A stretch of 64,000 nt of DNA from Candidatus Abyssobacteria bacterium SURF_5 (GTDB taxonomy: Bacteria > Abyssobacteria > SURF-5): positions 9,123-73,122 of the forward strand of contig QZKU01000145.1 in assembly GCA_003598085.1 (NCBI GenBank), in the 5' to 3' direction. Of this stretch, positions 1 to 64,000 are shown piece after piece. The translations under genes and the position numbers were made by a program. Within the stretch, counting starts at the first letter, position 1; every line of letters begins with the position of its first letter. Below the pieces are notes generated by a model, which was not told the origin of the DNA, ran no database searches, and was given only the letters and a program-made list of their open reading frames with translations.

Positions 1-1034
1 CCGAAATCGATGCCGGGCGCGATCCCGACGCCGGCATTTTCGAGTACCTCAAAGGCAAACGCCAACGAATCCCGCGTGAATCGCCTCGCATTCGCCAACA
101 CATAGAATGCGCCGGTGGGCTCCTTCACCACCTTGAAACCAATTTCCCTGATTCGGCGGAGGATAAGCTTGCGGCGCTCATTGAAACATGCCACCATCCG
201 GTCGACGTCCGGCTGAGCCTCCTTCAGAGCCGCAACGCCCGCCCACTGAACAAACGTATTCGCAGCGATGAAGAAATTCTGCTGCATCTTCTGGATCAGT
301 CGCTGGTATTTCATGGGGGTGATGATATAACCGAGCCGCCAGCCGGTCATCGAGTACAATTTCGAGAAGCCGTTCAGAACAAATGCGTCATCCGTGTATT
401 CGAGCGCCGTGTGTTCTTTCCCCTTATAAACGAGGCCGTGGTATATCTCGTCGGAGACAACAACTGGCCCGACCGAAGCAAGCTGCCGGATCACCTCTCC
501 GTCCATTACATGGCCTGTCGGGTTGGCCGGCGAATTGAGAAGAACGGCTCTGGTTTTGGGACGGACCCGCCGGCGCACGAGTCCCGGCTCGAGCTCATAA
601 CCGGTCTCTTCTTTGACGTCGACGAAGGCGGGAGCGCCGCCAGCATACTTGATGAATTGCGGATAGCAGGCGTAATGGGGATTGGGGAGAATAACCTCAT
701 CGCGCTCTTGCAGGATGCAGGAAAGCACGAGCAGAAAGCCGGGAGACGTTCCCGAAGTGACGACGACGCGATCGGGAGAAATATCGACGCCATAGCGCGC
801 ACGATAGGATTCGCAGACTGCCTCACGCAGCGGCAGGATCCCCACGCTTGCCGAATAATGAGTCCTCTCGTCTCGCAAAGCTTTGACGGCGGCCTCTTTG
901 ATGCATTCCGGCGTCGGGAAATCCGGCTCGCCCACCTCAAGATGAATGATATGGCGTCCCTGTCGCTCGAGTTCCTGCGCGCGTTCGAGCACTTCCATCA
1001 CCAGGAACGGCGGAATATCTATAGGACGTTTCAT
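1..1034 (-). CDS. Class I/II (fold-type I) PLP aminotransferase, aspartate/aromatic-aminotransferase-like; 3' end runs off window start
   Basis: Minus-strand frame starts ATG at 1032-1034 (MKRPIDIPPFLVMEVLERAQE...). It continues NSPANPTG...NGFSKLYSMTGWRLGY, which carries the PLP-lysine SK motif, to position 1 with no stop. It is absent from the ORF track because it lacks an in-window stop. Confidence 0.8.
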   Translation of the reverse strand, partial: MKRPIDIPPFLVMEVLERAQELERQGRHIIHLEVGEPDFPTPECIKEAAVKALRDERTHYSASVGILPLREAVCESYRARYGVDISPDRVVVTSGTSPGFLLVLSCILQERDEVILPNPHYACYPQFIKYAGGAPAFVDVKEETGYELEPGLVRRRVRPKTRAVLLNSPANPTGHVMDGEVIRQLASVGPVVVSDEIYHGLVYKGKEHTALEYTDDAFVLNGFSKLYSMTGWRLGYIITPMKYQRLIQKMQQNFFIAANTFVQWAGVAALKEAQPDVDRMVACFNERRKLILRRIREIGFKVVKEPTGAFYVLANARRFTRDSLAFAFEVLENAGVGIAPGIDF

Positions 1035-1091
1035 GGAGTCACCGGAAAAACCGATTTCAGGGGAAGCGGGCACATCGCTACGGGTACGATA

Positions 1092-2021
1092 TTATACGAC
1101 CGAAAACGGCATCGGCACGAATGTCACGATGAAAATCACGGCCGCGGCCGCGCCAATCAGTTTTCGCCTGCCGTCAAGTGGAACATGGGGATGAGTCGGC
1201 GGGGGATGACGCAGACCGAACGCCATATTGAGCATGCCCCATATGGCCCAGCCGAACCAGCCGTAAATGCCCATCACCAGTAAAACGACAACGACTGCGA
1301 CCGAAATATGATAATGCCGCCTGCCAAACAATGCGTAGGAGATGTGGCCGCCGTCCATCATGCCAACCGGCAGCAGATTCATCATCGTCACCAGCAAGCC
1401 GATCCATCCGGCAAGCGCTATCGGATGCAGATTTATCGCGTAGCCGTCCGGTATCGAGGAAAAGAAAATGCCGGCGAGAACCTCCAGCAGAATCGACGAC
1501 CCAAAATTGATCCCGCCGGTGATATCCGGTACCGGATATGACAACTCGAACCCGATTACCAGCGCCGGAATCGAGAACAGGAACCCGATGATTGGGCCGG
1601 AGGCCCCGATATCCAGAAGCGCGCGCCGGTCTGGAACATTCGAGTTCACCTTGATTACCGCCCCAAAGGTACCGACGAAGGTTGGAGCGGGGATGAAATA
1701 CGGAAGAGTCGCATCGACGTTGTGGCGCCGCGACATGAGGTAATGGCCCAGCTCGTGTGAGAGCAAAATACCCATCAGAGTCAGCGAGAACGGGATCCCG
1801 CGGTAGAGCAGATGAGGATGAGTGACCGGATTGACTTCCGCAAGCATTGCGCCCGCAAAAATGGTGGTGAACAGCGTGGCGATAAACAGGATGATGTTCG
1901 TCGATATCTTTCGGCGCACCCGCGCCAGGGATGGGGCGTGCTCGTATCCATTAGCCGGACTAAAGACTTCCGGCTCTATCCCCCCAGCAGACTCTATACG
2001 CCCATTATCATTCATTTGCAA
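1092..2021 (-). CDS. Site-2 protease family (M50) membrane metalloprotease
   Basis: 309 aa. HExxH (HELGHY) and LLPVGMMDGGH (LDG motif) sit in a multi-TM hydrophobic protein. Confidence 0.85.
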   Translation of the reverse strand: MQMNDNGRIESAGGIEPEVFSPANGYEHAPSLARVRRKISTNIILFIATLFTTIFAGAMLAEVNPVTHPHLLYRGIPFSLTLMGILLSHELGHYLMSRRHNVDATLPYFIPAPTFVGTFGAVIKVNSNVPDRRALLDIGASGPIIGFLFSIPALVIGFELSYPVPDITGGINFGSSILLEVLAGIFFSSIPDGYAINLHPIALAGWIGLLVTMMNLLPVGMMDGGHISYALFGRRHYHISVAVVVVLLVMGIYGWFGWAIWGMLNMAFGLRHPPPTHPHVPLDGRRKLIGAAAAVIFIVTFVPMPFSVV

Positions 2022-2167
2022 AATTCCTTGCGACGAAGCATCTTTGAGCTAATTCTAGCATACAGGCGAGAAGGCCTGCAAGAACACCTCTGGAGGAAAC
2101 CGATGGGGACGTGAGCAACTCGCCCGGCCTGCGCCAATGAGAAGCTATGACCCAGCACCCTCGGCAC

Positions 2168-2200
2168 AAAAAAAGCAGGCCCGGCATTTTACCAGGCCTG
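2168..2200 (-). terminator. Intrinsic terminator-like hairpin on the minus strand (GCAGGCC-13 nt loop-GGCCTGC followed by T7 when read on minus strand)
   Basis: The plus strand reads AAAAAAA GCAGGCC cggcattttacca GGCCTGC. The reverse complement gives a stem followed by TTTTTTT. No minus-strand gene lies upstream of it in the window. Confidence 0.4.
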
Positions 2201-2665
2201 CGCCTGCTTGGGTCGGGCTGGTCAACGGCGGTCGGAGAGAGCCAGACCCTCTGGAAAAGAGACGCTGCGTCTTCGGCGATACAGGCGTAACGTCCTTCTT
2301 GAAATCGCAGTCGCGCAACATGCAAATTAGATGCCAGCTGACCGGAAATTGAATTGCATTGCATGGTGCGCTTATCGAGATGACCCATCATCGAACGGAT
2401 GCTCCGCGTTTTCGGGACAAATCTGCGCGAACGAGCACGCGTTTTTCCCTCAAAAAGTTTTGGGCGATCCAACATCCGCGGTCGAAGCTCCAACAGGAAT
2501 CCGGTCGACGCCCTTTTAGCTCCCTAAAAAGGACCGATATGGAGTTTTTTGAGAAAGAAGATATCCAGGCTCCGCCGCACACGATTGTCTTTCTTGACAA
2601 CAAACGCAAGCGCTTGATACGGTATTGCCGAATAGTTGGCGGCTTTATATAAAGGCATGTATTTT

Positions 2666-4189
2666 ATGGCATTAATGCTCGGACTGGATATTGGAACGAC
2701 CGGAGTCAAAGCGCTTGCGGTCAGGCCGGATGGCGCGGTCGCGTTCGAAAGTTTTTCCAGTTGCGAGATATCTTCTCCTCAACCGAAATGGGCCGAACAG
2801 AATCCGGAGGACTGGTGGCGGGCTTTTTGCCGATCCACAAGCCAGCTCTTGGCCGCGGGGCTGAAACCCGGTGAAATCGCCGCCGTGGGCCTGTCCGGCC
2901 AAATGCATTCGTCCGTATTTCTGGATTCACAACTGCGGGTGTTCCGGCCGGCCATCCTGTGGTGCGACGTTCGCACCACGCGGCAGTGCCGGGAGATAAC
3001 CGAGCGGGCCGGTCTCGATCTTTTGCGAAATGAGGCCTCAAATCCGGCGCTCGAGGGATTCACCGCACCCAAAGTCCTCTGGCTGCGAGAGCACGAACCG
3101 GCGCATTTTGAGCAACTGCAACACCTTCTCCTGGCAAAGGATTACATCCGTTTTCGCTTGACCGGCGAACTCGCGACTGATTTTTCCGATGCGGCCGGAA
3201 CACTATTGTTCGATGTGGGCGCGAGAAAATGGTCGCGTCGCATCCTGTCGGCGCTCAACCTTGATCCCGCCATCCTTCCACCCGTCATCGCTTCGCAACA
3301 GATTTCCGGCACAATCACGCATCACGCGGCGGAGGAGACCGGACTCCGCGCCGGAACCCCTGTTGTCGGCGGGGGCGCCGACAACGCGTGCGCCGCCGTC
3401 GGCGCAGGCATCGTCGAGGAGGGCGTAGCGCAGGCAAGCATCGGCTCCTCGGGGGTCTTCCTGGCAGCGTTGTCCTCTCATCGCGCGGACGAGCATATGC
3501 GGCTCCATTGCATGAATCACGCGGCCCCAGACATGTGGTACCTGATGGGGGTGATGCTGACGGCTGGCCTCTCGCTGAAATGGTTCAAGGAAGCTTTCTG
3601 CAACGAAGAAGCGGAGCAGGCGCGGCGCGAGGGCCGCGACGTCTATGATCTTCTTTCGGAATCAGCCGCTTCCGTGCCGGCAGGATCCGAAGGCCTGATC
3701 TTCCTGCCGTATCTCAACGGCGAGCGCACGCCGCATGCGGATTCGGGCGCGCGCGGCCTGCTGTGCGGCCTGACGCTCCGGCATCAGAAAGCCCACATGG
3801 TCCGGGCGATCATGGAGGGGATCGCGTTCGGCCTGCGCGACAGCCTGGAACTGGTGCGCCAACTCGGCATCGAGGTTCACGAGATCATCCTTGCAGGCGG
3901 TGGAGCGAAAAGCCCTCTGTGGCGCCAAATCCAGGCCGACGTGTTCGGGCAACCAGTCCGCACGCTCAAGGTGTCGGATGCCGCCCCCTTCGGAGCGGCG
4001 CTCTTGGCCGGGGTGGGCGCCGGCATCTTCGCGGATTGCGCGCAGGCGACGCTGGCCACTGTCCGAAAAGCCGAACAGGTCGCCCCTGTCCCTGAGCATG
4101 TGCGCGTATATAATGATCATTATCCCCTATATAAGAAACTCTATGCCCTAAACCGGGACGTTTTCCACCGCCTCGGGACCATGACGTAG
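2666..4189 (+). CDS. FGGY-family carbohydrate kinase, xylulokinase-like
   Basis: MALMLGLDIGTTGVKA is the N-terminal ATPase motif of FGGY kinases. Length is about 510 aa. The ORF track starts at 2636; an internal ATG at 2666 or 2675 is more likely, with a TTGCCG-17-TATAAA promoter-like element at 2624-2652. Confidence 0.8.
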   Translation: MALMLGLDIGTTGVKALAVRPDGAVAFESFSSCEISSPQPKWAEQNPEDWWRAFCRSTSQLLAAGLKPGEIAAVGLSGQMHSSVFLDSQLRVFRPAILWCDVRTTRQCREITERAGLDLLRNEASNPALEGFTAPKVLWLREHEPAHFEQLQHLLLAKDYIRFRLTGELATDFSDAAGTLLFDVGARKWSRRILSALNLDPAILPPVIASQQISGTITHHAAEETGLRAGTPVVGGGADNACAAVGAGIVEEGVAQASIGSSGVFLAALSSHRADEHMRLHCMNHAAPDMWYLMGVMLTAGLSLKWFKEAFCNEEAEQARREGRDVYDLLSESAASVPAGSEGLIFLPYLNGERTPHADSGARGLLCGLTLRHQKAHMVRAIMEGIAFGLRDSLELVRQLGIEVHEIILAGGGAKSPLWRQIQADVFGQPVRTLKVSDAAPFGAALLAGVGAGIFADCAQATLATVRKAEQVAPVPEHVRVYNDHYPLYKKLYALNRDVFHRLGTMT

Positions 4190-4313
4190 GGCGCGGCCAC
4201 GAAATTTTCTTCCGGTTCTAAGACCCCAAGCACTCGCCCTTGTCTAATTGAATAATTCACCGGCGACAAACCCGAATTTGCGTGTTATATTTAAAGATAA
4301 AAGGGAGAAGGCT

Positions 4314-4349
4314 CTGTCCGACCTGTCCGACGCGTCCGATCTGTCCGAC
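4314..4349. repeat. Four tandem 9-bp direct repeats CTGTCCGAC / CTGTCCGAC / GCGTCCGAT / CTGTCCGAC in the intergenic region upstream of the HMGL-family gene
   Basis: Read directly from the sequence. A partial inverted copy CCGGACA lies at 4389-4395. The array sits about 75-110 bp upstream of an extended -10 element. Confidence 0.75.
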
Positions 4350-4421
4350 AAGTCACCGGCTCATTGGCAGTTGTTTTATGCCCCCAAACCGGACAAAAAA
4401 GCTCTTATTTGGCGGCCGTTA

Positions 4422-4430
4422 TGATATAAT
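4422..4430 (+). promoter_or_regulatory. Extended -10 promoter element TGATATAAT
   Basis: TGnTATAAT at 4422-4430, about 75 nt upstream of the ATG at 4505. A GGGAG ribosome-binding site precedes that ATG. Confidence 0.35.
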
Positions 4431-4504
4431 GAAGCACATGCTCTACAGCAAAAAGCGTATCTAATACGTATGTGGGCCCCTCGGGAAGGCGGGAGTGAAA
4501 GAAG

Positions 4505-5896
4505 ATGCCGAAGAAAAGAAGATTAAAGCTGAGCAAAAAAACGTATGTACTTGAGCAGGACTATTATCATTATGAGCTGCGCGATGTGACGGAGCCGAAT
4601 CTTCATCGCACCATTTTCTCTTATGAAGATATTCCGAAAATCCCTTTTAATCACCGGCACGTTCCCATAGCAATGCCGAATGAAATCTGGATAACGGATA
4701 CCACCTTCCGCGACGGACAACAAGCGCGGCCGCCGTACACGGTCGAGCAGATCGTTCAGCTTTACAAGTTTCTTCACCGCCTGGGCGGCGCCAAGGGGAA
4801 AATCCGGCAGACCGAGTTTTTCCTTTATACGGAGAAGGACCGCGAGGCCGTCCGCAGATGTCAGGAGCTTGATTACAAGTTTCCGGAGATAACCGGCTGG
4901 ATTCGCGCAAACCGCAAAGATCTTGAACTTGTGAGAGAGATGGGCCTGAAAGAGACCGGCATCCTCACGTCCTGCTCGGATTACCACATTTTTCTCAAGC
5001 TCCACAAAACGCGGAAACAGGCGCTCGAGGATTATCTGGACGTCGTCAAGGCCACGCTCGACATGGGGATAATCCCGCGCTGCCATTTCGAGGATGCCAC
5101 GCGCGCCGATTTCCTGGGGTTCGTGATCCCGTTTGCGCAGGAATTGATGAAGCTGTCGAAGCAGTACGGCATTCCGGTCAAGATCCGCATCTGCGACACG
5201 ATGGGCTACGGCGTTCCCTACGACGGAGTATCGACGCCGCGCGGGGTTCAGCAGATTCTGTACAACATGCTCAACTACGGCGGAATCCCGAGCGAGTATC
5301 TGGAGTGGCACGGTCACAACGATTTCCACAAGGTGCTCATCAACGCATCGACTGCCTGGCTATATGGCTGTGCCGCCGCTAATGGAACTCTGCTTGGGAT
5401 TGGCGAACGCACGGGGAATCCGCCGCTCGAGGCGCTGGTGCTCGAGTATGCGGCGCTTCGCGGCGACCTCGACGGCATGCACACACCGGTGATCACCGAG
5501 ATCGGCCATTATTATCGTTCCGAACTTGGCTACAATATTCCGGCGAATTTCCCATTTGTCGGGGCCGAATTCAATACCACGCGCGCGGGCATCCACGCCG
5601 ACGGCGCCCTCAAGAACGAGGAAATATACAACATTTTCAATACCGAGAAGTTTCTGCACCGTCCGCTCGTCGTCGCGATCAACGACAAGAGCGGGCTCGC
5701 CGGCGTCGCGTTCTGGGTCAACTCGATGCTCGATCTGAAGGGTGATAAACGGCTCGACAAACAGGATGAGGGTGTGAAGAAACTCTACGATTGGGTGATG
5801 GCGCAGTATGAGAACGGTCGCACCACCGAAATCTCCAGCGACGAAATGCTGCACGCCGCCCAGCAAATCATGCCCAAAAGGTTCAGGAAGTTCTGA
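4505..5896 (+). CDS. HMGL-like (DRE-TIM metallolyase) synthase of the homocitrate / 2-isopropylmalate / Re-citrate synthase family
   Basis: ITDTTFRDGQQ motif and EWHGHNDF (HxH metal site). Length is 463 aa. Assignment within the family (possibly Re-citrate synthase, as described in Clostridium kluyveri and Syntrophus) is inference. Confidence 0.75.
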   Translation: MPKKRRLKLSKKTYVLEQDYYHYELRDVTEPNLHRTIFSYEDIPKIPFNHRHVPIAMPNEIWITDTTFRDGQQARPPYTVEQIVQLYKFLHRLGGAKGKIRQTEFFLYTEKDREAVRRCQELDYKFPEITGWIRANRKDLELVREMGLKETGILTSCSDYHIFLKLHKTRKQALEDYLDVVKATLDMGIIPRCHFEDATRADFLGFVIPFAQELMKLSKQYGIPVKIRICDTMGYGVPYDGVSTPRGVQQILYNMLNYGGIPSEYLEWHGHNDFHKVLINASTAWLYGCAAANGTLLGIGERTGNPPLEALVLEYAALRGDLDGMHTPVITEIGHYYRSELGYNIPANFPFVGAEFNTTRAGIHADGALKNEEIYNIFNTEKFLHRPLVVAINDKSGLAGVAFWVNSMLDLKGDKRLDKQDEGVKKLYDWVMAQYENGRTTEISSDEMLHAAQQIMPKRFRKF

Positions 5897-5932
5897 GTCT
5901 CGCGCTTTTCAATTGAACTGGCAGAGAAGTTC

Positions 5933-6688
5933 TCATCCCTCCTGGCCGGCTTTCAGATACTTCAACTGGAATTTGCCGTCGACATATTCGAGGTACGAGA
6001 ACTGTTCCTGCATGTCGCCGACGTTGAAGTAGCGCCTGGCTTTTCCATCGATCGAGATGGTTTCGTCGTGCGGCATGTGCGAATGGCCGGCGATCACGAT
6101 ATCAAATCCTTCCTCAAGCTTCCGGCGCGCATATTGCTGAATGCCCTCATCCTCTCGCAGTTTGCCCGCAACCGACGTGCTTTGCCGGCTGAACCGCGAA
6201 AACCGCTTCGCAATCCGCAGCAGCAAGTCCGGGTGGACCCAGCGTACGAACCACAGGATCGCCCGATTTCTTATGATTGCCTTCAGCACCAAGTAGCCGC
6301 GGTCGTATTCGTTAAGGCCGTCGCCGTGACAAATAAAAATGCGCCGCCCGTCCAACTCGATCTCTATCGGCGCATAATGTATCTTCATGCCGATGGTGTT
6401 TCTGAGAAAGTCGCCCGCCCAGTAGTCGTGGTTGCCGACGATCAGATGAACCTCGATTCCGCTCTTGACCGCTCCCGAAAGCGCAGTGAGGAAATGGAAA
6501 TAGCGAGACAGAATGACCGACTCGTACTCGAACCAAAAATCGAAGAGGTCGCCGAGAATATAAAGCGTGGACACCCCCCTCTGGGGCATCCGATCGATGA
6601 AATCCGACAGCACCCTGCCTTTCAACTCCTCGTTTGTGCCGGAGCCCAGGTGTGCGTCACAGAGAAATAGAATCTTTTTTCCTCTCAT
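5933..6688 (-). CDS. lpxH: UDP-2,3-diacylglucosamine hydrolase (calcineurin-like phosphoesterase)
   Basis: MRGKKILFLCDAHLG...LGDLFDFW...GNHDYW...ICHGD...AGHSHMP are metallophosphoesterase motifs typical of LpxH, at the expected length of about 250 aa. Confidence 0.75.
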   Translation of the reverse strand: MRGKKILFLCDAHLGSGTNEELKGRVLSDFIDRMPQRGVSTLYILGDLFDFWFEYESVILSRYFHFLTALSGAVKSGIEVHLIVGNHDYWAGDFLRNTIGMKIHYAPIEIELDGRRIFICHGDGLNEYDRGYLVLKAIIRNRAILWFVRWVHPDLLLRIAKRFSRFSRQSTSVAGKLREDEGIQQYARRKLEEGFDIVIAGHSHMPHDETISIDGKARRYFNVGDMQEQFSYLEYVDGKFQLKYLKAGQEG

Positions 6689-6712
6689 GTCTCCCACAGG
6701 TTACCATGCATG

Positions 6713-9700
6713 TTACTTCGTTTCCTCAAGCTCCTTCATCATCTCGACGAACACGCGATGCGACCGCTGGACGTGCAAGTGCAGCGTATCCAGGAGCATT
6801 TCGGCCGGGTCCCGGTCGGCCGCGGCCCGAATCCCTAGTCGAAGCGCCAGCTTGTTCAGCGCGTCCACCTCCGCCGGCAGCTCCTTGAGCGGGCGGTCGT
6901 GCATCAGGCGCAAGCGGTTCTCGATGCGCCGGAGAAAAACCAGGCCGGCGATCAGGTCATCGTGTGCTTGCCGCGGGATCCTGCCGGTGCGGGCGAGCCG
7001 ATCGAGCGCCTCGAGCGTATTCGGCGTCCGCAGTTCCGGCAGACCGTCCCCATATTTGATCTGCAAGAGCTGAACGAGAAACTCGATTTCGATGATGCCG
7101 CCTTCTGCATTTTTTATTTGTACGCCCTCGTGCTCCTCTGTTCGCGCGTTCGCGAAGATCTTCGACAGCATTTGGGCGGCATCTCTCACAACATCCGCCG
7201 AAAAGAAACCAGGCTGATAGATGAGCGCTTGCACAAATTCCTTCAGGCGCTCGCCAAGGTGCGCATCGCCGGCCACCGGACGCAATTTTGTCATGGCCCT
7301 CTTTTCCCAGAGGGCGCTCTTTCGGCGATGGTATTCCATGAAAGCATCGGCCGAAACAGCCAGCAGTCCCTGCTCGCCATCAGGTCTCAGCCGCGCATCC
7401 AGTTTATATAGATAGCCATAGGGATTCACTTCCGCCATCCTTTTCATTATACGCGCGGCCAGCGCATTAAAGAACTGCTGATTCGATATGGCGTCGGCAG
7501 TACCACCGCCAGTACCGCCGTCAGCCGAATAGACGAAAATAATATCAAGATCGGACGCATAGTTTATCTCGCCGCCGCCCAGCTTGCCTAATCCGAGAAT
7601 CGCCAGCGTGGCAGGGCGGTTATCATCCGCTCGCGGCTGGCCGAAACGCGCCAACTCCTCCGCAAGACATTGCCGATAGACGCGTTCGAGCATGACTTCG
7701 GCGACCGAGGACAGCTCTCGGATCACCTCGGCGATATCCGCCAGCCCGAGAATATCGCGTAATCCGATCCGCAAAATTTCACCGTTCTTGAATCGCTGGA
7801 TCGATTCGTAGAAGTTGGGGTTGATCTCCAGAAATTTTCCCAAGGCCCTGTCGATCAGCTCGCGCGAACTTTCTTCTTCCAGAATTCTCGTGCTCATGAG
7901 GAAATCGAGCACGCCGGGATCATTCACGAACAATCGGATGAGATAATCGCTATACGATGCAAGCGCCACGAACAATTCGATGGATTTCGGGCTGGTCGAG
8001 AGTACTTCATACAGATTCGACGGCGCCCCCATCGCCGTTATGCATTGCTGGAGATTGGTGAGTCCCATGTCGGGATCAGGCGATTGCGACAGATACTGGA
8101 TCAAAAGGGGGGCGATACTCGAGAAGAAGGTGCGCGCGCGGGAGGTGTATGGCGATTGCGGCGGGCCATCCGCAAGAAATCGCAGATTGACATATGCGAC
8201 GGACGGATTGCGAAATCCATAGCGGGAAAGCGCGCTCCGAATTTCCTCCTGGTCAGGCTCGGGATTCATCATCAGATCGACCACAGGCGAGACATGTTCA
8301 TCCGCTGAGAACAGCTTGCTGAAGAACTTGTTGAAAAGCTCGCGCACGCGGCCTGTCTGCCGCCGGTGTTCGTCGGCCAGCGCCTCGCCTGCCGATTTTG
8401 CCGGTTGATCCCGATACCCGAGGCTGCGTGCTATCACCTGAAGGGATTCGGCATCCGTTGGCAAAACGTGCAATTGCCGGTTCTGCATGATTTGCAGCCG
8501 ATTCTCAAGCCGGCGCAAGAACTTGTAGGCATCCACGAGAGAGGAGAACTCGGCGGACGTCAGGTACCCGATCTGTTCCAGTTTTCTGAGAACCGTCAGC
8601 GTATTAACACCCCGCAGCTGTTCGTTCTTCCCGCCGTGCAACAATTGGAGGAACTGAACAATGAACTCGATATCCCGGATCCCGCCTCGCCCGAGTTTTA
8701 CCTCGGTCAGCGTCCGGCCGTGCTTGTCAACCTCGATCTCGCTCCGGCGCTTGAGATTCTGAATCTCGCGAATCCCGCGGTGGTCGAGGTATTTTGGATA
8801 TACAAAAGGCCTGATCTCCGTGAGGAAGGCCTGCGCGAGCGCCAGGTCTCCCGCCACCGGCCGCGTCTTCAGGAGGGCCTGCCGCTCCCACGTCTCCCCG
8901 AAAATCTCATAATAATTCAGATGGCTTTCGAGCGAACTCACCAGCGGTCCTTTGCTTCCCATCGGGCGCAGGCGCATGTCCACTCGATACAGATGGCCCC
9001 GATCGGTCACGCGCGACAGCAAGTCGATGCACTTCTCGGCCACCTTCGAGAAGAACTGATGATTGGAAATCGGCTCGATCCGTTGATCAGGCGCCCCGGC
9101 GCGGGTCTCGCCTTCGTTCGAATACATGAACATCAGATCGATGTCGGAACTATAATTCAATTCCTCGCCGCCGAGTTTTCCGAAGGCCAGTACGACGGCA
9201 GCAGCACGGCGGTTTGTTTCATTTTCTCCAGGAATTCCGTGCCGCCGCAACACTTCCGACTGCGCGCTCTCGAAGGCAGCCTCGATACAGATATCCGCGA
9301 GAGCGGTCGTTTCTTTCAAGATTGCCTCGACATCCACTTTTCCGCATATGTCTCGCGCCCCGATGTGGAGCATCTGTCGCTGGTTGAATTCGCGCAGCAC
9401 ATCCAGTTTCCCAAGATAATCGGGCGCATCCTCGAGGCGCTCGGATAATTCCGATCGCAAACTTTCACGATCTGCGGGCGTATCTGCGAAATCGTCCGAA
9501 AGAATGCTCAGAAAAAGATGCGGCTGGCGAATCAGAATATCGGAGAGGTATTGACTCGCGCCGAGAATTTTGAGCAGGACGCCCAGCACCCGCGGTTTTG
9601 CCGCCAGATAATTGAAATGCGATTCCCGGTCGCGGATTACCTCCACAAGGCGCTCCCAGTTGTTCAACGCCATATCCGGATCGGCCGCTGAACTCAGCTC

Positions 9701-9895
9701 CTGCAGAACATCCGGCAGAATCCGGCAGAACAACTCGTAGCCGGGACCGTGGCCAGCCAAGAGCTTCAAATTCTTATCCGCCGTAACCGGATCGCGAATA
9801 CCGGCGCCGGTCAGAACGCGGCGGACGGAGTCGAACGGAATCTTTTCAGTGAAGAAGATTTCCGCAAGTCGCTCGTGCTCTTGCAAATGAGACAA
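6713..9895 (-). CDS. glnE: Bifunctional glutamine synthetase adenylyltransferase/adenylyl-removing enzyme
   Basis: 1060 aa with two nucleotidyltransferase halves (GKLGGEELNYSSDIDLMF and GLGKLGGGEINYASDLDIIFVY). This is the GlnE architecture. Confidence 0.9.
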   Translation of the reverse strand: MSHLQEHERLAEIFFTEKIPFDSVRRVLTGAGIRDPVTADKNLKLLAGHGPGYELFCRILPDVLQELSSAADPDMALNNWERLVEVIRDRESHFNYLAAKPRVLGVLLKILGASQYLSDILIRQPHLFLSILSDDFADTPADRESLRSELSERLEDAPDYLGKLDVLREFNQRQMLHIGARDICGKVDVEAILKETTALADICIEAAFESAQSEVLRRHGIPGENETNRRAAAVVLAFGKLGGEELNYSSDIDLMFMYSNEGETRAGAPDQRIEPISNHQFFSKVAEKCIDLLSRVTDRGHLYRVDMRLRPMGSKGPLVSSLESHLNYYEIFGETWERQALLKTRPVAGDLALAQAFLTEIRPFVYPKYLDHRGIREIQNLKRRSEIEVDKHGRTLTEVKLGRGGIRDIEFIVQFLQLLHGGKNEQLRGVNTLTVLRKLEQIGYLTSAEFSSLVDAYKFLRRLENRLQIMQNRQLHVLPTDAESLQVIARSLGYRDQPAKSAGEALADEHRRQTGRVRELFNKFFSKLFSADEHVSPVVDLMMNPEPDQEEIRSALSRYGFRNPSVAYVNLRFLADGPPQSPYTSRARTFFSSIAPLLIQYLSQSPDPDMGLTNLQQCITAMGAPSNLYEVLSTSPKSIELFVALASYSDYLIRLFVNDPGVLDFLMSTRILEEESSRELIDRALGKFLEINPNFYESIQRFKNGEILRIGLRDILGLADIAEVIRELSSVAEVMLERVYRQCLAEELARFGQPRADDNRPATLAILGLGKLGGGEINYASDLDIIFVYSADGGTGGGTADAISNQQFFNALAARIMKRMAEVNPYGYLYKLDARLRPDGEQGLLAVSADAFMEYHRRKSALWEKRAMTKLRPVAGDAHLGERLKEFVQALIYQPGFFSADVVRDAAQMLSKIFANARTEEHEGVQIKNAEGGIIEIEFLVQLLQIKYGDGLPELRTPNTLEALDRLARTGRIPRQAHDDLIAGLVFLRRIENRLRLMHDRPLKELPAEVDALNKLALRLGIRAAADRDPAEMLLDTLHLHVQRSHRVFVEMMKELEETK

Positions 9896-10152
9896 CCTTT
9901 TCTTTTCCGGAAGTTGTTCAACCTGGCTTATTATAACATGTTCGCCTCAAACGCCGGGGCGCAAAATGCCTTCGAGGAATCGCCCGGTCTGCCGCGATGG
10001 CGGCTATCGGCTCGCTCGGCGAAACCCGCCGGCGAGCACCAAGCGCCCCTCCTTTTTTGAAAGTGAGAGGGGCTGTGTTTCGCAGTTTCGGCAAACCGCC
10101 GCCTGCAGTAAAGACAAGCGAGCAGAAGAGTTGCCGCACTGCACTCATTGGC

Positions 10153-10181
10153 TTGACTGCAAATTTTCCACACTGTATAAT
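10153..10181 (+). promoter_or_regulatory. Sigma-70 promoter, TTGACT-17 bp-TATAAT (consensus)
   Basis: -35 at 10153-10158, a 17-nt spacer, and -10 TATAAT at 10176-10181. It lies about 115 nt upstream of the ABC ATPase start. Confidence 0.55.
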
Positions 10182-10297
10182 GAGATATTCGATTATCGGG
10201 GGCCGCTTCTACATAGGCCGCCATTGGAGTATCCGCAGCTGTTATCCTGACAGGACCAGCGGGGAGCATCAATTGTCTACAGGGGGAGAAGTTTTCT

Positions 10298-11260
10298 ATG
10301 CCGCCTGCCATTGAAATCAACGGTTTGACTAAAACGTACCGCACACTGTTCGGCCTCCGACAAGTGACCGCGGTTGACGACCTGAACCTGACGGTTGAGG
10401 AAGGAGAAGTCTTCGGTTTTCTCGGTCCGAACGGGGCGGGCAAAACGACGACGATCAAAATCTTGCTCGGAATCATTTATCCCACCGCCGGCGAGTGCAA
10501 GCTCTTTGGGGAACGGTTCGCCTCCAATTTTGCATTCGCTCCGGAATCCGCCAACAGCAGGTTGAAGGCCAACATTGGTTATCTTCCCGAAGGTCCGTAT
10601 TTCCATGAGTTCCTTTCCGGCCGGGAGGTGCTCTCGTTCTACGGCAAGTTGTACGGCCTGCGCGGAAATCATTTGAAGAGCCGGATCGATGAGACGCTCG
10701 ATATTGTGGGAATGCAGTACGCAGCCGACCGGCTTGTGCAGCATTACTCGAAGGGAATGCGCCAGCGAATTGGATTGGCGCAGGCTCTGCTGAGCGATCC
10801 AAAGCTGATGATCCTTGACGAGCCGACGGTCGGCCTCGACCCGATAGCTCGCCGCGAGATACGCGACCTGATGATCAAATTGAGGAATCTGGGGAAGACG
10901 CTGTTCGTGTGTTCGCATGAATTGAGCGAAGTCGAGATGATCTGCAACAAGATTGCAATTATCAACCGCGGAAAGATGGTCACGCATGGAAAACTCCTCG
11001 ATCTGATGCTGCAAGACCGCGCCGTGGAAATCGACGTGACCAATCTCCAGGAAGCTGTGTGGAAGAAACTGGAGACAGAAGGCTGTTTTGTCGGGAAGGC
11101 GGAGACCGGGCTGACTATGGTCCGCCTGCCCGAAAACCGCAGCCTTTACCAGATATTGGACATTCTAAAGGCTGACGCGACCGAGATAGTCGCGATCAGA
11201 CCAAAAAAAGAATCTTTGGAGGATTTGTTCATTCGATCTGTGAAGGAGGAAGTCGCGTGA
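10298..11260 (+). CDS. ABC transporter ATP-binding protein (ABC-2 type exporter ATPase)
   Basis: Walker A GPNGAGKTT, signature YSKGMRQR, Walker B ILDEPT. The stop overlaps the next gene. Confidence 0.9.
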   Translation: MPPAIEINGLTKTYRTLFGLRQVTAVDDLNLTVEEGEVFGFLGPNGAGKTTTIKILLGIIYPTAGECKLFGERFASNFAFAPESANSRLKANIGYLPEGPYFHEFLSGREVLSFYGKLYGLRGNHLKSRIDETLDIVGMQYAADRLVQHYSKGMRQRIGLAQALLSDPKLMILDEPTVGLDPIARREIRDLMIKLRNLGKTLFVCSHELSEVEMICNKIAIINRGKMVTHGKLLDLMLQDRAVEIDVTNLQEAVWKKLETEGCFVGKAETGLTMVRLPENRSLYQILDILKADATEIVAIRPKKESLEDLFIRSVKEEVA

Positions 11261-12054
11261 ATTCGCTGGTAATCGGGATGAACGCATATCGGGAATCGAT
11301 ACGGCGCAAAACCCTCATCGCTTTCTTGTTGTTCGCCATGCTCGTCATCGGCAGTTCCACGTTTTTGACCGTGCTCTCGCCGGGCGAGGAAATCAAGATG
11401 GTCAAAGATGTCTGCCTGAGCTGCATCTCCTTTTTCGGCATGTTGATCGCGGTATTTTCCGCCGGCGCCCTGCTTCCGGGGGAGACCGATAACAGGACCA
11501 TTCACACGATCCTGTCAAAACCGCTGAAGCGCGTGACTTATCTGGCGGGCAAGTACTTGGGAGCCCAGTTCACCATCCTGTTGAATATCGGATTAATGGC
11601 CGTCCTGTTCCTCGTCCTGCTGTATCTGCAATCCCGCAGATACGTTGACGAGACAGCGCCTTCGTTTTCCGTTACCGCGCTGGTCGCCTCAAAAGCCATG
11701 CTGCTGGTCTACTTCGAATTGCTCGTGCTCTCGGCGCTCGCGTTTGCCGTCTCCACCATGTCCACCTCGGCAACTCTTCCCGTGATCGGCGGCATCTTCA
11801 TTTATATCGTCGGCCATTCGGTCAATTACCTGAAGAACCTGAGCGAGCACGCCTCCTCCGAGATGATGTCGTTCATCATCAGGCAGTTTTACCTGATCCT
11901 GCCGAACTTCAGCAACTTCTACTTGAGAAATCAGTTGATCCATAACGACCCGTACGTGCCGCAGGGAATCGCAAAACTGTTTGTTTACGCCCTGCTCTAT
12001 GCCGGGTTCGGAATGCTGATTGCCTACATCTTGTTCCGAAAGAAGGATGTGTAA
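11257..12054 (+). CDS. ABC-2 family transporter permease
   Basis: 265 aa with six predicted TM segments. The ATGA overlap with the upstream ATPase indicates translational coupling. Confidence 0.75.
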   Translation: MNSLVIGMNAYRESIRRKTLIAFLLFAMLVIGSSTFLTVLSPGEEIKMVKDVCLSCISFFGMLIAVFSAGALLPGETDNRTIHTILSKPLKRVTYLAGKYLGAQFTILLNIGLMAVLFLVLLYLQSRRYVDETAPSFSVTALVASKAMLLVYFELLVLSALAFAVSTMSTSATLPVIGGIFIYIVGHSVNYLKNLSEHASSEMMSFIIRQFYLILPNFSNFYLRNQLIHNDPYVPQGIAKLFVYALLYAGFGMLIAYILFRKKDV

Positions 12055-12058
12055 GCGC

Positions 12059-13138
12059 ATGAGCAAGTTGAAGGAAAAAGCCATCTTCGGAGTTGTCGCC
12101 TTAGCTTTCCTGATTCCGATCTCGCTTGTCCAATCGGACATCGAGAGCGACACAGGAAGAATCACTTTCCTGCGATGGGTGGATAATCAAGAGGCTTACA
12201 GCCAGCAGGTGATCCAGCGCATCATCGTCGAACAGGACGAGCGCGACCCTGCGGAAACAGCCCTCTTTAATCAGGTAACGGAGCTCGGCCGCTCGTTAAA
12301 TCCCGATTTTTCGGAGCTTCCGGTGCCCGCTAAGTGGAAACTGATTAATCGGCCGGAATTCAACCCCTTATACATGCAATTCGTTGAATTGATCAGGCAG
12401 TCCAAGGCCTCCCTGATCGAGGGTGGAATCGAGTGGAGCAATCCCGATGTCAGCGCAAATGTCGGCGCCCTCGTGCTGGGGTTCAGAAAACTGGTTGCCG
12501 ATATGTTGTGGCTCAAGGTCGACGAGTACTGGCATCGCGGACAGGTGCAAAGAATGCTCCCAATGATGGAGACAGTGACCACGCTCGACCCCCATTTCAT
12601 CGAGGCGTACGCACTTGGGGCGTGGCACCTGGCCTATAACGTGACGGTCATGTTCCACTCCGCTGAAGAAAGAATGAAATATATCGAGCAGGGGGTCAGT
12701 CTCCTCAAGAAGGGCATCAAGAACAATCCCCGGAGCTCCAAGCTGTATGCGGAAATGGGATTCACCATTTACTTCCGCAAGCTCTCCGATTGGGAAAAGG
12801 CCGCGTATTATCTGGGCGAAGCGACAAAGTACGAGCACGAACCCTGGGTGGAGCGGGCATACGCCCTCTCGCTCGAGCGCTTGCGAGAAGAAGAAAAGGC
12901 GTTTGCGCTCCTGGAAGATTACGACCGCAGGCATCCGGACTTCAAGATGCAGAAGCTCACTATGAAGCGTCTGGAAAAGAAGCTCGAGGCCCGCAAGTTG
13001 GAGCGCGAAGGCGATCTTGAGGCTGCTTTCGAATTATGGCGGTTCCTGAAGGATGACGATCCCTCTGATTTCATCGCCCCGCAGGAATACCTGCGACTAA
13101 AAATGGAATTAGAGAAGGCTAACGGCCTCACGTCGTGA
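12059..13138 (+). CDS. Secreted/periplasmic hypothetical protein with TPR-like helical repeats, third gene of the ABC-2 operon
   Basis: The signal peptide KAIFGVVALAFLIPISLVQS follows the ATG at 12059, 5 nt after the permease stop. The repeated helical W/Y-rich segments are TPR-like. The ORF-track start at 12020 overlaps the upstream gene. Confidence 0.6.
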   Translation: MSKLKEKAIFGVVALAFLIPISLVQSDIESDTGRITFLRWVDNQEAYSQQVIQRIIVEQDERDPAETALFNQVTELGRSLNPDFSELPVPAKWKLINRPEFNPLYMQFVELIRQSKASLIEGGIEWSNPDVSANVGALVLGFRKLVADMLWLKVDEYWHRGQVQRMLPMMETVTTLDPHFIEAYALGAWHLAYNVTVMFHSAEERMKYIEQGVSLLKKGIKNNPRSSKLYAEMGFTIYFRKLSDWEKAAYYLGEATKYEHEPWVERAYALSLERLREEEKAFALLEDYDRRHPDFKMQKLTMKRLEKKLEARKLEREGDLEAAFELWRFLKDDDPSDFIAPQEYLRLKMELEKANGLTS

Positions 13139-13160
13139 ATCGCACCGAACAATTTTGAAG

Positions 13161-13210
13161 AACCCCCGGCCTCCTCAGCGCCGGTTGGAAGCCGGCAACG
13201 GGGGTTTTTC
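13161..13210 (+). terminator. Rho-independent terminator (nested GC hairpins then T5)
   Basis: AACCCCCG...GCCGGttggaaGCCGGC...CGGGGG TTTTT lies 25 nt after the stop at 13138. Confidence 0.6.
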
Positions 13211-13259
13211 CTCTTTCCACAGCCGGATCGGCTTCTGTTTTTACCGATATTAAGAGGAT

Positions 13260-13952
13260 ATGCGGTTCGTCATGAGCATTCAGTCGAACCTGGAGAACCT
13301 CCGCCGGCGGATTTCCGACGCCGCTCAACGAGCAGGCCGCAACCCAGCCGATATCAAATTGTGCGTCGTAACAAAGACTATTCCCGTTGCGAGAATACAA
13401 GAGGCAATCGCCTGCGGTGTCAGCATCATCGGAGAAAACCGCGTGCATGAGGCTACGCAAAAACAACCGGCGCTCGGGCGTTCGGTCGAGTGGCACATGA
13501 TAGGCCACCTGCAGTCAAGAAAGGCCAGACAGGCGGTAGAATTGTTTGACATGGTGCAGTCGGTCGATTCCGTCTCAACGGCGGCCGCGCTGGAGAAACG
13601 CTGTGCGGAAATCGATCGCCCAATGCGGGTTCTCATCGAGGTCAACACCTCTCATGAGGAACAAAAGTACGGAGCGCCGCCCGCCGATGCGGAACGCCTG
13701 GTGCGCCAATTAGGGAAAATGGGACATCTGCGAATCGAGGGGCTGATGACCATGGCGCCCCTCGTTTCAGATCCCGAACTGGCGCGGCCCTGCTTCCGGG
13801 AACTGCGGCAAACCGCGCAACGGCTGCGGGAACAGGATTTTCCGGGCGCCTCGTTTGATGTCCTGTCAATGGGCATGAGCAATGACTTTGAAGTGGCTGT
13901 CGAAGAGGGGGCCACTCTGCTGAGAATAGGAAGCGCCGTATTCGCGAAATGA
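13260..13952 (+). CDS. yggS: YggS-family pyridoxal phosphate homeostasis protein (alanine racemase N-terminal fold)
   Basis: 230 aa. KLCVVTKT carries the PLP-lysine, followed by IGENRVHEA and HMIGHLQSRKA. Confidence 0.85.
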   Translation: MRFVMSIQSNLENLRRRISDAAQRAGRNPADIKLCVVTKTIPVARIQEAIACGVSIIGENRVHEATQKQPALGRSVEWHMIGHLQSRKARQAVELFDMVQSVDSVSTAAALEKRCAEIDRPMRVLIEVNTSHEEQKYGAPPADAERLVRQLGKMGHLRIEGLMTMAPLVSDPELARPCFRELRQTAQRLREQDFPGASFDVLSMGMSNDFEVAVEEGATLLRIGSAVFAK

Positions 13953-13967
13953 ACGAGAAAGAAAACC

Positions 13968-14984
13968 ATGGAACAGCAACTTGAGAAACTTCGAGCGGAT
14001 GCGCTCGAAAAAGTGGGACAGGCTTCTGATTTATCACAATTGTCGCAGGTCCAAACCGAGTTCCTGGGACGCAAGGGAGAGCTGACAAAACTGCTCCGCC
14101 TGATGGGCTCATTGCCACCCGACCAACGCCCTGCTTTCGGCCAGAGCGCCAACCGAGTCAAACAGGAAATCCAGGACGCGATCGATCACAAGAAGAGCCT
14201 CTTCGAGCGGGAAGAGCGCGAGAAAAAACTGAAAAAAGAAAGCATCGACGTCACTCTTCCGGGTCTCAGGCCACCCATCGGCCATCTGCATCCGATCACG
14301 ATCGTCTTTGAGGAAATCCGGAGAATTTTCGAGGGACTTGGCTTCCAGGTGGCTACTGGGCCGGAAGTGGAAACAGATTATCATAATTTTGAGGCCCTCA
14401 ATTTCCCGAAGGATCACCCGTCTCGCGATATGCAGGCCACCTTCTTCATCAATGATGACGTGCTGCTGCGCACGCACACTTCTCCCGTTCAGATTCGCGC
14501 AATGACCGCACAGAGACCGCCGCTGAGAATTATTGCCCCCGGGAAAGTCTTCCGCCGCGACGACGATATCACGCACAGCCCCATGTTTCACCAGGTTGAG
14601 GGGCTTGTGGTGGACGAACAGATAACCCTCGGGGACCTGAAGGGCGTGCTTGAAGCCTTCATTCACCGCCTCTACGGCCCGCAGACCGCTCTGCGGTTCC
14701 GCCCCAGCTTCTTCCCGTTCACCGAACCGAGCGCGGAAGTCGATGTCCAGTGTGTCATCTGCGGCGGGAGCGGTTGCCGCACGTGCAAACAGTCAGGATG
14801 GCTCGAGGTATTAGGCTCTGGTATGGTGCATCCGAACGTTTTTCGCGCAGTCGGCTATGATCCCGAAGAGTATACCGGGTTTGCCTTCGGCCTGGGAGTC
14901 GACCGGCTCGCAATGCTGAAATACGGCATCGACGATATCCGCACATTATATGAGAACGACATCAGATTCCTCGAGCAATTTTAG
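13968..14984 (+). CDS. pheS: Phenylalanine--tRNA ligase alpha subunit
   Basis: FEALNFPKDHPSRDMQATFF and the class II aaRS motifs. Length is 338 aa. Confidence 0.95.
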   Translation: MEQQLEKLRADALEKVGQASDLSQLSQVQTEFLGRKGELTKLLRLMGSLPPDQRPAFGQSANRVKQEIQDAIDHKKSLFEREEREKKLKKESIDVTLPGLRPPIGHLHPITIVFEEIRRIFEGLGFQVATGPEVETDYHNFEALNFPKDHPSRDMQATFFINDDVLLRTHTSPVQIRAMTAQRPPLRIIAPGKVFRRDDDITHSPMFHQVEGLVVDEQITLGDLKGVLEAFIHRLYGPQTALRFRPSFFPFTEPSAEVDVQCVICGGSGCRTCKQSGWLEVLGSGMVHPNVFRAVGYDPEEYTGFAFGLGVDRLAMLKYGIDDIRTLYENDIRFLEQF

Positions 14985-15005
14985 GTGGATTGGAGAATGT
15001 AACGC

Positions 15006-17405
15006 ATGCGCGTTTCACTGAATTGGCTCAAAGAATTCGTTGCCGTACGCCTCTCACCCGCCGATCTCGCTCACAAATTGACTATGACCGGCACCGAGGT
15101 GGATAGCGTACAGATCATAAAGTCCGCCTTTGAAAAGGTAACCGTTGGGCGCATACTGAAGATTCGGCGGCATCCCAACGCCGACAAGCTGGTCCTGTGC
15201 GAAGTCGACGTCGGCAATTCGTCACCGCTGAAGATCGTTTGCGGCGCACCCAATATCAAAGAGGGCGACATCGTGCCCGTCGCTGTATCCGGCGCGAAGC
15301 TGGCGGGCGGCTTCTCGGTGCATAAAACCAAAATCAGGGGCGAATCTTCGGAAGGAATGCTCTGCTCGGAGCGCGAGCTCGGCATCAGCGAGGACCACAG
15401 CGGCATCATGATTCTGCCGCCCGACCTGCCGACCGGCGTCCCTCTTGACGAAGCGCTCCAGCTTTCCGACGCGTTGCTCGAGCTCGGCGTGACGCCGAAC
15501 CGGCCCGACTGCCTCAGCATATTCGGAACGGCTCGCGAGGTCGCCGCGATAACCGGCGAAAAGACAAGGCTGCCCGACATCCGGATGCGCGAAGCGGGCG
15601 CACAGATAGAATCCCTCACGTCGGTCACAATCGAAGACGAAAAAGGCTGCCCCCGCTATGCCGCGCGCGTCGTGTCCGGCGTCACGATCGGAGCATCCCC
15701 CGCATGGATGCAACAGCGGCTCCTGAAGGCGGGCCTGCGGCCGATTAATAATGTCGTCGACATAACGAATTATGTGCTGCTTGAACTCGGTCACCCGCTG
15801 CACGCGTTCGATTACCACAAGCTTTTCGAGAACAGAATCGTCGTCAGGCGCGCACTCCCGAAGGAGTCGATCGTGACCCTGGACGGAGCCAATCGCGGCC
15901 TGACCGAACAGATGCTGGTCATCGCCGACGCCGAAAAACCGGTTGCGATCGCCGGCGTCATGGGCGGAGCGAATTCAGAAGTGACCGAGCAGACGAAGAC
16001 TGTCCTTATCGAATCCGCATATTTCGACCCCGTTACGATCAGGCGCACATCGAAAGCGCTCGGGTTGTCCACGGAAGCTTCGTTCCGATTTGAGCGTGGC
16101 GCCGACCCGCAAATGCTGACGGTCGCGCTCGACCGCGCCGCCGCACTCATGGCCGAAGTTGCGGGAGGCACTGTCGCCGCCGGAAGCGTCGACCAGTACC
16201 CGCACCCGTTCAGCCCGAAGGAAATCTCGGTGCGCCATGAGCGGATCAGACGGATTCTCGGCATCCGGGTTCCACCTGACAAAGCGATATCCATTCTCGA
16301 TGCGCTCGGATTCGAAATTGTTTCCACCACCGGCGAGTCGGTCCGCGTGCGCGTGCCGAGTTACCGGCCCGACGTGGGCGAGGAAATCGATCTAATCGAA
16401 GAGGTTGCGCGCGTCTACGGATATGAAAACATTATTGCGACGTATCCCGAGGACAGGGCGCTCATGACGCGAGGACTGCCGGCAAAGTCGGCCGAAGAGG
16501 AAGTGAAAGCCCTGTTGAAGGGATGCGGTTTCACCGAGATCATCACGTTCAGCTTCGGGGACCCGGAAGAGATGAAGGATTTTTCGGGCGACGGCTATCC
16601 GGCTGCGCCGATCCGAATGAGGAATCCGCTGGCCGAGGACGAAAGCGTTTTGCGGACAACCCTTATGCCCGGACTGCTCGGAACAATCCGCAGCAATATC
16701 AATATCGGGAGGAAAAACCTGAAACTCTTCGAGGTCGGCAAGATTTTCTGGCCGGCTCCCGGAGAAACGCTGCCGGATGAACACGTGTCCGCCTGCGGCG
16801 CGGCGACCGGGCTGAGGAACTCTCTCCACTGGAAAGAGCAGCCTGCCGAGGTCGATTTCTTCGACTTGAAAGGCGTAGTTGAGACGTTGCTCGATTCTCT
16901 CGGTTTCGACGCGAGAGCTGTCAAATCTGCAAGACCCGGATTTCATCCGGGCAAATGCGCCGATATCGAAGTGGCGGGAAAAACGGTCGGCCGGGTGGGA
17001 GAGATTCACCCCGATATCATTCAGAAATATGAATTAAAACAAAAGACCTTCCTTTTCGAATTGGACCTTTCAACGCTTCTCTCGTGCCCGAAAACGGAAA
17101 AGGAATACCTGAGCGTTTCCCGCTTCCCGTACTCCGATCGCGATATGGCTGTCGTGGTCGATGAGAACATCGAAGCAGCCAAGCTGGTTTCCGCCATCAC
17201 AGAGGCCGGAGAAGAGATCTTGAGGCGGGTGCTCCTGTTCGACGTCTATCGAGGTGCGCAAGTGGAAAGCGGAAAGAAAAGCCTCGCTTTCAGCCTCAGG
17301 TTCCAAAGCGTTCAGCGAACACTGACCGATGAGGAAATCACCGCCGCGTTCAATAAAATCGTCCAGTCCGTCCAAACGCGCTTCGGCGCCCAATTGAGAA
17401 AGTAA
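15006..17405 (+). CDS. pheT: Phenylalanine--tRNA ligase beta subunit
   Basis: 799 aa. An N-terminal tRNA-binding domain and the B3/B4 and B5 domains are present. It immediately follows pheS. Confidence 0.95.
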   Translation: MRVSLNWLKEFVAVRLSPADLAHKLTMTGTEVDSVQIIKSAFEKVTVGRILKIRRHPNADKLVLCEVDVGNSSPLKIVCGAPNIKEGDIVPVAVSGAKLAGGFSVHKTKIRGESSEGMLCSERELGISEDHSGIMILPPDLPTGVPLDEALQLSDALLELGVTPNRPDCLSIFGTAREVAAITGEKTRLPDIRMREAGAQIESLTSVTIEDEKGCPRYAARVVSGVTIGASPAWMQQRLLKAGLRPINNVVDITNYVLLELGHPLHAFDYHKLFENRIVVRRALPKESIVTLDGANRGLTEQMLVIADAEKPVAIAGVMGGANSEVTEQTKTVLIESAYFDPVTIRRTSKALGLSTEASFRFERGADPQMLTVALDRAAALMAEVAGGTVAAGSVDQYPHPFSPKEISVRHERIRRILGIRVPPDKAISILDALGFEIVSTTGESVRVRVPSYRPDVGEEIDLIEEVARVYGYENIIATYPEDRALMTRGLPAKSAEEEVKALLKGCGFTEIITFSFGDPEEMKDFSGDGYPAAPIRMRNPLAEDESVLRTTLMPGLLGTIRSNINIGRKNLKLFEVGKIFWPAPGETLPDEHVSACGAATGLRNSLHWKEQPAEVDFFDLKGVVETLLDSLGFDARAVKSARPGFHPGKCADIEVAGKTVGRVGEIHPDIIQKYELKQKTFLFELDLSTLLSCPKTEKEYLSVSRFPYSDRDMAVVVDENIEAAKLVSAITEAGEEILRRVLLFDVYRGAQVESGKKSLAFSLRFQSVQRTLTDEEITAAFNKIVQSVQTRFGAQLRK

Positions 17406-17409
17406 TGAA

Positions 17410-17694
17410 ATGGACGAGAAGCTGGCCAGACTCGAAGAACAGATGAAGCGCTTGGTCAGCAGCTTCCGCGACGCCTGCGAGAAAAACGAGCACCTCCGGC
17501 GCCAGAACGAACGCCTGCTGAATGAGCTCCTGGAGAAAACGCGGCAGATGGAAGTGCTCGAAGAGCGCGGCGAACTGCTGCTTGAAGCGCAGGCGGAAAA
17601 GAAAAAGCTCGAAGCGCAGCGCGAACAGATCCGAAAAGAAATCAACGCCCTGCTCGAGCGAGTGCGTGCGCTGAAGGGCGAACAACACAGATAG
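17410..17694 (+). CDS. Small coiled-coil protein, ZapB-like
   Basis: 94 aa, entirely heptad coiled coil (LEEQMKRL...LLNELLEKTRQMEVLEE). It starts 5 nt after pheT and precedes zapA. Confidence 0.5.
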   Translation: MDEKLARLEEQMKRLVSSFRDACEKNEHLRRQNERLLNELLEKTRQMEVLEERGELLLEAQAEKKKLEAQREQIRKEINALLERVRALKGEQHR

Positions 17695-17804
17695 ACAAGA
17701 TGGGGACGGAAAATCTTCCCCCAGTTGTGCAGACGTCTTGAAAAAACTGTACGGTCTCTGTTGTCTTTAAGTTCTCCTTTGGTTTTCGAAAGGCGAAGAC
17801 GATC

Positions 17805-18116
17805 ATGAACCGACCCGCCGCCGTGACGGTCACCGTTCTCGGGACCGAGCTCAGTTTCAGAACCGAAGACCCCGAGTACATCAAACAGTTAGCCGCTTTT
17901 GTTGAAAACGAAATCCGCACAGTCGTGGATTCCGGAAAAATATCATCACAGACCAAGGCGGTTATCCTCGCGGCCTTTACCATGGCCGATGAATTGTTTC
18001 GGCTGCGCAAGGAAAAGGAACAGGTCTCCAAGCGAATCGAATCGATGCTTGAGATGGCATCAAATATGCACTGGGAGACTCCGGCGGCGCCGCCACATCC
18101 GGCCACGGAAATCTGA
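17805..18116 (+). CDS. zapA: Cell division protein ZapA-like
   Basis: 103 aa. VTVLGTELSFRTEDPEYIKQLAAFVENEI is ZapA-family sequence, and it is syntenic with the upstream coiled-coil gene. Confidence 0.65.
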   Translation: MNRPAAVTVTVLGTELSFRTEDPEYIKQLAAFVENEIRTVVDSGKISSQTKAVILAAFTMADELFRLRKEKEQVSKRIESMLEMASNMHWETPAAPPHPATEI

Positions 18117-18242
18117 GGAACACGGGAGCGATTCCACTCCGGAATCTCTTGCCGTCGCCAATTCGTTCGTACGGAATTTCGCTTTTCTTGCACCGAAATG
18201 TTCAAACAAGACTTATTCGCTTCAACCAGTGCAGGGAGAAAC

Positions 18243-19133
18243 ATGATCGAGATCGCCGACCGCATCTACTTCATCGAGTCCGAAAACAGAGGGCGCTATC
18301 CGAACTCGCACTCGCTGTTTGTCGATGACGATTTGGGTATGGTTATCGACCCGGCCTGCCGCGAAGAATTGATGCTTGAACTGGCTGCGAGTCATAAGAC
18401 GAGTATCATCCTCAACACTCACTACCACGAAGACCACAGGATCTACAATTACTGCTTCACCCGCGCACAGCTTTACACACATGAGCTCGATGCCCGCGGC
18501 TACGGCTCAATCGAGGACTTCATGCAGGATTTCTCGGTTGTCAACAGCGATACGCTCAAGAACTTCTGGCGCGATTTTCTGCTCGACAACTGCAAATACC
18601 GCCCCTATACAGTCGCTCAGACTTTTTCCGACGGCTTCCAGATCGACCTCGGACATACCGTTGTCAAAACGATTCATACCCCCGGCCACTCCGCAGGCCA
18701 CAGTTGCTTTTATTTCCCCAAGGAACAGGTGCTGTACCTGGGCGATATCGACCTCACCTCCTTCGGGCCATGGTACGCCAGCCGGAATTCCGATATCGAC
18801 GCCTGGCTGACCTCGATCGAGCGCGTCCGCCGGTTGAAACCTAAAATCGTGGTTACCTCGCATGGCGACGGCCTGGTGACTGAGAACCTCGACGCCCGAA
18901 TCCAGACGTATGCTAATACAATTCATCAGCGCGATAACCGCATCCTCGAGTTCCTGCAGCGCCCCCGCACAAAAGAGGAGATTCTGGACCTCGAAATCGT
19001 CTACCGGCGCAATCATAAATCACCCGACTCTTTCTTCTACTGGGATGACCGTATGATGATAGAAATGCACATTTTTCGGCTGGAACGGCAGGGTCGATTG
19101 AAAAGACTTGACAGAAATTATGTTATAGGATAA
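18243..19133 (+). CDS. MBL-fold metallo-hydrolase
   Basis: HYHEDH (HxHxDH) and the downstream H and D ligands are present. The start was moved to the ATG at 18243, which has a GGGAG ribosome-binding site; the ORF-track start at 18198 has none. Confidence 0.8.
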   Translation: MIEIADRIYFIESENRGRYPNSHSLFVDDDLGMVIDPACREELMLELAASHKTSIILNTHYHEDHRIYNYCFTRAQLYTHELDARGYGSIEDFMQDFSVVNSDTLKNFWRDFLLDNCKYRPYTVAQTFSDGFQIDLGHTVVKTIHTPGHSAGHSCFYFPKEQVLYLGDIDLTSFGPWYASRNSDIDAWLTSIERVRRLKPKIVVTSHGDGLVTENLDARIQTYANTIHQRDNRILEFLQRPRTKEEILDLEIVYRRNHKSPDSFFYWDDRMMIEMHIFRLERQGRLKRLDRNYVIG

Positions 19134-19198
19134 AATGTTCACTGATAACCTATATCCTGAGGCGGGGCTTCTTTCCTCGGTTACTCTCGGCAATTTTC

Positions 19199-19227
19199 TT
19201 GACATCGAATCAAAAAGGAAGTAAAAT
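19199..19227 (+). promoter_or_regulatory. Sigma-70 promoter TTGACA-17 bp-TAAAAT with a roughly 200-nt leader before the KAS gene
   Basis: -35 TTGACA at 19199-19204, a 17-nt spacer, and -10 TAAAAT at 19222-19227. The leader contains the hairpin CCGCTGT...ACAGCGG at about 19347-19379. Confidence 0.5.
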
Positions 19228-19437
19228 GTCTCATAAAAGGGGAGGGACGTAAAGTTTGGCCGCTGGTCGGTAGCAAAGAGGTACTTGATTTTTTGATGTA
19301 ATTACTTGCAGATACGCCACTTATAACCGGAGAATGTTTTCAGTCCCGCTGTCTAAGCACCCTCGCATGGAACAGCGGATCGATCCGGACCCGGCGGACA
19401 CATGGGACCGGGTAATCAGGGAGAAGGAGTAGGAGCG

Positions 19438-20730
19438 GTGAACAGGCGTTGCGTAGTGACAGGACTGGGCGTGGTTTCATCGGTGGGGATCGGCAAGGAA
19501 GCGTTTTGGGATTCACTCGTTCATGGACGTTCGGGCGTTTCCTATATTACGCGCTTCGATACATCAAAACTGCCGGTTCATCATGGCGGCGAAGTAAAGA
19601 ACTTCAATCCCACAGACTATATGGACGAACTCCGGGCGCAAATGTCCGGCCGTTACGTTCATTTTGCCGTTGCGGGCACAAAATTGGCGCTCGAGGACGC
19701 CGGCATCGAGCCTGATATGTATGACCGGTCCAGAATGGTCATGTATGGCGGCTCGACCGCGCCGGCGGCTGATTCTATCGAGAGCCACCTTCGAATCGCA
19801 ATCACCGACGACCCGTTCAATGCGCCCCCCTATGCGCTTGCCTCTATCGCAATGCATTCCGCCATAGGAGAAGCCGCCCAGACCGCAAATGTTTTCGATT
19901 CCTCGACCACAATCTCCACACACTGCACTTCCGGCCTGAACGCCATAGGGTTCGGACTCGATGAGATTCGCAAGGGTCGAAAGGATATTGTGGTGGCCGG
20001 CGCAACCGATTGTACGCTCACCTACTACGCTTTCATCAGCTATATCCTCGCGGGTCTGCTGGTGCCGGAGGAAGGGGTTCCACCCGAGAAGATCATGCGC
20101 CCGTATGACAAGAACCGTCGCGGCGGCGTGATGGCGGAGGGAGCGGGATTCCTCGTGCTTGAGGACCTGGAACATGCGCGCGCTCGCGGGGCTCACATTT
20201 ACGGCGAAATCATTGGACACGGGTATAAAGATAAAATCAACCTGTCGAAGTCGACAATGCTGACAATGTCCAGCGCCATCAGGGCGGCGCTTGCCAACGC
20301 ACGAGTAAGACCAACCGACGTGGACTACGTTCTGGCGAACGGCAATTCAACTATCGTGCAAGATAAGATGGAGACAAGGACCCTGAAGGAGGTATTCGGC
20401 GAGCACGCTTATCGATTGCCCGTGAGCGCCATAAAGTCAACGATTGGCATACCGAATTCAGCCATCGGTCCGATGCAGGTGATCGCTGCTTGCCTCGCGT
20501 TTGAATCCAACCTGATCCCTCCCACGATCAATTATGAAACCCCCGACCCCGAATGCGACCTCGACTACGTCCCAAATCACGCGCGGTTCAATCGGGTGAA
20601 TATGGCGGTTGTCAATAATTATGGCATGGACGGCGCCTGCGCCGCCGTACTCGTTAAGAGATACGGCAACGGGGAGGCCGTCTCATTTGGCGGCAGAGAC
20701 GGCGCATGCAAAAGTGACGGCGACAGCTGA
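19438..20730 (+). CDS. Beta-ketoacyl-ACP synthase II (FabF)-like protein with Cys retained but both catalytic His replaced
   Basis: VNRRCVVTGLG matches the FabF N-terminus, and a GAAGGAG ribosome-binding site precedes the GTG at 19438. The active-site Cys sits in STHCTSG (codon 19924-19926). The AHGTST His is replaced in ANGNST (Asn at 20338-20340). The KSMTGH His is replaced in KSTIGIPN (Ile at 20449-20451). The VPPTIN..CDLDYVP motifs are intact. Confidence 0.85.
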   Translation: MNRRCVVTGLGVVSSVGIGKEAFWDSLVHGRSGVSYITRFDTSKLPVHHGGEVKNFNPTDYMDELRAQMSGRYVHFAVAGTKLALEDAGIEPDMYDRSRMVMYGGSTAPAADSIESHLRIAITDDPFNAPPYALASIAMHSAIGEAAQTANVFDSSTTISTHCTSGLNAIGFGLDEIRKGRKDIVVAGATDCTLTYYAFISYILAGLLVPEEGVPPEKIMRPYDKNRRGGVMAEGAGFLVLEDLEHARARGAHIYGEIIGHGYKDKINLSKSTMLTMSSAIRAALANARVRPTDVDYVLANGNSTIVQDKMETRTLKEVFGEHAYRLPVSAIKSTIGIPNSAIGPMQVIAACLAFESNLIPPTINYETPDPECDLDYVPNHARFNRVNMAVVNNYGMDGACAAVLVKRYGNGEAVSFGGRDGACKSDGDS

Positions 20731-23277
20731 ATGGATCCGAAACCGATAAGCATTCTCGTTACTGCACTTTTCATTTTCATTCTCGGCACCTATGTCTTCG
20801 CCAAGAATTCCAAAAAGATCATTAATATCTCCTTCCTTGGCCTCGCCTATAGCTGCGGCCTGTGGGCGCTCGCGCTGTTCACCATCAGTATCGAAACCCG
20901 CTATGAGGTGTTGAAGTTTGCGGGCCATATGGCATTCGCCACCGGCGCGCTCCTCACCTGCAATTTCCTTCTGTTCGCGTATGTGTTCCCGGATAAAAGA
21001 GATGAATTCCCGCCGCTGCGAACACTGCTCATCATCTGTGCGCCGGGCGCTCTCATGGCGCTGCTCAGTTTTACGCCTTTTATCATGAAAGATATTGCGT
21101 ACGAAGGCGAGAAGGTCAGGCCGGTATACGGGGCCGGCATCTACATATTGATGTTGTACCACGTCGCCTGCGCCTTCATCGGTTTTTTCCTGCTGGCGCG
21201 GAAATTCCTCAAAACGAAAGTCCGCTTTGAGAGGGTGCAACTGAAATACACCTTCTGGGGAACCCTGCTTTCGGCCATCGGAATCGTCACGTTTGCGCTG
21301 CTTCTGCCCATTGCCGGCGTCTCTCAGTATTCGGGTCCCTTGAGCGCAGTCTTTATCGTGATTGCCAGCGCAAGCCTATCATACGCCATCGTGCGGCACC
21401 GCCTGATGGATCTGGGCGTGGTTTTCAGAAATGTCCTCATCTATATCGGAACGGTCGCGGCGCTTGGCGCCGTTATGGGACTGGTGACTCTCTTCACCCC
21501 TGTCCTGCGCCTGCAGCTCGAAGCAGTTGCCTTCCTCTCGGTTCTGGCGGCTTCGCTCCTGGTGTATCCTGTGCGCAACGGCATCGAGACGCTCGTGGAC
21601 AGGTTCTTCTTTCACGGCCGCTACAATTATCAGGCCGCCCTGACCGAGTTCAGCCATTCGATGACGAAAATCCTGGACCTCGAAGACCTGCAGAACCGGA
21701 TCGTCCATGAGGTGGCCTCCATCCTGCAGGTAAAAAGCGCCACCATCTTGCTTCACGAGACGGGCGAGAAGAAATACACGGTGAGAGCCGCGATACCCAT
21801 AGAACTTGCTGATGCTCACCATGAGATCGGCGCAGACAGCCTCATTATCCGGCAGATGATGCAGGATCACACGCTGCTCGTGAAAGAGGAAATGAAACGC
21901 TCGCTTCCGGTCTCCCGATTTCAGCCGATCGAGAGCGAGTTCGACCAGATACACGCAGAGGTGATCATCCCGCTGTTCTATCGCGAAGATCTGCTCGGAC
22001 TGCTCACATTGGGCGAGAAAATCTCGTCCGATATCTACTCGGTCGAGGACATCAATCTGCTCGTCACGCTCGGCAATCAGGCCGCCGTCGCGCTGGAGAA
22101 CGCACTGCTGCACCACACCGTCATCATGCTCAAGAATCACAACGACAACATCCTCAAGTACATGAGCAGCGGAGTCGTCGCCATCGACAAGAACCGGATG
22201 ATCAACACCTGCAACGACAAAGCCAGGGAAATTCTGCGACTCCCCCAGGACGGCGTCATCCATGGCAAGATCGATCTGCTTCCGTCTCCCCTGCGCGAGA
22301 TGCTTTCCGACACCCTCGCCGGCAAGAACCGGTACTCGAATCAGGAGGTGCAGATATTATCACCCAAAGGCTCGATCTGTTATCTGAGCGCAAGCACATC
22401 GCTGATCAAGGAAGAGAAGGGCGTCGTGACCGGCGCACTGCTGGTGGTAAACGACCTGACCGAGATCAGGATTCTTGAGGGCGAGATGTGGCGGGCAGAC
22501 AAGCTGGCCTCTCTGGGCACACTTGCCGCCGGCATGGCGCACGAAATCAAGAACCCGCTCGTCTCCATCAAGACCTTCGCCCAGTTGCTGCCCACCCGCT
22601 TCGAAGATACGGAATTCCGCGAAAAATTCTCATCCATAACGGTTGACGAGGTCGAGCGAATAAATTCTCTGGTGGAAAAACTCCTCGAATTCGCGCGACC
22701 GACGGCGCCGCTTTTTGAGACGGCTGACATCATCGACCTCATCGAAGAGGTCCTGCTCCTGCTCAGCAACGAGACGTCGAAGGTGGGCGTGACGGTCGTC
22801 CGTAATTTTGACGTCGATTCCGCTCCCATCGTCTGCGATAAGAGCCAGTTTAAGCAGGCCCTGCTCAATTTGTGCCTGAACGCGCTGCAGGCGATCGAGG
22901 CGTCCCGCAACAATTCCCATAAGGAATTGCGCGTCAGCGTCTCGCTCAGGAAAAGCAGATACTCCGGCGGGACTTCCCGCGACCAGGTCTCGGAGATGTT
23001 CTACGGCCTGGACATACCGGCCACCATCGATGACGCCCAGACCGTTGTCATCAAGGTGCGTGATTCAGGACAGGGCATCAGTCGCAAGAACCTCGGCAGG
23101 ATTTTCGATCCGTTCTTTACGACGAAAGAAAAAGGGCTGGGGCTGGGACTGGCCGTCGTTCACGGAATCATCAAGGAACACTCGGGCAGCATCACCGTAG
23201 ACAGCAAAGAGAATGTGGGGACCGAGTTCACCATCTCGCTGCCGGTGACACAGATATTCGCGAAGGAGAGGGCATGA
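20731..23277 (+). CDS. Sensor histidine kinase: N-terminal 7-8 TM sensor domain, GAF, PAS, HisKA, HATPase_c
   Basis: 848 aa. The first 270 aa or so are polytopic. The H-box reads MAHEIKNPL, and G1 (DSGQGI) and G2 (GLGLGLAVV) boxes are present. Its ATG at 20731 abuts the KAS stop (TGAATG). Confidence 0.9.
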   Translation: MDPKPISILVTALFIFILGTYVFAKNSKKIINISFLGLAYSCGLWALALFTISIETRYEVLKFAGHMAFATGALLTCNFLLFAYVFPDKRDEFPPLRTLLIICAPGALMALLSFTPFIMKDIAYEGEKVRPVYGAGIYILMLYHVACAFIGFFLLARKFLKTKVRFERVQLKYTFWGTLLSAIGIVTFALLLPIAGVSQYSGPLSAVFIVIASASLSYAIVRHRLMDLGVVFRNVLIYIGTVAALGAVMGLVTLFTPVLRLQLEAVAFLSVLAASLLVYPVRNGIETLVDRFFFHGRYNYQAALTEFSHSMTKILDLEDLQNRIVHEVASILQVKSATILLHETGEKKYTVRAAIPIELADAHHEIGADSLIIRQMMQDHTLLVKEEMKRSLPVSRFQPIESEFDQIHAEVIIPLFYREDLLGLLTLGEKISSDIYSVEDINLLVTLGNQAAVALENALLHHTVIMLKNHNDNILKYMSSGVVAIDKNRMINTCNDKAREILRLPQDGVIHGKIDLLPSPLREMLSDTLAGKNRYSNQEVQILSPKGSICYLSASTSLIKEEKGVVTGALLVVNDLTEIRILEGEMWRADKLASLGTLAAGMAHEIKNPLVSIKTFAQLLPTRFEDTEFREKFSSITVDEVERINSLVEKLLEFARPTAPLFETADIIDLIEEVLLLLSNETSKVGVTVVRNFDVDSAPIVCDKSQFKQALLNLCLNALQAIEASRNNSHKELRVSVSLRKSRYSGGTSRDQVSEMFYGLDIPATIDDAQTVVIKVRDSGQGISRKNLGRIFDPFFTTKEKGLGLGLAVVHGIIKEHSGSITVDSKENVGTEFTISLPVTQIFAKERA

Positions 23278-23278
23278 T

Positions 23279-25288
23279 ATGGATGTAGTCGTCATTGCAT
23301 CAAATGAAAACAGCATTCAGGAATCTCTCCGGATGCTGCTCGGCGAACGATACATGGTTCTGGTGGCGCGCTCGCTCCCGCAGCTCATCAATATCGTAAA
23401 CGATCACCCGGTTGATGTGGTCATTCTCGATGAGTTCCTTGGGGCGGAGAACTGCGCCTGGGCGTTCGACCAACTGCGCTCGGTTTCGCCCGAGATTACC
23501 TGCATCGTGCTGGCGCTCCAGACCATATCCGAGGCGGCCAGCGAGCTGCGCGCCAAAGGCGCATACGATATCGTGAGCAAACCCTTTGACCGCGAGGTCC
23601 TCCTGACCGTTATCTCGCGGGCGGTCGAAAGATCGCGCCTGATGGCGCGGCTGGCGGCGGCAAAACAACCCGTCCGCACCACCGAACCGCTCCCCTTCGA
23701 CGCCGTCGAACCGTCGAGCGAGCGAAAGGAGATGCTCGATTCGCTGCGACGATTCCTGCGGGCCGTCACCGACGTGCTTGCGCCCGAGCGCCTGCATGCC
23801 CTCGTGCTCGATGCGGTCGTCGAGATGTTCTCGCTCAATAAGGCCGTCCTGCTCCTCTGGAACGAGGAAAAACAGCGGATGGTGATGAAGGCGGCGGTGG
23901 GCCTCCAGGTGACCGGCCTCGAAGGGTACGAGGCGCCGTGGAAAAGCCTGATGCAGTGGCTCCACCGGCACGACCAGATTCTCAATCTTGACGACCCGGC
24001 GCGGGAGGCCGAGCCGGGCGAGATGCTCGAAGTGCGGAAAGAAATGGCCCTGCTCCAAGGCCGCCTGTGCGTGCCGCTGACGGCAAAAGGAAAAATGAGC
24101 GGCGTGCTCGTGCTGGGCAGGAAGATAACCGGAAAACGCCTCTCGGACGTCGAGATCGAGTTCCTGTACCTGCTTTCCCAGCAGATCGCCGCAATCATCG
24201 AAAATGCCCGGCATCATCGCGCTGTCCTCGTACAGAAGGAACGATACAAAGACATCCTGCAGGGCGTTACTTCCGGCCTCATCGCGACCGATGCCGCCGG
24301 CAGGCTCCTTCTTCTGAATAAGGCGGCCGAGCAAATCCTGAAAGTAAAGGCGGCGGATGTCACCGGACATGACGTCCAGCGGATCGGCTCGATGTTCGCC
24401 GATATCGTCAATCGCACGTTGCGCGAAGGAAAATCGTTTTGCAGGCATGAGGTGACCGACCCGGCCACCAAAGCGCTCCTCGGCATCAGCACCTCGGTCT
24501 TGACCGACGACGCCGGGAAACCCGTCGGTGCGGTCGCGCTCTTCACCGATCTGTCCACCGTCAAGTCCCACGCCGGAATGGATGTCGATGAAGCATGGCA
24601 ACGCTGCGCGCTGTGCATGGCGCAGGAGATCAAGAACCCGCTGGTCGCCATCCGGACCTTCACCCAATTGTTTCCACAGAATTATGCGGACGAAAAATTC
24701 CGAACAGAATTTGCTCAAATTGCGCTCAAGGAGATAGATAAGCTCGATGCCGTCGTCGAGAAACTCCTTAAATTCTCTCAGCCGCTGCAACTTCGTCCGG
24801 AACAGGGCAACATCAATAACCTTATCGAAGAGGCCCTCAACCAGGCCCTGCAGGATGCGGACAAGCCAAACGTGGTGATTAACAAAAATTTCGAGACGGC
24901 CAACGGCATTGGAATGTTCGACAGGAATCTGCTCGGCGAGGCTTTTGTCCAGGTATTCCGGAATGCGCTGGATTCGATGCCTTCGGGCGGAACCCTGAAC
25001 ATCTCGGCTGCAACTCGAACCGGCGAGACCTCCGCCGCCGGCGCCCAGGGAAATGGGTCCTCGGTGCCGACCGTCACGGAAATTTGTATTTCCGACTCCG
25101 GCTCCGGAATCGCACCGGAGGATATGGGCAACCTGTTCAAGCCGTTCTATTCCAAGAAGGTCAAAGGGATGGGCCTCGGCCTGGCGATATCCCGGAAGAT
25201 CATTCAGGGTCATAAAGGCGACATAAGCGTCTTGAGCGAACCGAACCGAGGGACGACCGTGAAGGTAGTTTTACCACATGGAGCATAA
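23279..25288 (+). CDS. Histidine-kinase-like protein lacking the phospho-acceptor His (H-box MAQEIKNPL): degenerate N-terminal receiver, GAF, PAS, DHp-like, intact HATPase_c
   Basis: 669 aa. The receiver acidic pocket DD is replaced by SN (VVVIASNEN), but the Asp of ILDEF and the Lys of SKPF are retained. The DHp His is replaced by Gln. N-box, G1 and G2 are present. The start lies 2 nt after the upstream kinase stop. Confidence 0.85.
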   Translation: MDVVVIASNENSIQESLRMLLGERYMVLVARSLPQLINIVNDHPVDVVILDEFLGAENCAWAFDQLRSVSPEITCIVLALQTISEAASELRAKGAYDIVSKPFDREVLLTVISRAVERSRLMARLAAAKQPVRTTEPLPFDAVEPSSERKEMLDSLRRFLRAVTDVLAPERLHALVLDAVVEMFSLNKAVLLLWNEEKQRMVMKAAVGLQVTGLEGYEAPWKSLMQWLHRHDQILNLDDPAREAEPGEMLEVRKEMALLQGRLCVPLTAKGKMSGVLVLGRKITGKRLSDVEIEFLYLLSQQIAAIIENARHHRAVLVQKERYKDILQGVTSGLIATDAAGRLLLLNKAAEQILKVKAADVTGHDVQRIGSMFADIVNRTLREGKSFCRHEVTDPATKALLGISTSVLTDDAGKPVGAVALFTDLSTVKSHAGMDVDEAWQRCALCMAQEIKNPLVAIRTFTQLFPQNYADEKFRTEFAQIALKEIDKLDAVVEKLLKFSQPLQLRPEQGNINNLIEEALNQALQDADKPNVVINKNFETANGIGMFDRNLLGEAFVQVFRNALDSMPSGGTLNISAATRTGETSAAGAQGNGSSVPTVTEICISDSGSGIAPEDMGNLFKPFYSKKVKGMGLGLAISRKIIQGHKGDISVLSEPNRGTTVKVVLPHGA

Positions 25289-25289
25289 G

Positions 25290-26885
25290 ATGCATAAAAT
25301 TCTTGTGGTCGATGACGAATTAAGCGTGCGCGAAGCGTTGCGCATCATCTTGAAGGACAACTTCGAGGTTATCCTGAAGGATTCCGCCGAAGCGGGACTC
25401 GAATACTTGAATTTCAATGAAGTGGATCTCGTGTTTCTCGATATCCTGATGCCGGGGATGTCGGGGCTCGAGGCGCTCAAGATCATCAAAACGCGGCCGC
25501 AGCCGCCGGAGGTAGTCATCGTTACGGCGACGCGTACCGTAAAGAACGCCGTCGAGGCGATGAAGCACGGCGCATTCGAATACGTAACCAAGCCCTTCGA
25601 CGTCGATGAGATCAAGTTGATCGCCGAGCGCGGAATCGAAAATCATCACCTCGTCCTTGAGTGCTCATCGCTCAGGCAGCAGATGGAAAACGAGAAGGAG
25701 CGGTTTTACAAGGAGCTCGAGGGCAAGGTGCGCGAGCGGACGGCGGAGCTCGAGGAAGCCAACCGGAAACTGCGGGAGACACATGAGCAGCTGGTGCGGT
25801 CGGAAAAACTGGCGTCTCTCGGCGAGTTGGTCGCAGGGGTCGCCCACGAACTCAACAATAAGCTGCTGCCCGTCCTCGCGTACGCGCAACTGCTGAAAGA
25901 GCAGAAATTCCCCGACGGCATCCTGCGCTACGTCGATACCATTGAGCGTTCGGCCTCGGCCGCGGCCTCGGTCGTCAGTTCGCTGCTGAATTTCTCGCGT
26001 CCCTCAAGCGCCACCAGAAACCCGGTGGACCTGAACGCGACCATGCGGGAAACCCTTTCTTTGCTCGATTACAAGATCAAGGCCGGCCGCGTGCGCGTCA
26101 AAGTCGAGCTCGAGGAAAGGATTCCGCTTACCATGGCGGATGAAAAGCAGATCGCCCAGGTGTTCCTCAACATCATCAATAATGCGTTTCAGGCGATGGA
26201 GCCGAACGGAGGCGAACTGAACATTCGCTCCACGCGAAAAGGCGACAACATCTTCTTCACGTTCACCGATACCGGCTGCGGGATTTCCGAGGAACACATG
26301 CTGAAAATCTTCGACCCCTTCTTCTCAACGAAAGGCAGCGGAGGCACCGGCCTCGGCCTCAGCGTCTCGCACGGATTGATTAGCGCCCACAAGGGCGAGA
26401 TCACCGTAAAAAGCAAAGTGGGCAAGGGGACCACGTTCACCATTCGACTTCCCATCACGAGAGTCATGGAAGAAAGCGCTGTCAAGGAGGAACCGATCCG
26501 CTATACTCCTCAGAGGACAAAGCCCCGCGTTCTCGTCGCGGAGGATGATCCCGATTGCATGCTGGCGATCACCGATATTCTGAAGGCCGAACATGAGGTT
26601 ATTTCGGTGTGCAATGGCCAGGAGGCGGTGAAAAACCTGAAGAAGGAGAATTTCGACCTCCTGATTGTGGATTGCAGAATGCCGGGCTTGAACGGGGTGG
26701 AATTGTATCGGTGGCTCATCGAGAACAAGAGCGAGCTCCAGCGGCGCGTCATCTTCATGACCGGCGATATTTTCGTGCCCGAAATCAAGTCCTTCCTAGA
26801 GAAATCCGGCTGTCCGTACATCACGAAACCGTTCGTTATGGATGACTTCAAGCGAACGATTACCGCCGCTCTCACGGCGCCATAG
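25290..26885 (+). CDS. Hybrid histidine kinase REC-HisKA-HATPase_c-REC
   Basis: The N-terminal receiver carries DxxMPGMSG. The H-box reads VAHELNNKL. The C-terminal receiver carries LLIVDCRMPGLNG. The start was taken at the ATG at 25290, which has a GGAG ribosome-binding site and lies 2 nt after the upstream stop; the track start at 25278 overlaps. Confidence 0.9.
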   Translation: MHKILVVDDELSVREALRIILKDNFEVILKDSAEAGLEYLNFNEVDLVFLDILMPGMSGLEALKIIKTRPQPPEVVIVTATRTVKNAVEAMKHGAFEYVTKPFDVDEIKLIAERGIENHHLVLECSSLRQQMENEKERFYKELEGKVRERTAELEEANRKLRETHEQLVRSEKLASLGELVAGVAHELNNKLLPVLAYAQLLKEQKFPDGILRYVDTIERSASAAASVVSSLLNFSRPSSATRNPVDLNATMRETLSLLDYKIKAGRVRVKVELEERIPLTMADEKQIAQVFLNIINNAFQAMEPNGGELNIRSTRKGDNIFFTFTDTGCGISEEHMLKIFDPFFSTKGSGGTGLGLSVSHGLISAHKGEITVKSKVGKGTTFTIRLPITRVMEESAVKEEPIRYTPQRTKPRVLVAEDDPDCMLAITDILKAEHEVISVCNGQEAVKNLKKENFDLLIVDCRMPGLNGVELYRWLIENKSELQRRVIFMTGDIFVPEIKSFLEKSGCPYITKPFVMDDFKRTITAALTAP

Positions 26886-26890
26886 GCGGA

Positions 26891-29224
26891 ATGCGACCTG
26901 CACATATGATTGCAAACCTCGTCAGCAAGCGCCCGTGGTATATCCTCATGTTTTCCGTTCTTGTCACTCTTGTGCTCGCAGTCGGAATACCCCGCCTCAA
27001 AATGCGCCCTTTCTTCGAGGGAGATCTCCCGGCCACCGATCCCGTCCTCGTCGCCAACGAGCACTATAGCTCCATATTCGGCAAGGACGAGGTGGCTTAT
27101 CTGGCGCTGGTGAGGGATGATTCCATTTATCACGCCGACACGCTCGAAAAAATCGCCGCAATTACAGAAGAATTGAATTCGCTCGATCATGTGCTGGCCG
27201 AGCAAACGCTCAGCCTGGCCACCGCACGGAAAGTGACCTGGCGCGATTGGGGGCTCGACGTGCGAAAACACCTGTCGCCGCCGCCCGAATCGTCCGATGA
27301 CATCGAGCGCCTGCGCCAGGACGTGCGACACGATCCCGATATCTACGACCGGCTCGTTTCGAAGGACGAAAAGGCGACGCTCCTTATCATCAGGCTCCAG
27401 CCGGGCTATAACCAGCGGCAGTTGTATCGGTCGCTTCATGCAATCGCAGATGAGTATGCCGGACCCGAGCGGATTTATCCTTTCGGACACCAGGTTATGA
27501 ATGAAGAGGCGAATCTGGGAATCCTCCACGATGCCCGCGTCCTCGGTCCTGCGGCGCTGCTGCTCATGGCGGTCGGCATCTCGATTTTCTTCCGGTCGCC
27601 CCGCCTGGCGATCGGACCGGTGCTGATGGTGACCATGAGCATCGTGTGGACGATCGGCTTCATGCATTACATCCGCTTCCCCATGTCGGTGCTCAGCTCT
27701 TCGATACCTGCAATGCTGATAGCGATCGGCAGTTCTTACATGATCCACGTGATTTACAGCTACATCGAGCAGTCATCGAAGGGAAACGCGGCGGAAGCGA
27801 TGGCGCAGGGGATTCGAAAGGTGGGTCCGCCGATCCTGCTTGCAGCCGTAACCTCAATGGTCGGCTTCCTCACCTTGATCGTTTTCAAGATTCTCACCAT
27901 ACGCGAGTTTGGGGTCACGGTGGCGATCGGCGTGGGGTTTTGCGCGCTCCTCGCCCTCATGGTGCTGCCGTCGATTATTATCTTGCAGAAGAAGTCCGTT
28001 CCACCTCGATCCATTAAGAACATGGATGTTCTCGATAGATTTCTGGCGTGGATCGGGCACGTCGGGGTGAACCATCGATACCGGGTGGCGATCGCGGGGT
28101 TGGCGCTTTTGATAGTATCCGGCCTGGGCGTATCTCGCATCAAGATCGGATACGCTCCCGAGGAGATTTTCCCGGAGAATCACCCGGCGCGCACCGTCGT
28201 CTCCCTCTTCATCAACGAGTTCAACGGGCCGTACTCGATCAACGTGATGTTTTCGACTACCGAAGTCGACGGGCTGAAGTCGCCCGACGTTCTGCGGCGG
28301 ATTGACGATTTTCAGGCGTTCGCCGAGAGCCTGTCGAAGGTCAAACATTCGACCTCGATCGTCAATATCGTGAAAAAGATGAACCGCATCCTCAACGAGG
28401 ATGATCCTGCTCACGACAAGGTTCCTGAAAGCAGAGAAATGGTGGCGCAGTTGTTGCTGCTCCACTCGATGACACAGGACCCCGTGCAATTCGAGAACCT
28501 GGTGGACTACGATATTCAGCGCTGCAAAGTCGCAATTGCCACGACCGCCATCGACAGCATGCAGCTCGAAGCCATCTTTGATCGGCTTGCCGAATATTGC
28601 AGCACGCACTTCGGCGAAGATGTAACGGTCTCTTTCGGCGGACGCAGCCTGATCTGGATGGCGATGAACGATTACATCATCCGCGGCAAGATCATGAATA
28701 TCATCATGAATACCGTGCTCATCTGGATCATCTGCGCAGTCGCCTTCCGTTCGGTCCGATTTGGACTTGTCGGAATCATGCCGCTCACGCTGGCGACTCT
28801 CGCAACTTTTGGGCTGATGGGGCATCTTGGAATCAGGCTCGATACGGCCACCGCGGTTTTAACCGGCATCTCGGTTGGTGTCGGAGTTGATTTCGCCATC
28901 CATTTCATTTCTCGCCTGCGAAGCGAGGCGCGCACAGCTCAAACACTGAATGACGCGGTCGGGGTTACCGTTATCAAAAGCGGACGCGCCATCGTCTTTG
29001 ACGCTGCTTCTAATATCCTCGGGTTCATGACGTTCATCTTTTCCGGCTTTGGGCCGGTGCGCAACCTGGGCATCCTGATGTGCTTCACCATGGTGGCGTG
29101 CCTCCTGCTCACCCTCCTCCTTATTCCAACCCTCCTTGCGCTCTTCCCGATACCGTTCCGCCGTTTACGGGAAGAAACGCTCTTTCTCCGGCCCGTCTCC
29201 GTCGAAGCAACACGGCCTGATTGA
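26891..29224 (+). CDS. MMPL/RND-superfamily exporter (sterol-sensing-domain type, 12 TM with two periplasmic loops)
   Basis: 777 aa. The topology has two hydrophobic 6-TM blocks separated by large soluble loops. It is the last gene of the KAS-kinase operon. Confidence 0.85.
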   Translation: MRPAHMIANLVSKRPWYILMFSVLVTLVLAVGIPRLKMRPFFEGDLPATDPVLVANEHYSSIFGKDEVAYLALVRDDSIYHADTLEKIAAITEELNSLDHVLAEQTLSLATARKVTWRDWGLDVRKHLSPPPESSDDIERLRQDVRHDPDIYDRLVSKDEKATLLIIRLQPGYNQRQLYRSLHAIADEYAGPERIYPFGHQVMNEEANLGILHDARVLGPAALLLMAVGISIFFRSPRLAIGPVLMVTMSIVWTIGFMHYIRFPMSVLSSSIPAMLIAIGSSYMIHVIYSYIEQSSKGNAAEAMAQGIRKVGPPILLAAVTSMVGFLTLIVFKILTIREFGVTVAIGVGFCALLALMVLPSIIILQKKSVPPRSIKNMDVLDRFLAWIGHVGVNHRYRVAIAGLALLIVSGLGVSRIKIGYAPEEIFPENHPARTVVSLFINEFNGPYSINVMFSTTEVDGLKSPDVLRRIDDFQAFAESLSKVKHSTSIVNIVKKMNRILNEDDPAHDKVPESREMVAQLLLLHSMTQDPVQFENLVDYDIQRCKVAIATTAIDSMQLEAIFDRLAEYCSTHFGEDVTVSFGGRSLIWMAMNDYIIRGKIMNIIMNTVLIWIICAVAFRSVRFGLVGIMPLTLATLATFGLMGHLGIRLDTATAVLTGISVGVGVDFAIHFISRLRSEARTAQTLNDAVGVTVIKSGRAIVFDAASNILGFMTFIFSGFGPVRNLGILMCFTMVACLLLTLLLIPTLLALFPIPFRRLREETLFLRPVSVEATRPD

Positions 29225-29325
29225 TTGTTCTACAGCTATTGCGGAATTGGATCAAGATCTTCCTGAAAAGTACGGGTATGAAGGGGCGTGCGGGAGAGTG
29301 CTATCTCCAGATGGCGGAATGAAAT

Positions 29326-30426
29326 CTAAGATATGTTTTGACTGCCGATCCTTTTACCCGTGCCTTCCTCGAACAGGAGCAGCTTATCTTGTGGAATCGA
29401 ATAGGCAACGCGACTGCCCGGCGCCAAATCCAGGAACCCGAGCGACCTCGCGCAAAAGCTAATGCTCCCATCTTCGAGGTGAATGACTGTCTCGCCGGCC
29501 ATTGGTTCTATCAAATGCACCAGCGCCGTCCCTGACAACGAAGCATTTTCTCCGGCGTTGCCAAGCAAAACATCTTCCGGCCGGAAGGCAAGACTGATGC
29601 GAGGCGGCACCGGCGAAACGTCCAATTGGAACTTCTTTCCTTCGTCATTTCCGCAGACAAGCTCGGTGCGGCCGTTCTTCATTTCGGCGCGGCACTCGAC
29701 GAAATTGATCGGCGGGGTTCCCAGAAAGCCGGCAACAAACAGGTTCCCGGGGCGGCAGTACAAATCGGACGGCGTCCCCACTTGTTCCAGCACGCCCGCT
29801 CGCAAAATTGCGACGCGCCGCCCGATGAGCATGGCCTCGTGCTGGTCGTGCGTAACATAAACGACTGTCGCTCCGAGCGCGTCATGAATCTGCTTGATCT
29901 CCTGGCGCAGCTGCACCCGCAGGGCCGGATCGAGATTGCTCAGCGGCTCATCGAAAAGAAACACCTTCGGCTTTCGCACCAGCGCCCGTCCGAGCGCCAC
30001 CCGCTGGCGCTGGCCGCCCGATAATTCTTTTGGTTTGCGTTCGAGCAGCCCATCGATCCCCAGCATCCGCGCGGTCTCCAGAACACGGGCCTGAATCTCG
30101 CTCTTGGGAACGCGGCGCATTTTCAGGCCGAACCCGAGATTTTGCGCAACGTTGAAGTGCGGGTACAGCGCGTAGTCCTGGAACACCATCGCGATGTCGC
30201 GCTCGCGCGGCGGCGTGTGCGTTGCCGGTTTTCCGCCGATAAAGATTTCGCCTGAACTCGGTTTGTCGAGGCCGGCGATCAGGCGCAATATCGTGGATTT
30301 TCCGCTGCCCGACGGCCCAAGAATGACCAACAGTTCGCCCTCATCGACTTCAAGACAGACTCTGTCGAGGGCGACAACTTTATTATCGAACACTTTGGTC
30401 AGACTTTTTAGCACCAGCGCAGACAT
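29326..30426 (-). CDS. ABC transporter ATP-binding protein, MalK/UgpC/PotA-type with C-terminal TOBE domain
   Basis: Walker A GPSGSGKST, signature LSGGQRQRVALGRAL, Walker B FLFDEPLSNLD. No permease or binding protein is adjacent. Confidence 0.9.
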   Translation of the reverse strand: MSALVLKSLTKVFDNKVVALDRVCLEVDEGELLVILGPSGSGKSTILRLIAGLDKPSSGEIFIGGKPATHTPPRERDIAMVFQDYALYPHFNVAQNLGFGLKMRRVPKSEIQARVLETARMLGIDGLLERKPKELSGGQRQRVALGRALVRKPKVFLFDEPLSNLDPALRVQLRQEIKQIHDALGATVVYVTHDQHEAMLIGRRVAILRAGVLEQVGTPSDLYCRPGNLFVAGFLGTPPINFVECRAEMKNGRTELVCGNDEGKKFQLDVSPVPPRISLAFRPEDVLLGNAGENASLSGTALVHLIEPMAGETVIHLEDGSISFCARSLGFLDLAPGSRVAYSIPQDKLLLFEEGTGKRIGSQNIS

Positions 30427-30430
30427 CGAT

Positions 30431-30949
30431 TCATCCCATCAATTCCGAAATCTTTTTGTTCAGCTTCCGCCGGCGGCGCACGTTTGAGCCGAGAAGAACA
30501 GTCCACCGCAACACGTAGTAAGCGACGATTCCCAGAAACGCGCCATAGAGCGCTCCCCACATGATGTCCGGCGTCGCGCCCACGAGCGCGCCCGTCACCT
30601 TGAAGGCGGTATTCGCATCATCGACTCGCTTCGACAGGTCCTCGCCGAGCACGATCCTGAGGGAATCGCCCAACCGCTGCTCTTCGCCGATCAGCGGATA
30701 TAACGCCTTTGCGGCCTGATATTCAGCGCCGGCTATCAAGCCTATGAAGGGCGCTCCATAGCGCAGGACGAATCCGCTCGCTCCCGAAAACAGCCTGCCG
30801 GCCAACGAGCGCCTCCGCAATGGACCGTAGCGGCGGGCCATCTCACGCACCTCGTCACGGTCGATTGTGGCAGGAAGATAATCAAGCTCCCGGTCGAGCA
30901 ACTGGTTCCGCGCAATGTTCCGCTTCAATCGCTTTCCAACCGTCCCCAT
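30431..30949 (-). CDS. Hypothetical protein (172 aa, C-terminal TM helix), immediately upstream of and co-oriented with the orphan ABC ATPase
   Basis: It is the only long ORF in this span on either strand and lies 4 bp from the next gene. I recognise no domain. Confidence 0.45.
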   Translation of the reverse strand: MGTVGKRLKRNIARNQLLDRELDYLPATIDRDEVREMARRYGPLRRRSLAGRLFSGASGFVLRYGAPFIGLIAGAEYQAAKALYPLIGEEQRLGDSLRIVLGEDLSKRVDDANTAFKVTGALVGATPDIMWGALYGAFLGIVAYYVLRWTVLLGSNVRRRRKLNKKISELMG

Positions 30950-31324
30950 TACTTCTCCCTCCGATCAAAGATGCAGCGGCCTTTGGAGGATCTCTCTAGT
31001 TATGGTAGTTTAACCGACCGCTTCTGTCAACCCGCTCAGCCAGAGCGATCCGGGCACCTGCGATTCTTGACTTGTCGCCTCCGCCGACTTTATAGTGACA
31101 GTGAATTTGTCCAACGGTCGCGATGAGAACTGCCCAATGCAGTGGGGACTGACACCACATACGGAAGTGCGAAGGGACCGGCTCCGGGAAGTGATGCCTT
31201 TTTGAATTCGCAGGATGGCGCCTGTCCCCAAAGCAAGAACAGCCGTCCAACCGTCGGACAGTCTCGCAGTCACACTTCGGCGGATTAACGAGGCGCATCA
31301 GACAGAGAGGAAAGGAGCGGCTAC

Positions 31325-32059
31325 ATGGACTACAGCCATTACAAGGATATTGCCGTCGAGCGCAAAGGCCGGATTTTGTCGTTGACCCTGAATCGACCCG
31401 AAAGTCTTAACGCCGTTACGCCCGCCATGCATGCGGAGCTTGCCGCTATTTTCAGCGACATTCGAAAGGACGATGAGGCTGACGTGGTGACGCTGACCGG
31501 CGCGGGCAGGGGCTTTTGCGCAGGAGCCGATCTGAAGCATCCGATCCCCGACAAGGAAACCGCCGACCGGATATTCGTTGAAGGAAAGGAAATCATTCTG
31601 AATATCCTCGAGATCGACAAGCCGATCATCACCGGCGTGAACGGCCCGGCGGCCGGCCTCGGCGCCACGCTTGCCGTGTTCGGCGATATCGTCATAGCGT
31701 CTGATCGCGCCCGCATCGGCGACACGCACGTGAAAGTCGGGCTGGCAGCCGGTGACGGAGGCGCCGTCATCTGGCCGATTCTGGTCGGCGTGAACAAAGC
31801 GAAGGAGCTGCTGATGACCGGCGAGGTGATCGACGCTCAGGAAGCCCTGCGGATCGGGCTCGTCAATCATGTGGTTCCGCACGAGAAACTGAATGAGACC
31901 GTCATGGAGATGGCGCAACGGCTCGCTTCCGGCGATACCATGGCCATCCGTAACACCAAGAAAGCGGTCAACCTGTACGTGAAATGGATGATGAACCAGG
32001 TATTCGAGTATTCGCTCCTTCTGGAATACCAATGCGCAATGAGAGTTTTCGGGCGCTGA
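31325..32059 (+). CDS. Enoyl-CoA hydratase/isomerase (crotonase) family protein
   Basis: GAGRGFCAGADLK is the oxyanion-hole motif. Length is 244 aa. Confidence 0.9.
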   Translation: MDYSHYKDIAVERKGRILSLTLNRPESLNAVTPAMHAELAAIFSDIRKDDEADVVTLTGAGRGFCAGADLKHPIPDKETADRIFVEGKEIILNILEIDKPIITGVNGPAAGLGATLAVFGDIVIASDRARIGDTHVKVGLAAGDGGAVIWPILVGVNKAKELLMTGEVIDAQEALRIGLVNHVVPHEKLNETVMEMAQRLASGDTMAIRNTKKAVNLYVKWMMNQVFEYSLLLEYQCAMRVFGR

Positions 32060-32063
32060 ACTG

Positions 32064-33014
32064 CTATTCGTGCGTTACGCTCGATTTGACCTGGTAATAA
32101 AGAACTCCATCCCGAAGGACTTGGTGCAGGAGATTTTCTTCGAGGAGTTTCTGCAGATGTTTCACTGCTTCATTTCGGTGAATTCCGAGCCCTTTCGAGA
32201 TGTCTTCGAGCGTGCATGGACGGCGTCGCAACAGAGCAAGCACTTCCTCAGTCACCCTTTGCTGCTCCGGCTCGGCCGGATGCCGGCCATATGGCGTTAT
32301 TACCTCAGCATTCTCAAAAAAATCGCAGATACGCGCCATTTCAGCGTCGGGCACCCTCTCGGCCCAGCCTTCCGCGGGCGGACGGATCACCGTGTTCAGT
32401 TGGAGCTTGTCCGCAACAATTCGCTCCGCACATTTTTTTATTCGATCAAGGGCGGGTGCGGACGTGTTGATGTTATTGACCAGAAACACTTCAAGCCATA
32501 GTTGTCCGGAATATTCCTTTCGGAAGAGAGAAAGTCCTTCAACGACCTGATCGAATTTCAATTCGGGAGCGGGCCGATTGATCTTCTGGAAAAGAGCTTC
32601 GTCGCCCGCATCGAGCGAGGGCACCACAAGGTCGGCCGGCAGAAGGTCCGCCCGCACCGCCTCATCCCATAAGAGCGATCCGTTCGTGAGGACGGCAACA
32701 GGAATCGCGCTCTTGTGCTTGATCGCTTTGATGAGCTTGCCGATTTCCGAGTGAAGCGTCGGTTCTCCCGAACCCGAAAGCGTTATATAGTCCGGCCGCT
32801 CGCCTCCTTCAAGCTTCCGCCAGAGCTGGCTCAAGATGTCCGAAAGCGGAACGTATTCTTTACGAGCAATGGTTCGACAAGTTGTCCGGCCTAGCTGACA
32901 GTATATGCAATCGAAGCTGCATGTCTTGAAGGGAACCAGATCAAGCCCCAGAGAGCGCCCCAACCGCCTCGAGGGAACCGGCCCAAAAACGTACCTGCAG
33001 TTTGGCTTCGTCAT
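32064..33014 (-). CDS. Radical SAM enzyme (CX3CX2C) with C-terminal winged-helix-like domain
   Basis: MTKPNCRYVFGPVPSRRLGRSLGLDLVPFKTCSFDCIYCQ carries the CxxxCxxC cluster, followed by SGSGEPT and LDAGDE. The C-terminal 60 aa or so are helix-turn-helix-like (CTLEDISKGLGIHRNEAVKHLQKLLEENLL). The start was taken at the ATG at 33014, which has a GGAGAG ribosome-binding site; the ORF track uses the GTG at 33038. Confidence 0.85.
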   Translation of the reverse strand: MTKPNCRYVFGPVPSRRLGRSLGLDLVPFKTCSFDCIYCQLGRTTCRTIARKEYVPLSDILSQLWRKLEGGERPDYITLSGSGEPTLHSEIGKLIKAIKHKSAIPVAVLTNGSLLWDEAVRADLLPADLVVPSLDAGDEALFQKINRPAPELKFDQVVEGLSLFRKEYSGQLWLEVFLVNNINTSAPALDRIKKCAERIVADKLQLNTVIRPPAEGWAERVPDAEMARICDFFENAEVITPYGRHPAEPEQQRVTEEVLALLRRRPCTLEDISKGLGIHRNEAVKHLQKLLEENLLHQVLRDGVLYYQVKSSVTHE

Positions 33015-33113
33015 CTCTCTCCGTAGTTGGGTGACCACCGACTATGAAATGGCCGCCTGAGCACAAGCGGCGCCCTCACCAGCCGGTTGGCTTCGCCAAC
33101 CCTGCCCCCTCGC

Positions 33114-33314
33114 TTACTGCTCCCTCGCCATAACCGAGCCGCACTTCGGACATTTGACCTGATAGCATGGCACTCCCCGCTCGTGAGTCGCTTTATGGCC
33201 GCAGTTGGGGCACACGCAATTGCCGCCGGGTCCCAGCCGGAAACCGCCGCCTCTTCCCATCCCGCCGCCCATCCCGCCGCCGCCTCCGCGGCGTCCCGAA
33301 CCTGTTCCAGTCAT
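33114..33314 (-). CDS. 66-aa glycine-rich protein with C-terminal C4 zinc-ribbon (CVCPNCG...CPKCG)
   Basis: A perfect AGGAGGA Shine-Dalgarno sits 5 nt upstream of the ATG at 33314. Translation is MTGTGSGRRGGGGGMGGGMGRGGGFRLGPGGNCVCPNCGHKATHERGVPCYQVKCPKCGSVMAREQ. It lies 100 nt upstream of the radical SAM gene on the same strand. The ORF track extends it to a TTG at 33347 that has no ribosome-binding site. Confidence 0.55.
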   Translation of the reverse strand: MTGTGSGRRGGGGGMGGGMGRGGGFRLGPGGNCVCPNCGHKATHERGVPCYQVKCPKCGSVMAREQ

Positions 33315-33455
33315 CTCAGTTCCTCCTCGCATACTTGGGTAACCCAAATGCTTGTTTAAAAGTTGCCGAGGCGTCCCTATATCAGCTTAACCTTCCCATC
33401 CAAAATTGAATAACGCCTCAGTCCGGCACATCGTTCTCCACTCACTCTCGTTCTG

Positions 33456-33471
33456 AGCATCAATAATGCCA
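33456..33471 (-). promoter_or_regulatory. Candidate sigma-54 promoter (minus strand TGGCAT-N5-GATGCT) upstream of the Gly-rich peptide gene
   Basis: The reverse complement of 33456-33471 is TGGCATTATTGATGCT. GG and GC are correctly spaced. The -12 element is ATGC rather than TTGC. Confidence 0.3.
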
Positions 33472-33865
33472 ACGAAAAAGACTCTCCGCTTGCCAAGTCG
33501 CAAGGCATTGACAACACGTGCTTTAAATCCTTGCCTGTTGAGCTTTTGTCAACGCCACGAGGAATGGGGATTGCAGCCGCGCAAAACAATGTCTCTTCTC
33601 AATTGCACTCTTGCAAAAGAATTGGGCGATCTCGCTCACAACGAACTGCGGGAATGTATCCGTGCGGATATGTAGAGGATATGGATTGGATGGTGCGGAA
33701 CAACGCGCTCGATATATTTTCCACCGCATTGGCGGCCGTATGATCATAAAACGAGCAGGATTGTCCATCGGAAACGTCTCTTCCGTTGATTCGGGTGGAG
33801 CGACCACCGATAGGGGAAGCCTCTATCGCGCGCGTGTTTCGCTGTCAGCGCAGGACGAATAAAGT

Positions 33866-34258
33866 TTAGGAAGCCTCCTCACGAGGACATGCCAGCGCTT
33901 CCTCTACCGCCGCGAGAAATTTATCCGGATCGACGGGCTTATCAAACACCGCGGCCGGTTTTCTGACGGCGAGGTCGCGCCCGGCAAGGCCGCTGACCAC
34001 GATGATGGGCGTATGCTTCAGCTCCTTGTCTCTGGATAACTTGCGCGCGAAATCCGTGCCGGTCCTCTTCGGCATCAGAAGGTCGAGAATCACAAGATCC
34101 GGCTTTTCGCGGCGAGCCGCTTCGTAGGCCTCCTCCACGTTGTACGTCGGAATCGGTTGGTAGCCGTTCTTTCGCAAGAGCGTCTCGAAGAAGACCACTA
34201 CGTGTTTCTCGTCATCCAGAATCAGAATCTTCTTCTTTTCTTGATCGCCGTTCTTCAT
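33866..34258 (-). CDS. Stand-alone response regulator receiver protein
   Basis: 130 aa. ILILDDEKH, LDLLMPKRTG, IIVVSG and K are all present. It is a close paralog of the receiver at 48096-48659. Confidence 0.85.
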   Translation of the reverse strand: MKNGDQEKKKILILDDEKHVVVFFETLLRKNGYQPIPTYNVEEAYEAARREKPDLVILDLLMPKRTGTDFARKLSRDKELKHTPIIVVSGLAGRDLAVRKPAAVFDKPVDPDKFLAAVEEALACPREEAS

Positions 34259-34414
34259 TCGTTTATCCTTTCGTATGACCGGCAGCTCAGACCGGTTGAT
34301 GCCGAGTGATGATCTTTTGTCATGTTGCTCCTCCTCGAAGCCTTCCTTTCGCTGATCTCATGCCGATTCGTTTGCGATTGGGCGCACGGCGGAAATCCCG
34401 CCAGTTCTTGGATG

Positions 34415-35404
34415 TCACACTTCTTTCAGAATATCGTTTATGTAGTACTTGGAGTACAGAGCGCTCACCGGATTGTTTGCGAGCGACTTGTCTTTTACGA
34501 ACAGGGTGGACATGGGCGCCTCGCTGTATCGCGCGAAAATGCAGTCGCATCCCACGCACAGTCCCACCGCCGCGTTGATATCCGTCTTCAGGCTGTTCAG
34601 TACGCGCGCCTGCCCGATCGGATTGCAGCACATCCCTTCGACGGCCGTTATGGCATCATGCTGCGTCTGCCCCCCGATTCTGCAGCACACAGTGCTCACC
34701 TTGAAAAAGCGCCGGAGCAGGCGCGTGAGTATCTCGACTTCCTGAAACATCTCCACGCAGAAAGCGATCCCGATATGTTTGTATTCCATGCCGAGGCAGT
34801 AATAAATAAACTCGGCAATGCGACACAGCTTCCTGTCTGTCTCCGCGGATATATCCGCAGTGACTTCCATCGAATGCCGAAGGTCAGAGTACTCGTCCGC
34901 CAAGAAAAGGTCCTTCGTGTCATTCGTGCAACTCTTGTTCTCCATGCACGGACGATCGATACATTCCACACAATCGATCCTGTCCTTCTTCTGCGCGGAT
35001 TCTTCTACCGGCTCCCTGTCGAGCAGGATCGCCCTCACGCTCGAAGCAAGCGCGCCGGCCTGGTTCGATAATCCGAACCCTGTCTCCAAACGGCCGCTGA
35101 GAAGGGCGGAAAGGATATCCTCTACTTCAGCCGCCACGTTGTAAATGACTCTTATCCCGAATGAATCCGCCCTCTCGATAAAATCCTCTTCTATTGCGCC
35201 GCAGATGAAGAGATCGATGCGCAGATTTACCAGTTGCGCGAGCCGTTCTTCATCACTCATGCCGCCTGTATCTATGATTTTCCTCGAGACCACTTCATTG
35301 TCTTTAATGCTGACGAGCAACATCTGGTCCGAATAGATACACCGGGGAGATACCCGCGTGCCGAATAAGGGGATTGCAACTCTCACAATCTGGTTCCTGT
35401 TCAT
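34415..35404 (-). CDS. Fusion protein: N-terminal NifX/NifB-C-like (dinitrogenase FeMo-cofactor-binding fold) domain plus C-terminal cysteine-rich domain (DUF1847-like)
   Basis: The N-terminal 110 aa (RVAIPLFGTRVSP...IDLFICGAIEEDFIERADSFGIRVI) match the NifX-family fold pattern. The C-terminal 200 aa carry at least 14 Cys in CxxC/CC/CxC clusters (CVECIDRPC, CCRIGGQ, MCCNPIGQ, GLCVGCDC). The DUF1847 label is from memory and is not verified. Confidence 0.7.
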   Translation of the reverse strand: MNRNQIVRVAIPLFGTRVSPRCIYSDQMLLVSIKDNEVVSRKIIDTGGMSDEERLAQLVNLRIDLFICGAIEEDFIERADSFGIRVIYNVAAEVEDILSALLSGRLETGFGLSNQAGALASSVRAILLDREPVEESAQKKDRIDCVECIDRPCMENKSCTNDTKDLFLADEYSDLRHSMEVTADISAETDRKLCRIAEFIYYCLGMEYKHIGIAFCVEMFQEVEILTRLLRRFFKVSTVCCRIGGQTQHDAITAVEGMCCNPIGQARVLNSLKTDINAAVGLCVGCDCIFARYSEAPMSTLFVKDKSLANNPVSALYSKYYINDILKEV

Positions 35405-35500
35405 TCCCTCAGCGCGCGAAGCGCATGTCCTCCAACCGAATGAATTGCCGGCGCACTCGCTCTTCTCTTGCCCGCCGGAATTCCTTCCAAAAACAATTCG

Positions 35501-35516
35501 GGCAATAACTGTGCCA
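35501..35516 (-). promoter_or_regulatory. Sigma-54 promoter (minus strand TGGCACAGTTATTGCC) for the NifX-like/receiver operon
   Basis: The reverse complement of 35501-35516 is TGGCAC-N5-TTGC with exact -24/-12 spacing. It lies about 95 nt upstream of the ATG at 35404. A TCCGC-N5-GCGGA inverted repeat at 35590-35604 lies about 75 nt further upstream and is a candidate enhancer site. Confidence 0.6.
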
Positions 35517-35807
35517 AACCCCCGCGCCGTTGTTTCCGTCGCGGACGGAGCGGCAACATGCCCCCTTTATCGACGTTCACTGCATCTTCTCCGCAAAAAG
35601 CGGAGCGCTCGGGGACGCCGCCGGTGTTACATCGGGTGCTGCATGCAGCGCTGCACCGCAATAGTTCTTGATCGCGCGCTGCCCGCCCGCCCGTAAGACT
35701 GCGGCAACCCGTAAGCCGCCTTCGAAAAATTTTCTTTAGCGGAGCGACAGCCAGTGTCGATGTATTCCGCGGCATGACCTGCCGCGGCCGTGCGGAGCAT
35801 TTGACGG

Positions 35808-35823
35808 TGGCATAGTTTTTGCC
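35808..35823 (+). promoter_or_regulatory. Sigma-54 promoter TGGCATAGTTTTTGCC for the Hdr-like operon
   Basis: TGGCAT-N5-TTGC with exact spacing. It lies about 100 nt upstream of the ATG at 35922, which has an AGGAGG ribosome-binding site. An 8-bp-arm inverted repeat CCGCGGCA-tgacc-TGCCGCGG sits 20 bp upstream at 35767-35787. A TGCATGCA/GCAGCGCTGC palindrome pair sits at 35640-35654. Confidence 0.6.
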
Positions 35824-35921
35824 CAACTAAAAGACGGTGGTGGCATCCGACGCCATGAGGAAACGGCGAGCGAGCATTGAGCCGCCCCGCAAATGGAGCT
35901 TGAGAACAGGAGGTTCTTCAT

Positions 35922-37061
35922 ATGGCTTCTGTTTCCCCGATGCTTGAAATAACCGACGCCATCATGGAGGTCGGCGGCAAGACTCTGAAGGTATGCATGC
36001 AGTGCGGCACGTGCACGGGAGTATGTCCCTGGAATCTGGTGGACGAATTCAGCCCGAGGCTCTTGATCCGGCTGGTCAGCCTGGGCATCGAAGGATATGA
36101 ACAGGACAGCCTGTGGAATTGCGTCACCTGCGCCACGTGCGTCACCCGGTGCCCCCGTGGAATCGATATCATCGATGTCATCAGATCGACGCGGAGCGTC
36201 ATGCTCGAGAGCGGAATCGTGCCGCCGGCCTATCGCGTGCCTCTCGCAAGCCTGCGCAATGAGGGGAATCCGTGGAGCTCTCCCCGCTCGGAACGCGCGG
36301 ATTGGGCGGCAAAATTGAATATTCCCGAGTTCTCCGAGGCGACCGAACATCTGCTTTTCGCCTGCTGCACCCATGCGTATGACGCCCGAAACAGGAAGGT
36401 CCTGAAGGAGACGGCCGAACTGCTTCTAAAAGGAGGCGCCTCCGTCGGCATTATCGGAACCGAGGAAAGCTGCTGCGGCGACCAGGCGCATAAATGCGGC
36501 GCTCTGGAAACATATACGGCGCTGCAGGAAGCCAATACCGAGCTTTTTGCCGCTCGCGGAGTCAGAAAGATCATCACCACGTCTCCTCATTGCCTGAATC
36601 TGTTCATCAAGGAGTATAAAGGCGAGTTCGATGCAGTCCATTACACGCAAGTCTTCGCGAAGCTCATCAAGGAGAAAAAGCTTGTTCCTGCAAAACCGGT
36701 CCCATTGAAGGTCGCCTATCACGATCCCTGCTACCTGGGCCGCCACAACAACATTTATGATGAGCCGAGAGACGTTCTCCGCAGCATTCCCGCACTGGAG
36801 TACGTGGAACTTCCCCGATGCAAGCAAAGGAGCCTGTGCTGCGGCGGAGGCGGAGGCGGCATCTGGTCTGAAATCGAAGTCGAAAAACGTTTCAGCGTGC
36901 TGCGCATACGGGAGGCGAAGGAAGCCGGCGCAAACGTGATAGCCACCGCGTGCCCGTTCTGCATGATCATGCTCGAGGACGGCCTGAAGGCTTCAGGCAT
37001 CGATGAGAGCGAGATGAAGATTCTCGATGTGAGCGAGTTACTCTATGAATCGGTCGAATAA
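35922..37061 (+). CDS. HdrD-like (Fe-S)-binding protein with two 4Fe-4S ferredoxin motifs and two CCG domains
   Basis: CMQCGTCTGVCP and CVTCATCVTRCP ferredoxin motifs. The CCG motifs are CCG...C and CCGGGGGG...CPFC. Confidence 0.85.
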   Translation: MASVSPMLEITDAIMEVGGKTLKVCMQCGTCTGVCPWNLVDEFSPRLLIRLVSLGIEGYEQDSLWNCVTCATCVTRCPRGIDIIDVIRSTRSVMLESGIVPPAYRVPLASLRNEGNPWSSPRSERADWAAKLNIPEFSEATEHLLFACCTHAYDARNRKVLKETAELLLKGGASVGIIGTEESCCGDQAHKCGALETYTALQEANTELFAARGVRKIITTSPHCLNLFIKEYKGEFDAVHYTQVFAKLIKEKKLVPAKPVPLKVAYHDPCYLGRHNNIYDEPRDVLRSIPALEYVELPRCKQRSLCCGGGGGGIWSEIEVEKRFSVLRIREAKEAGANVIATACPFCMIMLEDGLKASGIDESEMKILDVSELLYESVE

Positions 37062-37076
37062 AACGGCGGGGAAATC

Positions 37077-40000
37077 ATGAGCAGAGAATTTCCATTAAGA
37101 GAGGAACGAATCGGTTTCTATATCTGTCATTGCGGTATCAATATCGCATTCAAGGTCAGATGCGCTGAAGTAGCCGAGTATATCGGAACATTGCCCGGCG
37201 TCGCCGTCTCGCGCGATTACCTGTTCATGTGCTCTGATCCCGGGCAGGAGATTATCGAGAAAGACATCAGGGAGCTCGACCTGACGCGCGTGGTGGTCGC
37301 TTCCTGCTCCCCCCGCATGCACGAGCATACCTTCAGGGCGGCATGCGCGCGAGCCGGCCTCAACCCCTTCCGGGCATTTCATCATGTCTGCGTCCGGGAG
37401 CATGTATCCTGGGTCACTCTCGACGAAGACCAGGCCACCGAGAAAGCAAAACTGCTCGCTCGCGCCGGCATCAGGCGCGTGCGATATCAATCCGACCTCT
37501 TTCCCAAAACCTTCCCCGTCAATCCCAACACGCTCGTGGTCGGCGGCGGAATCACCGGAATGCAAGCGTCGCTTGACGTCGCAAAGGCAGGTTACAAGGT
37601 GTATCTCGTCGAGCGGCAGGCCACTATCGGCGGCCACATGCTCCAATACGACAAGACCTTCCCGACCATGGACTGCGCCGCCTGCATCGGTACGCCCAAG
37701 ATGGTCGCCGTCGGCCAGAATCCGAACATCGAAATTCTCTCCCTGAGCGAGGTCGAAGAGATCAGCGGTTTCGTCGGCAACTTCAAGGTCAAAGTGAGAA
37801 AGCACGCCCGCTACGTGAAAGCTGACAAGTGCACAGGCTGCGCCGAATGCACCAAGTATTGTCCCATCATCGTGCCGAATGAATGGGATGTGAACACGAA
37901 GCAGCGCAACGCCGTGTACCGGCCGTTCCCGCAAGCGGTCCCCATCACGTTCGCCATCGATAAAAAGGACAGGGGCCCCTGCGTCCAGACGTGTCCCGCC
38001 GGCACCAATGTGCAAGGCTACGTCACGATGATCCGAGAGGGCAAATACAAGGAAGCCCTCAAGATAATCATGGAAAACCTCCCGCTCCCGGGCGTGCTCG
38101 GCAGAGTCTGTCCGGCCCCATGCGAAAAAGAGTGCAGGAGAGGCGAAGTCGATGAGCCGGTTTCAATCCGGAACCTGAAGCGCTTCGCCGCCGACCAGGC
38201 GGATTGGGAAACGCTCGAACTGCCCGAAATCGATATGAAGCCGCCTGAGGAAAAGGTGGCGATCGTGGGATCGGGCCCGGCAGGCCTTGCCTGCGCGTAT
38301 TTCCTCGCCCGAAAAGGATATCATCCGACCGTCTTCGAGGCCTTGCCGGAGGTCGGCGGCATGCTGCGGGCCGGCATCCCCGATTACCGCCTGCCGCCCG
38401 AGGTGCTCAATCGCGAAGTGAATTATATCCGCCGCCTGGGAGTCGAGATCAAGACCAACGCTCCCATCGGCGGAGAAACAACAATCGAGAGCCTCCTCGC
38501 CAATGGCTTCAAGGCAGTGTTCTTGTCGACCGGCGCCCACAACGAATTCAAACTCGGTGTCGAGGGCGAAGACGCCGCAGGCGTGCTGAAAGGAATCTCG
38601 TTCCTGCGCGACGTGAATTTCTGCGCGAATGGAGAGGTGGGCAAGAAGGCCGTCGTTATCGGCGGCGGCGCGGTCGCCATGGACGTGGCCCGCGTCGCTC
38701 GGCGCAAGGGCGCCTCGGAAGTGCACGTCTATTGCCTTGAGAAGCGACACGAAATGCCCGCGTGGGTCGAGGAGATCGAAGCCGCCGAGGCCGAAGGAAT
38801 CGAGATTCATAATGCATGGGGCGTCAAACGGATATTGACGAACGACGCGAAAGTCAAGGGCATCGAGTTCAAGCGATGTACCGCGGTATTTGACGAAAAC
38901 AAGAGATTCAGTCCGCAGTACGATGATTCTGAAACCATAACCGAAAACTGCAATACGGTTCTGGTTGCAATCGGCCAGAGACCTGATCTGTCCTGCCTCA
39001 ACGGCTCGAAGGATGTCCAGCTTACCCGAAGAGGCCTTATTGCCGCCGATCCGGTCACCTTGCAGACCAGCAAGCCCGGCGTTTTTGCGGGCGGCGAAAT
39101 GTATTCCGGGCCCTCGCTTGTGGTGCAGGCGGTGGCGACCGGCAAGGAGGCCGCCATTTCCATCGAGCGCTACTTGAAGAGCGAAGACCTTGTTCTCGAC
39201 AGGCCCGAGCGTCCAAAGGGCGAGAACTGGGCCCCCATCCCTGAAGACGTCCAGAAGGCCGCTCGTGCGAAAATGCCCGAACTCGCGCCCGCTGACAGAG
39301 TGAACGGCTTCGTCGAAGTCGAGACGGGCTTCACCGAGGAGCAAGCCAGAGCCGAAGCCGCCCGCTGTCTCTCGTGCGGCGTGTGCTGCGAGTGCAAGCA
39401 GTGCGTGCCCGCTTGCGAGGCGAAGGCAATCGACCACGATGCCAAGGACGAAATCGTCACGCTCGACGTGGGCTCAATTATCCTGGCCACCGGCTTCGAC
39501 ATCATGGACCCGACGCCGATGCAGGAGTACGGCTACGGCAAATACCGCAATGTTCTGACAAGCTTGGAATTCGAGCGCCTCTCCAACGCCACGGGTCCCA
39601 CCTCCGGCAAAATCCTTCTCCGGGACCCGAACGACAGGTGGAACCACACCCGGCCCCCCAAGAGCGTCGCATTCCTGCACTGCGTCGGCAGCCGCGACAA
39701 AAACTATCACGACTATTGCTCGCGAACCTGCTGTATGTACGCGCTGAAAATGGCGCACCTGGTTAAGGACAAGTGCGGCCATGACACGCAGGTGTTCAAT
39801 TTCTACATCGATATGCGGTGCTTCGGAAAAGGACAGGAGGAGTTTTACCGCCGCATCCAGGATGAGGGCGTGAGGATGGTCCGGGGCAAGGCCGTCGAGG
39901 TGACCGATAAGGCGGAGGACCCGAGCGAAGAAGGAATGCTCATCGTACGGGCGGAAGACTCGCTGATCGGCAAAATGCTGAGGGTGCCGGTCGAGATGGT

Positions 40001-40508
40001 GGTTCTGTGCACGGCCATGGAACCGCGGCCGGACGCCCTGGAGGTGGCCAGAATCTTCGGCCTATCACTCAGCGCCGACGGCTTCTTCATGGAAGAACAT
40101 CCGAAGCTCGAGCCGGTCTCGACCCCAACCTCCGGCGTCTTCCTCGCCGGCGCTTGCCAGGGTCCGAAGGACATAACTGATTCAGTCGCGCAGGCAAAAG
40201 CGGCCGCCAGCGAAGCGCAGGCGCTTTCCACCCTGGGGAAAGTGATCGTCCCGCCGATGATAAGCCATATCGACGAAGACATCTGCATCGGCTGTCAAGT
40301 CTGCATCGGGTTGTGCCCGTACTCTGCGATCGAATTCGACGAATTCAAAAAGGTTAGCGTGGTGAATGAGGCTGTTTGTAAAGGATGCGGGAGCTGCGCC
40401 GCCTACTGCCCGAGCGGCGCCGCCGACATACGCCATTTCACCCAAAAACAGATTTTCGGTGAAATCGAGGGAATCCTCGTAGGAGCCAAGGAGACACGCG
40501 ATGAGTAA
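37077..40508 (+). CDS. Large HdrA-like flavoprotein fused to a GltD/NfnB-like NAD(P)H-binding FAD domain (HdrL-like)
   Basis: 1143 aa. The N-terminal HdrA FAD fold is VVGGGITGMQASLDVAKAGYKVYLVE, with several 4Fe-4S motifs. An internal glutamate-synthase-small-subunit-like region reads VAIVGSGPAGLACAYFLARKGYHPTVFEALPEVGGML. The C-terminal HdrA ferredoxin part follows. Confidence 0.85.
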   Translation: MSREFPLREERIGFYICHCGINIAFKVRCAEVAEYIGTLPGVAVSRDYLFMCSDPGQEIIEKDIRELDLTRVVVASCSPRMHEHTFRAACARAGLNPFRAFHHVCVREHVSWVTLDEDQATEKAKLLARAGIRRVRYQSDLFPKTFPVNPNTLVVGGGITGMQASLDVAKAGYKVYLVERQATIGGHMLQYDKTFPTMDCAACIGTPKMVAVGQNPNIEILSLSEVEEISGFVGNFKVKVRKHARYVKADKCTGCAECTKYCPIIVPNEWDVNTKQRNAVYRPFPQAVPITFAIDKKDRGPCVQTCPAGTNVQGYVTMIREGKYKEALKIIMENLPLPGVLGRVCPAPCEKECRRGEVDEPVSIRNLKRFAADQADWETLELPEIDMKPPEEKVAIVGSGPAGLACAYFLARKGYHPTVFEALPEVGGMLRAGIPDYRLPPEVLNREVNYIRRLGVEIKTNAPIGGETTIESLLANGFKAVFLSTGAHNEFKLGVEGEDAAGVLKGISFLRDVNFCANGEVGKKAVVIGGGAVAMDVARVARRKGASEVHVYCLEKRHEMPAWVEEIEAAEAEGIEIHNAWGVKRILTNDAKVKGIEFKRCTAVFDENKRFSPQYDDSETITENCNTVLVAIGQRPDLSCLNGSKDVQLTRRGLIAADPVTLQTSKPGVFAGGEMYSGPSLVVQAVATGKEAAISIERYLKSEDLVLDRPERPKGENWAPIPEDVQKAARAKMPELAPADRVNGFVEVETGFTEEQARAEAARCLSCGVCCECKQCVPACEAKAIDHDAKDEIVTLDVGSIILATGFDIMDPTPMQEYGYGKYRNVLTSLEFERLSNATGPTSGKILLRDPNDRWNHTRPPKSVAFLHCVGSRDKNYHDYCSRTCCMYALKMAHLVKDKCGHDTQVFNFYIDMRCFGKGQEEFYRRIQDEGVRMVRGKAVEVTDKAEDPSEEGMLIVRAEDSLIGKMLRVPVEMVVLCTAMEPRPDALEVARIFGLSLSADGFFMEEHPKLEPVSTPTSGVFLAGACQGPKDITDSVAQAKAAASEAQALSTLGKVIVPPMISHIDEDICIGCQVCIGLCPYSAIEFDEFKKVSVVNEAVCKGCGSCAAYCPSGAADIRHFTQKQIFGEIEGILVGAKETRDE

Positions 40509-40929
40509 GGAGTTCGAACCCACAATTGTTGCTTTCCTCTGCAACTGGTGCACGTTCACCGCTGCGGACCTCGCCGGCACGTCGCGCCTCAGTTATCCCG
40601 AGAACGTCAAGATAATCCGCATGATGTGCAGCGGCATGGTCGATCCGCTCTATGTTCTCAAAGCCTTCATGGAGGGGGCGGACGGCGTTTTCATCGGAGG
40701 ATGCTGGCCCGGCGACTGCCATTATATCAACGGCAACCTGAAGGCGCGCCGGCGAGTGGCGTTGCTTACGGAAATTCTGAAGCAGTTCGGAATCGAGGAG
40801 GACAGGTTCTGGCTGCGCTGGGTTGCCGCCAGCGACGGCGTCATGTTCCAGGAGTTCTCCAAACAGATGACTGAAAAGCTCCGACAAATGGGGCCGAGCC
40901 CGCTCAGTGTCAATCAAACAATCGCGTGA
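40501..40929 (+). CDS. MvhD-like (methyl-viologen-reducing hydrogenase delta subunit family) protein
   Basis: 142 aa with the MvhD-type Cys pattern (CNWC...C..GC...C). It overlaps the HdrL stop by 8 nt. Confidence 0.8.
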   Translation: MSKEFEPTIVAFLCNWCTFTAADLAGTSRLSYPENVKIIRMMCSGMVDPLYVLKAFMEGADGVFIGGCWPGDCHYINGNLKARRRVALLTEILKQFGIEEDRFWLRWVAASDGVMFQEFSKQMTEKLRQMGPSPLSVNQTIA

Positions 40930-40951
40930 GGATTCGCTGAGGAGAATTGAG

Positions 40952-42088
40952 ATGACGGAATACAGCAAACTGGTTGCTCAAGATGGTTCGATAAACAAAT
41001 CGCTGGCCTCTTTTTTCAGGACCATGCTCGAGAAGAATGTCGTGGACGCCGTCCTCGTGCCGGCCCACCAGAATCCAAAGGGAGTCATGCAGACGCTGAT
41101 TACCGCCCCGGAAGCGCTCGATGCCGTTGACCCCTTCGCGCCTGTAGCGCCGACGAATTCGGCAAGACTCGTGACCCGGCTCACGAACGTCCCCTCCGGG
41201 AGGCCGGTGGCGGTGGTGATGCGGTCGTGCGAGATACGGGCGCTCCTCGAACTGGTCAAACTCAAGCAGGCGAACGTCGACGACCTCCTTTTGATCGGAA
41301 TTGACTGTCTCGGCAGATACGAAAATGCCGATTACTTGAAATACGAACAAGGCGGCGCCACGACCGAGGACTTCCTCAAAGCCGCTTGCGGAGACAAAGG
41401 AACCAAAAGCGCCGACGGGTTCGACGTTGCCGTCGCCTGCCGGATCTGCGAATATCCGGCGGCAGACAATGCGGATGTCCGCCTCTGCGTCATTGGCGCC
41501 TCTCCGGGCGAGGTCTTTGTCGAGTGGGCCACGGAGAAAGGGCTGAATGCACGCAAGGCGATGGGACTCGAAGCGGAAGCAGGCCCGGCCGGCCGCGACG
41601 CGGCGGTGCAACAGATCAAGAAAACGAGAACCGCGCAACGAGACAAGGTGTTCTCCGATATGTATGAGCACGTCGGGAGCATGGAGAAGCTGCGGGATCA
41701 TCTGGCTGGTTGCATAAATTGCTATAACTGCCGCGCGGCCTGCCCCGTCTGTTATTGCAAAGAATGCGTCTTCGTCACCGATACCTTCCGCCACCCCGGC
41801 GACCAATACCTCTCATGGGGCGATAAGCGCGGCTTCATGAAGATGCCAACCGAGACAGTGCTGTTCCACCTGACTCGCATGACTCACATGAGCGCGCTGT
41901 GCGTGGGCTGCGGCCAGTGCTCGAGCGCGTGCCCGAATGATATCCATGTGACCGAGCTTTTCAGGTCGGTCGCCAACAGGACTCAGGCCAGATTCGACTA
42001 CCATCCGGGCAGATCGCTCGATGAGCCTCAGCCGCTGGCGGTGTTCTATGCGGAAGAGCTTACGGAAGTAACCGGACAAGTTAAGTAG
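40952..42088 (+). CDS. FrhB/FdhB-family flavin/Fe-S protein (coenzyme F420 hydrogenase beta-subunit-like)
   Basis: A C-terminal 4Fe-4S dicluster (CINCYNCRAACP, CVGCGQCSSACP) follows an N-terminal FrhB-like fold. The start was taken at the ATG at 40952, which has a GAGGAG ribosome-binding site; the track start at 40907 overlaps mvhD. Confidence 0.7.
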   Translation: MTEYSKLVAQDGSINKSLASFFRTMLEKNVVDAVLVPAHQNPKGVMQTLITAPEALDAVDPFAPVAPTNSARLVTRLTNVPSGRPVAVVMRSCEIRALLELVKLKQANVDDLLLIGIDCLGRYENADYLKYEQGGATTEDFLKAACGDKGTKSADGFDVAVACRICEYPAADNADVRLCVIGASPGEVFVEWATEKGLNARKAMGLEAEAGPAGRDAAVQQIKKTRTAQRDKVFSDMYEHVGSMEKLRDHLAGCINCYNCRAACPVCYCKECVFVTDTFRHPGDQYLSWGDKRGFMKMPTETVLFHLTRMTHMSALCVGCGQCSSACPNDIHVTELFRSVANRTQARFDYHPGRSLDEPQPLAVFYAEELTEVTGQVK

Positions 42089-42097
42089 GAGAAACCA

Positions 42098-45000
42098 ATG
42101 ACTGAGGAAAACGCTGTCGGAACAGTGCTCGTCGTGGGCGCCGGCATCGCCGGAATCAAATCCGCCCTCGAATTGGCCGAGACGGGTTATAAAGTTATCC
42201 TTACCGACAATTCGCCTTCTGTCGGCGGCATCCTGCAAAAGCTCGACCATCAGTTCCCAACCGACCACTGCGGAATGTGCAGGATGCTGCCGCTGGTCGG
42301 ACGCGAACACGCGTCGCAGCACTGCATGCGCAAAAGCCTGTTCCATGACAACATCGAGATTCTTCCGTTCACCGAGATCACATCCGTTAAAGGAGACGCA
42401 GGCGCCTACACAGTGGAGCTGCTCAGACGGGCGCGGCATGTCAATACCGATATCTGCAACGGACTCGGCAAGTGCATCGACGTGTGCCCGGTGGAAGCGC
42501 CCGACGAATTCAATCAGGGCCTTACCCGGCGCAAAGCCATCTACAAGCCTGTCCCTCATAATGTCCCCCAAATGCTGCTCATAGATATGCAAGCCTGCAC
42601 CAGGTGCGGCGAGTGCGTGAAGGCGTGTCCGGTGAACGCGATCGACCTGGAGGCGCAGGACGAAGCGAGCCTGGTCGAGGTGAATGCAATAATACTCGCG
42701 GCCGGCGCGACTCTCTATGATCCCGCCACAGATGATGACGCGAAAGCATATGCGGTCTCGCCCGACGTCGTCAGCTCGTTGGCCTTCGAGCGCATCTTGA
42801 GCGGATCGGGCCTCTACGACGGGACGATCCGCCGCCCGTCGGATGGCAAGCCCGCCAAACGCATTGCCTGGATTCAATGCGTCGGCTCCCGCAACCGCAG
42901 GAAGGGCCGAGATTATTGCTCGTCCATTTGCTGCATGTTCGCGCTCAAAGAGGCGGTGCTCGCCCATGAAAAGGGAGGGCCGGACACCGAGACAACCATC
43001 TTTTACATGGATATGCGCACCTTCGGGAAGGAGTTTTATCAGTACCGCGAGCGGGCCGAACGCGAATACGGCGTGCGCCTTGTTCGCTGCCGCGTTCAGA
43101 GCGTGTTGCGGGAGGCCGACGGCTCGCTGCTGGTCCGATACCTCGATCAGAAAACCGGAGAATTTGTCGAAGACTCCTATGACATGGTGGTGCTTTCGAC
43201 CGGTCAGGCGCCTTTCGAAGACCATCGCAGGCTCGCCGAATTGCTCGGCTTGGATCGCGCGCCCTCGGGACTGCTCCCCCTGCTCGACTTCGAGAAAGTG
43301 AAGCTGGTGAAGCCGGGAATCTTTATCTGCGGCTCGCTGATGGGGCTCACCGACATCAGCGAGGCCATCACCAGCGGGATCGCAGCGGCAGGTGAAACAT
43401 CGAAAATGCTTCTTGCCTCCGGGATCAAAAGGCTGGAAGACGAGCCGGCTCCGGAACGGCCGGTGGACAAACAGGCTCCGCTTGTATCGGTCGTTCTGTG
43501 CAGTTGTAAAGGAGTCAAGGCGCCCGAAGGGCTCGACCTCGAGCCGCTGATCTCGACCATCAAGAAATATCCCGGAGTGGGTGAAGCTCATCTCGTGGAG
43601 GCGCTGTGCCGGGAAGAGGGAGAGCAGGAGCTTAAGGAAATCCTCGAGCAGACAAAATGCAACCGGCTCATCATCGGAGCCTGCCTCCCGTACGTGTACC
43701 GGCAGCGGTTCAGGAAGCTGGCTCAAACCGCAGGTTTCAATCCGGCCCTGGTGGAGATATTTGATCTGTTGAGCGCGGCGAGACATGGCCTGCCGGAGAC
43801 AAACGGGACCGATTGGGTGCAGTTGGCTTTAGAGGAAATGAGCGCGCTGCTCGAAAAACTTAAGCTGGCGCAGGCGCTTCACTCTCATGCTCTGCCCATC
43901 CATCAGACGGCGCTCGTGGTCGGCGGCGGCGTCGCAGGTATGCGAGCCGCCCTCTCCCTTGCCGATCGAGGGATCAAAACACACCTGGTGGAAAAATCCG
44001 ACCGGCTCGGCGGGCATGCGGCCAATGGATTGCATTACACGATTGACGGATTAGACCCCGCCGGCCTGGTCTCCGAACTGAACCGGAAAATCGAGGAGCA
44101 GCGGAACCTGACAGTCCATTTGAACAGCGAGATTATTGGCTCCAAGGGTGCGCTCGGACGCTTCACTACCGAAATCCGCAGCAGCGACAGCAACCAAAAA
44201 CTCGAGCACGGCGCGGTGATCATAGCCACCGGCGGTCATGAAGCCAAAACCACTGAATACGCCTACGGCCAGAGCGAGCGCGTTGTGACCCAGGTTGAAC
44301 TGGAGGAGCGACTGACAGCCGGGGAACTCGATGCGGCAACTCTGGAGAACGTGGTGATGATTCAATGCGTCGGCTCGCGGGAGAAAGGCGCGCGCGAGTA
44401 CTGCAGCCGCATCTGCTGCGCGGCCGCATTGAAGAACGCATTCAAGATCCTTGAGAAGAATCCTGCGGCCCGCATCTACATCCTCAATCGGGACATGATG
44501 ACCTACGGCTTCCTCGAGAAATACTATACCAGGGCGCGAGGCGAAGGGATCATGTTCATCAATTATGAACTCGATCAGAAGCCGCAGGTGGAGATCGTTG
44601 ACGACAAGCCGCTCGTGAAATTCACCGATCCGGTCCTCCAGATGCCGCTCGAGGTGACCGCCGATCTGCTGGCGCTCGCCACCGGCATACAGCCCCCTTC
44701 ATCCAACGAACAGCTTGCCCAAAGCTTCGGCTTGCCGCTCACGTCGGAAGGCTTCTTTCAGGAGGCCGATTCGAAATGGCGGCCGGTCGAATTCAAGAAG
44801 CTGGGCGTCTTTCTCGCGGGCACGGCGCACAGCCCGCTGCCACTGAACGAATCGCTCATGCAGGCTGAGGCCGCGGCGCAGAAAGCCTACGCCCATATCT
44901 CCCGACGCACGATTCAAACGGCACGAGCCGTATCCAAAGTGCACGACGCCATCTGCGCCCGCTGCCAAATATGCGTGGAAATCTGCCCGTACAATGCGCG

Positions 45001-45199
45001 CGCGTTTGATCCTGAACAGAACTGCATCGTCGTCGACTCGGCAGCATGCCAGGCCTGCGGCCTGTGCGCGGTCGCTTGCCCGAACAAAGCCGCGGAAGTG
45101 CAGGGCTGGAGCGAGAAACAGACGCTGGCGATAATCGACGCGAAGCTGAGAAGCACCGGCCATTCGCGGCGGCGGGCCGGCAAGGAGGTAACAACGTGA
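42098..45199 (+). CDS. Tandem HdrA-like fusion (two HdrA FAD modules separated by an MvhD-like Cys insert)
   Basis: 1033 aa. The first HdrA start reads VLVVGAGIAGIKSALELAETGYKVIL. The second module, around residue 605, reads ALVVGGGVAGMRAALSLADRGIKTHLVE. Several CxxCxxCxxxCP motifs are present. The internal LCSCKGVKAP...IIGACLPYVY segment is MvhD/FlpD-like. Confidence 0.85.
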   Translation: MTEENAVGTVLVVGAGIAGIKSALELAETGYKVILTDNSPSVGGILQKLDHQFPTDHCGMCRMLPLVGREHASQHCMRKSLFHDNIEILPFTEITSVKGDAGAYTVELLRRARHVNTDICNGLGKCIDVCPVEAPDEFNQGLTRRKAIYKPVPHNVPQMLLIDMQACTRCGECVKACPVNAIDLEAQDEASLVEVNAIILAAGATLYDPATDDDAKAYAVSPDVVSSLAFERILSGSGLYDGTIRRPSDGKPAKRIAWIQCVGSRNRRKGRDYCSSICCMFALKEAVLAHEKGGPDTETTIFYMDMRTFGKEFYQYRERAEREYGVRLVRCRVQSVLREADGSLLVRYLDQKTGEFVEDSYDMVVLSTGQAPFEDHRRLAELLGLDRAPSGLLPLLDFEKVKLVKPGIFICGSLMGLTDISEAITSGIAAAGETSKMLLASGIKRLEDEPAPERPVDKQAPLVSVVLCSCKGVKAPEGLDLEPLISTIKKYPGVGEAHLVEALCREEGEQELKEILEQTKCNRLIIGACLPYVYRQRFRKLAQTAGFNPALVEIFDLLSAARHGLPETNGTDWVQLALEEMSALLEKLKLAQALHSHALPIHQTALVVGGGVAGMRAALSLADRGIKTHLVEKSDRLGGHAANGLHYTIDGLDPAGLVSELNRKIEEQRNLTVHLNSEIIGSKGALGRFTTEIRSSDSNQKLEHGAVIIATGGHEAKTTEYAYGQSERVVTQVELEERLTAGELDAATLENVVMIQCVGSREKGAREYCSRICCAAALKNAFKILEKNPAARIYILNRDMMTYGFLEKYYTRARGEGIMFINYELDQKPQVEIVDDKPLVKFTDPVLQMPLEVTADLLALATGIQPPSSNEQLAQSFGLPLTSEGFFQEADSKWRPVEFKKLGVFLAGTAHSPLPLNESLMQAEAAAQKAYAHISRRTIQTARAVSKVHDAICARCQICVEICPYNARAFDPEQNCIVVDSAACQACGLCAVACPNKAAEVQGWSEKQTLAIIDAKLRSTGHSRRRAGKEVTT

Positions 45200-45705
45200 C
45201 TGATCTTGCGACAGCGAATAAGGACCTGTGGCGGGACGTCTTCGACAGCGAAGACCTGCGCTATTGCTTCAATTGCAGCACCTGCATCTCCGGCTGTCCC
45301 GCATCCAATGCGAACCCGCCGCTTCTGATCAGGAGCCTTGTTCGCATGGTAATCCTCGGGCTGGAAGACGAATTGCTCGAGCAGGACACGCCGTGGACCT
45401 GTGTCACCTGTTCGCGGTGCGAGGAGTTCTGTCCCATGGATGTGAAACCGTTTGAGCTGTGCCTCGCGGTGCGCCGGTGGCAAAGCCGCAACGACGAGAC
45501 GCGCATCCCGCCGTCGATCGTCGAGATTTACAGCCGGGGCTACACGCAGGCGGTGGAACGAAACACTGAACAGAGAAAATCACTCGGTTTGCCCGAAAAA
45601 CTGCCGGTAATCACCGAATATCCGGAACTGCTGGAAAAGTTCCGGCAAATGCTCATGCAAACCAAGGTGATCAGCGATAACGCCTATATGTTCGAAGGGG
45701 TGTGA
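45196..45705 (+). CDS. HdrC-like 4Fe-4S dicluster subunit
   Basis: CFNCSTCISGCP and CVTCSRCEEFCP. The start was taken at the GTG at 45196, which has an AAGGAGG ribosome-binding site and overlaps the HdrA stop as GTGA; the track ORF at 45046 overlaps the upstream gene by 150 nt. Confidence 0.75.
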   Translation: MTDLATANKDLWRDVFDSEDLRYCFNCSTCISGCPASNANPPLLIRSLVRMVILGLEDELLEQDTPWTCVTCSRCEEFCPMDVKPFELCLAVRRWQSRNDETRIPPSIVEIYSRGYTQAVERNTEQRKSLGLPEKLPVITEYPELLEKFRQMLMQTKVISDNAYMFEGV

Positions 45706-45706
45706 A

Positions 45707-46585
45707 ATGGAATTCGGACTCTTTCTCGGATGTAATACCCCCGCAATCAGGCCGGACGTCGAGCGCGCAATCCGGCTCACCATGCCGAAGCTCGGAGTCG
45801 ATCTGATAGACCTCGAGGGCTACGTCTGCTGCCCGGCTTTCGGCACGTTTCCCTCAGCCGATGAAGACTCCCACCTGGCGGTCAGCGGTTGGAATCTCTC
45901 GCTCGCCGAGCAGAAGGGGCTCGATCTGCTGGTCGAATGCGGCTCGTGCTACAGCTCATTGCGGATGGGGAGGGAACACATCCTCCATGATGAAAAGAAA
46001 AGGGCGCGCGTGAACGAACTGCTGCAGCCGGTGGGGAGGACGGTCGAGGGCAAAACGAAGGTGCGCCATATCAGCGACGTTCTCTACAACGACGTAGGCC
46101 TGGAGAAGATCGCCGCCAGCATCGACAAGAAACTCGAAGGATTGCACGCCGTCGTGCAATACCCCTGCCACACTCTGTTTCCCAGCGAACACGTGGGTTT
46201 TGACAGCCCGCCGGCGCGGCCCCATATCATGCGTGACCTCGTCGAGGCGCTGGGAGCGAAAGTCGACGCCTTCAGCCGCGAGTACCAATGCTGCGGCGGC
46301 GCTGGCGGCTTCCATGGAACTTCTTCCGCTGAAGCGCGCGCTTTTGCGCAAAGCAAATTCGACGCCATTAAAAAAGAGACGCAGGCGGATTTTATTGTCG
46401 TCTCCTGCATTACCTGCCTCATGTTCCTCGATAATGTTCAAAAAGAGTTGAATGAAGGCAACGGTAAATACAATCTTCCCGTTTTTGATTACAACCAGAT
46501 ACTGGCGCTCTGCATGGGCTTCGATCCGAAACAGGTGGCTCCCATCTGCAGCGTTCCAAGAGACACAATCATTAGCAGGCTCTGA
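45707..46585 (+). CDS. HdrB-like CCG-domain subunit
   Basis: Two CCG-type Cys-rich motifs (VCCPAFGTF and CCGGAGGFHG...CITCLM). It starts 2 nt after hdrC. Confidence 0.85.
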   Translation: MEFGLFLGCNTPAIRPDVERAIRLTMPKLGVDLIDLEGYVCCPAFGTFPSADEDSHLAVSGWNLSLAEQKGLDLLVECGSCYSSLRMGREHILHDEKKRARVNELLQPVGRTVEGKTKVRHISDVLYNDVGLEKIAASIDKKLEGLHAVVQYPCHTLFPSEHVGFDSPPARPHIMRDLVEALGAKVDAFSREYQCCGGAGGFHGTSSAEARAFAQSKFDAIKKETQADFIVVSCITCLMFLDNVQKELNEGNGKYNLPVFDYNQILALCMGFDPKQVAPICSVPRDTIISRL

Positions 46586-46618
46586 AGCCTGCTTGAGATT
46601 CATGGGAAACGTGATTTT

Positions 46619-48085
46619 ATGGTTGAAAGAGATTTTACGCAGTGGCTTCACGCCGAGCTTTTTGATCGGGTCCCGAGCAACGTCGCGATAATTAATCGAA
46701 AGTATCACATCATCGATGCCAACCAAAACTTCTCCGCCGAGTTCGGTGAGTGGAACGGCAAGTTCTGCTATGAGGTTTTCAGGGGACGCAAGACTCCGTG
46801 CCTCTCCTGCAAGGCGGACTTGACGTTCGCCGACGGCAAGGGGCGCGTGAGCGAAGAGCGGCGCCTGAACCGCAACGGCAAATATTCCTACTATGTCGTA
46901 TATTTTGAGCCGATCAAGAACAGCGCGGGCGACATCCTGTACGTGATCGAGATGTCCTCCGATATCACCGAGACGCGCCTGCTCCAGAGAGAGCACGACA
47001 TCATCTTTGACCGCGTCCCCTGTTATGTGGCCGTCATCGACAACGACATGACAATCTCCCGCAACAACGAGCTGTTCCGCAAGACCTTCGGCGAATCCAT
47101 CGGGAGAAAATGCTATGATATCTATCAGCACCGATCCGAGCCGTGCGAGGATTGCCCCGCCATGCAAACATTCACCGACGGTCAGACGCACGTCGCCAGC
47201 AAAACGGGTTTGGATAAAACCGGCCAGCCGGTTTATTATCACGTGACCACTGCTCCTCTCTCGCGGGAAGGTCGTGAGCCTTCGCACGTGATCGAAATGG
47301 CCCTGGACATCACCGAGGTAAAGCAACTGGAACGGGAAGTGCTCGAGGCCGAGCGGCTCGCGGCGGTCGGAGAGACAGTGGCCGGCCTGGCGCATGGCAT
47401 AAAAAACGTGCTCCAGGGCCTCGAGGGCGGCGTCTACGTGCTGAAGACCGCCATGGAAACCGATGACAAGGACCTCACAGGGCAAGGCTGGGACATGCTG
47501 GAGGAAAATGTCGACCGCATCAGCGCCTACGTGAAAGACTTCCTGAATTTCGCCAAAGGACACGCGCCGCACGTGGAGCGGGTCGATCCGGTGCAGGTGG
47601 CAAAAGCGGTTTATGACCTCTACAAGGATGTGGCCGACCGGAGCGGCGTAAAGCTGCTGTTCGACCCTCAGGAAGGCATCGATCCCGCCAACCTCGACCA
47701 CGAAGGTATTCACGTGTGCCTCTCGAACCTGATCTCCAACGCCGTCGACGCCTGTGAAATGAGCGACAATCCGCATTGCGAGGTTCGGCTCTCGGTGTTC
47801 GAGCGAAACGGCAGTCTGATCTATGAGGTCGCCGACGACGGCTGCGGAATGGACTACGAAGTCAAAAAAAAGGTGTTTACGACCTTCTTTTCCACCAAAG
47901 GAACCGCCAGGGGAACGGGTCTGGGATTGCTCGTCACCCGCAGGATCACCCAGCAGCACGGGGGGAAGGTCGTCTTCGAATCAATCGAGGGTGAAGGCTC
48001 CATTTTCCGACTGAAGTTCCCGCGAAATCGGCTGCCCGAATTGTCCCAGCCGCAGCCGGACAACGGGGAAGCCGCTGATCAATGA
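46619..48085 (+). CDS. Cytoplasmic PAS-domain sensor histidine kinase
   Basis: 488 aa with two PAS-like segments containing Cys pairs (CLSCKAD, CEDCPAMQ). The H-box reads LAHGIKNVL. HATPase_c carries DDGCGM and GTGLGL. Confidence 0.9.
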   Translation: MVERDFTQWLHAELFDRVPSNVAIINRKYHIIDANQNFSAEFGEWNGKFCYEVFRGRKTPCLSCKADLTFADGKGRVSEERRLNRNGKYSYYVVYFEPIKNSAGDILYVIEMSSDITETRLLQREHDIIFDRVPCYVAVIDNDMTISRNNELFRKTFGESIGRKCYDIYQHRSEPCEDCPAMQTFTDGQTHVASKTGLDKTGQPVYYHVTTAPLSREGREPSHVIEMALDITEVKQLEREVLEAERLAAVGETVAGLAHGIKNVLQGLEGGVYVLKTAMETDDKDLTGQGWDMLEENVDRISAYVKDFLNFAKGHAPHVERVDPVQVAKAVYDLYKDVADRSGVKLLFDPQEGIDPANLDHEGIHVCLSNLISNAVDACEMSDNPHCEVRLSVFERNGSLIYEVADDGCGMDYEVKKKVFTTFFSTKGTARGTGLGLLVTRRITQQHGGKVVFESIEGEGSIFRLKFPRNRLPELSQPQPDNGEAADQ

Positions 48086-48095
48086 AAAGGAGGGT

Positions 48096-48659
48096 ATGCC
48101 GGTGACGCAACCTTCGGAAAAAACCGTTCTCGTGGTTGATGATGAAAAAAACGTGAGGCTCTTTCTGAAGACCGTTCTCGAGAAGGCCGGTTTCAGAGTC
48201 GAGACCGCCGCCGACGGTCTCGAGGCGCTGGAAAAGGTGAAGGCGAATCCTCCGGATGTGATTTCGCTTGACCTCGTGATGCCAAAGAAATCGGGAGCCA
48301 CATTTCTGCTCGAAATCCGCAAAGACAAGGAACTGCAGAACATCCCGGTAGTCTTGGTCACCGCCCACGCAAAGGATGCCTTAGGCAAGGAAGATTTTGA
48401 TACGATCATGTCCGGCGAAACGATCCGAAGCCCGGAGTCGTACCTGACAAAACCGGTCAAGGCCGAAACCTATCTCAACAGCATAAAGCGCGCGCTCGAC
48501 ACCAAACACATCAAGACGCTGGTGACCGCCGGAGTCACCGGGTCAACATCAAAGAATATCAAAGATGAAATCAAAGAACTGCTCGATGAAGCGGATCCGG
48601 CCAAACTGCAAGAGGCGCTTCGCATCCTGAAGGAAAGAAAACAAGGCGAAGAAAAGTAA
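48096..48659 (+). CDS. Response regulator receiver protein with a short C-terminal extension
   Basis: VLVVDDEKN, LDLVMPKKSG, VVLVTA and K are present. No DNA-binding domain is evident. Confidence 0.85.
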   Translation: MPVTQPSEKTVLVVDDEKNVRLFLKTVLEKAGFRVETAADGLEALEKVKANPPDVISLDLVMPKKSGATFLLEIRKDKELQNIPVVLVTAHAKDALGKEDFDTIMSGETIRSPESYLTKPVKAETYLNSIKRALDTKHIKTLVTAGVTGSTSKNIKDEIKELLDEADPAKLQEALRILKERKQGEEK

Positions 48660-48771
48660 CGGCTTCCTCATCGCGCCGGCCTCATGTGCTCCGCCCGGCA
48701 AAAGCAACACGACCATCGCTTCCCCCGATTCAGCTAACGCGCCCCCCATGGCGCAAGCGCTCGAACCACTC

Positions 48772-50151
48772 TTAAGATGGGGGCATACTCTCTGCGGTTT
48801 CGCCGTTATTGGCCAGAATGCCGTACTTCGACATTTTCCTCCAGAGCGTAACGCGATGCATGCCGAGCTCGCGGGCTGACCTGCTGCAGTTGCCTCCGTT
48901 CCGAATCAGCGCCTCTCGAATGATTGCTTCTTCTGAACTGTTCCCATTGAACGAGCCATTATGGCCGTTCTCGACGTTTTGCACCGCCTCCAGTATCCTC
49001 TGAGGGAGGTGCTCTGCCTCTATCACATTCCCCTCGCAAATCACAAACGCGTGCTCGATGGCGTTCTCCAGTTCCCGCACGTTTCCCGGGAAATCGTGCT
49101 TTCTCAGAAGATTCAATGCTCCATCGGATACCCGGCGGATGTCCTTCTTGCGCTTCCCCCGAAATTTCCTGATGAAGTGCTCAATGAGAATCGGCAAATC
49201 CTCCAGCCGCTCCCGGAGCGGAGGAACCACGATACTGATGACGTTAATACGATAATACAGATCCTCCCGAAACGCGCCCTGCTCGACCATGTGCTTGATA
49301 TCCTGATTTGTGGACGTGATTATCCGGGCGTCCGCCTGCAGCATGCGCGTCGATCCCAGGGGTTGGTATTCCCCGTTATTCAACACCCTCAGCAGCTTCA
49401 CCTGCAGCGAAAGCGGCATATCTCCGATCTCATCCAGAAGCAGCGTGCCGCCTTGAGCCAAATAAAACATTCCCGGCTTGTCCCGCTTCGCATCGGTGAA
49501 AGCTCCCCGCGCATACCCGAACAGCTCCGATTCCAGCAACGTCTCCGGCAGCGCGGCGCAGTTGATGCGGATGTACGCGTTATGTTTGCGCGGACTCATG
49601 TTATGAAGCGCCTGCGCCAACAGCTCCTTCCCCGACCCGCTGGGGCCCTGGATCACCACGTTGCATTCCGACTCGGCAATGTTGGGCAACAGCTTGAAGA
49701 TGTGTTGCATCTTCTCATTGCAACTGACGATGTTCTCCAACCCCCGCAGCTTGCTGATCCTGTTCTGCAGGTTCTCGATTTCCGAAAGATCGCGAAAAAA
49801 TTCCACCGCGCCGACACAACGATCGGAACCGTCCCGCAACAGCGTCGTGCTGACACTGACCGGAAGCTTGCGACCATCCCGCCTGATGATGGTCACGCGT
49901 ACGTTGCTCGCGGACTTCCCGTTCTCCAGCGTGCTCCGCAACGCGCAGCCTCTCTGACACAGGTCCGTCCTGAATATGTCAAAACAGTACTTCCCAATGA
50001 CCTCCTCCCGCGTGAATCCCGATATCCTTTCCGCCGACCGGTTCAGCGATGTGATTCGGCACTCCTTGTCCGTCGTGAATACGCCCTCATCGATGCTGTC
50101 AAAGATAATCTGCGAAATGCCCTTCTGTTCACGGTCTTCTATTGTTGTCAT
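48772..50151 (-). CDS. Sigma-54-dependent transcriptional activator (bEBP) with N-terminal PAS sensor and C-terminal Fis-type HTH; no receiver domain
   Basis: The AAA+ sigma-54 interaction domain carries GPSGSGKE, GAFTDA and ESELFGY (a GAFTGA variant), and PGNVRELEN. The PAS segment contains CFDIFRTDLCQRGC. Confidence 0.95.
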   Translation of the reverse strand: MTTIEDREQKGISQIIFDSIDEGVFTTDKECRITSLNRSAERISGFTREEVIGKYCFDIFRTDLCQRGCALRSTLENGKSASNVRVTIIRRDGRKLPVSVSTTLLRDGSDRCVGAVEFFRDLSEIENLQNRISKLRGLENIVSCNEKMQHIFKLLPNIAESECNVVIQGPSGSGKELLAQALHNMSPRKHNAYIRINCAALPETLLESELFGYARGAFTDAKRDKPGMFYLAQGGTLLLDEIGDMPLSLQVKLLRVLNNGEYQPLGSTRMLQADARIITSTNQDIKHMVEQGAFREDLYYRINVISIVVPPLRERLEDLPILIEHFIRKFRGKRKKDIRRVSDGALNLLRKHDFPGNVRELENAIEHAFVICEGNVIEAEHLPQRILEAVQNVENGHNGSFNGNSSEEAIIREALIRNGGNCSRSARELGMHRVTLWRKMSKYGILANNGETAESMPPS

Positions 50152-50198
50152 TGCTCCTCACCAAAAATATCTCTCCTTGCCTCTTTCAGAAAGATAAC

Positions 50199-50214
50199 TG
50201 CATCGATCGTGCCA
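50199..50214 (-). promoter_or_regulatory. Sigma-54 promoter (minus strand TGGCACGATCGATGCA) upstream of the bEBP gene
   Basis: The reverse complement of 50199-50214 gives TGGCACG-N4-ATGC with exact spacing. It lies about 50 nt upstream of the ATG at 50151, which has a GGTGAGGAG ribosome-binding site. Confidence 0.5.
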
Positions 50215-50522
50215 TGTTGGACCAACAATGGACAGCCTCCTCTAACTCATTCGTAATCAATACGATACGGATGACAACAGCACAGCTCAGTAACAAGTCC
50301 GCAACCCGCAAATAGTAGAAATGCAATAGTCGGTGTAACACGGCTGTTGCATCCCTGCAGCATTCTGCTCCAGCGGAAGGCATTGCTTCCCTCCGACCTG
50401 CCCGACGGAAACCTTGTTTCGCGGTCGACTTTCAGCGGGAAATCAGAGAGGACGAGAAACGGCAACTGGAGGGTTTGCATCCTGCAGAAAAGCACGCAAC
50501 GGCTGAATATTCGACCACCAGC

Positions 50523-51848
50523 CTACGCGCCGAGCTTGAGGAGATATCTCAACACGAACAGGAACGCAAAAGTATAGACGAACGCATTTACTTCCCTGCC
50601 GCGCCCGCTCATCAGCTTCAGCAGGGCATAGGCGATGAAGCCGAAGGCGATTCCGTCGGTAATGCTGAAAGTCAGCGGCATGACGATCAGCGTCAGGAAC
50701 GCGGGCAGCGACTCGGTGTAGTCCTCCCATTTGATCGATCTCACGCTGGTCATCATCATGCTGCCGACGATAATCAGCGGGGGAGCTATGACCGGGTAAA
50801 GGGGAATGCCTCCATACTCGACCGCGCCTCCAACCATCCGGGTCAGCGGATAAAAGAAAAGGGCGAGCAGGAAGAGGCCCGCCGTCACCATGTTGGCCAG
50901 CCCGGTGCGCGCCCCCGCCGTGACTCCCGCAGCGCTCTCGATATAGCTGGTGACAGTCGACGTGCCGAGCAGCGTTCCGCTGACCGTTCCGATTGCGTCC
51001 GACAACAGCGCCTGCCCCGCCCGCGGCAGTTTCCCATTGACCAGGAAACCGGCCCGTTCGCTGATACCGATAAGGGTGCCGACCGTGTCGAACAGATCGA
51101 GGAAGAAGAACACGAAAATGATCGCCAGCAGATTCGACAGCCCTTGATCCCTGAATAATCCAAGGATATCCAGCTTCAAAAAGGTCGGCGCAATCGATGG
51201 CGGACGTCCGATGATCCCCTGAAATTCTATCAGGTGAAAAATCCATCCGAGCAGGGTGGTCACGAGGATTCCAATCAGAATGGCGCCGCGCACACGAAGC
51301 GCAAGAAGACCCGAGATAACCAGAATCCCGAACAGCGACAACAGGACTGGCGGGCTATGCAGATCGCCCAGCCCCACCAGTGTCCCTTCCCGCGCCACGA
51401 CCAGGCCCGACCACTCCATCCCCACCATCGCGATCAGGAGCCCGATTCCGACAGCTATCGCGCTCTTGAGCGACTGCGGAATCGCCTCCATGATCCGGAC
51501 GCGGAACTTGACAGTGGATAAGATGATGAACAACGTGCCCGAAATGCAATTCGCGGCGAGCGCTTGCTGCCAGGTGTAACCCATGAATTGGCATACGGTG
51601 AAGACAAAGAAGAAGTTGTGACCCATTGCCGGCGCGAGCGCGACGGGATAGCCGGCCAGCACCCCCATCAGAAAGGTGGCCAATGCGCTCGAGAGACAGG
51701 TCGCGGCGAGGACGGCTCCGTGGTCCATCCCGCAGATGCTCAGCACCGTCGGTTGAACGAACACGATATAGGACATCGTCATGAAGGTGGTGGCGCCGCC
51801 CACAACTTCCGTCCGAATGTCGGCGCCTCTGAGCTGGAGGTTGAACAT
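50523..51848 (-). CDS. NCS2-family nucleobase permease (AzgA/adenine-guanine-hypoxanthine permease-like)
   Basis: 441 aa, polytopic. The N-terminus VVGGATTFMTMSYIVFVQP matches the AzgA-like family. Confidence 0.8.
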   Translation of the reverse strand: MFNLQLRGADIRTEVVGGATTFMTMSYIVFVQPTVLSICGMDHGAVLAATCLSSALATFLMGVLAGYPVALAPAMGHNFFFVFTVCQFMGYTWQQALAANCISGTLFIILSTVKFRVRIMEAIPQSLKSAIAVGIGLLIAMVGMEWSGLVVAREGTLVGLGDLHSPPVLLSLFGILVISGLLALRVRGAILIGILVTTLLGWIFHLIEFQGIIGRPPSIAPTFLKLDILGLFRDQGLSNLLAIIFVFFFLDLFDTVGTLIGISERAGFLVNGKLPRAGQALLSDAIGTVSGTLLGTSTVTSYIESAAGVTAGARTGLANMVTAGLFLLALFFYPLTRMVGGAVEYGGIPLYPVIAPPLIIVGSMMMTSVRSIKWEDYTESLPAFLTLIVMPLTFSITDGIAFGFIAYALLKLMSGRGREVNAFVYTFAFLFVLRYLLKLGA

Positions 51849-51913
51849 GAGGAGTCTCCTCTGTTCATAAAAGGGAGAGCGTCACATCAGCGAGCGTAAC
51901 GGGCGTTGAGGGT

Positions 51914-52408
51914 TTACTGTTCTCGCTGAACGTAGAATTTCTCTTTCAGCCTGCGCTCGACCACCTCGGGAACGAACGCGCTGATATCTCCGCCGAACTC
52001 TATCAGTTCTTTCACCAGGCTCGAGCTGATGAACGAATAGTTTTCATGTGTCATCAAGAAAATCGTCTCAAAGTTGTCATTCAATTTCCGATTCGTCAAG
52101 GCCATCTGGAATTCGAATTCAAAATCGGAAAATGCGCGCAGGCCCCGCACGACGCAGCACGCACCACATCTGCGCACGTAATCGACGAGCAGGCCGTCAA
52201 ACGAATCGACGCGCACCGTCGGATATTCCATGGTCAACTCGCGGATCATCTTCAGCCTTTCCTGAATCGAGAACAAGCCGGCTTTGCGAATATTATGGGC
52301 AACGGCGACAATAAGTTCGTCGAACAGACCCACGGCGCGCTCGATAAGATCGATATGGCCGTAGGTGATAGGGTCAAAACTGCCAGGATAGATAGCCGTT
52401 CGCTTCAT
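51914..52408 (-). CDS. coaD: Phosphopantetheine adenylyltransferase
   Basis: IYPGSFDPITYGHIDLIERA (the nucleotidyltransferase H/T-x-G-H motif). Length is 164 aa. Confidence 0.9.
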   Translation of the reverse strand: MKRTAIYPGSFDPITYGHIDLIERAVGLFDELIVAVAHNIRKAGLFSIQERLKMIRELTMEYPTVRVDSFDGLLVDYVRRCGACCVVRGLRAFSDFEFEFQMALTNRKLNDNFETIFLMTHENYSFISSSLVKELIEFGGDISAFVPEVVERRLKEKFYVQREQ

Positions 52409-53592
52409 GCCAAATCTCCTAAATCCCTTCTTGCCGCATATTTTGCCGCGTCATAAACCGCCTTCAGAGGTATGTTCCGATTCCGGGCAAGCGCCTTGCA
52501 ATCTTCGAATTCCGGCGACACCGAAAGCGTCCGTTCCTGTCCCGTTCCGATCTTCACCCTCACCTTCCCCCATTCGGTCTCCACCTCGATCACCCGCCGG
52601 TGCAGTTTCAGCCGCGCCTCACGATGATAGCGGATGCCGAAGGTTGTGGATTCGGAAAAAATGATCTCGGCCATCGCAGCGGTTCGGGACGGCTCGCACA
52701 ATATGGTGAGCAGCGTACCCGGTCGCGTCTTTTTCGACTGCGTCCCGGAAAGATAAACCTCGAGGGCTCCGTTCTCGAACAGCCGCTCCATGAGGTATTC
52801 GAAATTTTCAGGATTCATGTCGTCTATGGTGGTGTTCATGACCACAATGTCATCCGCGGCGTACGCATCCGCCGGCTCGGCAATGAGAGCGCGCAACAGG
52901 TTCGGCCAATCCGGGAAATCATTCTTGCCGGCGCCATAACCCTGTGCGAGCACCGTCTGCGGAGGAATCGGGCCGAAGCCGGACGCCAGCGATCGCAAAA
53001 GGACCGCCCCCGTCGGCGTCGCCAACTCCGCCTGTGGTCCTCTGGAATAGATAGGTATTCCCTCGAGCAGTTTCATTGTCGCCGGAGCGGGAACCGGCAG
53101 AACGCCGTGCCTGCACTCCACGAAACCGCCGCCGACGTTCACCGGCGAGGCCTGTACCTCCTGGATCCCCAATTTGTCCAGGGCAATCAGAGTGCCGACC
53201 ACGTCCACAATAGCGTCTATGGCGCCGACTTCATGAAAATGGATTTTATCCGGAGTAGTGGCATGAAGCGCCGCTTCCGTTTCGGCCAGGAACGAGAAAA
53301 TCCGCTTTGCCTTCTCCACAATCGGCTCGGCAAGCGAGCTGCGATCGAGAAGGCTCTGAATCTGGTGGAGTCCGCGCTCGCCCGGCCGTTCTTCGTCCAC
53401 GTGAACGAAGAAGTTGGTAGCGCTTAGATGTCGCCGCATCGTCTTCTCGGCATGCAGATGATATCCTTCAAGCGGCACGAGCCGAAGGCCTTCGCGCAGG
53501 GCATCGAGTTCCAGACCGGCATCGATCAACGAGCCGAGAATCATGTCTCCGCTGACGCCGGAAAAACAGTCAAGGTACAGGCAGCGGCGCAC
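52405..53592 (-). CDS. larC: LarC-family nickel insertion protein (DUF111)
   Basis: The N-terminus LYLDCFSGVSGDMILGSLIDAGL is characteristic of LarC. Length is 395 aa. It overlaps coaD by 4 nt. Confidence 0.8.
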   Translation of the reverse strand: MRRCLYLDCFSGVSGDMILGSLIDAGLELDALREGLRLVPLEGYHLHAEKTMRRHLSATNFFVHVDEERPGERGLHQIQSLLDRSSLAEPIVEKAKRIFSFLAETEAALHATTPDKIHFHEVGAIDAIVDVVGTLIALDKLGIQEVQASPVNVGGGFVECRHGVLPVPAPATMKLLEGIPIYSRGPQAELATPTGAVLLRSLASGFGPIPPQTVLAQGYGAGKNDFPDWPNLLRALIAEPADAYAADDIVVMNTTIDDMNPENFEYLMERLFENGALEVYLSGTQSKKTRPGTLLTILCEPSRTAAMAEIIFSESTTFGIRYHREARLKLHRRVIEVETEWGKVRVKIGTGQERTLSVSPEFEDCKALARNRNIPLKAVYDAAKYAARRDLGDLA

Positions 53593-53623
53593 GTGTTACA
53601 TTCTCCGTGAGGTCACACGACCC

Positions 53624-54373
53624 CTATTTTTGCCGGGCGATAAGGCTGGCGAAGTAACCGGCGCCAAACCCGTTGTCGATGTTCACCACCGCAACGCCGG
53701 GCGAACAGGTATTCAGCATTCCCAGGAGCGCGGCCAGCCCATCAAAACTCGCGCCGTACCCAACGCTCGTGGGAACGGCGACTACAGGGCATTCTACCAG
53801 ACCGCCCACCACGCTTGCAAGCGCGCCCTCCATTCCGGCCGCCACCACCAACGCGTCCGCCTTCGCTATCTCTTTCCTGCGGTCGAAAAGCCGGTGGATG
53901 CCGGCCACGCCCACGTCGAAGATGCGCCTGACGCGGCAGCCCATCATCTCAGAGGTCAAGGCAGCCTCCTCGGCGACCGGAATGTCCGAGGTGCCCGCCG
54001 TTATGACCGTGACTGCCCCCTTTTTCCGCTTGATCGGATGCAGAATGATGGTCATCACGCGCGCGTCCTGATGGTAAACCGCCGTGGGGTGCACCTGGCG
54101 GACCGCCTCATAGATTTCGCGCGAAACCCGTGTCGCCAGCACGTTTCCATCGCGTTCGATCATCTTCCCCGTGATCGCCACCACCTGCTCCTTGGTTTTC
54201 CTTTCGCACAAGATGACTTCCGGAAAGCCCCTTCTCAAATGGCGGTGATGGTCGAGCTTGGCGAAACCGAGGTCCTCATACGGGAGCGACTTCAACGCGG
54301 AAACCGCCTCTTCAACGCTCACCTCGCCGCGTGACACTGCGGCAATAAGAGAGCGCAGTTTATCTGGATGCAT
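53624..54373 (-). CDS. larB: LarB-like (PurE-fold) nickel-pincer-cofactor biosynthesis carboxylase/hydrolase
   Basis: The C-terminal half, VTVITAGTSDIPVAEEA...VVAAGMEGALASVVGGLVECPVVAVPTS, is the PurE/AIR-carboxylase fold. The N-terminal extension is as in LarB. Confidence 0.75.
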   Translation of the reverse strand: MHPDKLRSLIAAVSRGEVSVEEAVSALKSLPYEDLGFAKLDHHRHLRRGFPEVILCERKTKEQVVAITGKMIERDGNVLATRVSREIYEAVRQVHPTAVYHQDARVMTIILHPIKRKKGAVTVITAGTSDIPVAEEAALTSEMMGCRVRRIFDVGVAGIHRLFDRRKEIAKADALVVAAGMEGALASVVGGLVECPVVAVPTSVGYGASFDGLAALLGMLNTCSPGVAVVNIDNGFGAGYFASLIARQK

Positions 54374-54388
54374 GTATGGCCCTCTCCG

Positions 54389-57300
54389 TCAGATTTTCTT
54401 TTTGCTGGCTCTTTTGACGGCGGCGCCGAAGATCGGCTCCTTTTTGTACTTCTTCGACATACCGATCATCAGCAGGATATCCCGCCCCAGAACCTCATCT
54501 ATTATAGCGCGAAGATATCCGAATGTGGAAGAGGGCAGTTTGGTGACGCTGTCGCAGTCGTCGATGAGGATCACATGCGACTTGATCAGCCGGTTCAGCA
54601 GGCCGTTCCAGTCGAACGCCTGCTTTTTCGAGAGAACCGTCACAAGCCGCTCGATCGAGAGGGAGGAAACCGGCCCGGTGAATACGCCTTGCAGCCGGTG
54701 GGCCAACGCATTGAAGAAGTGGTTGCGGCGCTGGCGGTCGTCTTCCATGACCAGCAAAGGAAACTTGTTGCGCCAGCGCTTGTTGGGGTTCTTGAAAATC
54801 TCCTCGAATTCCTCGAACAGCTCTTTCCCCTGGAAATTGGCGCTTGTCAACGCGGTATTCGCCTGCAGGAACTCCTCGAAGAAATCTTTTTTCACCTCCG
54901 GGGCGGCCGGCTCCGGCGAAGGCGCCGTCTCCGCCGCACGCGTCTCAGCTTCCTGTTTTTCCTGCTGTCCGGCGAACGGAATCCGGGCAACATGAACGAA
55001 AGCCTCAATCGCTTCCTTCTGCTCTTCTTGCACTTGAGCATCAACCTCCAGTTTTGCCAACAGTCCAGCCTCAATAAAATGCAGCATGCTTTCCTCGATA
55101 CTCTGCATCTTTATCGGAGGCACTTCCGAAGCAATGACTATCTGGGTCCCGCTCTTCAGCATCGCGGAGAGCAATCCGTATAGAGATGCCTGTATCTCCC
55201 GGGGAACATCGGAAATCTCGAAATCGTCTAGAATGAGCAGCCGCAGGCTCCTCGGCCATTTCTCCAGATTCTCGCGCTCCCTTTTCATGCGCTCGATAAG
55301 CGAGCCGAGCGAAATTACCACGGCGCTCAATTTCGGGTTCTGTTTGGTGGCCAGTAATCCGAGCGCGTGCATGATATGCGTCTTTCCCGCGCCGGACTGC
55401 CCGTATATGCAAAGCGGGTTATACAGCGTTCCGGGACTCTTGGCTATTTTCTCCGCCATCGTTATCGTGAAACTGTTCGCCTCGCTGCCCCTGAATCCCG
55501 CAAAATCATGCAACCATTCCACCGGCTCGAACTGCACGTCGCCGGCCGGTTCTTCCGGCTCAGCCTGCGCGTCGCTCGCATCGGCAGCCGGCTCTTCCGC
55601 CGATGCCGGAGGAGGCGAAACGTCGGCCTCCTGCTCCGCCGCCGTCGGGAGTTTGGCGCTGTCAGGCTGAGACGCCTGTTCATGCTCGAGCGTGGTGAGA
55701 CGCCCGCGCAGGACATCGTTTTCCTTTCGCTGCCGGAGTAGGAGCTCTTCATACTCCTGCCGCACCTTCGCGAGTTGGGCGTCGGCGGTTTGAGCATGCT
55801 CTTCCAGAGATCTGGCGGCTTCCTTTTGCGCGGCGGACAGGCGCTCTATTTCCTTATCCTTCGAAGCGACTATCTCCCGGGCCGACTCCCGACCGCGTTG
55901 TTCCGCCGCTTGCAGCATATCGTCTTTTTTAGCGGTAATCCGCTCCAGTTCCTGAATGCGGGCAAGAGCGCCTGCATCCTCTTGCTCGACTTGCGCCCGC
56001 AGCTTCGTCAGTTCTTCTTGCAACGCCTTGATCTGATCGTCGCGAGACTTGAGCGCCTGCTCTGTCTTTTTCTTCTCCGACTGCAGCTTGCTTCCGCTCT
56101 TCTCGGCCTTGACCATTTCGGCTCTCAGTTTGTCGTAGTCGACTTGAAGCTCCGAATAATCGTGGCGTACCGCCGCCAGCGCGCGCTCCTTGGCCGTCAA
56201 TTCTTTCTCCAGCGCTGAAAAATGGCCCTGCGCCTCCGCCCCTTGAGCGGTGCTTTGCGAAAAACTCTCCCGCAACGCCTCAAGCGCCTTTTGCGACTCG
56301 GCCACGCGCAGGTCTTTCTCCTCGATCAGGGTCGCCAGCCGCGCCGCATCCTGCTCGGCCAGCTCCCGCAGTTCGACCTGTCTTTCCAGGTCCTGCTGCG
56401 CCTCGTTCATCTTCTTCTTTAACTTCTGCACCTGTTCGGATAGCGACTTCATCTCGAGCTCGGCGGCGCTACTTGCGTCGGAATGCGCCTTCTCGCGCGC
56501 GGTCGATTCCAGCCGCTGGCGCTCGAGTCGTTCGGTCAATGCAGCCTTTTCCTGCTCGAATCGCGACAGTAACTCGCCTTCGCGCGCCTGCGCCTCTCTC
56601 AGTTGAACGCGAGCCTCCTGCAGACGCTCTCCGGCCGCCTGGACCGCAGCTTCCGCCTCGTGCGTAACCTCCTCCACCCGTGCGGCAACTTCCTGTTCTT
56701 TGGCGGCGAGCGAAGCCTTTTCGTTTTCAGCGGCGGCGAGTTCAGCCCGCAGCGCCGCCAGCGCCTCCTCGCTCGATTGTATCCGCCGCTCATAGTCGCC
56801 GAGCCGACTTTCGAATTCCCGAACCTGTTCGTTCCGCTGAGTCAACTGCGTCTCGAGCTCGCTCGCGCGCTCCCTGGCTTCCTGTATCTGCTTATCGAAC
56901 AGATCCCGCGCGGCCGCGGACGAATCTTCCGCCTGCTGCCTCTCTTCCTTTACGGCCGCCAGCTCGTGCGCGAGTTCCGAGACTCGCCGCTCGAACTCAT
57001 CGCCGCGCTCGTTTGCCGCCACAATATCTTCGAACGTTTTCTGCAGCTCATCGTTCCGGCGTTTCAGCTCGTCTTTCAGCTTCAGGATATGCTCGGCCTC
57101 GCCCTTTTCCTTCGCATCCAAAAGCTGATCGCGCTGGCGCACGCGGTCCTCGAGATCAGAAACGTGGGTCTTTAATCGCTTAATGATGCCGGCCGATTCC
57201 TGAACTTCGCGCTGTGAGGCGGCGATTTTTTCCGCGAGATCCTTCTCATGCAAGGCGAGCTCGTCGCGTTGTCGCTCGAGGCGTTCCTCCCAACTCTTCT

Positions 57301-59533
57301 GCGCTTCCTCAAATTGTCTTCCTATTTCCTCCGCGCGCGCTTCGGCCTCTTCCGCTTCCGCTTTTGCCTGGTTCAGAATCTCTTCGTTCCTTTGCAGCTT
57401 GGCGGTGGCTTCCTCGAGCGATTTCGAGAGGTTCTGCTCAGAAGCCTCTTTCTCTTTCAGGACAGCCTTCAACTGTTCGATCTCGTCGTTCAGCTCGGCC
57501 GCCAGCATCTTCCGTTGCTCGCGTGTCTCCTTCAGGACCGCTTCCTGCTTCTTGCGTTCCAACTCCGCCGCATGCAACTCGTCATCCAGCTTCTTCACCT
57601 GCTCATGAAACGCTCGAATACGCTCTGCATCCTCTCGTTCCTTGAGCAGGAGAGCCTGCTCGCGTTCCGACACATGATTCTGCAGCTTCAGGTTTTCGGA
57701 AGCCAATTCCTCAAGTTTCTTGCTTTTTTCGCCGATCTCCCGTTCATGCTGCTCCACCATCGATTTCGAGGAAGCGAGTTCCGCAGTGATTTCCGAGAGG
57801 TCCTGTTTCATCTTCTCGCGTTCGGAGCGCACTCGCTCGAGCTCCTCGCGCGCGCGCTGATGGTTCTGAGAGACTTCTTTCAGGCGCTCCTCGATCTCAG
57901 CACTAGCGGATTCCGCCGCACTCGCGCGCTTCGACAGCGTGGCGTTTTTTTGTTCCCGCGATTGGGAAAGTGCGCGTTCGGCCTCGAGCGCCTGCGAGAG
58001 AGCGTTGATCTCCTCCTGCAACTGCTGCTCCCGAGCGGCCGCCTCCGAGAGCTTGGCGGAACTCTCCTCCGTCCTCTGCGCCCGAATGTGTTCAAGGTTG
58101 TCCTCGAGTTCCTTGATGCGAGCGTTTAATTGCTCCGCCGCCTTCTTGAGCAGCTCGTTCTCTTCGCGCGTCTCTGCATAGCTATCCTCGAGGTCCAACT
58201 TCTCTCTTTGCTCCTTCGAGCTGCGCTTTTCACGCTCCTCTCGAAGCAGCACAAGTTTTTCGTCTTTGTCCTCGAGCTGGATTTTCAGGGCGAGCAGATC
58301 ATCTTCTTTTTCTTTCTGCAGTTGCTCGATTCGGGCTTGCAGGGCCTGCAATTTCTGCTCCGCCTGCTTCTGGTGGTCTGCGTGGAGGGCAAGATCGCTG
58401 AAATTCTTTTTCAGCAGTTGCTCCAGCTCCGAAATTCGTGCTTCTTTTTCCGACAGAGCCGCGTCGCGATCCCTCAGGGCCTCCTCGGCGCGCTCTTCCC
58501 GCTCTTTCAGCTCCTTCGACAACTGGGCGATTTCGCTCGAGATAACCTTGCCCTGTGATTTCAGCAGATTATTTTTCTCGTCAAGCTCTCCCTTGATCTT
58601 CTTTAATCTCAAGGTGAGCGAAGCATTGTCAGCGGCAGTCGCCTTCTCACGAGCCGCAAGTTCTTCAATCTGGCGCTGCATCTGCTGAACGATTTCATCA
58701 TGCGAGCTCAATTTCTGCTCGTACTCGCGCAAGGTGACCTGGAGACCGTCCTCGTGTTTCTTCGCCTGGCGCTGCATCCACGTGCTGAGAATCTCCTCCG
58801 TCGTGGCAGTATCCTTCTGCTCGCCCGCCTGCTCGCGAATGGCGGATAGAAATTCCGCCACCTTCTCCTTCGTGAGGGGCTGGCGATTGAGCGTGGAGAA
58901 GGTCTTGAGGTGGCCGGGCAACCGTTTCAGGTAAGCCGAATTCTTCCCGGCCTCCTTCATCAGCATCTGCATAACATCGAGATCAAGCTCCAGGTCCAGA
59001 CGAGCACACTCGCTCTTCAAAATCTTGAGGCGCGTTTCCGGAAGCGGCGGCACGAGGTGCGCGTCGATTCCGCCGCGGAGCCTGCTGAGAAACCGCTTGT
59101 CGAACCCGCGCAGGTCCTTGATCGGAACCGAAGACGCCAGCAGAATCTGCTTTCCGCTGTCTACAAAGGAATTGAAGAGGGAAGAAAACTTGTCTTTGGC
59201 GGCGGGAACATCCAGAATCCGCTCGAAATCATCGACAATCAGAAAGTCCTTTCGAACGAGTTCACGGGCCAACGCTTCATCGGAAGACGCACCGTTTCCG
59301 AATACCTGCTCGACCGTGTCTTCTTCAGATACAAAAAGCAGGGATATCTCGGGATGCGCCCGGGACAATTCGGTGCTTACCGCGGTAAGCAGATGCGTTT
59401 TTCCGGAACCCGCCTCGCCGTGGATCAGCAGAGGCGAGTATCCTTTTTCGAGATTGACGACCGCTTTACACAGAGCGACGGCAAATTTGTTGGAATCGTC
59501 GACCTCGAATGAATCAAGCATAACTTCAGGCAC
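54389..59533 (-). CDS. Giant (about 1715 aa) protein: N-terminal DnaA-type AAA+ module, about 1000-aa coiled coil, second DnaA-type AAA+ module and a third degenerate one at the C-terminus
   Basis: N-terminal module: LLIHGEAGSGKTHLL (Walker A), FLIVDDFERI (Walker B), and RFLSRLRGGIDAHLVPPLPETRLKILK, which matches the DnaA box VI-VII region. Residues 270-1300 or so are E/K/L/Q-rich heptads. Second module: Walker A CIYGQSGAGKTHIM at about 55376-55402, then LLILDDFE. The C-terminal segment LVMEDD...VILIDDCDSV has no P-loop. The start was taken at the GTG at 59533, which has a GGAGGA ribosome-binding site; the track start at 59629 overlaps tldD by about 100 nt. Confidence 0.85.
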   Translation of the reverse strand: MPEVMLDSFEVDDSNKFAVALCKAVVNLEKGYSPLLIHGEAGSGKTHLLTAVSTELSRAHPEISLLFVSEEDTVEQVFGNGASSDEALARELVRKDFLIVDDFERILDVPAAKDKFSSLFNSFVDSGKQILLASSVPIKDLRGFDKRFLSRLRGGIDAHLVPPLPETRLKILKSECARLDLELDLDVMQMLMKEAGKNSAYLKRLPGHLKTFSTLNRQPLTKEKVAEFLSAIREQAGEQKDTATTEEILSTWMQRQAKKHEDGLQVTLREYEQKLSSHDEIVQQMQRQIEELAAREKATAADNASLTLRLKKIKGELDEKNNLLKSQGKVISSEIAQLSKELKEREERAEEALRDRDAALSEKEARISELEQLLKKNFSDLALHADHQKQAEQKLQALQARIEQLQKEKEDDLLALKIQLEDKDEKLVLLREEREKRSSKEQREKLDLEDSYAETREENELLKKAAEQLNARIKELEDNLEHIRAQRTEESSAKLSEAAAREQQLQEEINALSQALEAERALSQSREQKNATLSKRASAAESASAEIEERLKEVSQNHQRAREELERVRSEREKMKQDLSEITAELASSKSMVEQHEREIGEKSKKLEELASENLKLQNHVSEREQALLLKEREDAERIRAFHEQVKKLDDELHAAELERKKQEAVLKETREQRKMLAAELNDEIEQLKAVLKEKEASEQNLSKSLEEATAKLQRNEEILNQAKAEAEEAEARAEEIGRQFEEAQKSWEERLERQRDELALHEKDLAEKIAASQREVQESAGIIKRLKTHVSDLEDRVRQRDQLLDAKEKGEAEHILKLKDELKRRNDELQKTFEDIVAANERGDEFERRVSELAHELAAVKEERQQAEDSSAAARDLFDKQIQEARERASELETQLTQRNEQVREFESRLGDYERRIQSSEEALAALRAELAAAENEKASLAAKEQEVAARVEEVTHEAEAAVQAAGERLQEARVQLREAQAREGELLSRFEQEKAALTERLERQRLESTAREKAHSDASSAAELEMKSLSEQVQKLKKKMNEAQQDLERQVELRELAEQDAARLATLIEEKDLRVAESQKALEALRESFSQSTAQGAEAQGHFSALEKELTAKERALAAVRHDYSELQVDYDKLRAEMVKAEKSGSKLQSEKKKTEQALKSRDDQIKALQEELTKLRAQVEQEDAGALARIQELERITAKKDDMLQAAEQRGRESAREIVASKDKEIERLSAAQKEAARSLEEHAQTADAQLAKVRQEYEELLLRQRKENDVLRGRLTTLEHEQASQPDSAKLPTAAEQEADVSPPPASAEEPAADASDAQAEPEEPAGDVQFEPVEWLHDFAGFRGSEANSFTITMAEKIAKSPGTLYNPLCIYGQSGAGKTHIMHALGLLATKQNPKLSAVVISLGSLIERMKRERENLEKWPRSLRLLILDDFEISDVPREIQASLYGLLSAMLKSGTQIVIASEVPPIKMQSIEESMLHFIEAGLLAKLEVDAQVQEEQKEAIEAFVHVARIPFAGQQEKQEAETRAAETAPSPEPAAPEVKKDFFEEFLQANTALTSANFQGKELFEEFEEIFKNPNKRWRNKFPLLVMEDDRQRRNHFFNALAHRLQGVFTGPVSSLSIERLVTVLSKKQAFDWNGLLNRLIKSHVILIDDCDSVTKLPSSTFGYLRAIIDEVLGRDILLMIGMSKKYKKEPIFGAAVKRASKKKI

Positions 59534-60908
59534 TGGTTCCTCCGACCGTAATCCCTCGTATCCGAAGCGTCGGCTGTGCGTCGGAAACCGGGGCCCCCTG
59601 CCCGTCTTTTCCGCACGTTCCGAGGCCAAAACCGAGATCGTTGGCCACCATGTCTATTCCCGATAAAACCTTGAGCGAGTTTCCGATCAAAGACGCACCC
59701 CGAACCGGTTCCTTGATTTCCCCATTGCGGATCAGGTAGCCCTCGCTTACCTCAAACATGAAATCCCCGCTCACCGTGTTCACCTGTCCGCCGCCCATCC
59801 GCCGCACGAACAGACCTTTGTCGGTCGCTGATATGACATCCTCCGGGCGCGCACCGCCGGGAACAATCAAGGTGTTCGTCATGCGGGGGATCGGCCGGTG
59901 GCGGTACGACTCGCGACGTCCGTTGCCCGTGGAGGCACGGCCCTCCTTGCGCGCGCCAATGACGTCGTACAGGTAGCTCTTCAAAACTCCATTCTCCACG
60001 AGCACCGTGCGCTCGGCCGGCGTCCCCTCGTCGTCCACCTTGAACGTGCCCCGCCTCCGCGGGATCGTGGCATCGTCGTGCACCGAAACCGATTCCGAAG
60101 CGATCCGCTGTCCGATCTTGCCCGCAAACACCGAGAGACCCTTCTGCACCAGGTCGGCCTCAAGACCGTGCCCGACCGCCTCGTGGATCATCGTTCCGCC
60201 GGCTTCGGCGCCGACAACAACGGGCATGATACCCGTCGGCGCCGGCGATGCGTCCAGCATTCGCAGCGCCTGCTCGGCCGCTGTTCGCGCCACCTTCGCG
60301 GGGGTCGTATCTTCAAACATCTCGAATCCCATTGTCCCGCCGACCGGCTCGTAGCCCGTCTGAATAAGGTCTCCTCGCTTTGCGACCGAATGCACAAGAA
60401 AGATGATGTGGTCGCGCTCATCGGTCACGAGCAGACCGCTGGAGTTCGCGATGATGACGCGCTGCCGCGAGTCACCATACCGAACGAGTACCTGCACAAC
60501 CTCTTTGCCGGCGCTCCATGCGGTTTCGTTCGCTTCCAGCACCTTCGAGACTTTTTCACTCGCAGGAACCGCCGACGGATACTTTATCCTCTTCTTCTCG
60601 AAGCTCACCTTGACGGCTTCGGGAAAGGTGTATTTTTGAACCGGCGCACGGATGCCTTTGCTCACCCGCTCGGCCAGATCCCGCAAGGCCGCCGCCGTCA
60701 ACTGGTTGGTGGAAGCATATGCGGTCATATCTCCCACAACCACACGCAGACCGGCGCCACGATCGGTTCCGCTGATTACGCGCTCTATCTTGTTCGCTTC
60801 ACAACCGATCGAAACGGAAAACCGTTCCTCAATGAAAAGCTCTGCAAAATCTCCGCCATTTTTCAGCGCTAACTGCAAAATCTTTGGAATTTCCCGAACT
60901 ATTTTCAT
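59526..60908 (-). CDS. tldD: TldD-family metalloprotease
   Basis: 460 aa. HEAVGHGLE (HExxxH) is typical of TldD rather than PmbA. An AAGGAG ribosome-binding site is present. Confidence 0.85.
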   Translation of the reverse strand: MKIVREIPKILQLALKNGGDFAELFIEERFSVSIGCEANKIERVISGTDRGAGLRVVVGDMTAYASTNQLTAAALRDLAERVSKGIRAPVQKYTFPEAVKVSFEKKRIKYPSAVPASEKVSKVLEANETAWSAGKEVVQVLVRYGDSRQRVIIANSSGLLVTDERDHIIFLVHSVAKRGDLIQTGYEPVGGTMGFEMFEDTTPAKVARTAAEQALRMLDASPAPTGIMPVVVGAEAGGTMIHEAVGHGLEADLVQKGLSVFAGKIGQRIASESVSVHDDATIPRRRGTFKVDDEGTPAERTVLVENGVLKSYLYDVIGARKEGRASTGNGRRESYRHRPIPRMTNTLIVPGGARPEDVISATDKGLFVRRMGGGQVNTVSGDFMFEVSEGYLIRNGEIKEPVRGASLIGNSLKVLSGIDMVANDLGFGLGTCGKDGQGAPVSDAQPTLRIRGITVGGTSA

Positions 60909-60942
60909 ATGCGGTTACTCCTTTTTGGGATGGTAATGGTCA

Positions 60943-60971
60943 ATTATAGAAACGCTTCTTCGGGAAGTCAA
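60943..60971 (-). promoter_or_regulatory. Sigma-70 promoter (minus strand TTGACT-17 bp-TATAAT) driving tldD and downstream genes
   Basis: Reverse complement: -35 TTGACT at 60971-60966, a 17-nt spacer, and -10 TATAAT at 60948-60943. It lies about 35 nt upstream of the tldD ATG. Confidence 0.55.
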
Positions 60972-61143
60972 GATAACCACCCTTGCTTCATGTATAACTC
61001 TCGCATGCTTATAGTCTTATGAGGCAAAGGGCTCATGAAGAAGGCGGCTCCTCAGATCGACTACCATAGTTTAACACCGCGCCCCCGCCGTAAATACGTG
61101 AGGGGCAAAAAATGCCTAATTTCCGGGCACTGCCGGAATCTGC

Positions 61144-61172
61144 TTGACATAAAAGGGCTTCTGCGGTAAAAA
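61144..61172 (+). promoter_or_regulatory. Sigma-70-like promoter TTGACA-17 bp-TAAAAA upstream of ilvD
   Basis: -35 TTGACA at 61144-61149 and -10 TAAAAA at 61167-61172, with a roughly 125-nt leader. Confidence 0.4.
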
Positions 61173-61298
61173 TTGTACGAAATTGTTTTCCAAAGTGTAT
61201 CCTCAGGCGCACGGTTTGCCGATACTCCTCCTTCTCTTCATGGGGCCGTTTTGCCCTCTTCAGTGGGGGAGGGATGCCCCGGCGAAAGGGATAATCTG

Positions 61299-62915
61299 AT
61301 GGTGAAGAAGAGACAGAGCAGCGTCCTCCTCGAGAATGTCGATCGGACGGCGACCGCACTCGTGCGCCGCGAGCTCCTGAAATGTATCGGACTGACCGAA
61401 GAAGAGATGAAGCGTCCGCTTGTCGGGGTCGTGAATTCCTGGACCGAGTTGACCCCCGGCCATCTTCACCTGCGCGAGGTGGCCGAGGCAGTCAAAGCGG
61501 GCGTTCGCATCGGAGGCGGAACGCCGCTTGAATTCAATACGCCGGCCCCGTGCGACGGGTACGGCAACGGCCTCGATGGGATGAAGTATGTCTTGCCACT
61601 GCGCGACCTGATCGCCGATTCCGTCGAGACAATGGTGCTCGCGCATCATCTGGATGCCCTCGTATTTATCTCCTCATGCGACAAGATCGTGCCGGCCCAC
61701 CTCCTTGCAGCGGCCCGGCTGGATCTGCCCTCCGTATTCGTTACCGGCGGCCCGATGCTCCCCTTCGACCTGTTCTTGCCGAAGGACGCGCCCCGAATTC
61801 TCAGCCAACTGGTCTGCCCGTCCTCCGGCGCATGTCCCGGAATGGGAACCGCCAATACCATGCAGTTTCTGGTCGAAGCCCTGGGAATGAGCCTTCCGGC
61901 CTCCGCGACAACCCATGCCGTGCAATCCGAGAAAATCGTGCAGGCCAAGCAGAGCGGAATGCTGGTGATGAAGGCGCTCGAAGCCGGCCTCAGCCCGCGC
62001 GCCGTCATGACGCGGCAGGCCCTTGAAAACGCGGTCTCCGTGCAGATGGCCTCCGGCGGATCGACCAACGCCGTCCTGCACGTGCTCGCGCTCGCCGATG
62101 AGCTCGGAATCGAATTCGATATCTCGGAATATAACCTCTTCTCACAACGCGTGCCGCATATCTGCGGAGGACTGCCGTCCGGACCGTATTCGATTCTGGA
62201 TATTCACAAGGCCGGCGGCGTGCCGGCTATCATGATTCAGCTTGGCGACCTGATTCACGGCGACGCGCTCACGGTAACCGGAAGAACAGTAGCCGACAAC
62301 CTGGTGGGCAAATGGGCGCTTGATGAGGAAGTCATCCGCCCGCGCTCGAACCCATTTCATGCCGAGGGCGGAATCGCCATTTTGCGGGGCAATCTGGCGC
62401 CCGACAGCGCCGTCGTCAAACAAAGCGGCGTGCCGGAATCGATGCTGGTTTTTCGGGGACCTGCGCGCATTTTCGAGAATGAGGCCGAATCGGTTGAGGC
62501 CGCGCTGAATCGCGTGTTCCAGCCCGGCGAAGTCATCGTCATCCGCAACGAAGGCCCGAGGGGCGGGCCGGGCATGCGCGAGATACTCACCGTGACCGAA
62601 CAGTTATTCCAGATGGGACTCGAGGAGCAGGTCGCAATCATCACCGACGCCCGCTTCTCGGGTTTCACCCGCGGCCCCGCCATCGGACACGTTTGTCCCG
62701 AGGCCTACGAAGGCGGGCCGCTGGCCGCCGTCAGAAACGGCGACTTCATTAAAATCGATATACCGGCGCGGACCGTCGATGTCGAGATATCGCGAGAGGA
62801 GATGGATAAGCGGCTGCGCCAATGGAAAAGGCCGGAGAGGAATCTGAAGGGCTATCTCGCAAAATATGCTGCCCTCGTTTCGCCCGCATATCGAGGAGCG
62901 GTGGTAAAGGTCTGA
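61299..62915 (+). CDS. ilvD: IlvD/EDD-family dehydratase, most likely dihydroxy-acid dehydratase
   Basis: NSWTELTPGHLHL, SSCDKIVPA (the Fe-S Cys), and the CPGMGTANT and SGG motifs. The start was taken at the ATG at 61299 (MVKKRQ...) rather than the track's upstream ATG at 61173. Confidence 0.85.
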   Translation: MVKKRQSSVLLENVDRTATALVRRELLKCIGLTEEEMKRPLVGVVNSWTELTPGHLHLREVAEAVKAGVRIGGGTPLEFNTPAPCDGYGNGLDGMKYVLPLRDLIADSVETMVLAHHLDALVFISSCDKIVPAHLLAAARLDLPSVFVTGGPMLPFDLFLPKDAPRILSQLVCPSSGACPGMGTANTMQFLVEALGMSLPASATTHAVQSEKIVQAKQSGMLVMKALEAGLSPRAVMTRQALENAVSVQMASGGSTNAVLHVLALADELGIEFDISEYNLFSQRVPHICGGLPSGPYSILDIHKAGGVPAIMIQLGDLIHGDALTVTGRTVADNLVGKWALDEEVIRPRSNPFHAEGGIAILRGNLAPDSAVVKQSGVPESMLVFRGPARIFENEAESVEAALNRVFQPGEVIVIRNEGPRGGPGMREILTVTEQLFQMGLEEQVAIITDARFSGFTRGPAIGHVCPEAYEGGPLAAVRNGDFIKIDIPARTVDVEISREEMDKRLRQWKRPERNLKGYLAKYAALVSPAYRGAVVKV

Positions 62916-62936
62916 ATACCATAAAGGAGACAACGA

Positions 62937-63218
62937 ATGGAACTGAAAAAAGTACTCGCCGGATGGAATAAAGTTTGCCCCGGTTGTAATATCGCCCGAA
63001 AATATCCAAAATCCTTTATCGGCCGAAAGGTGCGCGCTCACTGGGAGAACGGATGCCCGGTGCATGACGCGTACGTGGAGGTCTACGGCGCGAACGAGCC
63101 TACTTCGAAAAAGAAGGCATCAAGGAAAAACGCGCCGAAGAAAAAAGTCGCGGCCAAGGCCGGCGCCGGCAATCCGGGCAAACCACAGGCAAAAGGTGGA
63201 CAGAAGAAAAAGAAATGA
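62937..63218 (+). CDS. Small basic protein: N-terminal Cys/His metal-binding-like motif (CPGC...HWENGCPVH) plus lysine-rich histone-H1-like tail
   Basis: 93 aa. A GGAGA ribosome-binding site is present. The tail reads KKKASRKNAPKKKVAAKAGAGNPGKPQAKGGQKKKK. It lies 22 nt after ilvD. Confidence 0.55.
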   Translation: MELKKVLAGWNKVCPGCNIARKYPKSFIGRKVRAHWENGCPVHDAYVEVYGANEPTSKKKASRKNAPKKKVAAKAGAGNPGKPQAKGGQKKKK

Positions 63219-63251
63219 TTACCCTGACGTAAGGGGGAGAATTCGCAAGGT

Positions 63252-63270
63252 CTCGCCCGTTTCCCAGACG
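63252..63270. terminator. Hairpin GCCCGT-ttcccag-ACGGGC between convergent genes (possible bidirectional terminator, no clear U-tract)
   Basis: Seen directly in the sequence between the stop at 63218 and the convergent stop at 63276. Confidence 0.3.
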
Positions 63271-63275
63271 GGCCC

Positions 63276-64000
63276 TTAGAGAAAATCCTCGAGGCCCCGC
63301 TTCTTCAGTTCATCGACGACTCGGCGGACGTCGGGCGCGCGCTCCTTCTTGCATACCAGCAGCGCGTCCTCCGTCTCGATGATAACGATGTCTTCGAGCC
63401 CGATGACCGCCACCAGCTTCTTGGTGCTGTGAATGATGTTTCCGGTGGATTCAATTGAAACGACCTTGGCGTCGAGGAAATTGTTGTCCTTATCCTTCGG
63501 CCAGATCTGCTCCATCGCAGCCCAACTGCCGATATCGTTCCAGCCGAAGTCGCCTTTGAGCAGAGCCACGTCGCTTGATTTTTCCATAACGCCGAAGTCG
63601 ATCGACTCGGCTTTGAGCGACGGATAAATCTTCTCGATCGTCTTTTCTTCGCTTCCCTTGCCGATCGCGCTCTCTATTTTCATCAGGCCCTCATACAGAT
63701 CGGGCAGGTGAACCTTGATCTGTTCGAGAATGACCGACACCTTCCACACGAACATGCCGCTGTTCCACATGTAGTGGCCGGTTTTCAAGAATTTTTGCGC
63801 CACCGCCTTGGTGGGTTTCTCGCGGAACGCGACAACCTTATAAATATTTTCCTCCTGCACCGAATCTATCTTGTGTCCGATCTGTATGTAACCGTAGCCG
63901 GTTTCGGGAAACGTGGGCTGGATGCCGATGGTAACCAGTTTGTCTTCCTTTTGCGCGAAAGCAACTGCGGCTCTTACTATTTTGCGGAACCGATCGGCGT
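63276..64000 (-). CDS. Mannose-1-phosphate guanylyltransferase-like nucleotidyltransferase, C-terminal part (N-terminus beyond window end)
   Basis: VVAFREKPTKAVAQKFLKTGHYMWNSGMFVWK is typical of the ManC/CpsB nucleotidyltransferase region. The frame stays open to position 64000. Confidence 0.75.
   Translation of the reverse strand, partial: ADRFRKIVRAAVAFAQKEDKLVTIGIQPTFPETGYGYIQIGHKIDSVQEENIYKVVAFREKPTKAVAQKFLKTGHYMWNSGMFVWKVSVILEQIKVHLPDLYEGLMKIESAIGKGSEEKTIEKIYPSLKAESIDFGVMEKSSDVALLKGDFGWNDIGSWAAMEQIWPKDKDNNFLDAKVVSIESTGNIIHSTKKLVAVIGLEDIVIIETEDALLVCKKERAPDVRRVVDELKKRGLEDFL

What the first reader, a model, noticed from the sequence alone, without database searches (positions are those of the whole stretch)
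33866..35516. Sigma-54-driven operon encoding a NifX-like/Cys-rich fusion protein plus a stand-alone receiver
A near-consensus sigma-54 promoter lies at 35501-35516 (minus strand TGGCACAGTTATTGCC), with an inverted repeat TCCGC-N5-GCGGA about 75 nt upstream. It precedes a 329-aa protein that joins a NifX/NafY-like FeMo-cofactor-binding fold to a domain with at least 14 Cys, then a single-domain response regulator.

That response regulator is a close paralog of the receiver at 48096-48659 (LDLLMPKRTG / LDLVMPKKSG; DKELKHTPIIVVS / DKELQNIPVVLVT). The two paralogous receivers bracket the Hdr-like operon. This suggests a shared phosphorelay linking a metallocluster carrier or chaperone to Hdr expression or assembly.
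Basis: partly seen in the sequence, partly recalled or inferred. Interest (0 to 1): 0.55.

Follow-up and report, generated by a model that had tools for sequence, protein, structure and literature searches.

The report
Redox-sensor-controlled two-way sigma-54 gene switch
The promoter and the odd cysteine-rich fusion protein are real, and they belong to an undescribed gene module found in many uncultured bacterial phyla, in which one probable redox-sensing activator appears to switch on the fusion protein and a heterodisulfide-reductase-type energy complex from two back-to-back sigma-54 promoters.

Summary
An exact sigma-54 -24/-12 element (35502-35516, minus) precedes a 329-aa protein and a 130-aa receiver. 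The protein joins a NifX-like fold to a complete DUF1847 domain.

- A second sigma-54 element lies on the plus strand (35808-35822), in front of the Hdr-like operon.
- A conserved block lies midway between the two promoters (35636-35667).
- The activator at 48772-50151 carries the hallmarks of Desulfovibrio OrpR, a [4Fe-4S] redox-sensing sigma-54 activator.

Across 80 related genome loci from at least 7 phyla:
- 72 keep a sigma-54 site before the fusion gene.
- 67 of 78 keep a divergent sigma-54 site.
- 61 of 77 keep a central TGCAAC-N5-GTTGCA palindrome.
- About 70 encode the OrpR-like activator next door.
- 68 have a DsrK/HdrD-type CCG protein gene within the 6 kb fetched upstream; it is the first divergent gene in 54 of 72.

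The window, from Candidatus Abyssobacteria SURF_5, is a lineage-specific duplicate rewired to an Hdr/Mvh-like operon.

The two receivers are only 33% identical. The activator has no receiver domain, so the proposed phosphorelay is at most a modulator.

The fusion protein's function is inferred: a metal-cluster protein serving CCG-type complexes. No literature on DUF1847 was found.

The parts
35502..35516 (-). Sigma-54 -24/-12 promoter element (TGGCACAGTTATTGC) of the fusion/receiver operon
   Evidence: It is the only exact TGGCAC-N5-TTGC match in the window. It is conserved in the aligned intergenic regions of L001 and L002. A homologous site is present upstream of the fusion gene in 72 of 80 related loci.
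35808..35822 (+). Second, divergent sigma-54 element (TGGCATAGTTTTTGC), about 100 nt upstream of the HdrD-like gene
   Evidence: It has one mismatch to the consensus. It forms an 88% inverted repeat with the minus-strand promoter, 291 nt away. It is nearly invariant in L001 and L002. A reverse-strand sigma-54 site is present in 67 of 78 loci.
35636..35667 (.). Conserved central block (minus strand GAACTATTGCGGTGCAGCGCTGCATGCAGCAC): probable activator-binding site (UAS), 137 nt and 157 nt from the two -24 GG dinucleotides
   Evidence: It aligns with TGCAAT-GCAAC-GTTGCA in L001 and TGCAGC-GCAAC-GTTGCG in L002. The family-wide palindrome TGCAAC-N5-GTTGCA occurs at 1.63 per kb here against 0.006 per kb elsewhere. 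The window copy is degenerate: 4 mismatches as a 17-mer, though it contains the perfect 12-bp palindromes TGCAGCGCTGCA and GCTGCATGCAGC.
35589..35605 (.).
   Evidence: It is present and perfect but not conserved in L001 or L002. Its core CGCTTTTTGCG resembles the Desulfovibrio OrpR site GGGCGYRTTTTGCGCCC (PMC8359166).
34415..35404 (-). Fusion protein gene: NifX-like domain (aa 1-110), disordered linker (aa 113-140), and full DUF1847 including its Cx2Cx4Cx5C head (aa 145-329). The likely true start is the GTG at 35386, giving 323 aa
   Evidence: Domain and fold evidence is. Invariant residues in alignment A1 are C145, C148, C153, C159, C194, C216, C241, C260 and C283. Stand-alone DUF1847 proteins begin MKCxxCxxxxCxxGxxC. 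Homologues start at MRVAIPLFG.
33866..34258 (-). Single-domain response regulator (REC130), probably co-transcribed with the fusion gene
   Evidence: Response_reg E 1e-16. The best NCBIfam match is DVU0259_DivK at 118 bits, below the cut-off of 160. No terminator-like site lies in the 156-nt gap. The same gene order occurs in L001 and L002, where the receiver is 78% and 75% identical.
35922..46585 (+). Divergent Hdr/Mvh-like operon: HdrD-like, HdrA-fusion (1143 aa), MvhD, a Fer4 protein, HdrA-like (1033 aa), HdrC-like, HdrB-like
   Evidence: Pfam assignments are. The same order is found in SURF_17 (L002 and L082).
46619..48659 (+). PAS histidine kinase (46619-48085) and single-domain receiver REC187 (48096-48659), 34 nt and 10 nt after the preceding genes, so probably the tail of the Hdr operon
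   Evidence: Pfam assignments are. The arrangement is conserved in SURF_17. A kinase plus REC187-like pair lies next to the fusion gene in L010 and L014.
48772..50151 (-). OrpR-like sigma-54 activator (PAS, AAA+ and HTH_8 domains) with C55-x-D57-x6-C64-x3-C68 and a GAFTDA loop
   Evidence: An ortholog lies about 700 nt from the fusion gene in about 70 of 80 loci. The motif is present in 63 of 64 orthologs and GAFTDA in 64 of 64. NCBI names an 80%-identical homologue 'OrpR'.
50200..50214 (-). Sigma-54-like element (TGGCACGATCGATGC), 48 nt upstream of the activator gene
   Evidence: Equivalent sites lie upstream of the activator gene in L003-L006, L008 and SURF_17 L082.
32064..33347 (-). Gly-rich zinc-ribbon protein (33114-33347) and radical-SAM/HTH protein (32064-33038): loosely associated neighbours
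   Evidence: Pfam assignments are. Homologues recur within 6 kb of the fusion gene in 8 and 11 other loci respectively. In L020 the zinc-ribbon homologue sits in an orp-like cluster of two NifX-like genes plus DUF5320.

Best explanation
The finding is one arm of a bidirectional sigma-54 regulatory unit.

Regulation. A PAS-domain enhancer-binding protein of the OrpR type (48772-50151) is predicted to hold a redox-sensitive [4Fe-4S] cluster on a Cys-x-Asp-x6-Cys-x3-Cys motif. It is inferred to bind a palindromic site midway between two divergent sigma-54 promoters. When the cell is reduced, it would activate both promoters.
- The minus-strand promoter drives the NifX-like/DUF1847 fusion protein and a single-domain receiver.
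- The plus-strand promoter drives the Hdr/Mvh-like operon, with a PAS kinase and a second receiver at its end.
- The activator gene has a sigma-54-like promoter of its own, so positive autoregulation is likely.

The fusion protein. It is predicted to bind metal or Fe-S clusters through eight or nine invariant cysteines. It is inferred to serve the co-regulated CCG-domain (HdrD/DsrK-type) complex, as a cluster carrier or assembly factor or as a redox partner.

Shown here: the sequence elements, the domain architecture, and their conservation and geometry across phyla.
Inferred: activator binding, redox control, co-transcription, and the role of the fusion protein.
For: The promoter pair:
- There is an exact site at 35502-35516 (minus) and a one-mismatch site at 35808-35822 (plus). 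They form a 17-nt inverted repeat 291 nt apart.
- Both promoters and a central block are conserved in L001 and L002, while the rest of the spacer is not.

Conservation across the 80 loci:
- A forward sigma-54 site is present in 72 of 80 loci. The background rate is 0.10 per 430 nt.
- A reverse-strand sigma-54 site is present in 67 of 78 loci.
- The palindrome TGCAAC-N5-GTTGCA (up to 1 mismatch) is present in 49 of 77 loci. Its density is 1.63 per kb against 0.006 per kb elsewhere. The median distances from its centre to the two -24 elements are 196 and 190 nt.
- An activator ortholog (57-80% identical) lies next to the fusion gene in about 70 of 80 loci.
- Of these orthologs, 63 of 64 carry C-x-[DE]-x6-C-x3-C and 64 of 64 carry GAFTDA.

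Match to OrpR:
- OrpR co-activates two divergent sigma-54 operons through a 17-bp palindrome (PMC8359166).
- DVU2106 (OrpR) also has a GAFTDA loop (PMC4641369).
- NCBI names an 80%-identical homologue OrpR.

Pairing of activator and divergon:
- SURF_17 has the same layout, Hdr operon then kinase then receiver, followed by the activator on the opposite strand, with an 86%-identical activator.
- SURF_17 carries a second activator paralog beside the Qrc-linked fusion copy. SURF_5 also has a second activator (78% identical), on a 16.3-kb contig of the same length as one that carries a second fusion homologue. Each divergon therefore appears to have its own activator.

Link to CCG proteins:
- A DsrK/HdrD-type CCG protein gene lies within the flank of 68 of 80 loci. 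It is the first divergent ORF in 54 of 72.

The fusion protein:
- The NifX fold is supported at TM 0.85, and DUF1847 at E 1e-31.
- The invariant cysteines are listed.
- The NifX-like domain of MrpORP binds a [3Fe-4S] cluster (PMC6345978).
Against: - The window's copy of the central site is degenerate, with 4 mismatches to TGCAAC-N5-GTTGCA as a 17-mer. Binding there is inferred only by alignment.
- The window's activator was never compared directly with the Desulfovibrio OrpR sequence. NCBIfam gave PrdR and AtoC as best hits, all below cut-off.
- There are no transcript data, and no rpoN gene is seen in the window.
- Nothing shows what the fusion protein binds or does. DUF1847 has no solved relative and no literature was found.
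- The window's HdrD-like protein is only 22-24% identical to the CCG protein of the canonical loci.
- In the sister Qrc-linked copies (L003-L008) no CCG homologue lies within the 6-kb flank and the first divergent genes are Qrc-type, so the link to CCG proteins is not universal.
Confidence: 0.6

Rival explanations
1. One reading: a shared phosphorelay is the main control. The PAS kinase (46619-48085) phosphorylates both single-domain receivers (REC130 and REC187), and these link the metallocluster protein to Hdr expression or assembly.
For: - The kinase and both receivers lie in the two divergent operons.
- The receivers are each other's best match in the window, and both score best to the DVU0259 family.
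- REC130 has the residues expected of a phospho-accepting receiver (D15/D16, D59, S89, K107), by inspection.
- A kinase plus REC187-like pair lies beside the fusion gene in L010 and L014.
- The layout is conserved in SURF_17.
Against: - The receivers have no output domain.
- The only sigma-54 activator present senses through a PAS domain and has no receiver domain.
- The receivers are only 33% identical.
- REC130 is absent from the 73 of 80 loci that carry a USP-like unknown gene after the fusion gene, although the sigma-54/activator architecture is kept there.
Confidence: 0.2
2. The fusion protein is a regulatory partner of the activator, a second redox or metal sensor acting as co-activator or anti-activator in the manner of NifL with NifA. 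On this view it is not a maturation factor or redox partner of the CCG complex.
For: - The fusion gene and the activator gene are adjacent in about 70 of 80 loci, usually in one sigma-54 operon together with a small USP-like protein.
- The fusion protein has many invariant cysteines suited to sensing.
Against: - In the window and in SURF_17 the fusion gene lies 13 kb from its activator.
- The equally strong conservation of the divergent CCG-complex operon is not needed by this model.
- No interaction data exist.
Confidence: 0.15
3. The N-terminal domain is a genuine FeMo-cofactor carrier, and the operon serves nitrogenase maturation.
For: The fold matches NifX and NafY. Sigma-54 control is classic for nif genes (general knowledge).
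Against: - No nif gene was found among the neighbours examined in the window or in the related loci that were annotated.
- The closest sequence match is the non-nif MrpORP domain.
- The best structural matches are non-nif family members: PH0822, TM1816 and MJ0327.
Confidence: 0.02
4. The sigma-54-like motif is a chance match, and the genes are transcribed from an unrecognised sigma-70-type promoter.
For: A single 15-mer consensus match can arise by chance. Matches with up to 1 mismatch number 8 in the window against 3.9 expected.
Against: - It is an exact match in the right place.
- It is conserved in 72 of 80 loci across phyla, with a partner promoter, a central palindrome and a cognate activator.
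- No sigma-70-like site was found in the intergenic region.
Confidence: 0.03

Closest known systems
OrpR (DVU2106) and the orp operons of Desulfovibrio vulgaris Hildenborough (Fievet et al. 2011, 2014, 2021; PMC8359166, PMC3897727)
   Same: - The activator has the same PAS, AAA+ and HTH_8 architecture, a GAFTDA loop, and the same Cys-x-Asp/Glu-x6-Cys-x3-Cys spacing in the PAS domain.
- Two divergent sigma-54 operons are co-activated.
- The binding site is a 17-bp palindrome with 6+5+6 geometry.
- The target genes encode NifX-like ('Di-Nase') domain proteins.
   Different: - The palindrome sequence differs: TGCAAC-N5-GTTGCA against GGGCGYRTTTTGCGCCC.
- Here a single central site lies between the promoters. 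In Desulfovibrio there are two sites flanking the regulator gene.
- The cargo differs. Here it is a NifX-DUF1847 fusion plus a USP-like protein or a receiver on one side and a CCG-type redox complex on the other. There are no MinD/Mrp-type ATPases (Orp3, Orp4, Orp9).
- The activator gene appears to be sigma-54 dependent here, whereas orpR is sigma-70 dependent.
- The module occurs in at least 7 phyla of mostly uncultured bacteria.
NifX / NafY / ORP / MrpORP C-terminal domain family (Pfam Nitro_FeMo-Co, PF02579)
   Same: The fold is the same: TM 0.80-0.85 to PH0822, TM1816 and MJ0327, with NifX, NafY and ORP also hit. The family profile matches at the sequence level.
   Different: - The single window sequence scores below Pfam's gathering threshold.
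- The domain carries its own motifs (RVSPRC, VCGG).
- It is fused to DUF1847.
- There is no nif context.
Stand-alone DUF1847 proteins (PF08901), uncharacterised
   Same: The whole domain is present, including the N-terminal Cx2Cx4Cx5C head and the AFC, VCCK, CNP and GLC motifs.
   Different: Here the domain is fused behind a NifX-like domain and a disordered linker. The stand-alone proteins have GLCxGHD, where the fusions vary at the H position.
Transmembrane redox complexes of sulfate reducers with a CCG subunit (DsrMKJOP, Hmc, Tmc) and their nearby single-domain receivers
   Same: - The divergent operon of the canonical loci encodes DsrK/HmcF-like, TmcC/HmcE-like and HmcB-like subunits.
- REC130 scores best to the DVU0259 receiver family. 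From my own recollection of the D. vulgaris genome, not checked here, DVU0259 lies beside the tmc genes.
   Different: - All scores are below the equivalog cut-offs.
- The window's own divergent operon is a cytoplasmic Hdr/Mvh-like set, not a membrane complex.
- Sigma-54/OrpR-type control of such complexes has not, to my knowledge, been described.

Membership tests
Sigma-54-dependent promoter | GG and GC dinucleotides exactly 10 nt apart within TGGCAC-N5-TTGC, upstream of a gene | tested here: met
   An exact match lies at 35502-35516 (minus), 97 nt before the ATG.
Sigma-54-dependent promoter | Conservation of the element in orthologous loci | tested here: met
   Present in 72 of 80 loci (55 of 80 with at most 1 mismatch), against a background of 0.10 (0.03) per 430 nt. 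Conserved in the alignment with L001 and L002.
Sigma-54-dependent promoter | A cognate enhancer-binding protein and an upstream activating sequence | tested here: met
   The activator is at 48772-50151. The conserved central block is at 35636-35667. The family-wide palindrome is enriched about 270-fold.
Sigma-54-dependent promoter | Transcript start about 12 nt downstream of the GC, dependent on RpoN | not testable with these tools
   No transcript data are available, and rpoN is not in the window.
Nitro_FeMo-Co / NifX-like domain (PF02579) | Score above Pfam's gathering threshold | tested here: not met
   The window sequence scores 19.0 bits against 26.3, although it covers model positions 4-93 of 94. 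Many homologues carry a precomputed PF02579 hit.
Nitro_FeMo-Co / NifX-like domain (PF02579) | Profile-level homology to solved family members, and the same fold | tested here: met
   Profile A1 against TM1290 gives E 2.9e-6 and against PH0822 E 9e-6. Foldseek gives PH0822 E 7e-9 with TM 0.85, and also hits NifX, NafY and ORP. The model pLDDT is above 90 for residues 10-100.
Nitro_FeMo-Co / NifX-like domain (PF02579) | Binding of FeMo-co or another metal cluster | not testable with these tools
   This needs purified protein.
DUF1847 (PF08901) | Score above the gathering threshold, and the family's cysteine motifs | tested here: met
   109.9 bits against 25. The Cx2Cx4Cx5C head and the AFC, CCK, CNP and GLC motifs are shared with stand-alone members.
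OrpR-type redox-sensing sigma-54 activator | PAS, sigma-54 AAA+ and HTH_8 architecture with a GAFTDA loop | tested here: met
   GAFTDA is present in 64 of 64 orthologs. DVU2106 is listed with GAFTDA (PMC4641369).
OrpR-type redox-sensing sigma-54 activator | Three conserved PAS cysteines (C52, C61, C65) and an acidic residue at position 54 | tested here: met
   The window has C55, D57, C64 and C68 with identical spacing. The motif is present in 63 of 64 orthologs. The definition comes from PMC8359166.
OrpR-type redox-sensing sigma-54 activator | Direct sequence orthology to D. vulgaris DVU2106 | not tested
NCBI names an 80%-identical homologue 'OrpR'. The local NCBIfam scan gave no OrpR model hit.
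OrpR-type redox-sensing sigma-54 activator | Binds a 17-bp palindrome upstream of two divergent sigma-54 operons | tested here: inconclusive
   A 6+5+6 palindrome is strongly enriched family-wide. The window's homologous site is degenerate, and binding itself cannot be tested.
OrpR-type redox-sensing sigma-54 activator | [quoted passage not shown] | not testable with these tools
   This needs anaerobic biochemistry.
orp operon / ORP complex | MinD/Mrp-type P-loop ATPases (Orp3, Orp4, MrpORP) together with NifX-like proteins | tested here: not met
   No such ATPase lies in the two operons of the window. The N-domain only weakly matches the MrpORP C-terminal domain (E 5e-4). An orp-like cluster (two NifX-like genes plus DUF5320) lies next door in L020.
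DVU0259-family single-domain response regulator (NF045717) | Score above the NCBIfam cut-off | tested here: not met
   REC130 scores 118.5 bits and REC187 76.9 bits, against a cut-off of 160. This family is the best hit for both.
Heterodisulfide-reductase-like (CCG domain) operon as the divergent partner | A CCG-domain protein encoded in the divergent operon | tested here: met
   The window's HdrD-like protein has CCG at E 2.5e-27 and its HdrB-like protein at E 8e-26. A DsrK-like CCG protein gene lies within the flank of 68 of 80 loci.

The most novel reading that the evidence does not exclude
The NifX-DUF1847 fusion, and by extension DUF1847 in general, may be a dedicated assembly or insertion factor for the unusual non-cubane [4Fe-4S] clusters of CCG domains in HdrB, HdrD, DsrK, HmcF and TmcB-type enzymes. 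An OrpR-like Fe-S redox sensor would express it together with its client complex. The maturation route of these clusters is, as far as I know, not established.
Probability: 0.15. Interest if true: 0.8.

Novelty: new variant of a known kind. Interest (0 to 1): 0.58.

Why it matters
Heterodisulfide-reductase-type (CCG) complexes are central to energy conservation in methanogens, sulfate reducers and many uncultured anaerobes. How they are regulated and matured outside model organisms is largely unknown.

This locus gives three things:
- A concrete, testable regulatory circuit for such complexes in candidate phyla: an Fe-S redox-sensing sigma-54 activator, one central site and two promoters.
- The first functional context for DUF1847, a family for which no literature was found.
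- An extension of the OrpR paradigm from Desulfovibrio to at least seven phyla, with different cargo.

The circuit can be reconstituted in E. coli in the way the orp promoters were.

Tried and rejected
- **22-aa ORF between the fusion and receiver genes.** It has a strong Shine-Dalgarno sequence and an ATGA overlap with REC130. It is not conserved in L001 or L002, so it was rejected.
It is not conserved in sequence in L001 or L002 and is absent from other loci. It is kept only as an unresolved window-specific element.
- **RNA elements.** Rfam gave no hit at gathering score anywhere in the window.
- **Terminator or promoter between the fusion and receiver genes.** None was found.
- **A solved structural relative of DUF1847.** None was found. 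The sequence profile gave nothing. Foldseek gave only generic Rossmann-like hits, with E at least 0.002 for the full-length model and at least 0.01 for the domain model (pLDDT 82).
- **Literature on DUF1847, PF08901, COG4887 or IPR014997.** Zero papers.
- **Papers and supplements not available.** Fievet 2011 (PMC3133258) is not held. The OrpR paper's supplement, with the alignment, is not held. No direct alignment with DVU2106 was therefore possible.
- **Exact-sequence look-ups.** P0001 and P0279 gave nothing.
- **A second fusion gene, or the USP-like gene, inside the window.** Neither is present.
- **An indexing error.** My first promoter scan had one; it was corrected.
Full report
**1. What is in the sequence**

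The minus strand carries TGGCACAGTTATTGC at 35516-35502. This is the only exact match to TGGCAC-N5-TTGC in the 64-kb window. It ends 97 nt before the ATG of a 329-aa ORF at 34415-35404.

A 156-nt gap without any terminator-like site follows the ORF. After the gap comes a 130-aa single-domain receiver at 33866-34258.

The ORF has 16 cysteines, 14 of them from residue 145 onward. Homologues begin at MRVAIPLFG, which aligns to residue 7. An AGGA lies 8 nt before the GTG at 35386. The real product is therefore probably 323 aa (inspection). A JGI gene call of 302 aa would remove the first strand of the fold.

**2. What the protein is**

The C-terminal half is DUF1847 (E 1.2e-31).

The N-terminal 105 residues score below Pfam's threshold for Nitro_FeMo-Co (19 bits against 26.3), but the match covers the whole model. 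Other evidence supports the assignment:
- A profile built from 29 family members matches solved family members by sequence: TM1290 at E 2.9e-6 and PH0822 at E 9e-6.
- An AlphaFold model with pLDDT above 90 over residues 10-100 superposes on PH0822 (TM 0.85, rmsd 1.8 A), TM1816, MJ0327, NifX, NafY and the Desulfovibrio orange protein.
- NCBIfam's only hit is the C-terminal NifX-like domain of MrpORP (E 5e-4). That domain binds a [3Fe-4S] cluster (PMC6345978).

Residues 113-140 are predicted to be disordered.

The motif Cx2Cx4Cx5C at residues 145-159 is not a linker feature. Stand-alone DUF1847 proteins start with exactly this motif, MKCxxCxxxxCxxGxxC.

In the 29-sequence alignment the invariant cysteines are C145, C148, C153, C159, C194, C216, C241, C260 and C283. 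In the model the later ones sit at the C-terminal ends of the strands of a small parallel sheet. That position is where cofactors usually bind in such folds; this last point is my inference.

DUF1847 has no solved relative by sequence or by fold. No paper in the library mentions it. The family is small, with 770 representative clusters among 1.84 billion proteins.

**3.

A second sigma-54 element, TGGCATAGTTTTTGC, lies on the plus strand at 35808-35822. It is about 100 nt before the HdrD-like gene that opens the Hdr/Mvh-like operon. The two promoters face away from each other, 291 nt apart.

The operon continues without real gaps into a PAS histidine kinase and the 187-aa receiver. Converging on its end is a PAS/AAA+/HTH_8 sigma-54 activator at 48772-50151. 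This activator has its own sigma-54-like site at 50200-50214.

**4. Comparative evidence**

The fusion architecture is common in metagenomes. There are 532 protein hits, nearly all full length, and 152 loci among species-representative genomes. The record titles name Abyssobacteria, Poribacteria, Planctomycetota, Zixibacteria, Ignavibacteria, Acidobacteriota, Gemmatimonadota and others.

In the 80 loci fetched:
- An ortholog of the window's activator (57-80% identical) lies about 700 nt from the fusion gene in about 70 loci.
- A sigma-54 element precedes the fusion gene in 72 of 80 loci. The background rate of such sites is about 0.1 per region.
- A reverse-strand sigma-54 element lies further upstream in 67 of 78 loci.
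- Between the two promoters lies a 17-bp palindrome, TGCAAC-N5-GTTGCA. It is present in 49 of 77 loci at up to 1 mismatch and in 61 of 77 at up to 2 mismatches. Its density there is 1.63 per kb, against 0.006 per kb elsewhere.
- The palindrome centre lies a median of 196 and 190 nt from the two -24 elements.
- The first divergent ORF is a roughly 479-aa DsrK/HmcF-type CCG protein in 54 of 72 loci. A homologue lies within the flank in 68 of 80.
- That CCG gene is usually followed by TmcC/HmcE-like and HmcB-like genes.
- A small unknown protein follows the fusion gene in 73 of 80 loci. It has no Pfam or NCBIfam hit and looks USP-like by eye.

**5. The activator is OrpR-like**

D. vulgaris OrpR (DVU2106) is a PAS/AAA+/HTH sigma-54 activator. 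Its PAS domain holds a redox-sensitive [4Fe-4S] cluster that needs C52, C61 and C65, with a conserved Asp or Glu at position 54. It activates two divergent sigma-54 orp operons through a 17-bp palindrome, and only at low redox potential (PMC8359166). IHF is a co-factor (PMC3897727). Its sigma-54 contact loop reads GAFTDA (PMC4641369).

The window's activator has C55, D57, C64 and C68 with identical spacing, and it also has GAFTDA. Among its orthologs, 63 of 64 keep the Cys motif and 64 of 64 keep GAFTDA. NCBI names an 80%-identical homologue 'OrpR'.

I could not align it with DVU2106 itself.

**6. The window's own lineage**

The activator is 100% identical to a protein of Candidatus Abyssobacteria bacterium SURF_5.

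Only the window, L001 and L002 (SURF_17) have the Hdr-operon and REC130 context. Their fusion proteins form a clade sister to copies that diverge from Qrc-type genes (L003-L008).

The genomes behind L001 and L002 each carry both fusion copies: L001 with L008, and L002 with L004. SURF_17 also has two activator paralogs. The 86%-identical one sits at the end of the Hdr operon, kinase and receiver, exactly as in the window (L082). The 79%-identical one sits beside the Qrc-linked copy.

SURF_5 also has a second activator (78% identical). A second fusion homologue lies on a contig of the same length, 16.3 kb.

Each divergon therefore appears to have its own activator. This supports assigning the window's activator to the window's promoter pair.

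**7. The intergenic region in detail**

Aligning the window with L001 and L002 shows three conserved islands: the two promoters and a central block. In L001 and L002 the block reads TGCAAT-GCAAC-GTTGCA and TGCAGC-GCAAC-GTTGCG, which are good matches to the family palindrome. In the window it reads TGCGGT-GCAGC-GCTGCA at 35660-35644.

The window's version keeps the right half-site but has 4 mismatches overall. It contains the perfect 12-bp palindromes TGCAGCGCTGCA and GCTGCATGCAGC. Binding here is inferred, not shown.

Its core does resemble the Desulfovibrio OrpR site, so I leave it as unresolved.

The activator genes of the window, L003-L006, L008 and SURF_17 all have a sigma-54-like site 33-82 nt upstream. 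In the window and SURF_17, TGCAAC-type half-sites lie beyond that site, which suggests autoregulation.

**8. The receivers**

REC130 and REC187 are 33% identical. They are each other's best match in the window. Both score best, though below cut-off, to the DVU0259 family.

They and the kinase sit inside the two sigma-54 operons, so they are co-expressed with the system. The activator has no receiver domain, so a phosphorelay cannot be the primary switch. It may modulate the system, but that was not testable here.

**9. Verdict**

The regulatory reading is well supported by conservation: an OrpR-type activator with two divergent sigma-54 promoters.

The function of the fusion protein is inferred only from its cysteine pattern, its NifX-like fold and its near-universal pairing with CCG-type complexes. 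That inferred function is a metal-cluster protein serving the co-regulated CCG complex.

The system works like the Desulfovibrio OrpR/orp system, but it is not an orp operon:
- It has no MinD/Mrp ATPases.
- Its palindrome has a different sequence.
- It has one central site rather than two.
- Its cargo is different.

I classify it as a new variant of a known kind.

Noticed in passing
window 33457-33471 (minus): TGGCATTATTGATGC has correct GG-N10-GC spacing and lies about 110 nt upstream of the 77-aa zinc-ribbon gene, inside a 518-nt non-coding gap after REC130. It may be a further sigma-54 promoter for the zinc-ribbon and radical-SAM/HTH genes. It was seen by eye.
   Followed up: no
window 32064-33347 (minus); L008, L012, L028, L048, L051, L059, L080 and others: Homologues of the radical-SAM protein with a C-terminal winged-helix domain recur within 6 kb of the fusion gene in 11 other loci from distant phyla, and homologues of the Gly-rich zinc-ribbon protein in 8. 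This suggests a loose functional link, possibly as a maturase.
   Followed up: partly
L020 9194-12526 (also L019, L021, L027, L032, L037, L044): In Zixibacteria and Ignavibacteria a second OrpR-family activator (45-50% identical, same Cys motif in most) follows the first. In L020, the locus annotated, it heads an orp-like cluster: two NifX-like genes, an unknown gene, DUF5320, and a zinc-ribbon homologous to the window's 77-aa protein.
   Followed up: partly
L004 2363-5434 and 9538-9897: The sister copy of the module in Abyssobacteria diverges from QrcA and a molybdopterin oxidoreductase instead of a CCG protein. A YedF-like selenium or sulfur-transfer protein is encoded beside its activator.
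   Followed up: partly
window 54389-59629 (minus): A 1746-aa ORF has an N-terminal region (residues 37-188) that is a DnaA-type AAA+ ATPase domain (E 1e-49, two stretches). The rest has no confident Pfam match. This is an unusual giant DnaA-domain protein.
   Followed up: partly
window 51914-54373 (minus): A LarC nickel-insertion protein (E 5e-137), an AIR-carboxylase/LarB-like protein and a cytidylyltransferase-like protein are encoded here. This is probably a nickel-pincer cofactor gene set.
   Followed up: no
window 20731-26885 (plus): Three consecutive sensor kinases are encoded here: 7TM-GAF-PAS-HK, REC-GAF-PAS-HK and REC-HK-REC. They lie upstream of an MMPL transporter. Their receiver domains are only 24-32% identical to REC130 and REC187.
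   Followed up: no
window 35404 vs 35386; protein P0001: The public JGI gene call for the fusion protein is 302 aa and would delete the first beta-strand of the NifX-like fold. Homologues and the ribosome-binding site favour the GTG at 35386.
   Followed up: partly
window 35589-35605 and aligned positions in L001 and L002: Where the window has CTCCGC-T5-GCGGAG, L001 has TTTTC-N6-GAAAA and L002 has CTTCG-N4-CGAAG. These are short inverted repeats of different sequence at roughly the same place. With only three sequences this may be chance.
   Followed up: no
L034 7058-7588, L004 6975-7574, L020 7097-7645: A 176-199-aa protein with no Pfam or NCBIfam hit follows the fusion gene in 73 of 80 loci. 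By eye it resembles universal stress proteins. REC130 takes its place in the window's clade.
   Followed up: partly

What the first reader, a model, noticed from the sequence alone, without database searches (positions are those of the whole stretch)
35405..35921. Divergent sigma-54 promoters with palindromic candidate enhancer sites in one 517-bp intergenic region
The leftward promoter is at 35501-35516. The rightward promoter TGGCATAGTTTTTGCC is at 35808-35823. Both have exact -24/-12 geometry.

Between them lie a perfect 8-bp-arm inverted repeat CCGCGGCA-N5-TGCCGCGG (35767-35787), overlapping palindromes TGCATGCA/GCAGCGCTGC (35640-35654), and TCCGC-N5-GCGGA (35590-35604).

The only bEBP in the window (48772-50151) has a PAS sensor with a CxxxxCxxxC motif and its own sigma-54 promoter (50199-50214, TGGCACG-N4-ATGC). 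One redox-sensing activator may control itself, the Hdr-like operon and the NifX-like operon. The candidate promoter upstream of the Gly-rich peptide (33456-33471) shares the unusual GATGC -12 element with the activator's own promoter.
Basis: partly seen in the sequence, partly recalled or inferred. Interest (0 to 1): 0.55.

Follow-up and report, generated by a model that had tools for sequence, protein, structure and literature searches.

The report
Redox-regulated divergent sigma-54 promoter pair
Two back-to-back sigma-54 promoters share one conserved central activator-binding site and are most likely switched on by a nearby OrpR-type iron-sulfur redox sensor; the design is known from Desulfovibrio, but here it drives different genes in uncultured bacteria.

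Summary
Both sigma-54 promoters are exact consensus matches: TGGCACAGTTATTGC at 35516..35502 (-) and TGGCATAGTTTTTGC at 35808-35822 (+). Both are conserved in every close orthologous locus. A divergent pair of this kind is found in 31 of 43 distant loci.

Only one of the three proposed palindromes survives comparison. It is the central one, GCTGCATGCAGC / TGCAGCGCTGCA at 35638-35655. It sits at the same offset from the promoters (within about 2 nt) as a GTTGC-N2-GCAAC palindrome in the orthologues. It is the only GYTGC-N2-GCARC in the 64 kb. CCGCGGCA-N5-TGCCGCGG and TCCGC-N5-GCGGA are not conserved, and the former is no longer than chance gives.

The window's single bEBP carries the signatures published for Desulfovibrio OrpR, a [4Fe-4S] PAS redox sensor. 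These are the C-x-D-x6-C-x3-C motif, a GAFTDA loop and a PAS-AAA+-HTH_8 architecture. Close relatives of this bEBP lie directly beside NifX-DUF1847 genes in most of the 81 metagenome and MAG loci that carry such a gene. Its own sigma-54 promoter and an upstream GYTGC-N6-GCARC site are conserved too.

The best reading is a new variant of the OrpR system. One bidirectional enhancer serves a NifX-DUF1847 operon and an Hdr-like operon, and the activator appears to regulate itself positively. Nothing has been tested experimentally.

The parts
35502..35516 (-). Leftward sigma-54 promoter TGGCACAGTTATTGC. GG is at 35515-35514 and GC at 35503-35502. The inferred transcription start is near 35490. It drives the NifX-DUF1847 gene.
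   Evidence: Conserved as GGCAYAGTTATTGC-type sites in L001, L002, L003, L082, L083, L084, L086, L087 and L088.
35808..35822 (+). Rightward sigma-54 promoter TGGCATAGTTTTTGC. The inferred transcription start is near 35834. It drives the Hdr-like operon.
   Evidence: Conserved as TGGCAYAGTTYTTGC in all close loci.
35623..35663 (.). Conserved central island GTGTTACATCGGGTGCTGCATGCAGCGCTGCACCGCAATAG, the proposed shared upstream activating sequence (UAS). Its core is two overlapping perfect 12-bp palindromes at 35638-35649 and 35644-35655. These are flanked by the half-site-like TGTTAC and GCAAT.
   Evidence: It is the best conserved block outside the promoters. It lies at the same offset (157-161 nt) as GTTGC-N2-GCAAC in L003, L082, L084, L086 and L087. 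It is the only GYTGC-N2-GCARC in the window.
35595..35599 (.). A5 tract inside TCCGC-N5-GCGGA, about 80 nt upstream of the leftward -24 element. It is a possible bend between the UAS and the promoter.
   Evidence: Sequence. No IHF consensus with 1 mismatch or fewer in the region. Inference only.
35725..35737 (.). A5T4-rich tract AAAAATTTTCTTT, about 78 nt upstream of the rightward -24 element. It is a possible bend or IHF-like site.
   Evidence: Sequence. A GAAAAA or T-run is retained at this place in L001 and L003. Inference only.
35767..35787 (.). CCGCGGCA-N5-TGCCGCGG inverted repeat. It is probably not part of the system.
   Evidence: Present. Not conserved. 15% of shuffles match its length.
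34415..35404 (-). Fusion protein with a NifX/orange-protein-like domain (PF02579, weak match) and a DUF1847 domain. The start is probably GTG 35386.
   Evidence: Pfam. 431 homologues, several with PF02579 on record. tblastn with the L087 NifX-like protein starts at 35386.
33866..34258 (-). Stand-alone receiver-domain protein, probably co-transcribed with the DUF1847 gene.
   Evidence: Pfam. The same gene follows DUF1847 in L001, L084 and L086.
35922..46585 (+). Hdr-like operon: HdrD-like CCG protein, HdrA-GltD fusion, MvhD, FrhB-like protein, second HdrA, HdrC, HdrB. A PAS histidine kinase (46619-48085) and a receiver protein (48096-48659) follow.
   Evidence: Pfam and NCBIfam. The same operon is divergent from DUF1847 in L001, L002, L003, L014, L084 and L086.
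48772..50151 (-). OrpR-type enhancer-binding protein with PAS (C55, D57, C64, C68), AAA+ (GAFTDA loop) and HTH_8 domains.
   Evidence: Signatures as published for DVU2106 (PMC8359166, PMC4641369).
50200..50214 (-). The bEBP's own sigma-54 promoter TGGCACGATCGATGC.
   Evidence: TGGCAY-N5-[A/G]TGC is found at the same place in L082, L083, L087 and L088.
50346..50361 (.). GCTGCAGGGATGCAAC (read on the - strand). This is a GYTGC-N6-GCARC site about 135 nt upstream of the bEBP promoter.
   Evidence: It is the only such site in the window. GTTGC-N6-GCAAC occurs at the equivalent place in L083 and L088, with a one-mismatch version (GTTGC-N6-GCAGG) in L082.
33457..33471 (-). Candidate sigma-54 promoter TGGCATTATTGATGC before the Gly-rich zinc-ribbon peptide. 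The ORF is 33114-33347; the likely start is ATG 33314.
   Evidence: The same GATGC -12 element occurs in the orp-cluster promoter of L087.
33602..33616 (-). TTGCAAGAGTGCAAT, a candidate UAS about 139 nt upstream of the Gly-rich peptide promoter.
   Evidence: It has the same TTGCAA-N3-TGCAAY form as upstream of the bEBP genes in L083, L087 and L088. It could not be tested by conservation.

Best explanation
The spacer between the NifX-DUF1847 gene and the Hdr-like operon is a bidirectional sigma-54 control region.

**Proposed mechanism**
- Sigma-54 RNA polymerase sits in closed complexes at two outward-facing -24/-12 promoters about 290 bp apart.
- Between them lies one array of GTTGC/GCAAC-type half-sites (35623-63). 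Its core is two overlapping 12-bp palindromes. It is centred about 155 nt from the inferred left transcription start and about 187 nt from the right one.
- This array binds the window's only enhancer-binding protein, encoded at 48772-50151.
- That protein belongs to the OrpR type. Its PAS domain has three cysteines and an acidic residue that in Desulfovibrio OrpR hold a redox-sensitive [4Fe-4S] cluster.
- By analogy, at low redox potential the protein is active, loops to either promoter and opens both. A/T tracts midway may assist the looping, since there is no clear IHF site. Oxidation would switch both operons off while the protein stays bound.
- The activator also appears to drive its own gene from a sigma-54 promoter with a related upstream site. 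It probably drives the Gly-rich zinc-ribbon peptide gene too.

**Shown here:** the sequences, their conservation, the gene linkage and the protein signatures.

**Inferred:** binding, looping, the redox signal and the direction of regulation.
For: **Promoters**
- Both are exact consensus matches, 3 in the window against 0.33 expected.
- They are conserved in 9 close loci.
- In 43 distant upstream regions, 34 have a forward sigma-54 promoter, 36 a reverse one and 31 both. Shuffles give 0.7% and 1.6%.

**UAS**
- GTTGC-N2-GCAAC with 0-1 mismatch is the best hit between the promoters in 10 of 14 loci (9 of them reached by at most 11 of 500 shuffles; L005 by 26).
- It lies at offset 157-161 nt in L003, L082, L084, L086 and L087. 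The window's GCTGCATGCAGC lies at offset 159, with a dyad-symmetric T>C / A>G change.
- It is the only GYTGC-N2-GCARC in the 64 kb.
- In distant loci TGTTGCA is found in 45 of 49 upstream regions, with 115 copies.

**Regulator**
- It is the only bEBP in the window.
- Its architecture is PAS-AAA+-HTH_8.
- The motif C-x-[DE]-x6-C-x3-C is present in 56 of 57 related bEBPs and GAFTDA in 55 of 57. These match OrpR's C52, C61, C65 and D/E54 (PMC8359166) and its GAFTDA loop (PMC4641369).
- A bEBP 56-80% identical lies beside the DUF1847 gene in roughly 50 loci.
- The recognition-helix region ELGMHRxTLWRK is kept across the clade.

**Autoregulation**
- A sigma-54 promoter and GTTGC-type sites upstream of the bEBP gene recur in the window, L082, L083, L087 and L088.
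Against: - No experiment exists on this system.
- A matrix built from the distant loci does not single out the window's site, because the window's half-sites are degenerate (GCTGC/GCAGC). On its own, a 2-mismatch match to GTTGC-N2-GCAAC is reached by 127 of 500 shuffles. The case therefore rests on position and conservation.
- The half-site geometry varies between clades and sites: N2, N6, and overlapping TGTTGCAACA. The true recognition unit is unresolved.
- L001 and L002 have weaker versions.
- The bEBP gene is 13 kb away here, and only 64 kb of the genome is visible. Another bEBP elsewhere cannot be excluded.
- The orp-linked paralogue in L087 seems to use a similar motif, so the motif alone does not identify which paralogue binds.
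Confidence: 0.7

Rival explanations
1. The promoters are real but are activated by a different enhancer-binding protein encoded outside the 64-kb window. One example would be a response-regulator bEBP that receives signal from the PAS histidine kinase at 46619-48085. On this view the OrpR-like protein regulates only itself or other genes.
For: - Only 64 kb of the genome is visible.
- The Hdr-like operon ends with a PAS kinase and a receiver protein that has no output domain, and the DUF1847 gene is followed by another lone receiver.
- In Desulfovibrio vulgaris the hdr-flx genes are listed under a two-component bEBP, DVU2394 (PMC4641369).
- In L084 the bEBP gene is about 10 kb from the promoters.
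Against: - The OrpR-like bEBP, not a response-regulator bEBP, is the gene that stays next to DUF1847 in roughly 50 loci across three different partner operons.
- The same motif family is found between the divergent promoters and upstream of the bEBP's own promoter.
Confidence: 0.15
2. The enhancer is one of the other palindromes the reader listed. CCGCGGCA-N5-TGCCGCGG at 35767-35787 would serve the right promoter, and TCCGC-N5-GCGGA at 35590-35604 the left. Each promoter would then have its own site, as in the Desulfovibrio orp region.
For: - Both repeats exist.
- In DvH each orp promoter has its own OrpR palindrome, at -131 and -88 (PMC3897727).
Against: - Neither repeat is conserved in L001, L002, L003 or the other close loci.
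- An 8-bp-arm repeat arises in 15% of shuffles.
- The 35767-35787 repeat is centred only about 32 nt upstream of the -24 element, which is too close for a typical activator site.
- TCCGC-N5-GCGGA has only 5-bp arms.
Confidence: 0.05
3. The central palindromes bind a separate dimeric repressor or another sigma-70-type regulator and not the bEBP. Alternatively they are a chance feature of G+C-rich DNA.
For: - TGCA-rich palindromes are short.
- On its own, the window's site is not statistically exceptional as a match to the family consensus (127 of 500 shuffles).
Against: - Its position is conserved within about 2 nt across loci that are otherwise unalignable.
- The family-wide enrichment is extreme: TGTTGCA is in 45 of 49 regions.
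- It sits 130-190 nt upstream of sigma-54 promoters, and a related site recurs upstream of the bEBP gene.
- No sigma-70-like promoter was found in the spacer.
Confidence: 0.07

Closest known systems
The OrpR (DVU2106) / orp system of Desulfovibrio vulgaris Hildenborough. Two divergent sigma-54 operons are co-activated by a PAS-[4Fe-4S] redox-sensing enhancer-binding protein with the help of IHF (PMC8359166, PMC3897727; Fievet 2011, cited therein).
   Same: - One-component PAS-AAA+-HTH activator with the same Cys triad spacing (C-x8-C-x3-C) and an acidic residue two positions after the first Cys.
- The same unusual GAFTDA loop.
- Two divergently transcribed sigma-54 operons.
- Palindromic upstream sites 90-190 nt from the starts.
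- Targets that include a NifX/orange-protein-family domain and, in the window, a Gly-rich zinc-ribbon peptide also found in an orp cluster (L087).
- A canonical orp cluster with a 50%-identical paralogue lies next to the DUF1847 locus in L087.
   Different: - The binding motif differs. GTTGC/GCAAC repeats replace GGGCGYRTTTTGCGCCC, which is absent from the relevant regions.
- One shared site array lies between back-to-back promoters, instead of one site per promoter on either side of the regulator gene.
- The regulator gene is 13 kb away. It has a sigma-54 promoter, implying positive feedback, where DvH has a sigma-70 promoter with negative feedback.
- The targets are a NifX-DUF1847 fusion and an Hdr-like (elsewhere DsrMKJOP-like or molybdopterin-oxidoreductase) energy-metabolism operon. 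They are not the Orp ATPase complex, and no ParA/Mrp ATPase is present in the window.
- There is no IHF consensus.
- The hosts are uncultured lineages outside the Deltaproteobacteria (names).
Shared or bidirectional enhancers at divergent sigma-54 promoters, as known from textbook cases such as Klebsiella nifHDK / nifJ and Rhizobium dctA / dctBD (own knowledge, not checked here).
   Same: One upstream activator-binding region lies between two outward-facing -24/-12 promoters and is used through DNA looping in either direction.
   Different: The activator family, the signal (Fe-S redox sensing) and the target genes are all different.
DVU2394-dependent control of the hdr-flx genes in D. vulgaris (PMC4641369).
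   Same: An Hdr-type electron-transfer operon is placed under sigma-54 control.
   Different: DVU2394 is a two-component response-regulator bEBP with a GSFTGA loop. Here the associated bEBP is a one-component OrpR type.

Membership tests
Sigma-54 (-24/-12) promoter | GG and GC elements exactly 10 nt apart within a TGGCAC-N5-TTGC consensus. | tested here: met
   TGGCACAGTTATTGC and TGGCATAGTTTTTGC. The strict pattern occurs 3 times against 0.33 expected.
Sigma-54 (-24/-12) promoter | Correct orientation and a plausible distance to a downstream gene, conserved in orthologues. | tested here: met
   The promoters lie about 86-104 nt and 88 nt before the start codons. They are conserved in 9 close loci, and as a pair in 31 of 43 distant loci.
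Sigma-54 (-24/-12) promoter | A cognate enhancer-binding protein with a sigma-54 interaction domain is present. | tested here: met
   PF00158, E = 1.8e-65. It is the only one in the window.
Sigma-54 (-24/-12) promoter | rpoN is present in the genome, and transcription starts about 12 nt after the GC element. | not testable with these tools
   Only 64 kb of the genome is available, and there are no transcript data.
OrpR-type Fe-S PAS enhancer-binding protein | One-component architecture of PAS, AAA+ and HTH domains. | tested here: met
   PAS_9, Sigma54_activat, AAA_lid_14 and HTH_8.
OrpR-type Fe-S PAS enhancer-binding protein | Three conserved PAS cysteines spaced as in OrpR (C52, C61, C65), plus D/E two residues after the first. 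| tested here: met
   C55, D57, C64 and C68 in the window protein. The motif is present in 56 of 57 related bEBPs. The reference spacing is from PMC8359166.
OrpR-type Fe-S PAS enhancer-binding protein | GAFTDA variant of the GAFTGA loop. | tested here: met
   GAFTDA in the window protein and in 55 of 57 relatives. DVU2106 is listed with GAFTDA in PMC4641369.
OrpR-type Fe-S PAS enhancer-binding protein | Direct sequence similarity to, or orthology with, DVU2106. | not tested
   The DVU2106 sequence was not obtainable: there is no supplement text and the Fievet 2011 paper is not held. As a proxy, the window protein is 50% identical to the bEBP next to a canonical orp cluster in L087.
OrpR-type Fe-S PAS enhancer-binding protein | Binds a redox-sensitive [4Fe-4S] cluster. 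| not testable with these tools
   This needs anaerobic purification followed by UV-visible and EPR spectroscopy.
OrpR/orp regulon as described in D. vulgaris | The 17-bp palindrome GGGCGYRTTTTGCGCCC lies upstream of the targets. | tested here: not met
   There are only two 3-mismatch hits in the window, at 9957 and 26993. This is the chance level, and neither is near the promoters.
OrpR/orp regulon as described in D. vulgaris | The targets are the orp genes: orange-protein/NifX-like proteins and Mrp/ParA-type Fe-S ATPases. | tested here: inconclusive
   A NifX-like domain is present but fused to DUF1847. A Gly-rich peptide is shared with the L087 orp cluster. There is no ParA/Mrp ATPase in the window, and the other target is an Hdr-like operon.
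OrpR/orp regulon as described in D. vulgaris | The regulator gene lies between the two operons and has a sigma-70 promoter under negative autoregulation. | tested here: not met
   The gene is 13 kb away and is preceded by a conserved sigma-54 promoter with an upstream GYTGC-N6-GCARC site.
OrpR/orp regulon as described in D. vulgaris | IHF sites lie between the UAS and the promoters. | tested here: not met
   There is no WATCARNNNNTTR match with 1 mismatch or fewer in 35405-35921. A/T tracts occupy the midpoints instead.

The most novel reading that the evidence does not exclude
The NifX-DUF1847 protein may be a dedicated cofactor carrier or maturation factor for the unusual (non-cubane) iron-sulfur clusters of CCG-domain proteins. 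It would be made together with its client complex under one Fe-S-based redox switch.

The basis is that across three unrelated partner operons the divergent operon always contains a CCG-domain protein. The three types are Hdr-like, DsrMKJOP-like, and molybdopterin oxidoreductase with cytochromes. The NifX-DUF1847 gene and the OrpR-like activator stay constant throughout.

Nothing here tests the biochemical role.
Probability: 0.12. Interest if true: 0.75.

Novelty: new variant of a known kind. Interest (0 to 1): 0.45.

Why it matters
OrpR is so far the only enhancer-binding protein shown to sense redox through an Fe-S cluster in a PAS domain. It was described as a regulator of only the two orp operons and as restricted to Deltaproteobacteria (PMC8359166).

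The locus studied here points to a sister branch of that family. This branch is widespread in uncultured lineages; source names include Abyssobacteria, Poribacteria, Zixibacteria, Planctomycetota and Acidobacteriota. It is tied to a gene of unknown function (NifX-DUF1847, for which the held paper library has no paper) and to energy-conserving Hdr-, Dsr- or molybdoenzyme-type complexes.

The analysis gives three concrete things:
- a testable binding motif;
- a compact bidirectional enhancer design;
- a functional lead for DUF1847.

It remains a variation on a known regulatory scheme, not a new principle.

Tried and rejected
- **Matrix scan.** A position weight matrix of the TTGCAACA half-site, built from 116 sites in distant loci, was used to scan the window. 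It did not rank the 35623-35663 island highly, because the window's half-sites are GCTGC/GCAGC. The top cluster fell inside the bEBP coding region. I therefore relied on positional conservation and on exact-pattern counts.
- **IHF.** A consensus scan found no site in the spacer, and the window-wide count was at chance.
- **Rfam.** A scan of the whole window found nothing at gathering thresholds, so there is no known leader or riboswitch.
- **Sigma-70.** The promoter scan found none in the spacer.
- **DvH OrpR palindrome.** Absent from the relevant regions.
- **Reference genomes.** The scan of genome contigs returned only one locus. The metagenome scan and contig look-ups supplied the rest.
- **Gly-rich peptide promoter.** Conservation could not be tested in L001, because that locus lacks the peptide gene.
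- **DVU2106 sequence.** The OrpR paper has no supplement text and Fievet 2011 is not held. No direct alignment with DVU2106 was possible.
- **Long ORFs across the spacer.** ORFs 35401-35826 (-) and 35358-35696 (+) were not pursued. They overlap the conserved promoters and the UAS, and the similar gene calls in L082 and L088 have no Pfam hit.
Full report
**Observation**

The region 35405-35921 separates a leftward gene (34415-35404) from a rightward gene (35922-37061).
- The leftward promoter reads TGGCACAGTTATTGC on the minus strand (35516..35502).
- The rightward promoter reads TGGCATAGTTTTTGC (35808-35822).
- The strict pattern TGGCAY-N5-TTGC occurs three times in the 64 kb against 0.33 expected, and two of the three are these.
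- The two promoters are almost the same 17-mer in inverted orientation (I1).
- The palindromes CCGCGGCA-N5-TGCCGCGG, TCCGC-N5-GCGGA and the central TGCA-rich ones are all present.

**Genes**

- The left gene encodes a fusion of a NifX/orange-protein-like domain and DUF1847. The NifX-like match to PF02579 is weak here (E = 0.0018) but is on record for several homologues. The DUF1847 match has E = 1e-31.
- A NifX-like protein from an orp cluster aligns to its N-terminus starting at 35386. Homologues begin MRVAIP. The true start is therefore probably GTG 35386.
- The left gene is followed by a lone receiver protein (33866-34258).
- The right gene opens a tightly packed Hdr-like operon: an HdrD-like CCG protein, an HdrA-GltD fusion, MvhD, an FrhB-like protein, a second HdrA, HdrC and HdrB. 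A PAS kinase and a receiver protein follow.
- The only enhancer-binding protein in the window is encoded at 48772-50151.

**Conservation of the promoters**

- One reference-genome locus (L001, 71% identical protein) and 80 metagenome loci carry relatives of the DUF1847 protein. Seven more were fetched by contig look-up.
- All close loci keep both promoters almost letter for letter. These are L001, L002, L003, L082, L083, L084, L086, L087 and L088.
- Among 43 dereplicated distant upstream regions, 34 have a forward sigma-54 promoter just before the DUF1847 gene, 36 have a divergent one, and 31 have both. Shuffles give 0.7% and 1.6%.
- The divergent pair is therefore a trait of the whole gene family.

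**Which palindrome matters**

Alignment of the close loci shows three conserved islands: the two promoters and a central block.
- When the sequences are anchored, without gaps, on the partner-operon promoter, a 12-bp palindrome GTTGC-N2-GCAAC appears with 0-1 mismatch. It lies at offset 157-161 nt in L003, L082, L084, L086 and L087, and at 137-165 nt in L083, L088 and L008. In most of these loci none or very few of 500 shuffles reach it.
- The window has GCTGCATGCAGC at offset 159. It differs by a T>C change and the mirror-image A>G change, so the dyad is kept.
- It overlaps a second perfect 12-mer, TGCAGCGCTGCA. Two such palindromes arise in 2.3% of shuffles.
- GYTGC-N2-GCARC occurs once in the whole window, and that occurrence is here.
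- The island extends to TGTTAC and GCAAT half-site-like flanks (35623-35663) that are also conserved.
- In the distant loci the same place holds three to five copies of TGTTGCAACA-type sites. TGTTGCA is present in 45 of 49 regions, with 115 copies.
- By contrast, CCGCGGCA-N5-TGCCGCGG is not conserved. It is matched in length by 15% of shuffles and is centred only about 32 nt from the -24 element.
- TCCGC-N5-GCGGA is likewise not conserved.

**The activator**

- The window's bEBP has PAS, AAA+ and HTH_8 domains. It has the loop GAFTDA and the PAS motif C55-F-D57-x6-C64-x3-C68.
- The literature describes exactly these features for OrpR (DVU2106) of Desulfovibrio vulgaris. Conserved C52, C61 and C65 plus D/E54 hold a redox-sensitive [4Fe-4S] cluster (PMC8359166). 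GAFTDA is listed for DVU2106 among the entries seen in that paper's table of the 37 EBPs (PMC4641369).
- OrpR activates two divergent sigma-54 orp operons together with IHF. It stays DNA-bound when oxidised but stops activating (PMC8359166, PMC3897727).
- In the loci collected here, 56 of 57 distinct related bEBPs keep the Cys/acid motif and 55 keep GAFTDA.

**Linkage**

- A bEBP 56-80% identical to the window's lies directly beside the DUF1847 gene in roughly 50 loci. This holds although the DUF1847 proteins there are only 35-46% identical to the window's.
- The operon on the other side of the promoter pair changes. It is Hdr-like in the window, L001-L003, L014, L084 and L086. It is DsrK/M/O/P-like with a cytochrome in most distant loci. 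It is a molybdopterin oxidoreductase with cytochromes and a CCG protein in L082, L083, L087 and L088.
- The constant partners are the DUF1847 gene, the OrpR-like bEBP, the promoter pair and the motif.
- L087 also carries, next door, a canonical orp-type cluster. It encodes NifX-like proteins, ParA/Fer4 ATPases, DUF134 and a Gly-rich zinc-ribbon peptide, and has its own bEBP. That bEBP is 50% identical to the window's and has the same signatures.
- The DUF1847-linked proteins are therefore best seen as a paralogous branch of the OrpR type.

**Autoregulation and the Gly-rich peptide**

- Upstream of the bEBP gene, a sigma-54 promoter with an unusual [A/G]TGC -12 element sits at the same place in the window, L082, L083, L087 and L088.
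- GTTGC-N6-GCAAC and TTGCAA-N3-TGCAAC sites lie 130-150 nt further upstream.
- The window's copy, GCTGCAGGGATGCAAC (50361..50346), is the only GYTGC-N6-GCARC in the 64 kb.
- This points to positive feedback. DvH orpR, in contrast, has a sigma-70 promoter with negative feedback (PMC3897727).
- The promoter before the Gly-rich peptide (33471..33457) has TTGCAAGAGTGCAAT about 139 nt upstream.
- The orp promoter in L087 has the same GATGC -12 element and a GTTGC-N6-GCAAT site.
- L001 lacks the peptide gene, so this promoter could not be checked by conservation. It is the weakest member of the proposed regulon.

**Mechanism and caveats**

The most likely working is as follows. One array of activator sites is centred about 155 nt from the left start and about 187 nt from the right start. 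It loads the OrpR-like protein, which contacts sigma-54 polymerase at either promoter by looping.
- No IHF consensus is present. A/T tracts lie about 80 nt from each -24 element (35595-35599 and 35725-35737).
- The redox logic (active when reduced) is borrowed from OrpR and is not shown here.
- The exact recognition unit is unclear, because half-site spacing differs between sites and clades.
- A matrix built from distant loci does not pick out the window's degenerate site.
- A second bEBP outside the window cannot be ruled out.
- The DvH OrpR palindrome is absent, so this is not simply another copy of the orp regulon.

**Verdict**

This is a real, conserved, bidirectional sigma-54 control region. 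It works like the OrpR/orp system but has a different motif, layout, feedback and targets, so it is a new variant of a known kind. Interest is moderate. The design is familiar, but the analysis extends a recently described Fe-S redox activator family to many uncultured phyla and to energy-metabolism operons. It also gives the first functional context for DUF1847, which returned no hit in the held paper library.

Noticed in passing
window 49658-49730: Five GTTGCA/TGCAAC-type matrix hits fall within 70 nt inside the bEBP coding region, in the linker between the PAS and AAA+ domains. This was the densest cluster in the window. It could be a codon effect or an internal operator.
   Followed up: partly
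window 2322-2336 (-) and 18055-18069 (+): There are two further sigma-54-like sites. TGGCATCTAATTTGC lies about 300 nt upstream of an M50 peptidase gene (1092-2021). TGGCATCAAATATGC lies about 140 nt upstream of a metallo-beta-lactamase-fold gene (18198-19133). No GTTGC-type site was looked for there.
   Followed up: no
L087 8733-14995: A MAG labelled Poribacteria carries a canonical orp-like cluster right beside the DUF1847 locus. The cluster has three NifX-like genes, two ParA/Fer4 ATPases, DUF134 and a Gly-rich zinc-ribbon peptide. It also has a second OrpR-type bEBP. Its sigma-54 promoter TGGCACGTTTGATGC has a GTTGC-N6-GCAAT site about 140 nt upstream, so the two paralogues may share or overlap in DNA specificity.
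   Followed up: partly
window 46619-48085: The PAS histidine kinase at the end of the Hdr-like operon has two PAS domains, each with a C-x10-C-x2-C motif (CYEVFRGRKTPCLSC and CYDIYQHRSEPCEDC). This may be a second cysteine-based sensor in the same locus.
   Followed up: no
window 33114-33347 (-); L087 about 11790-11990 (-): The Gly-rich peptide ends in a CxxC...CxxC zinc ribbon, and its likely start is ATG 33314, which follows a GAGGAGG ribosome-binding site. A peptide of the same design (GPGG-CVC-NCG...HE-GVPC...CPKCG) is encoded inside the orp cluster of L087. There is no Pfam family above threshold.
   Followed up: partly
L082 11008-11568; L020 11046-11570; L083, L087, L088: A conserved protein of 174-189 aa with no Pfam match follows the DUF1847 gene in the loci without an Hdr operon. 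In the Hdr-type loci, including the window, a lone receiver protein takes that place.
   Followed up: no
window 35839-35860: GGTGGCAT is repeated 33 nt downstream of the rightward promoter, and CCGAYGCCATG is conserved in the 5' leader of the Hdr-like operon between the window and L001. It has no -12 partner, so it is not a second promoter. A possible role in the leader is unknown.
   Followed up: no
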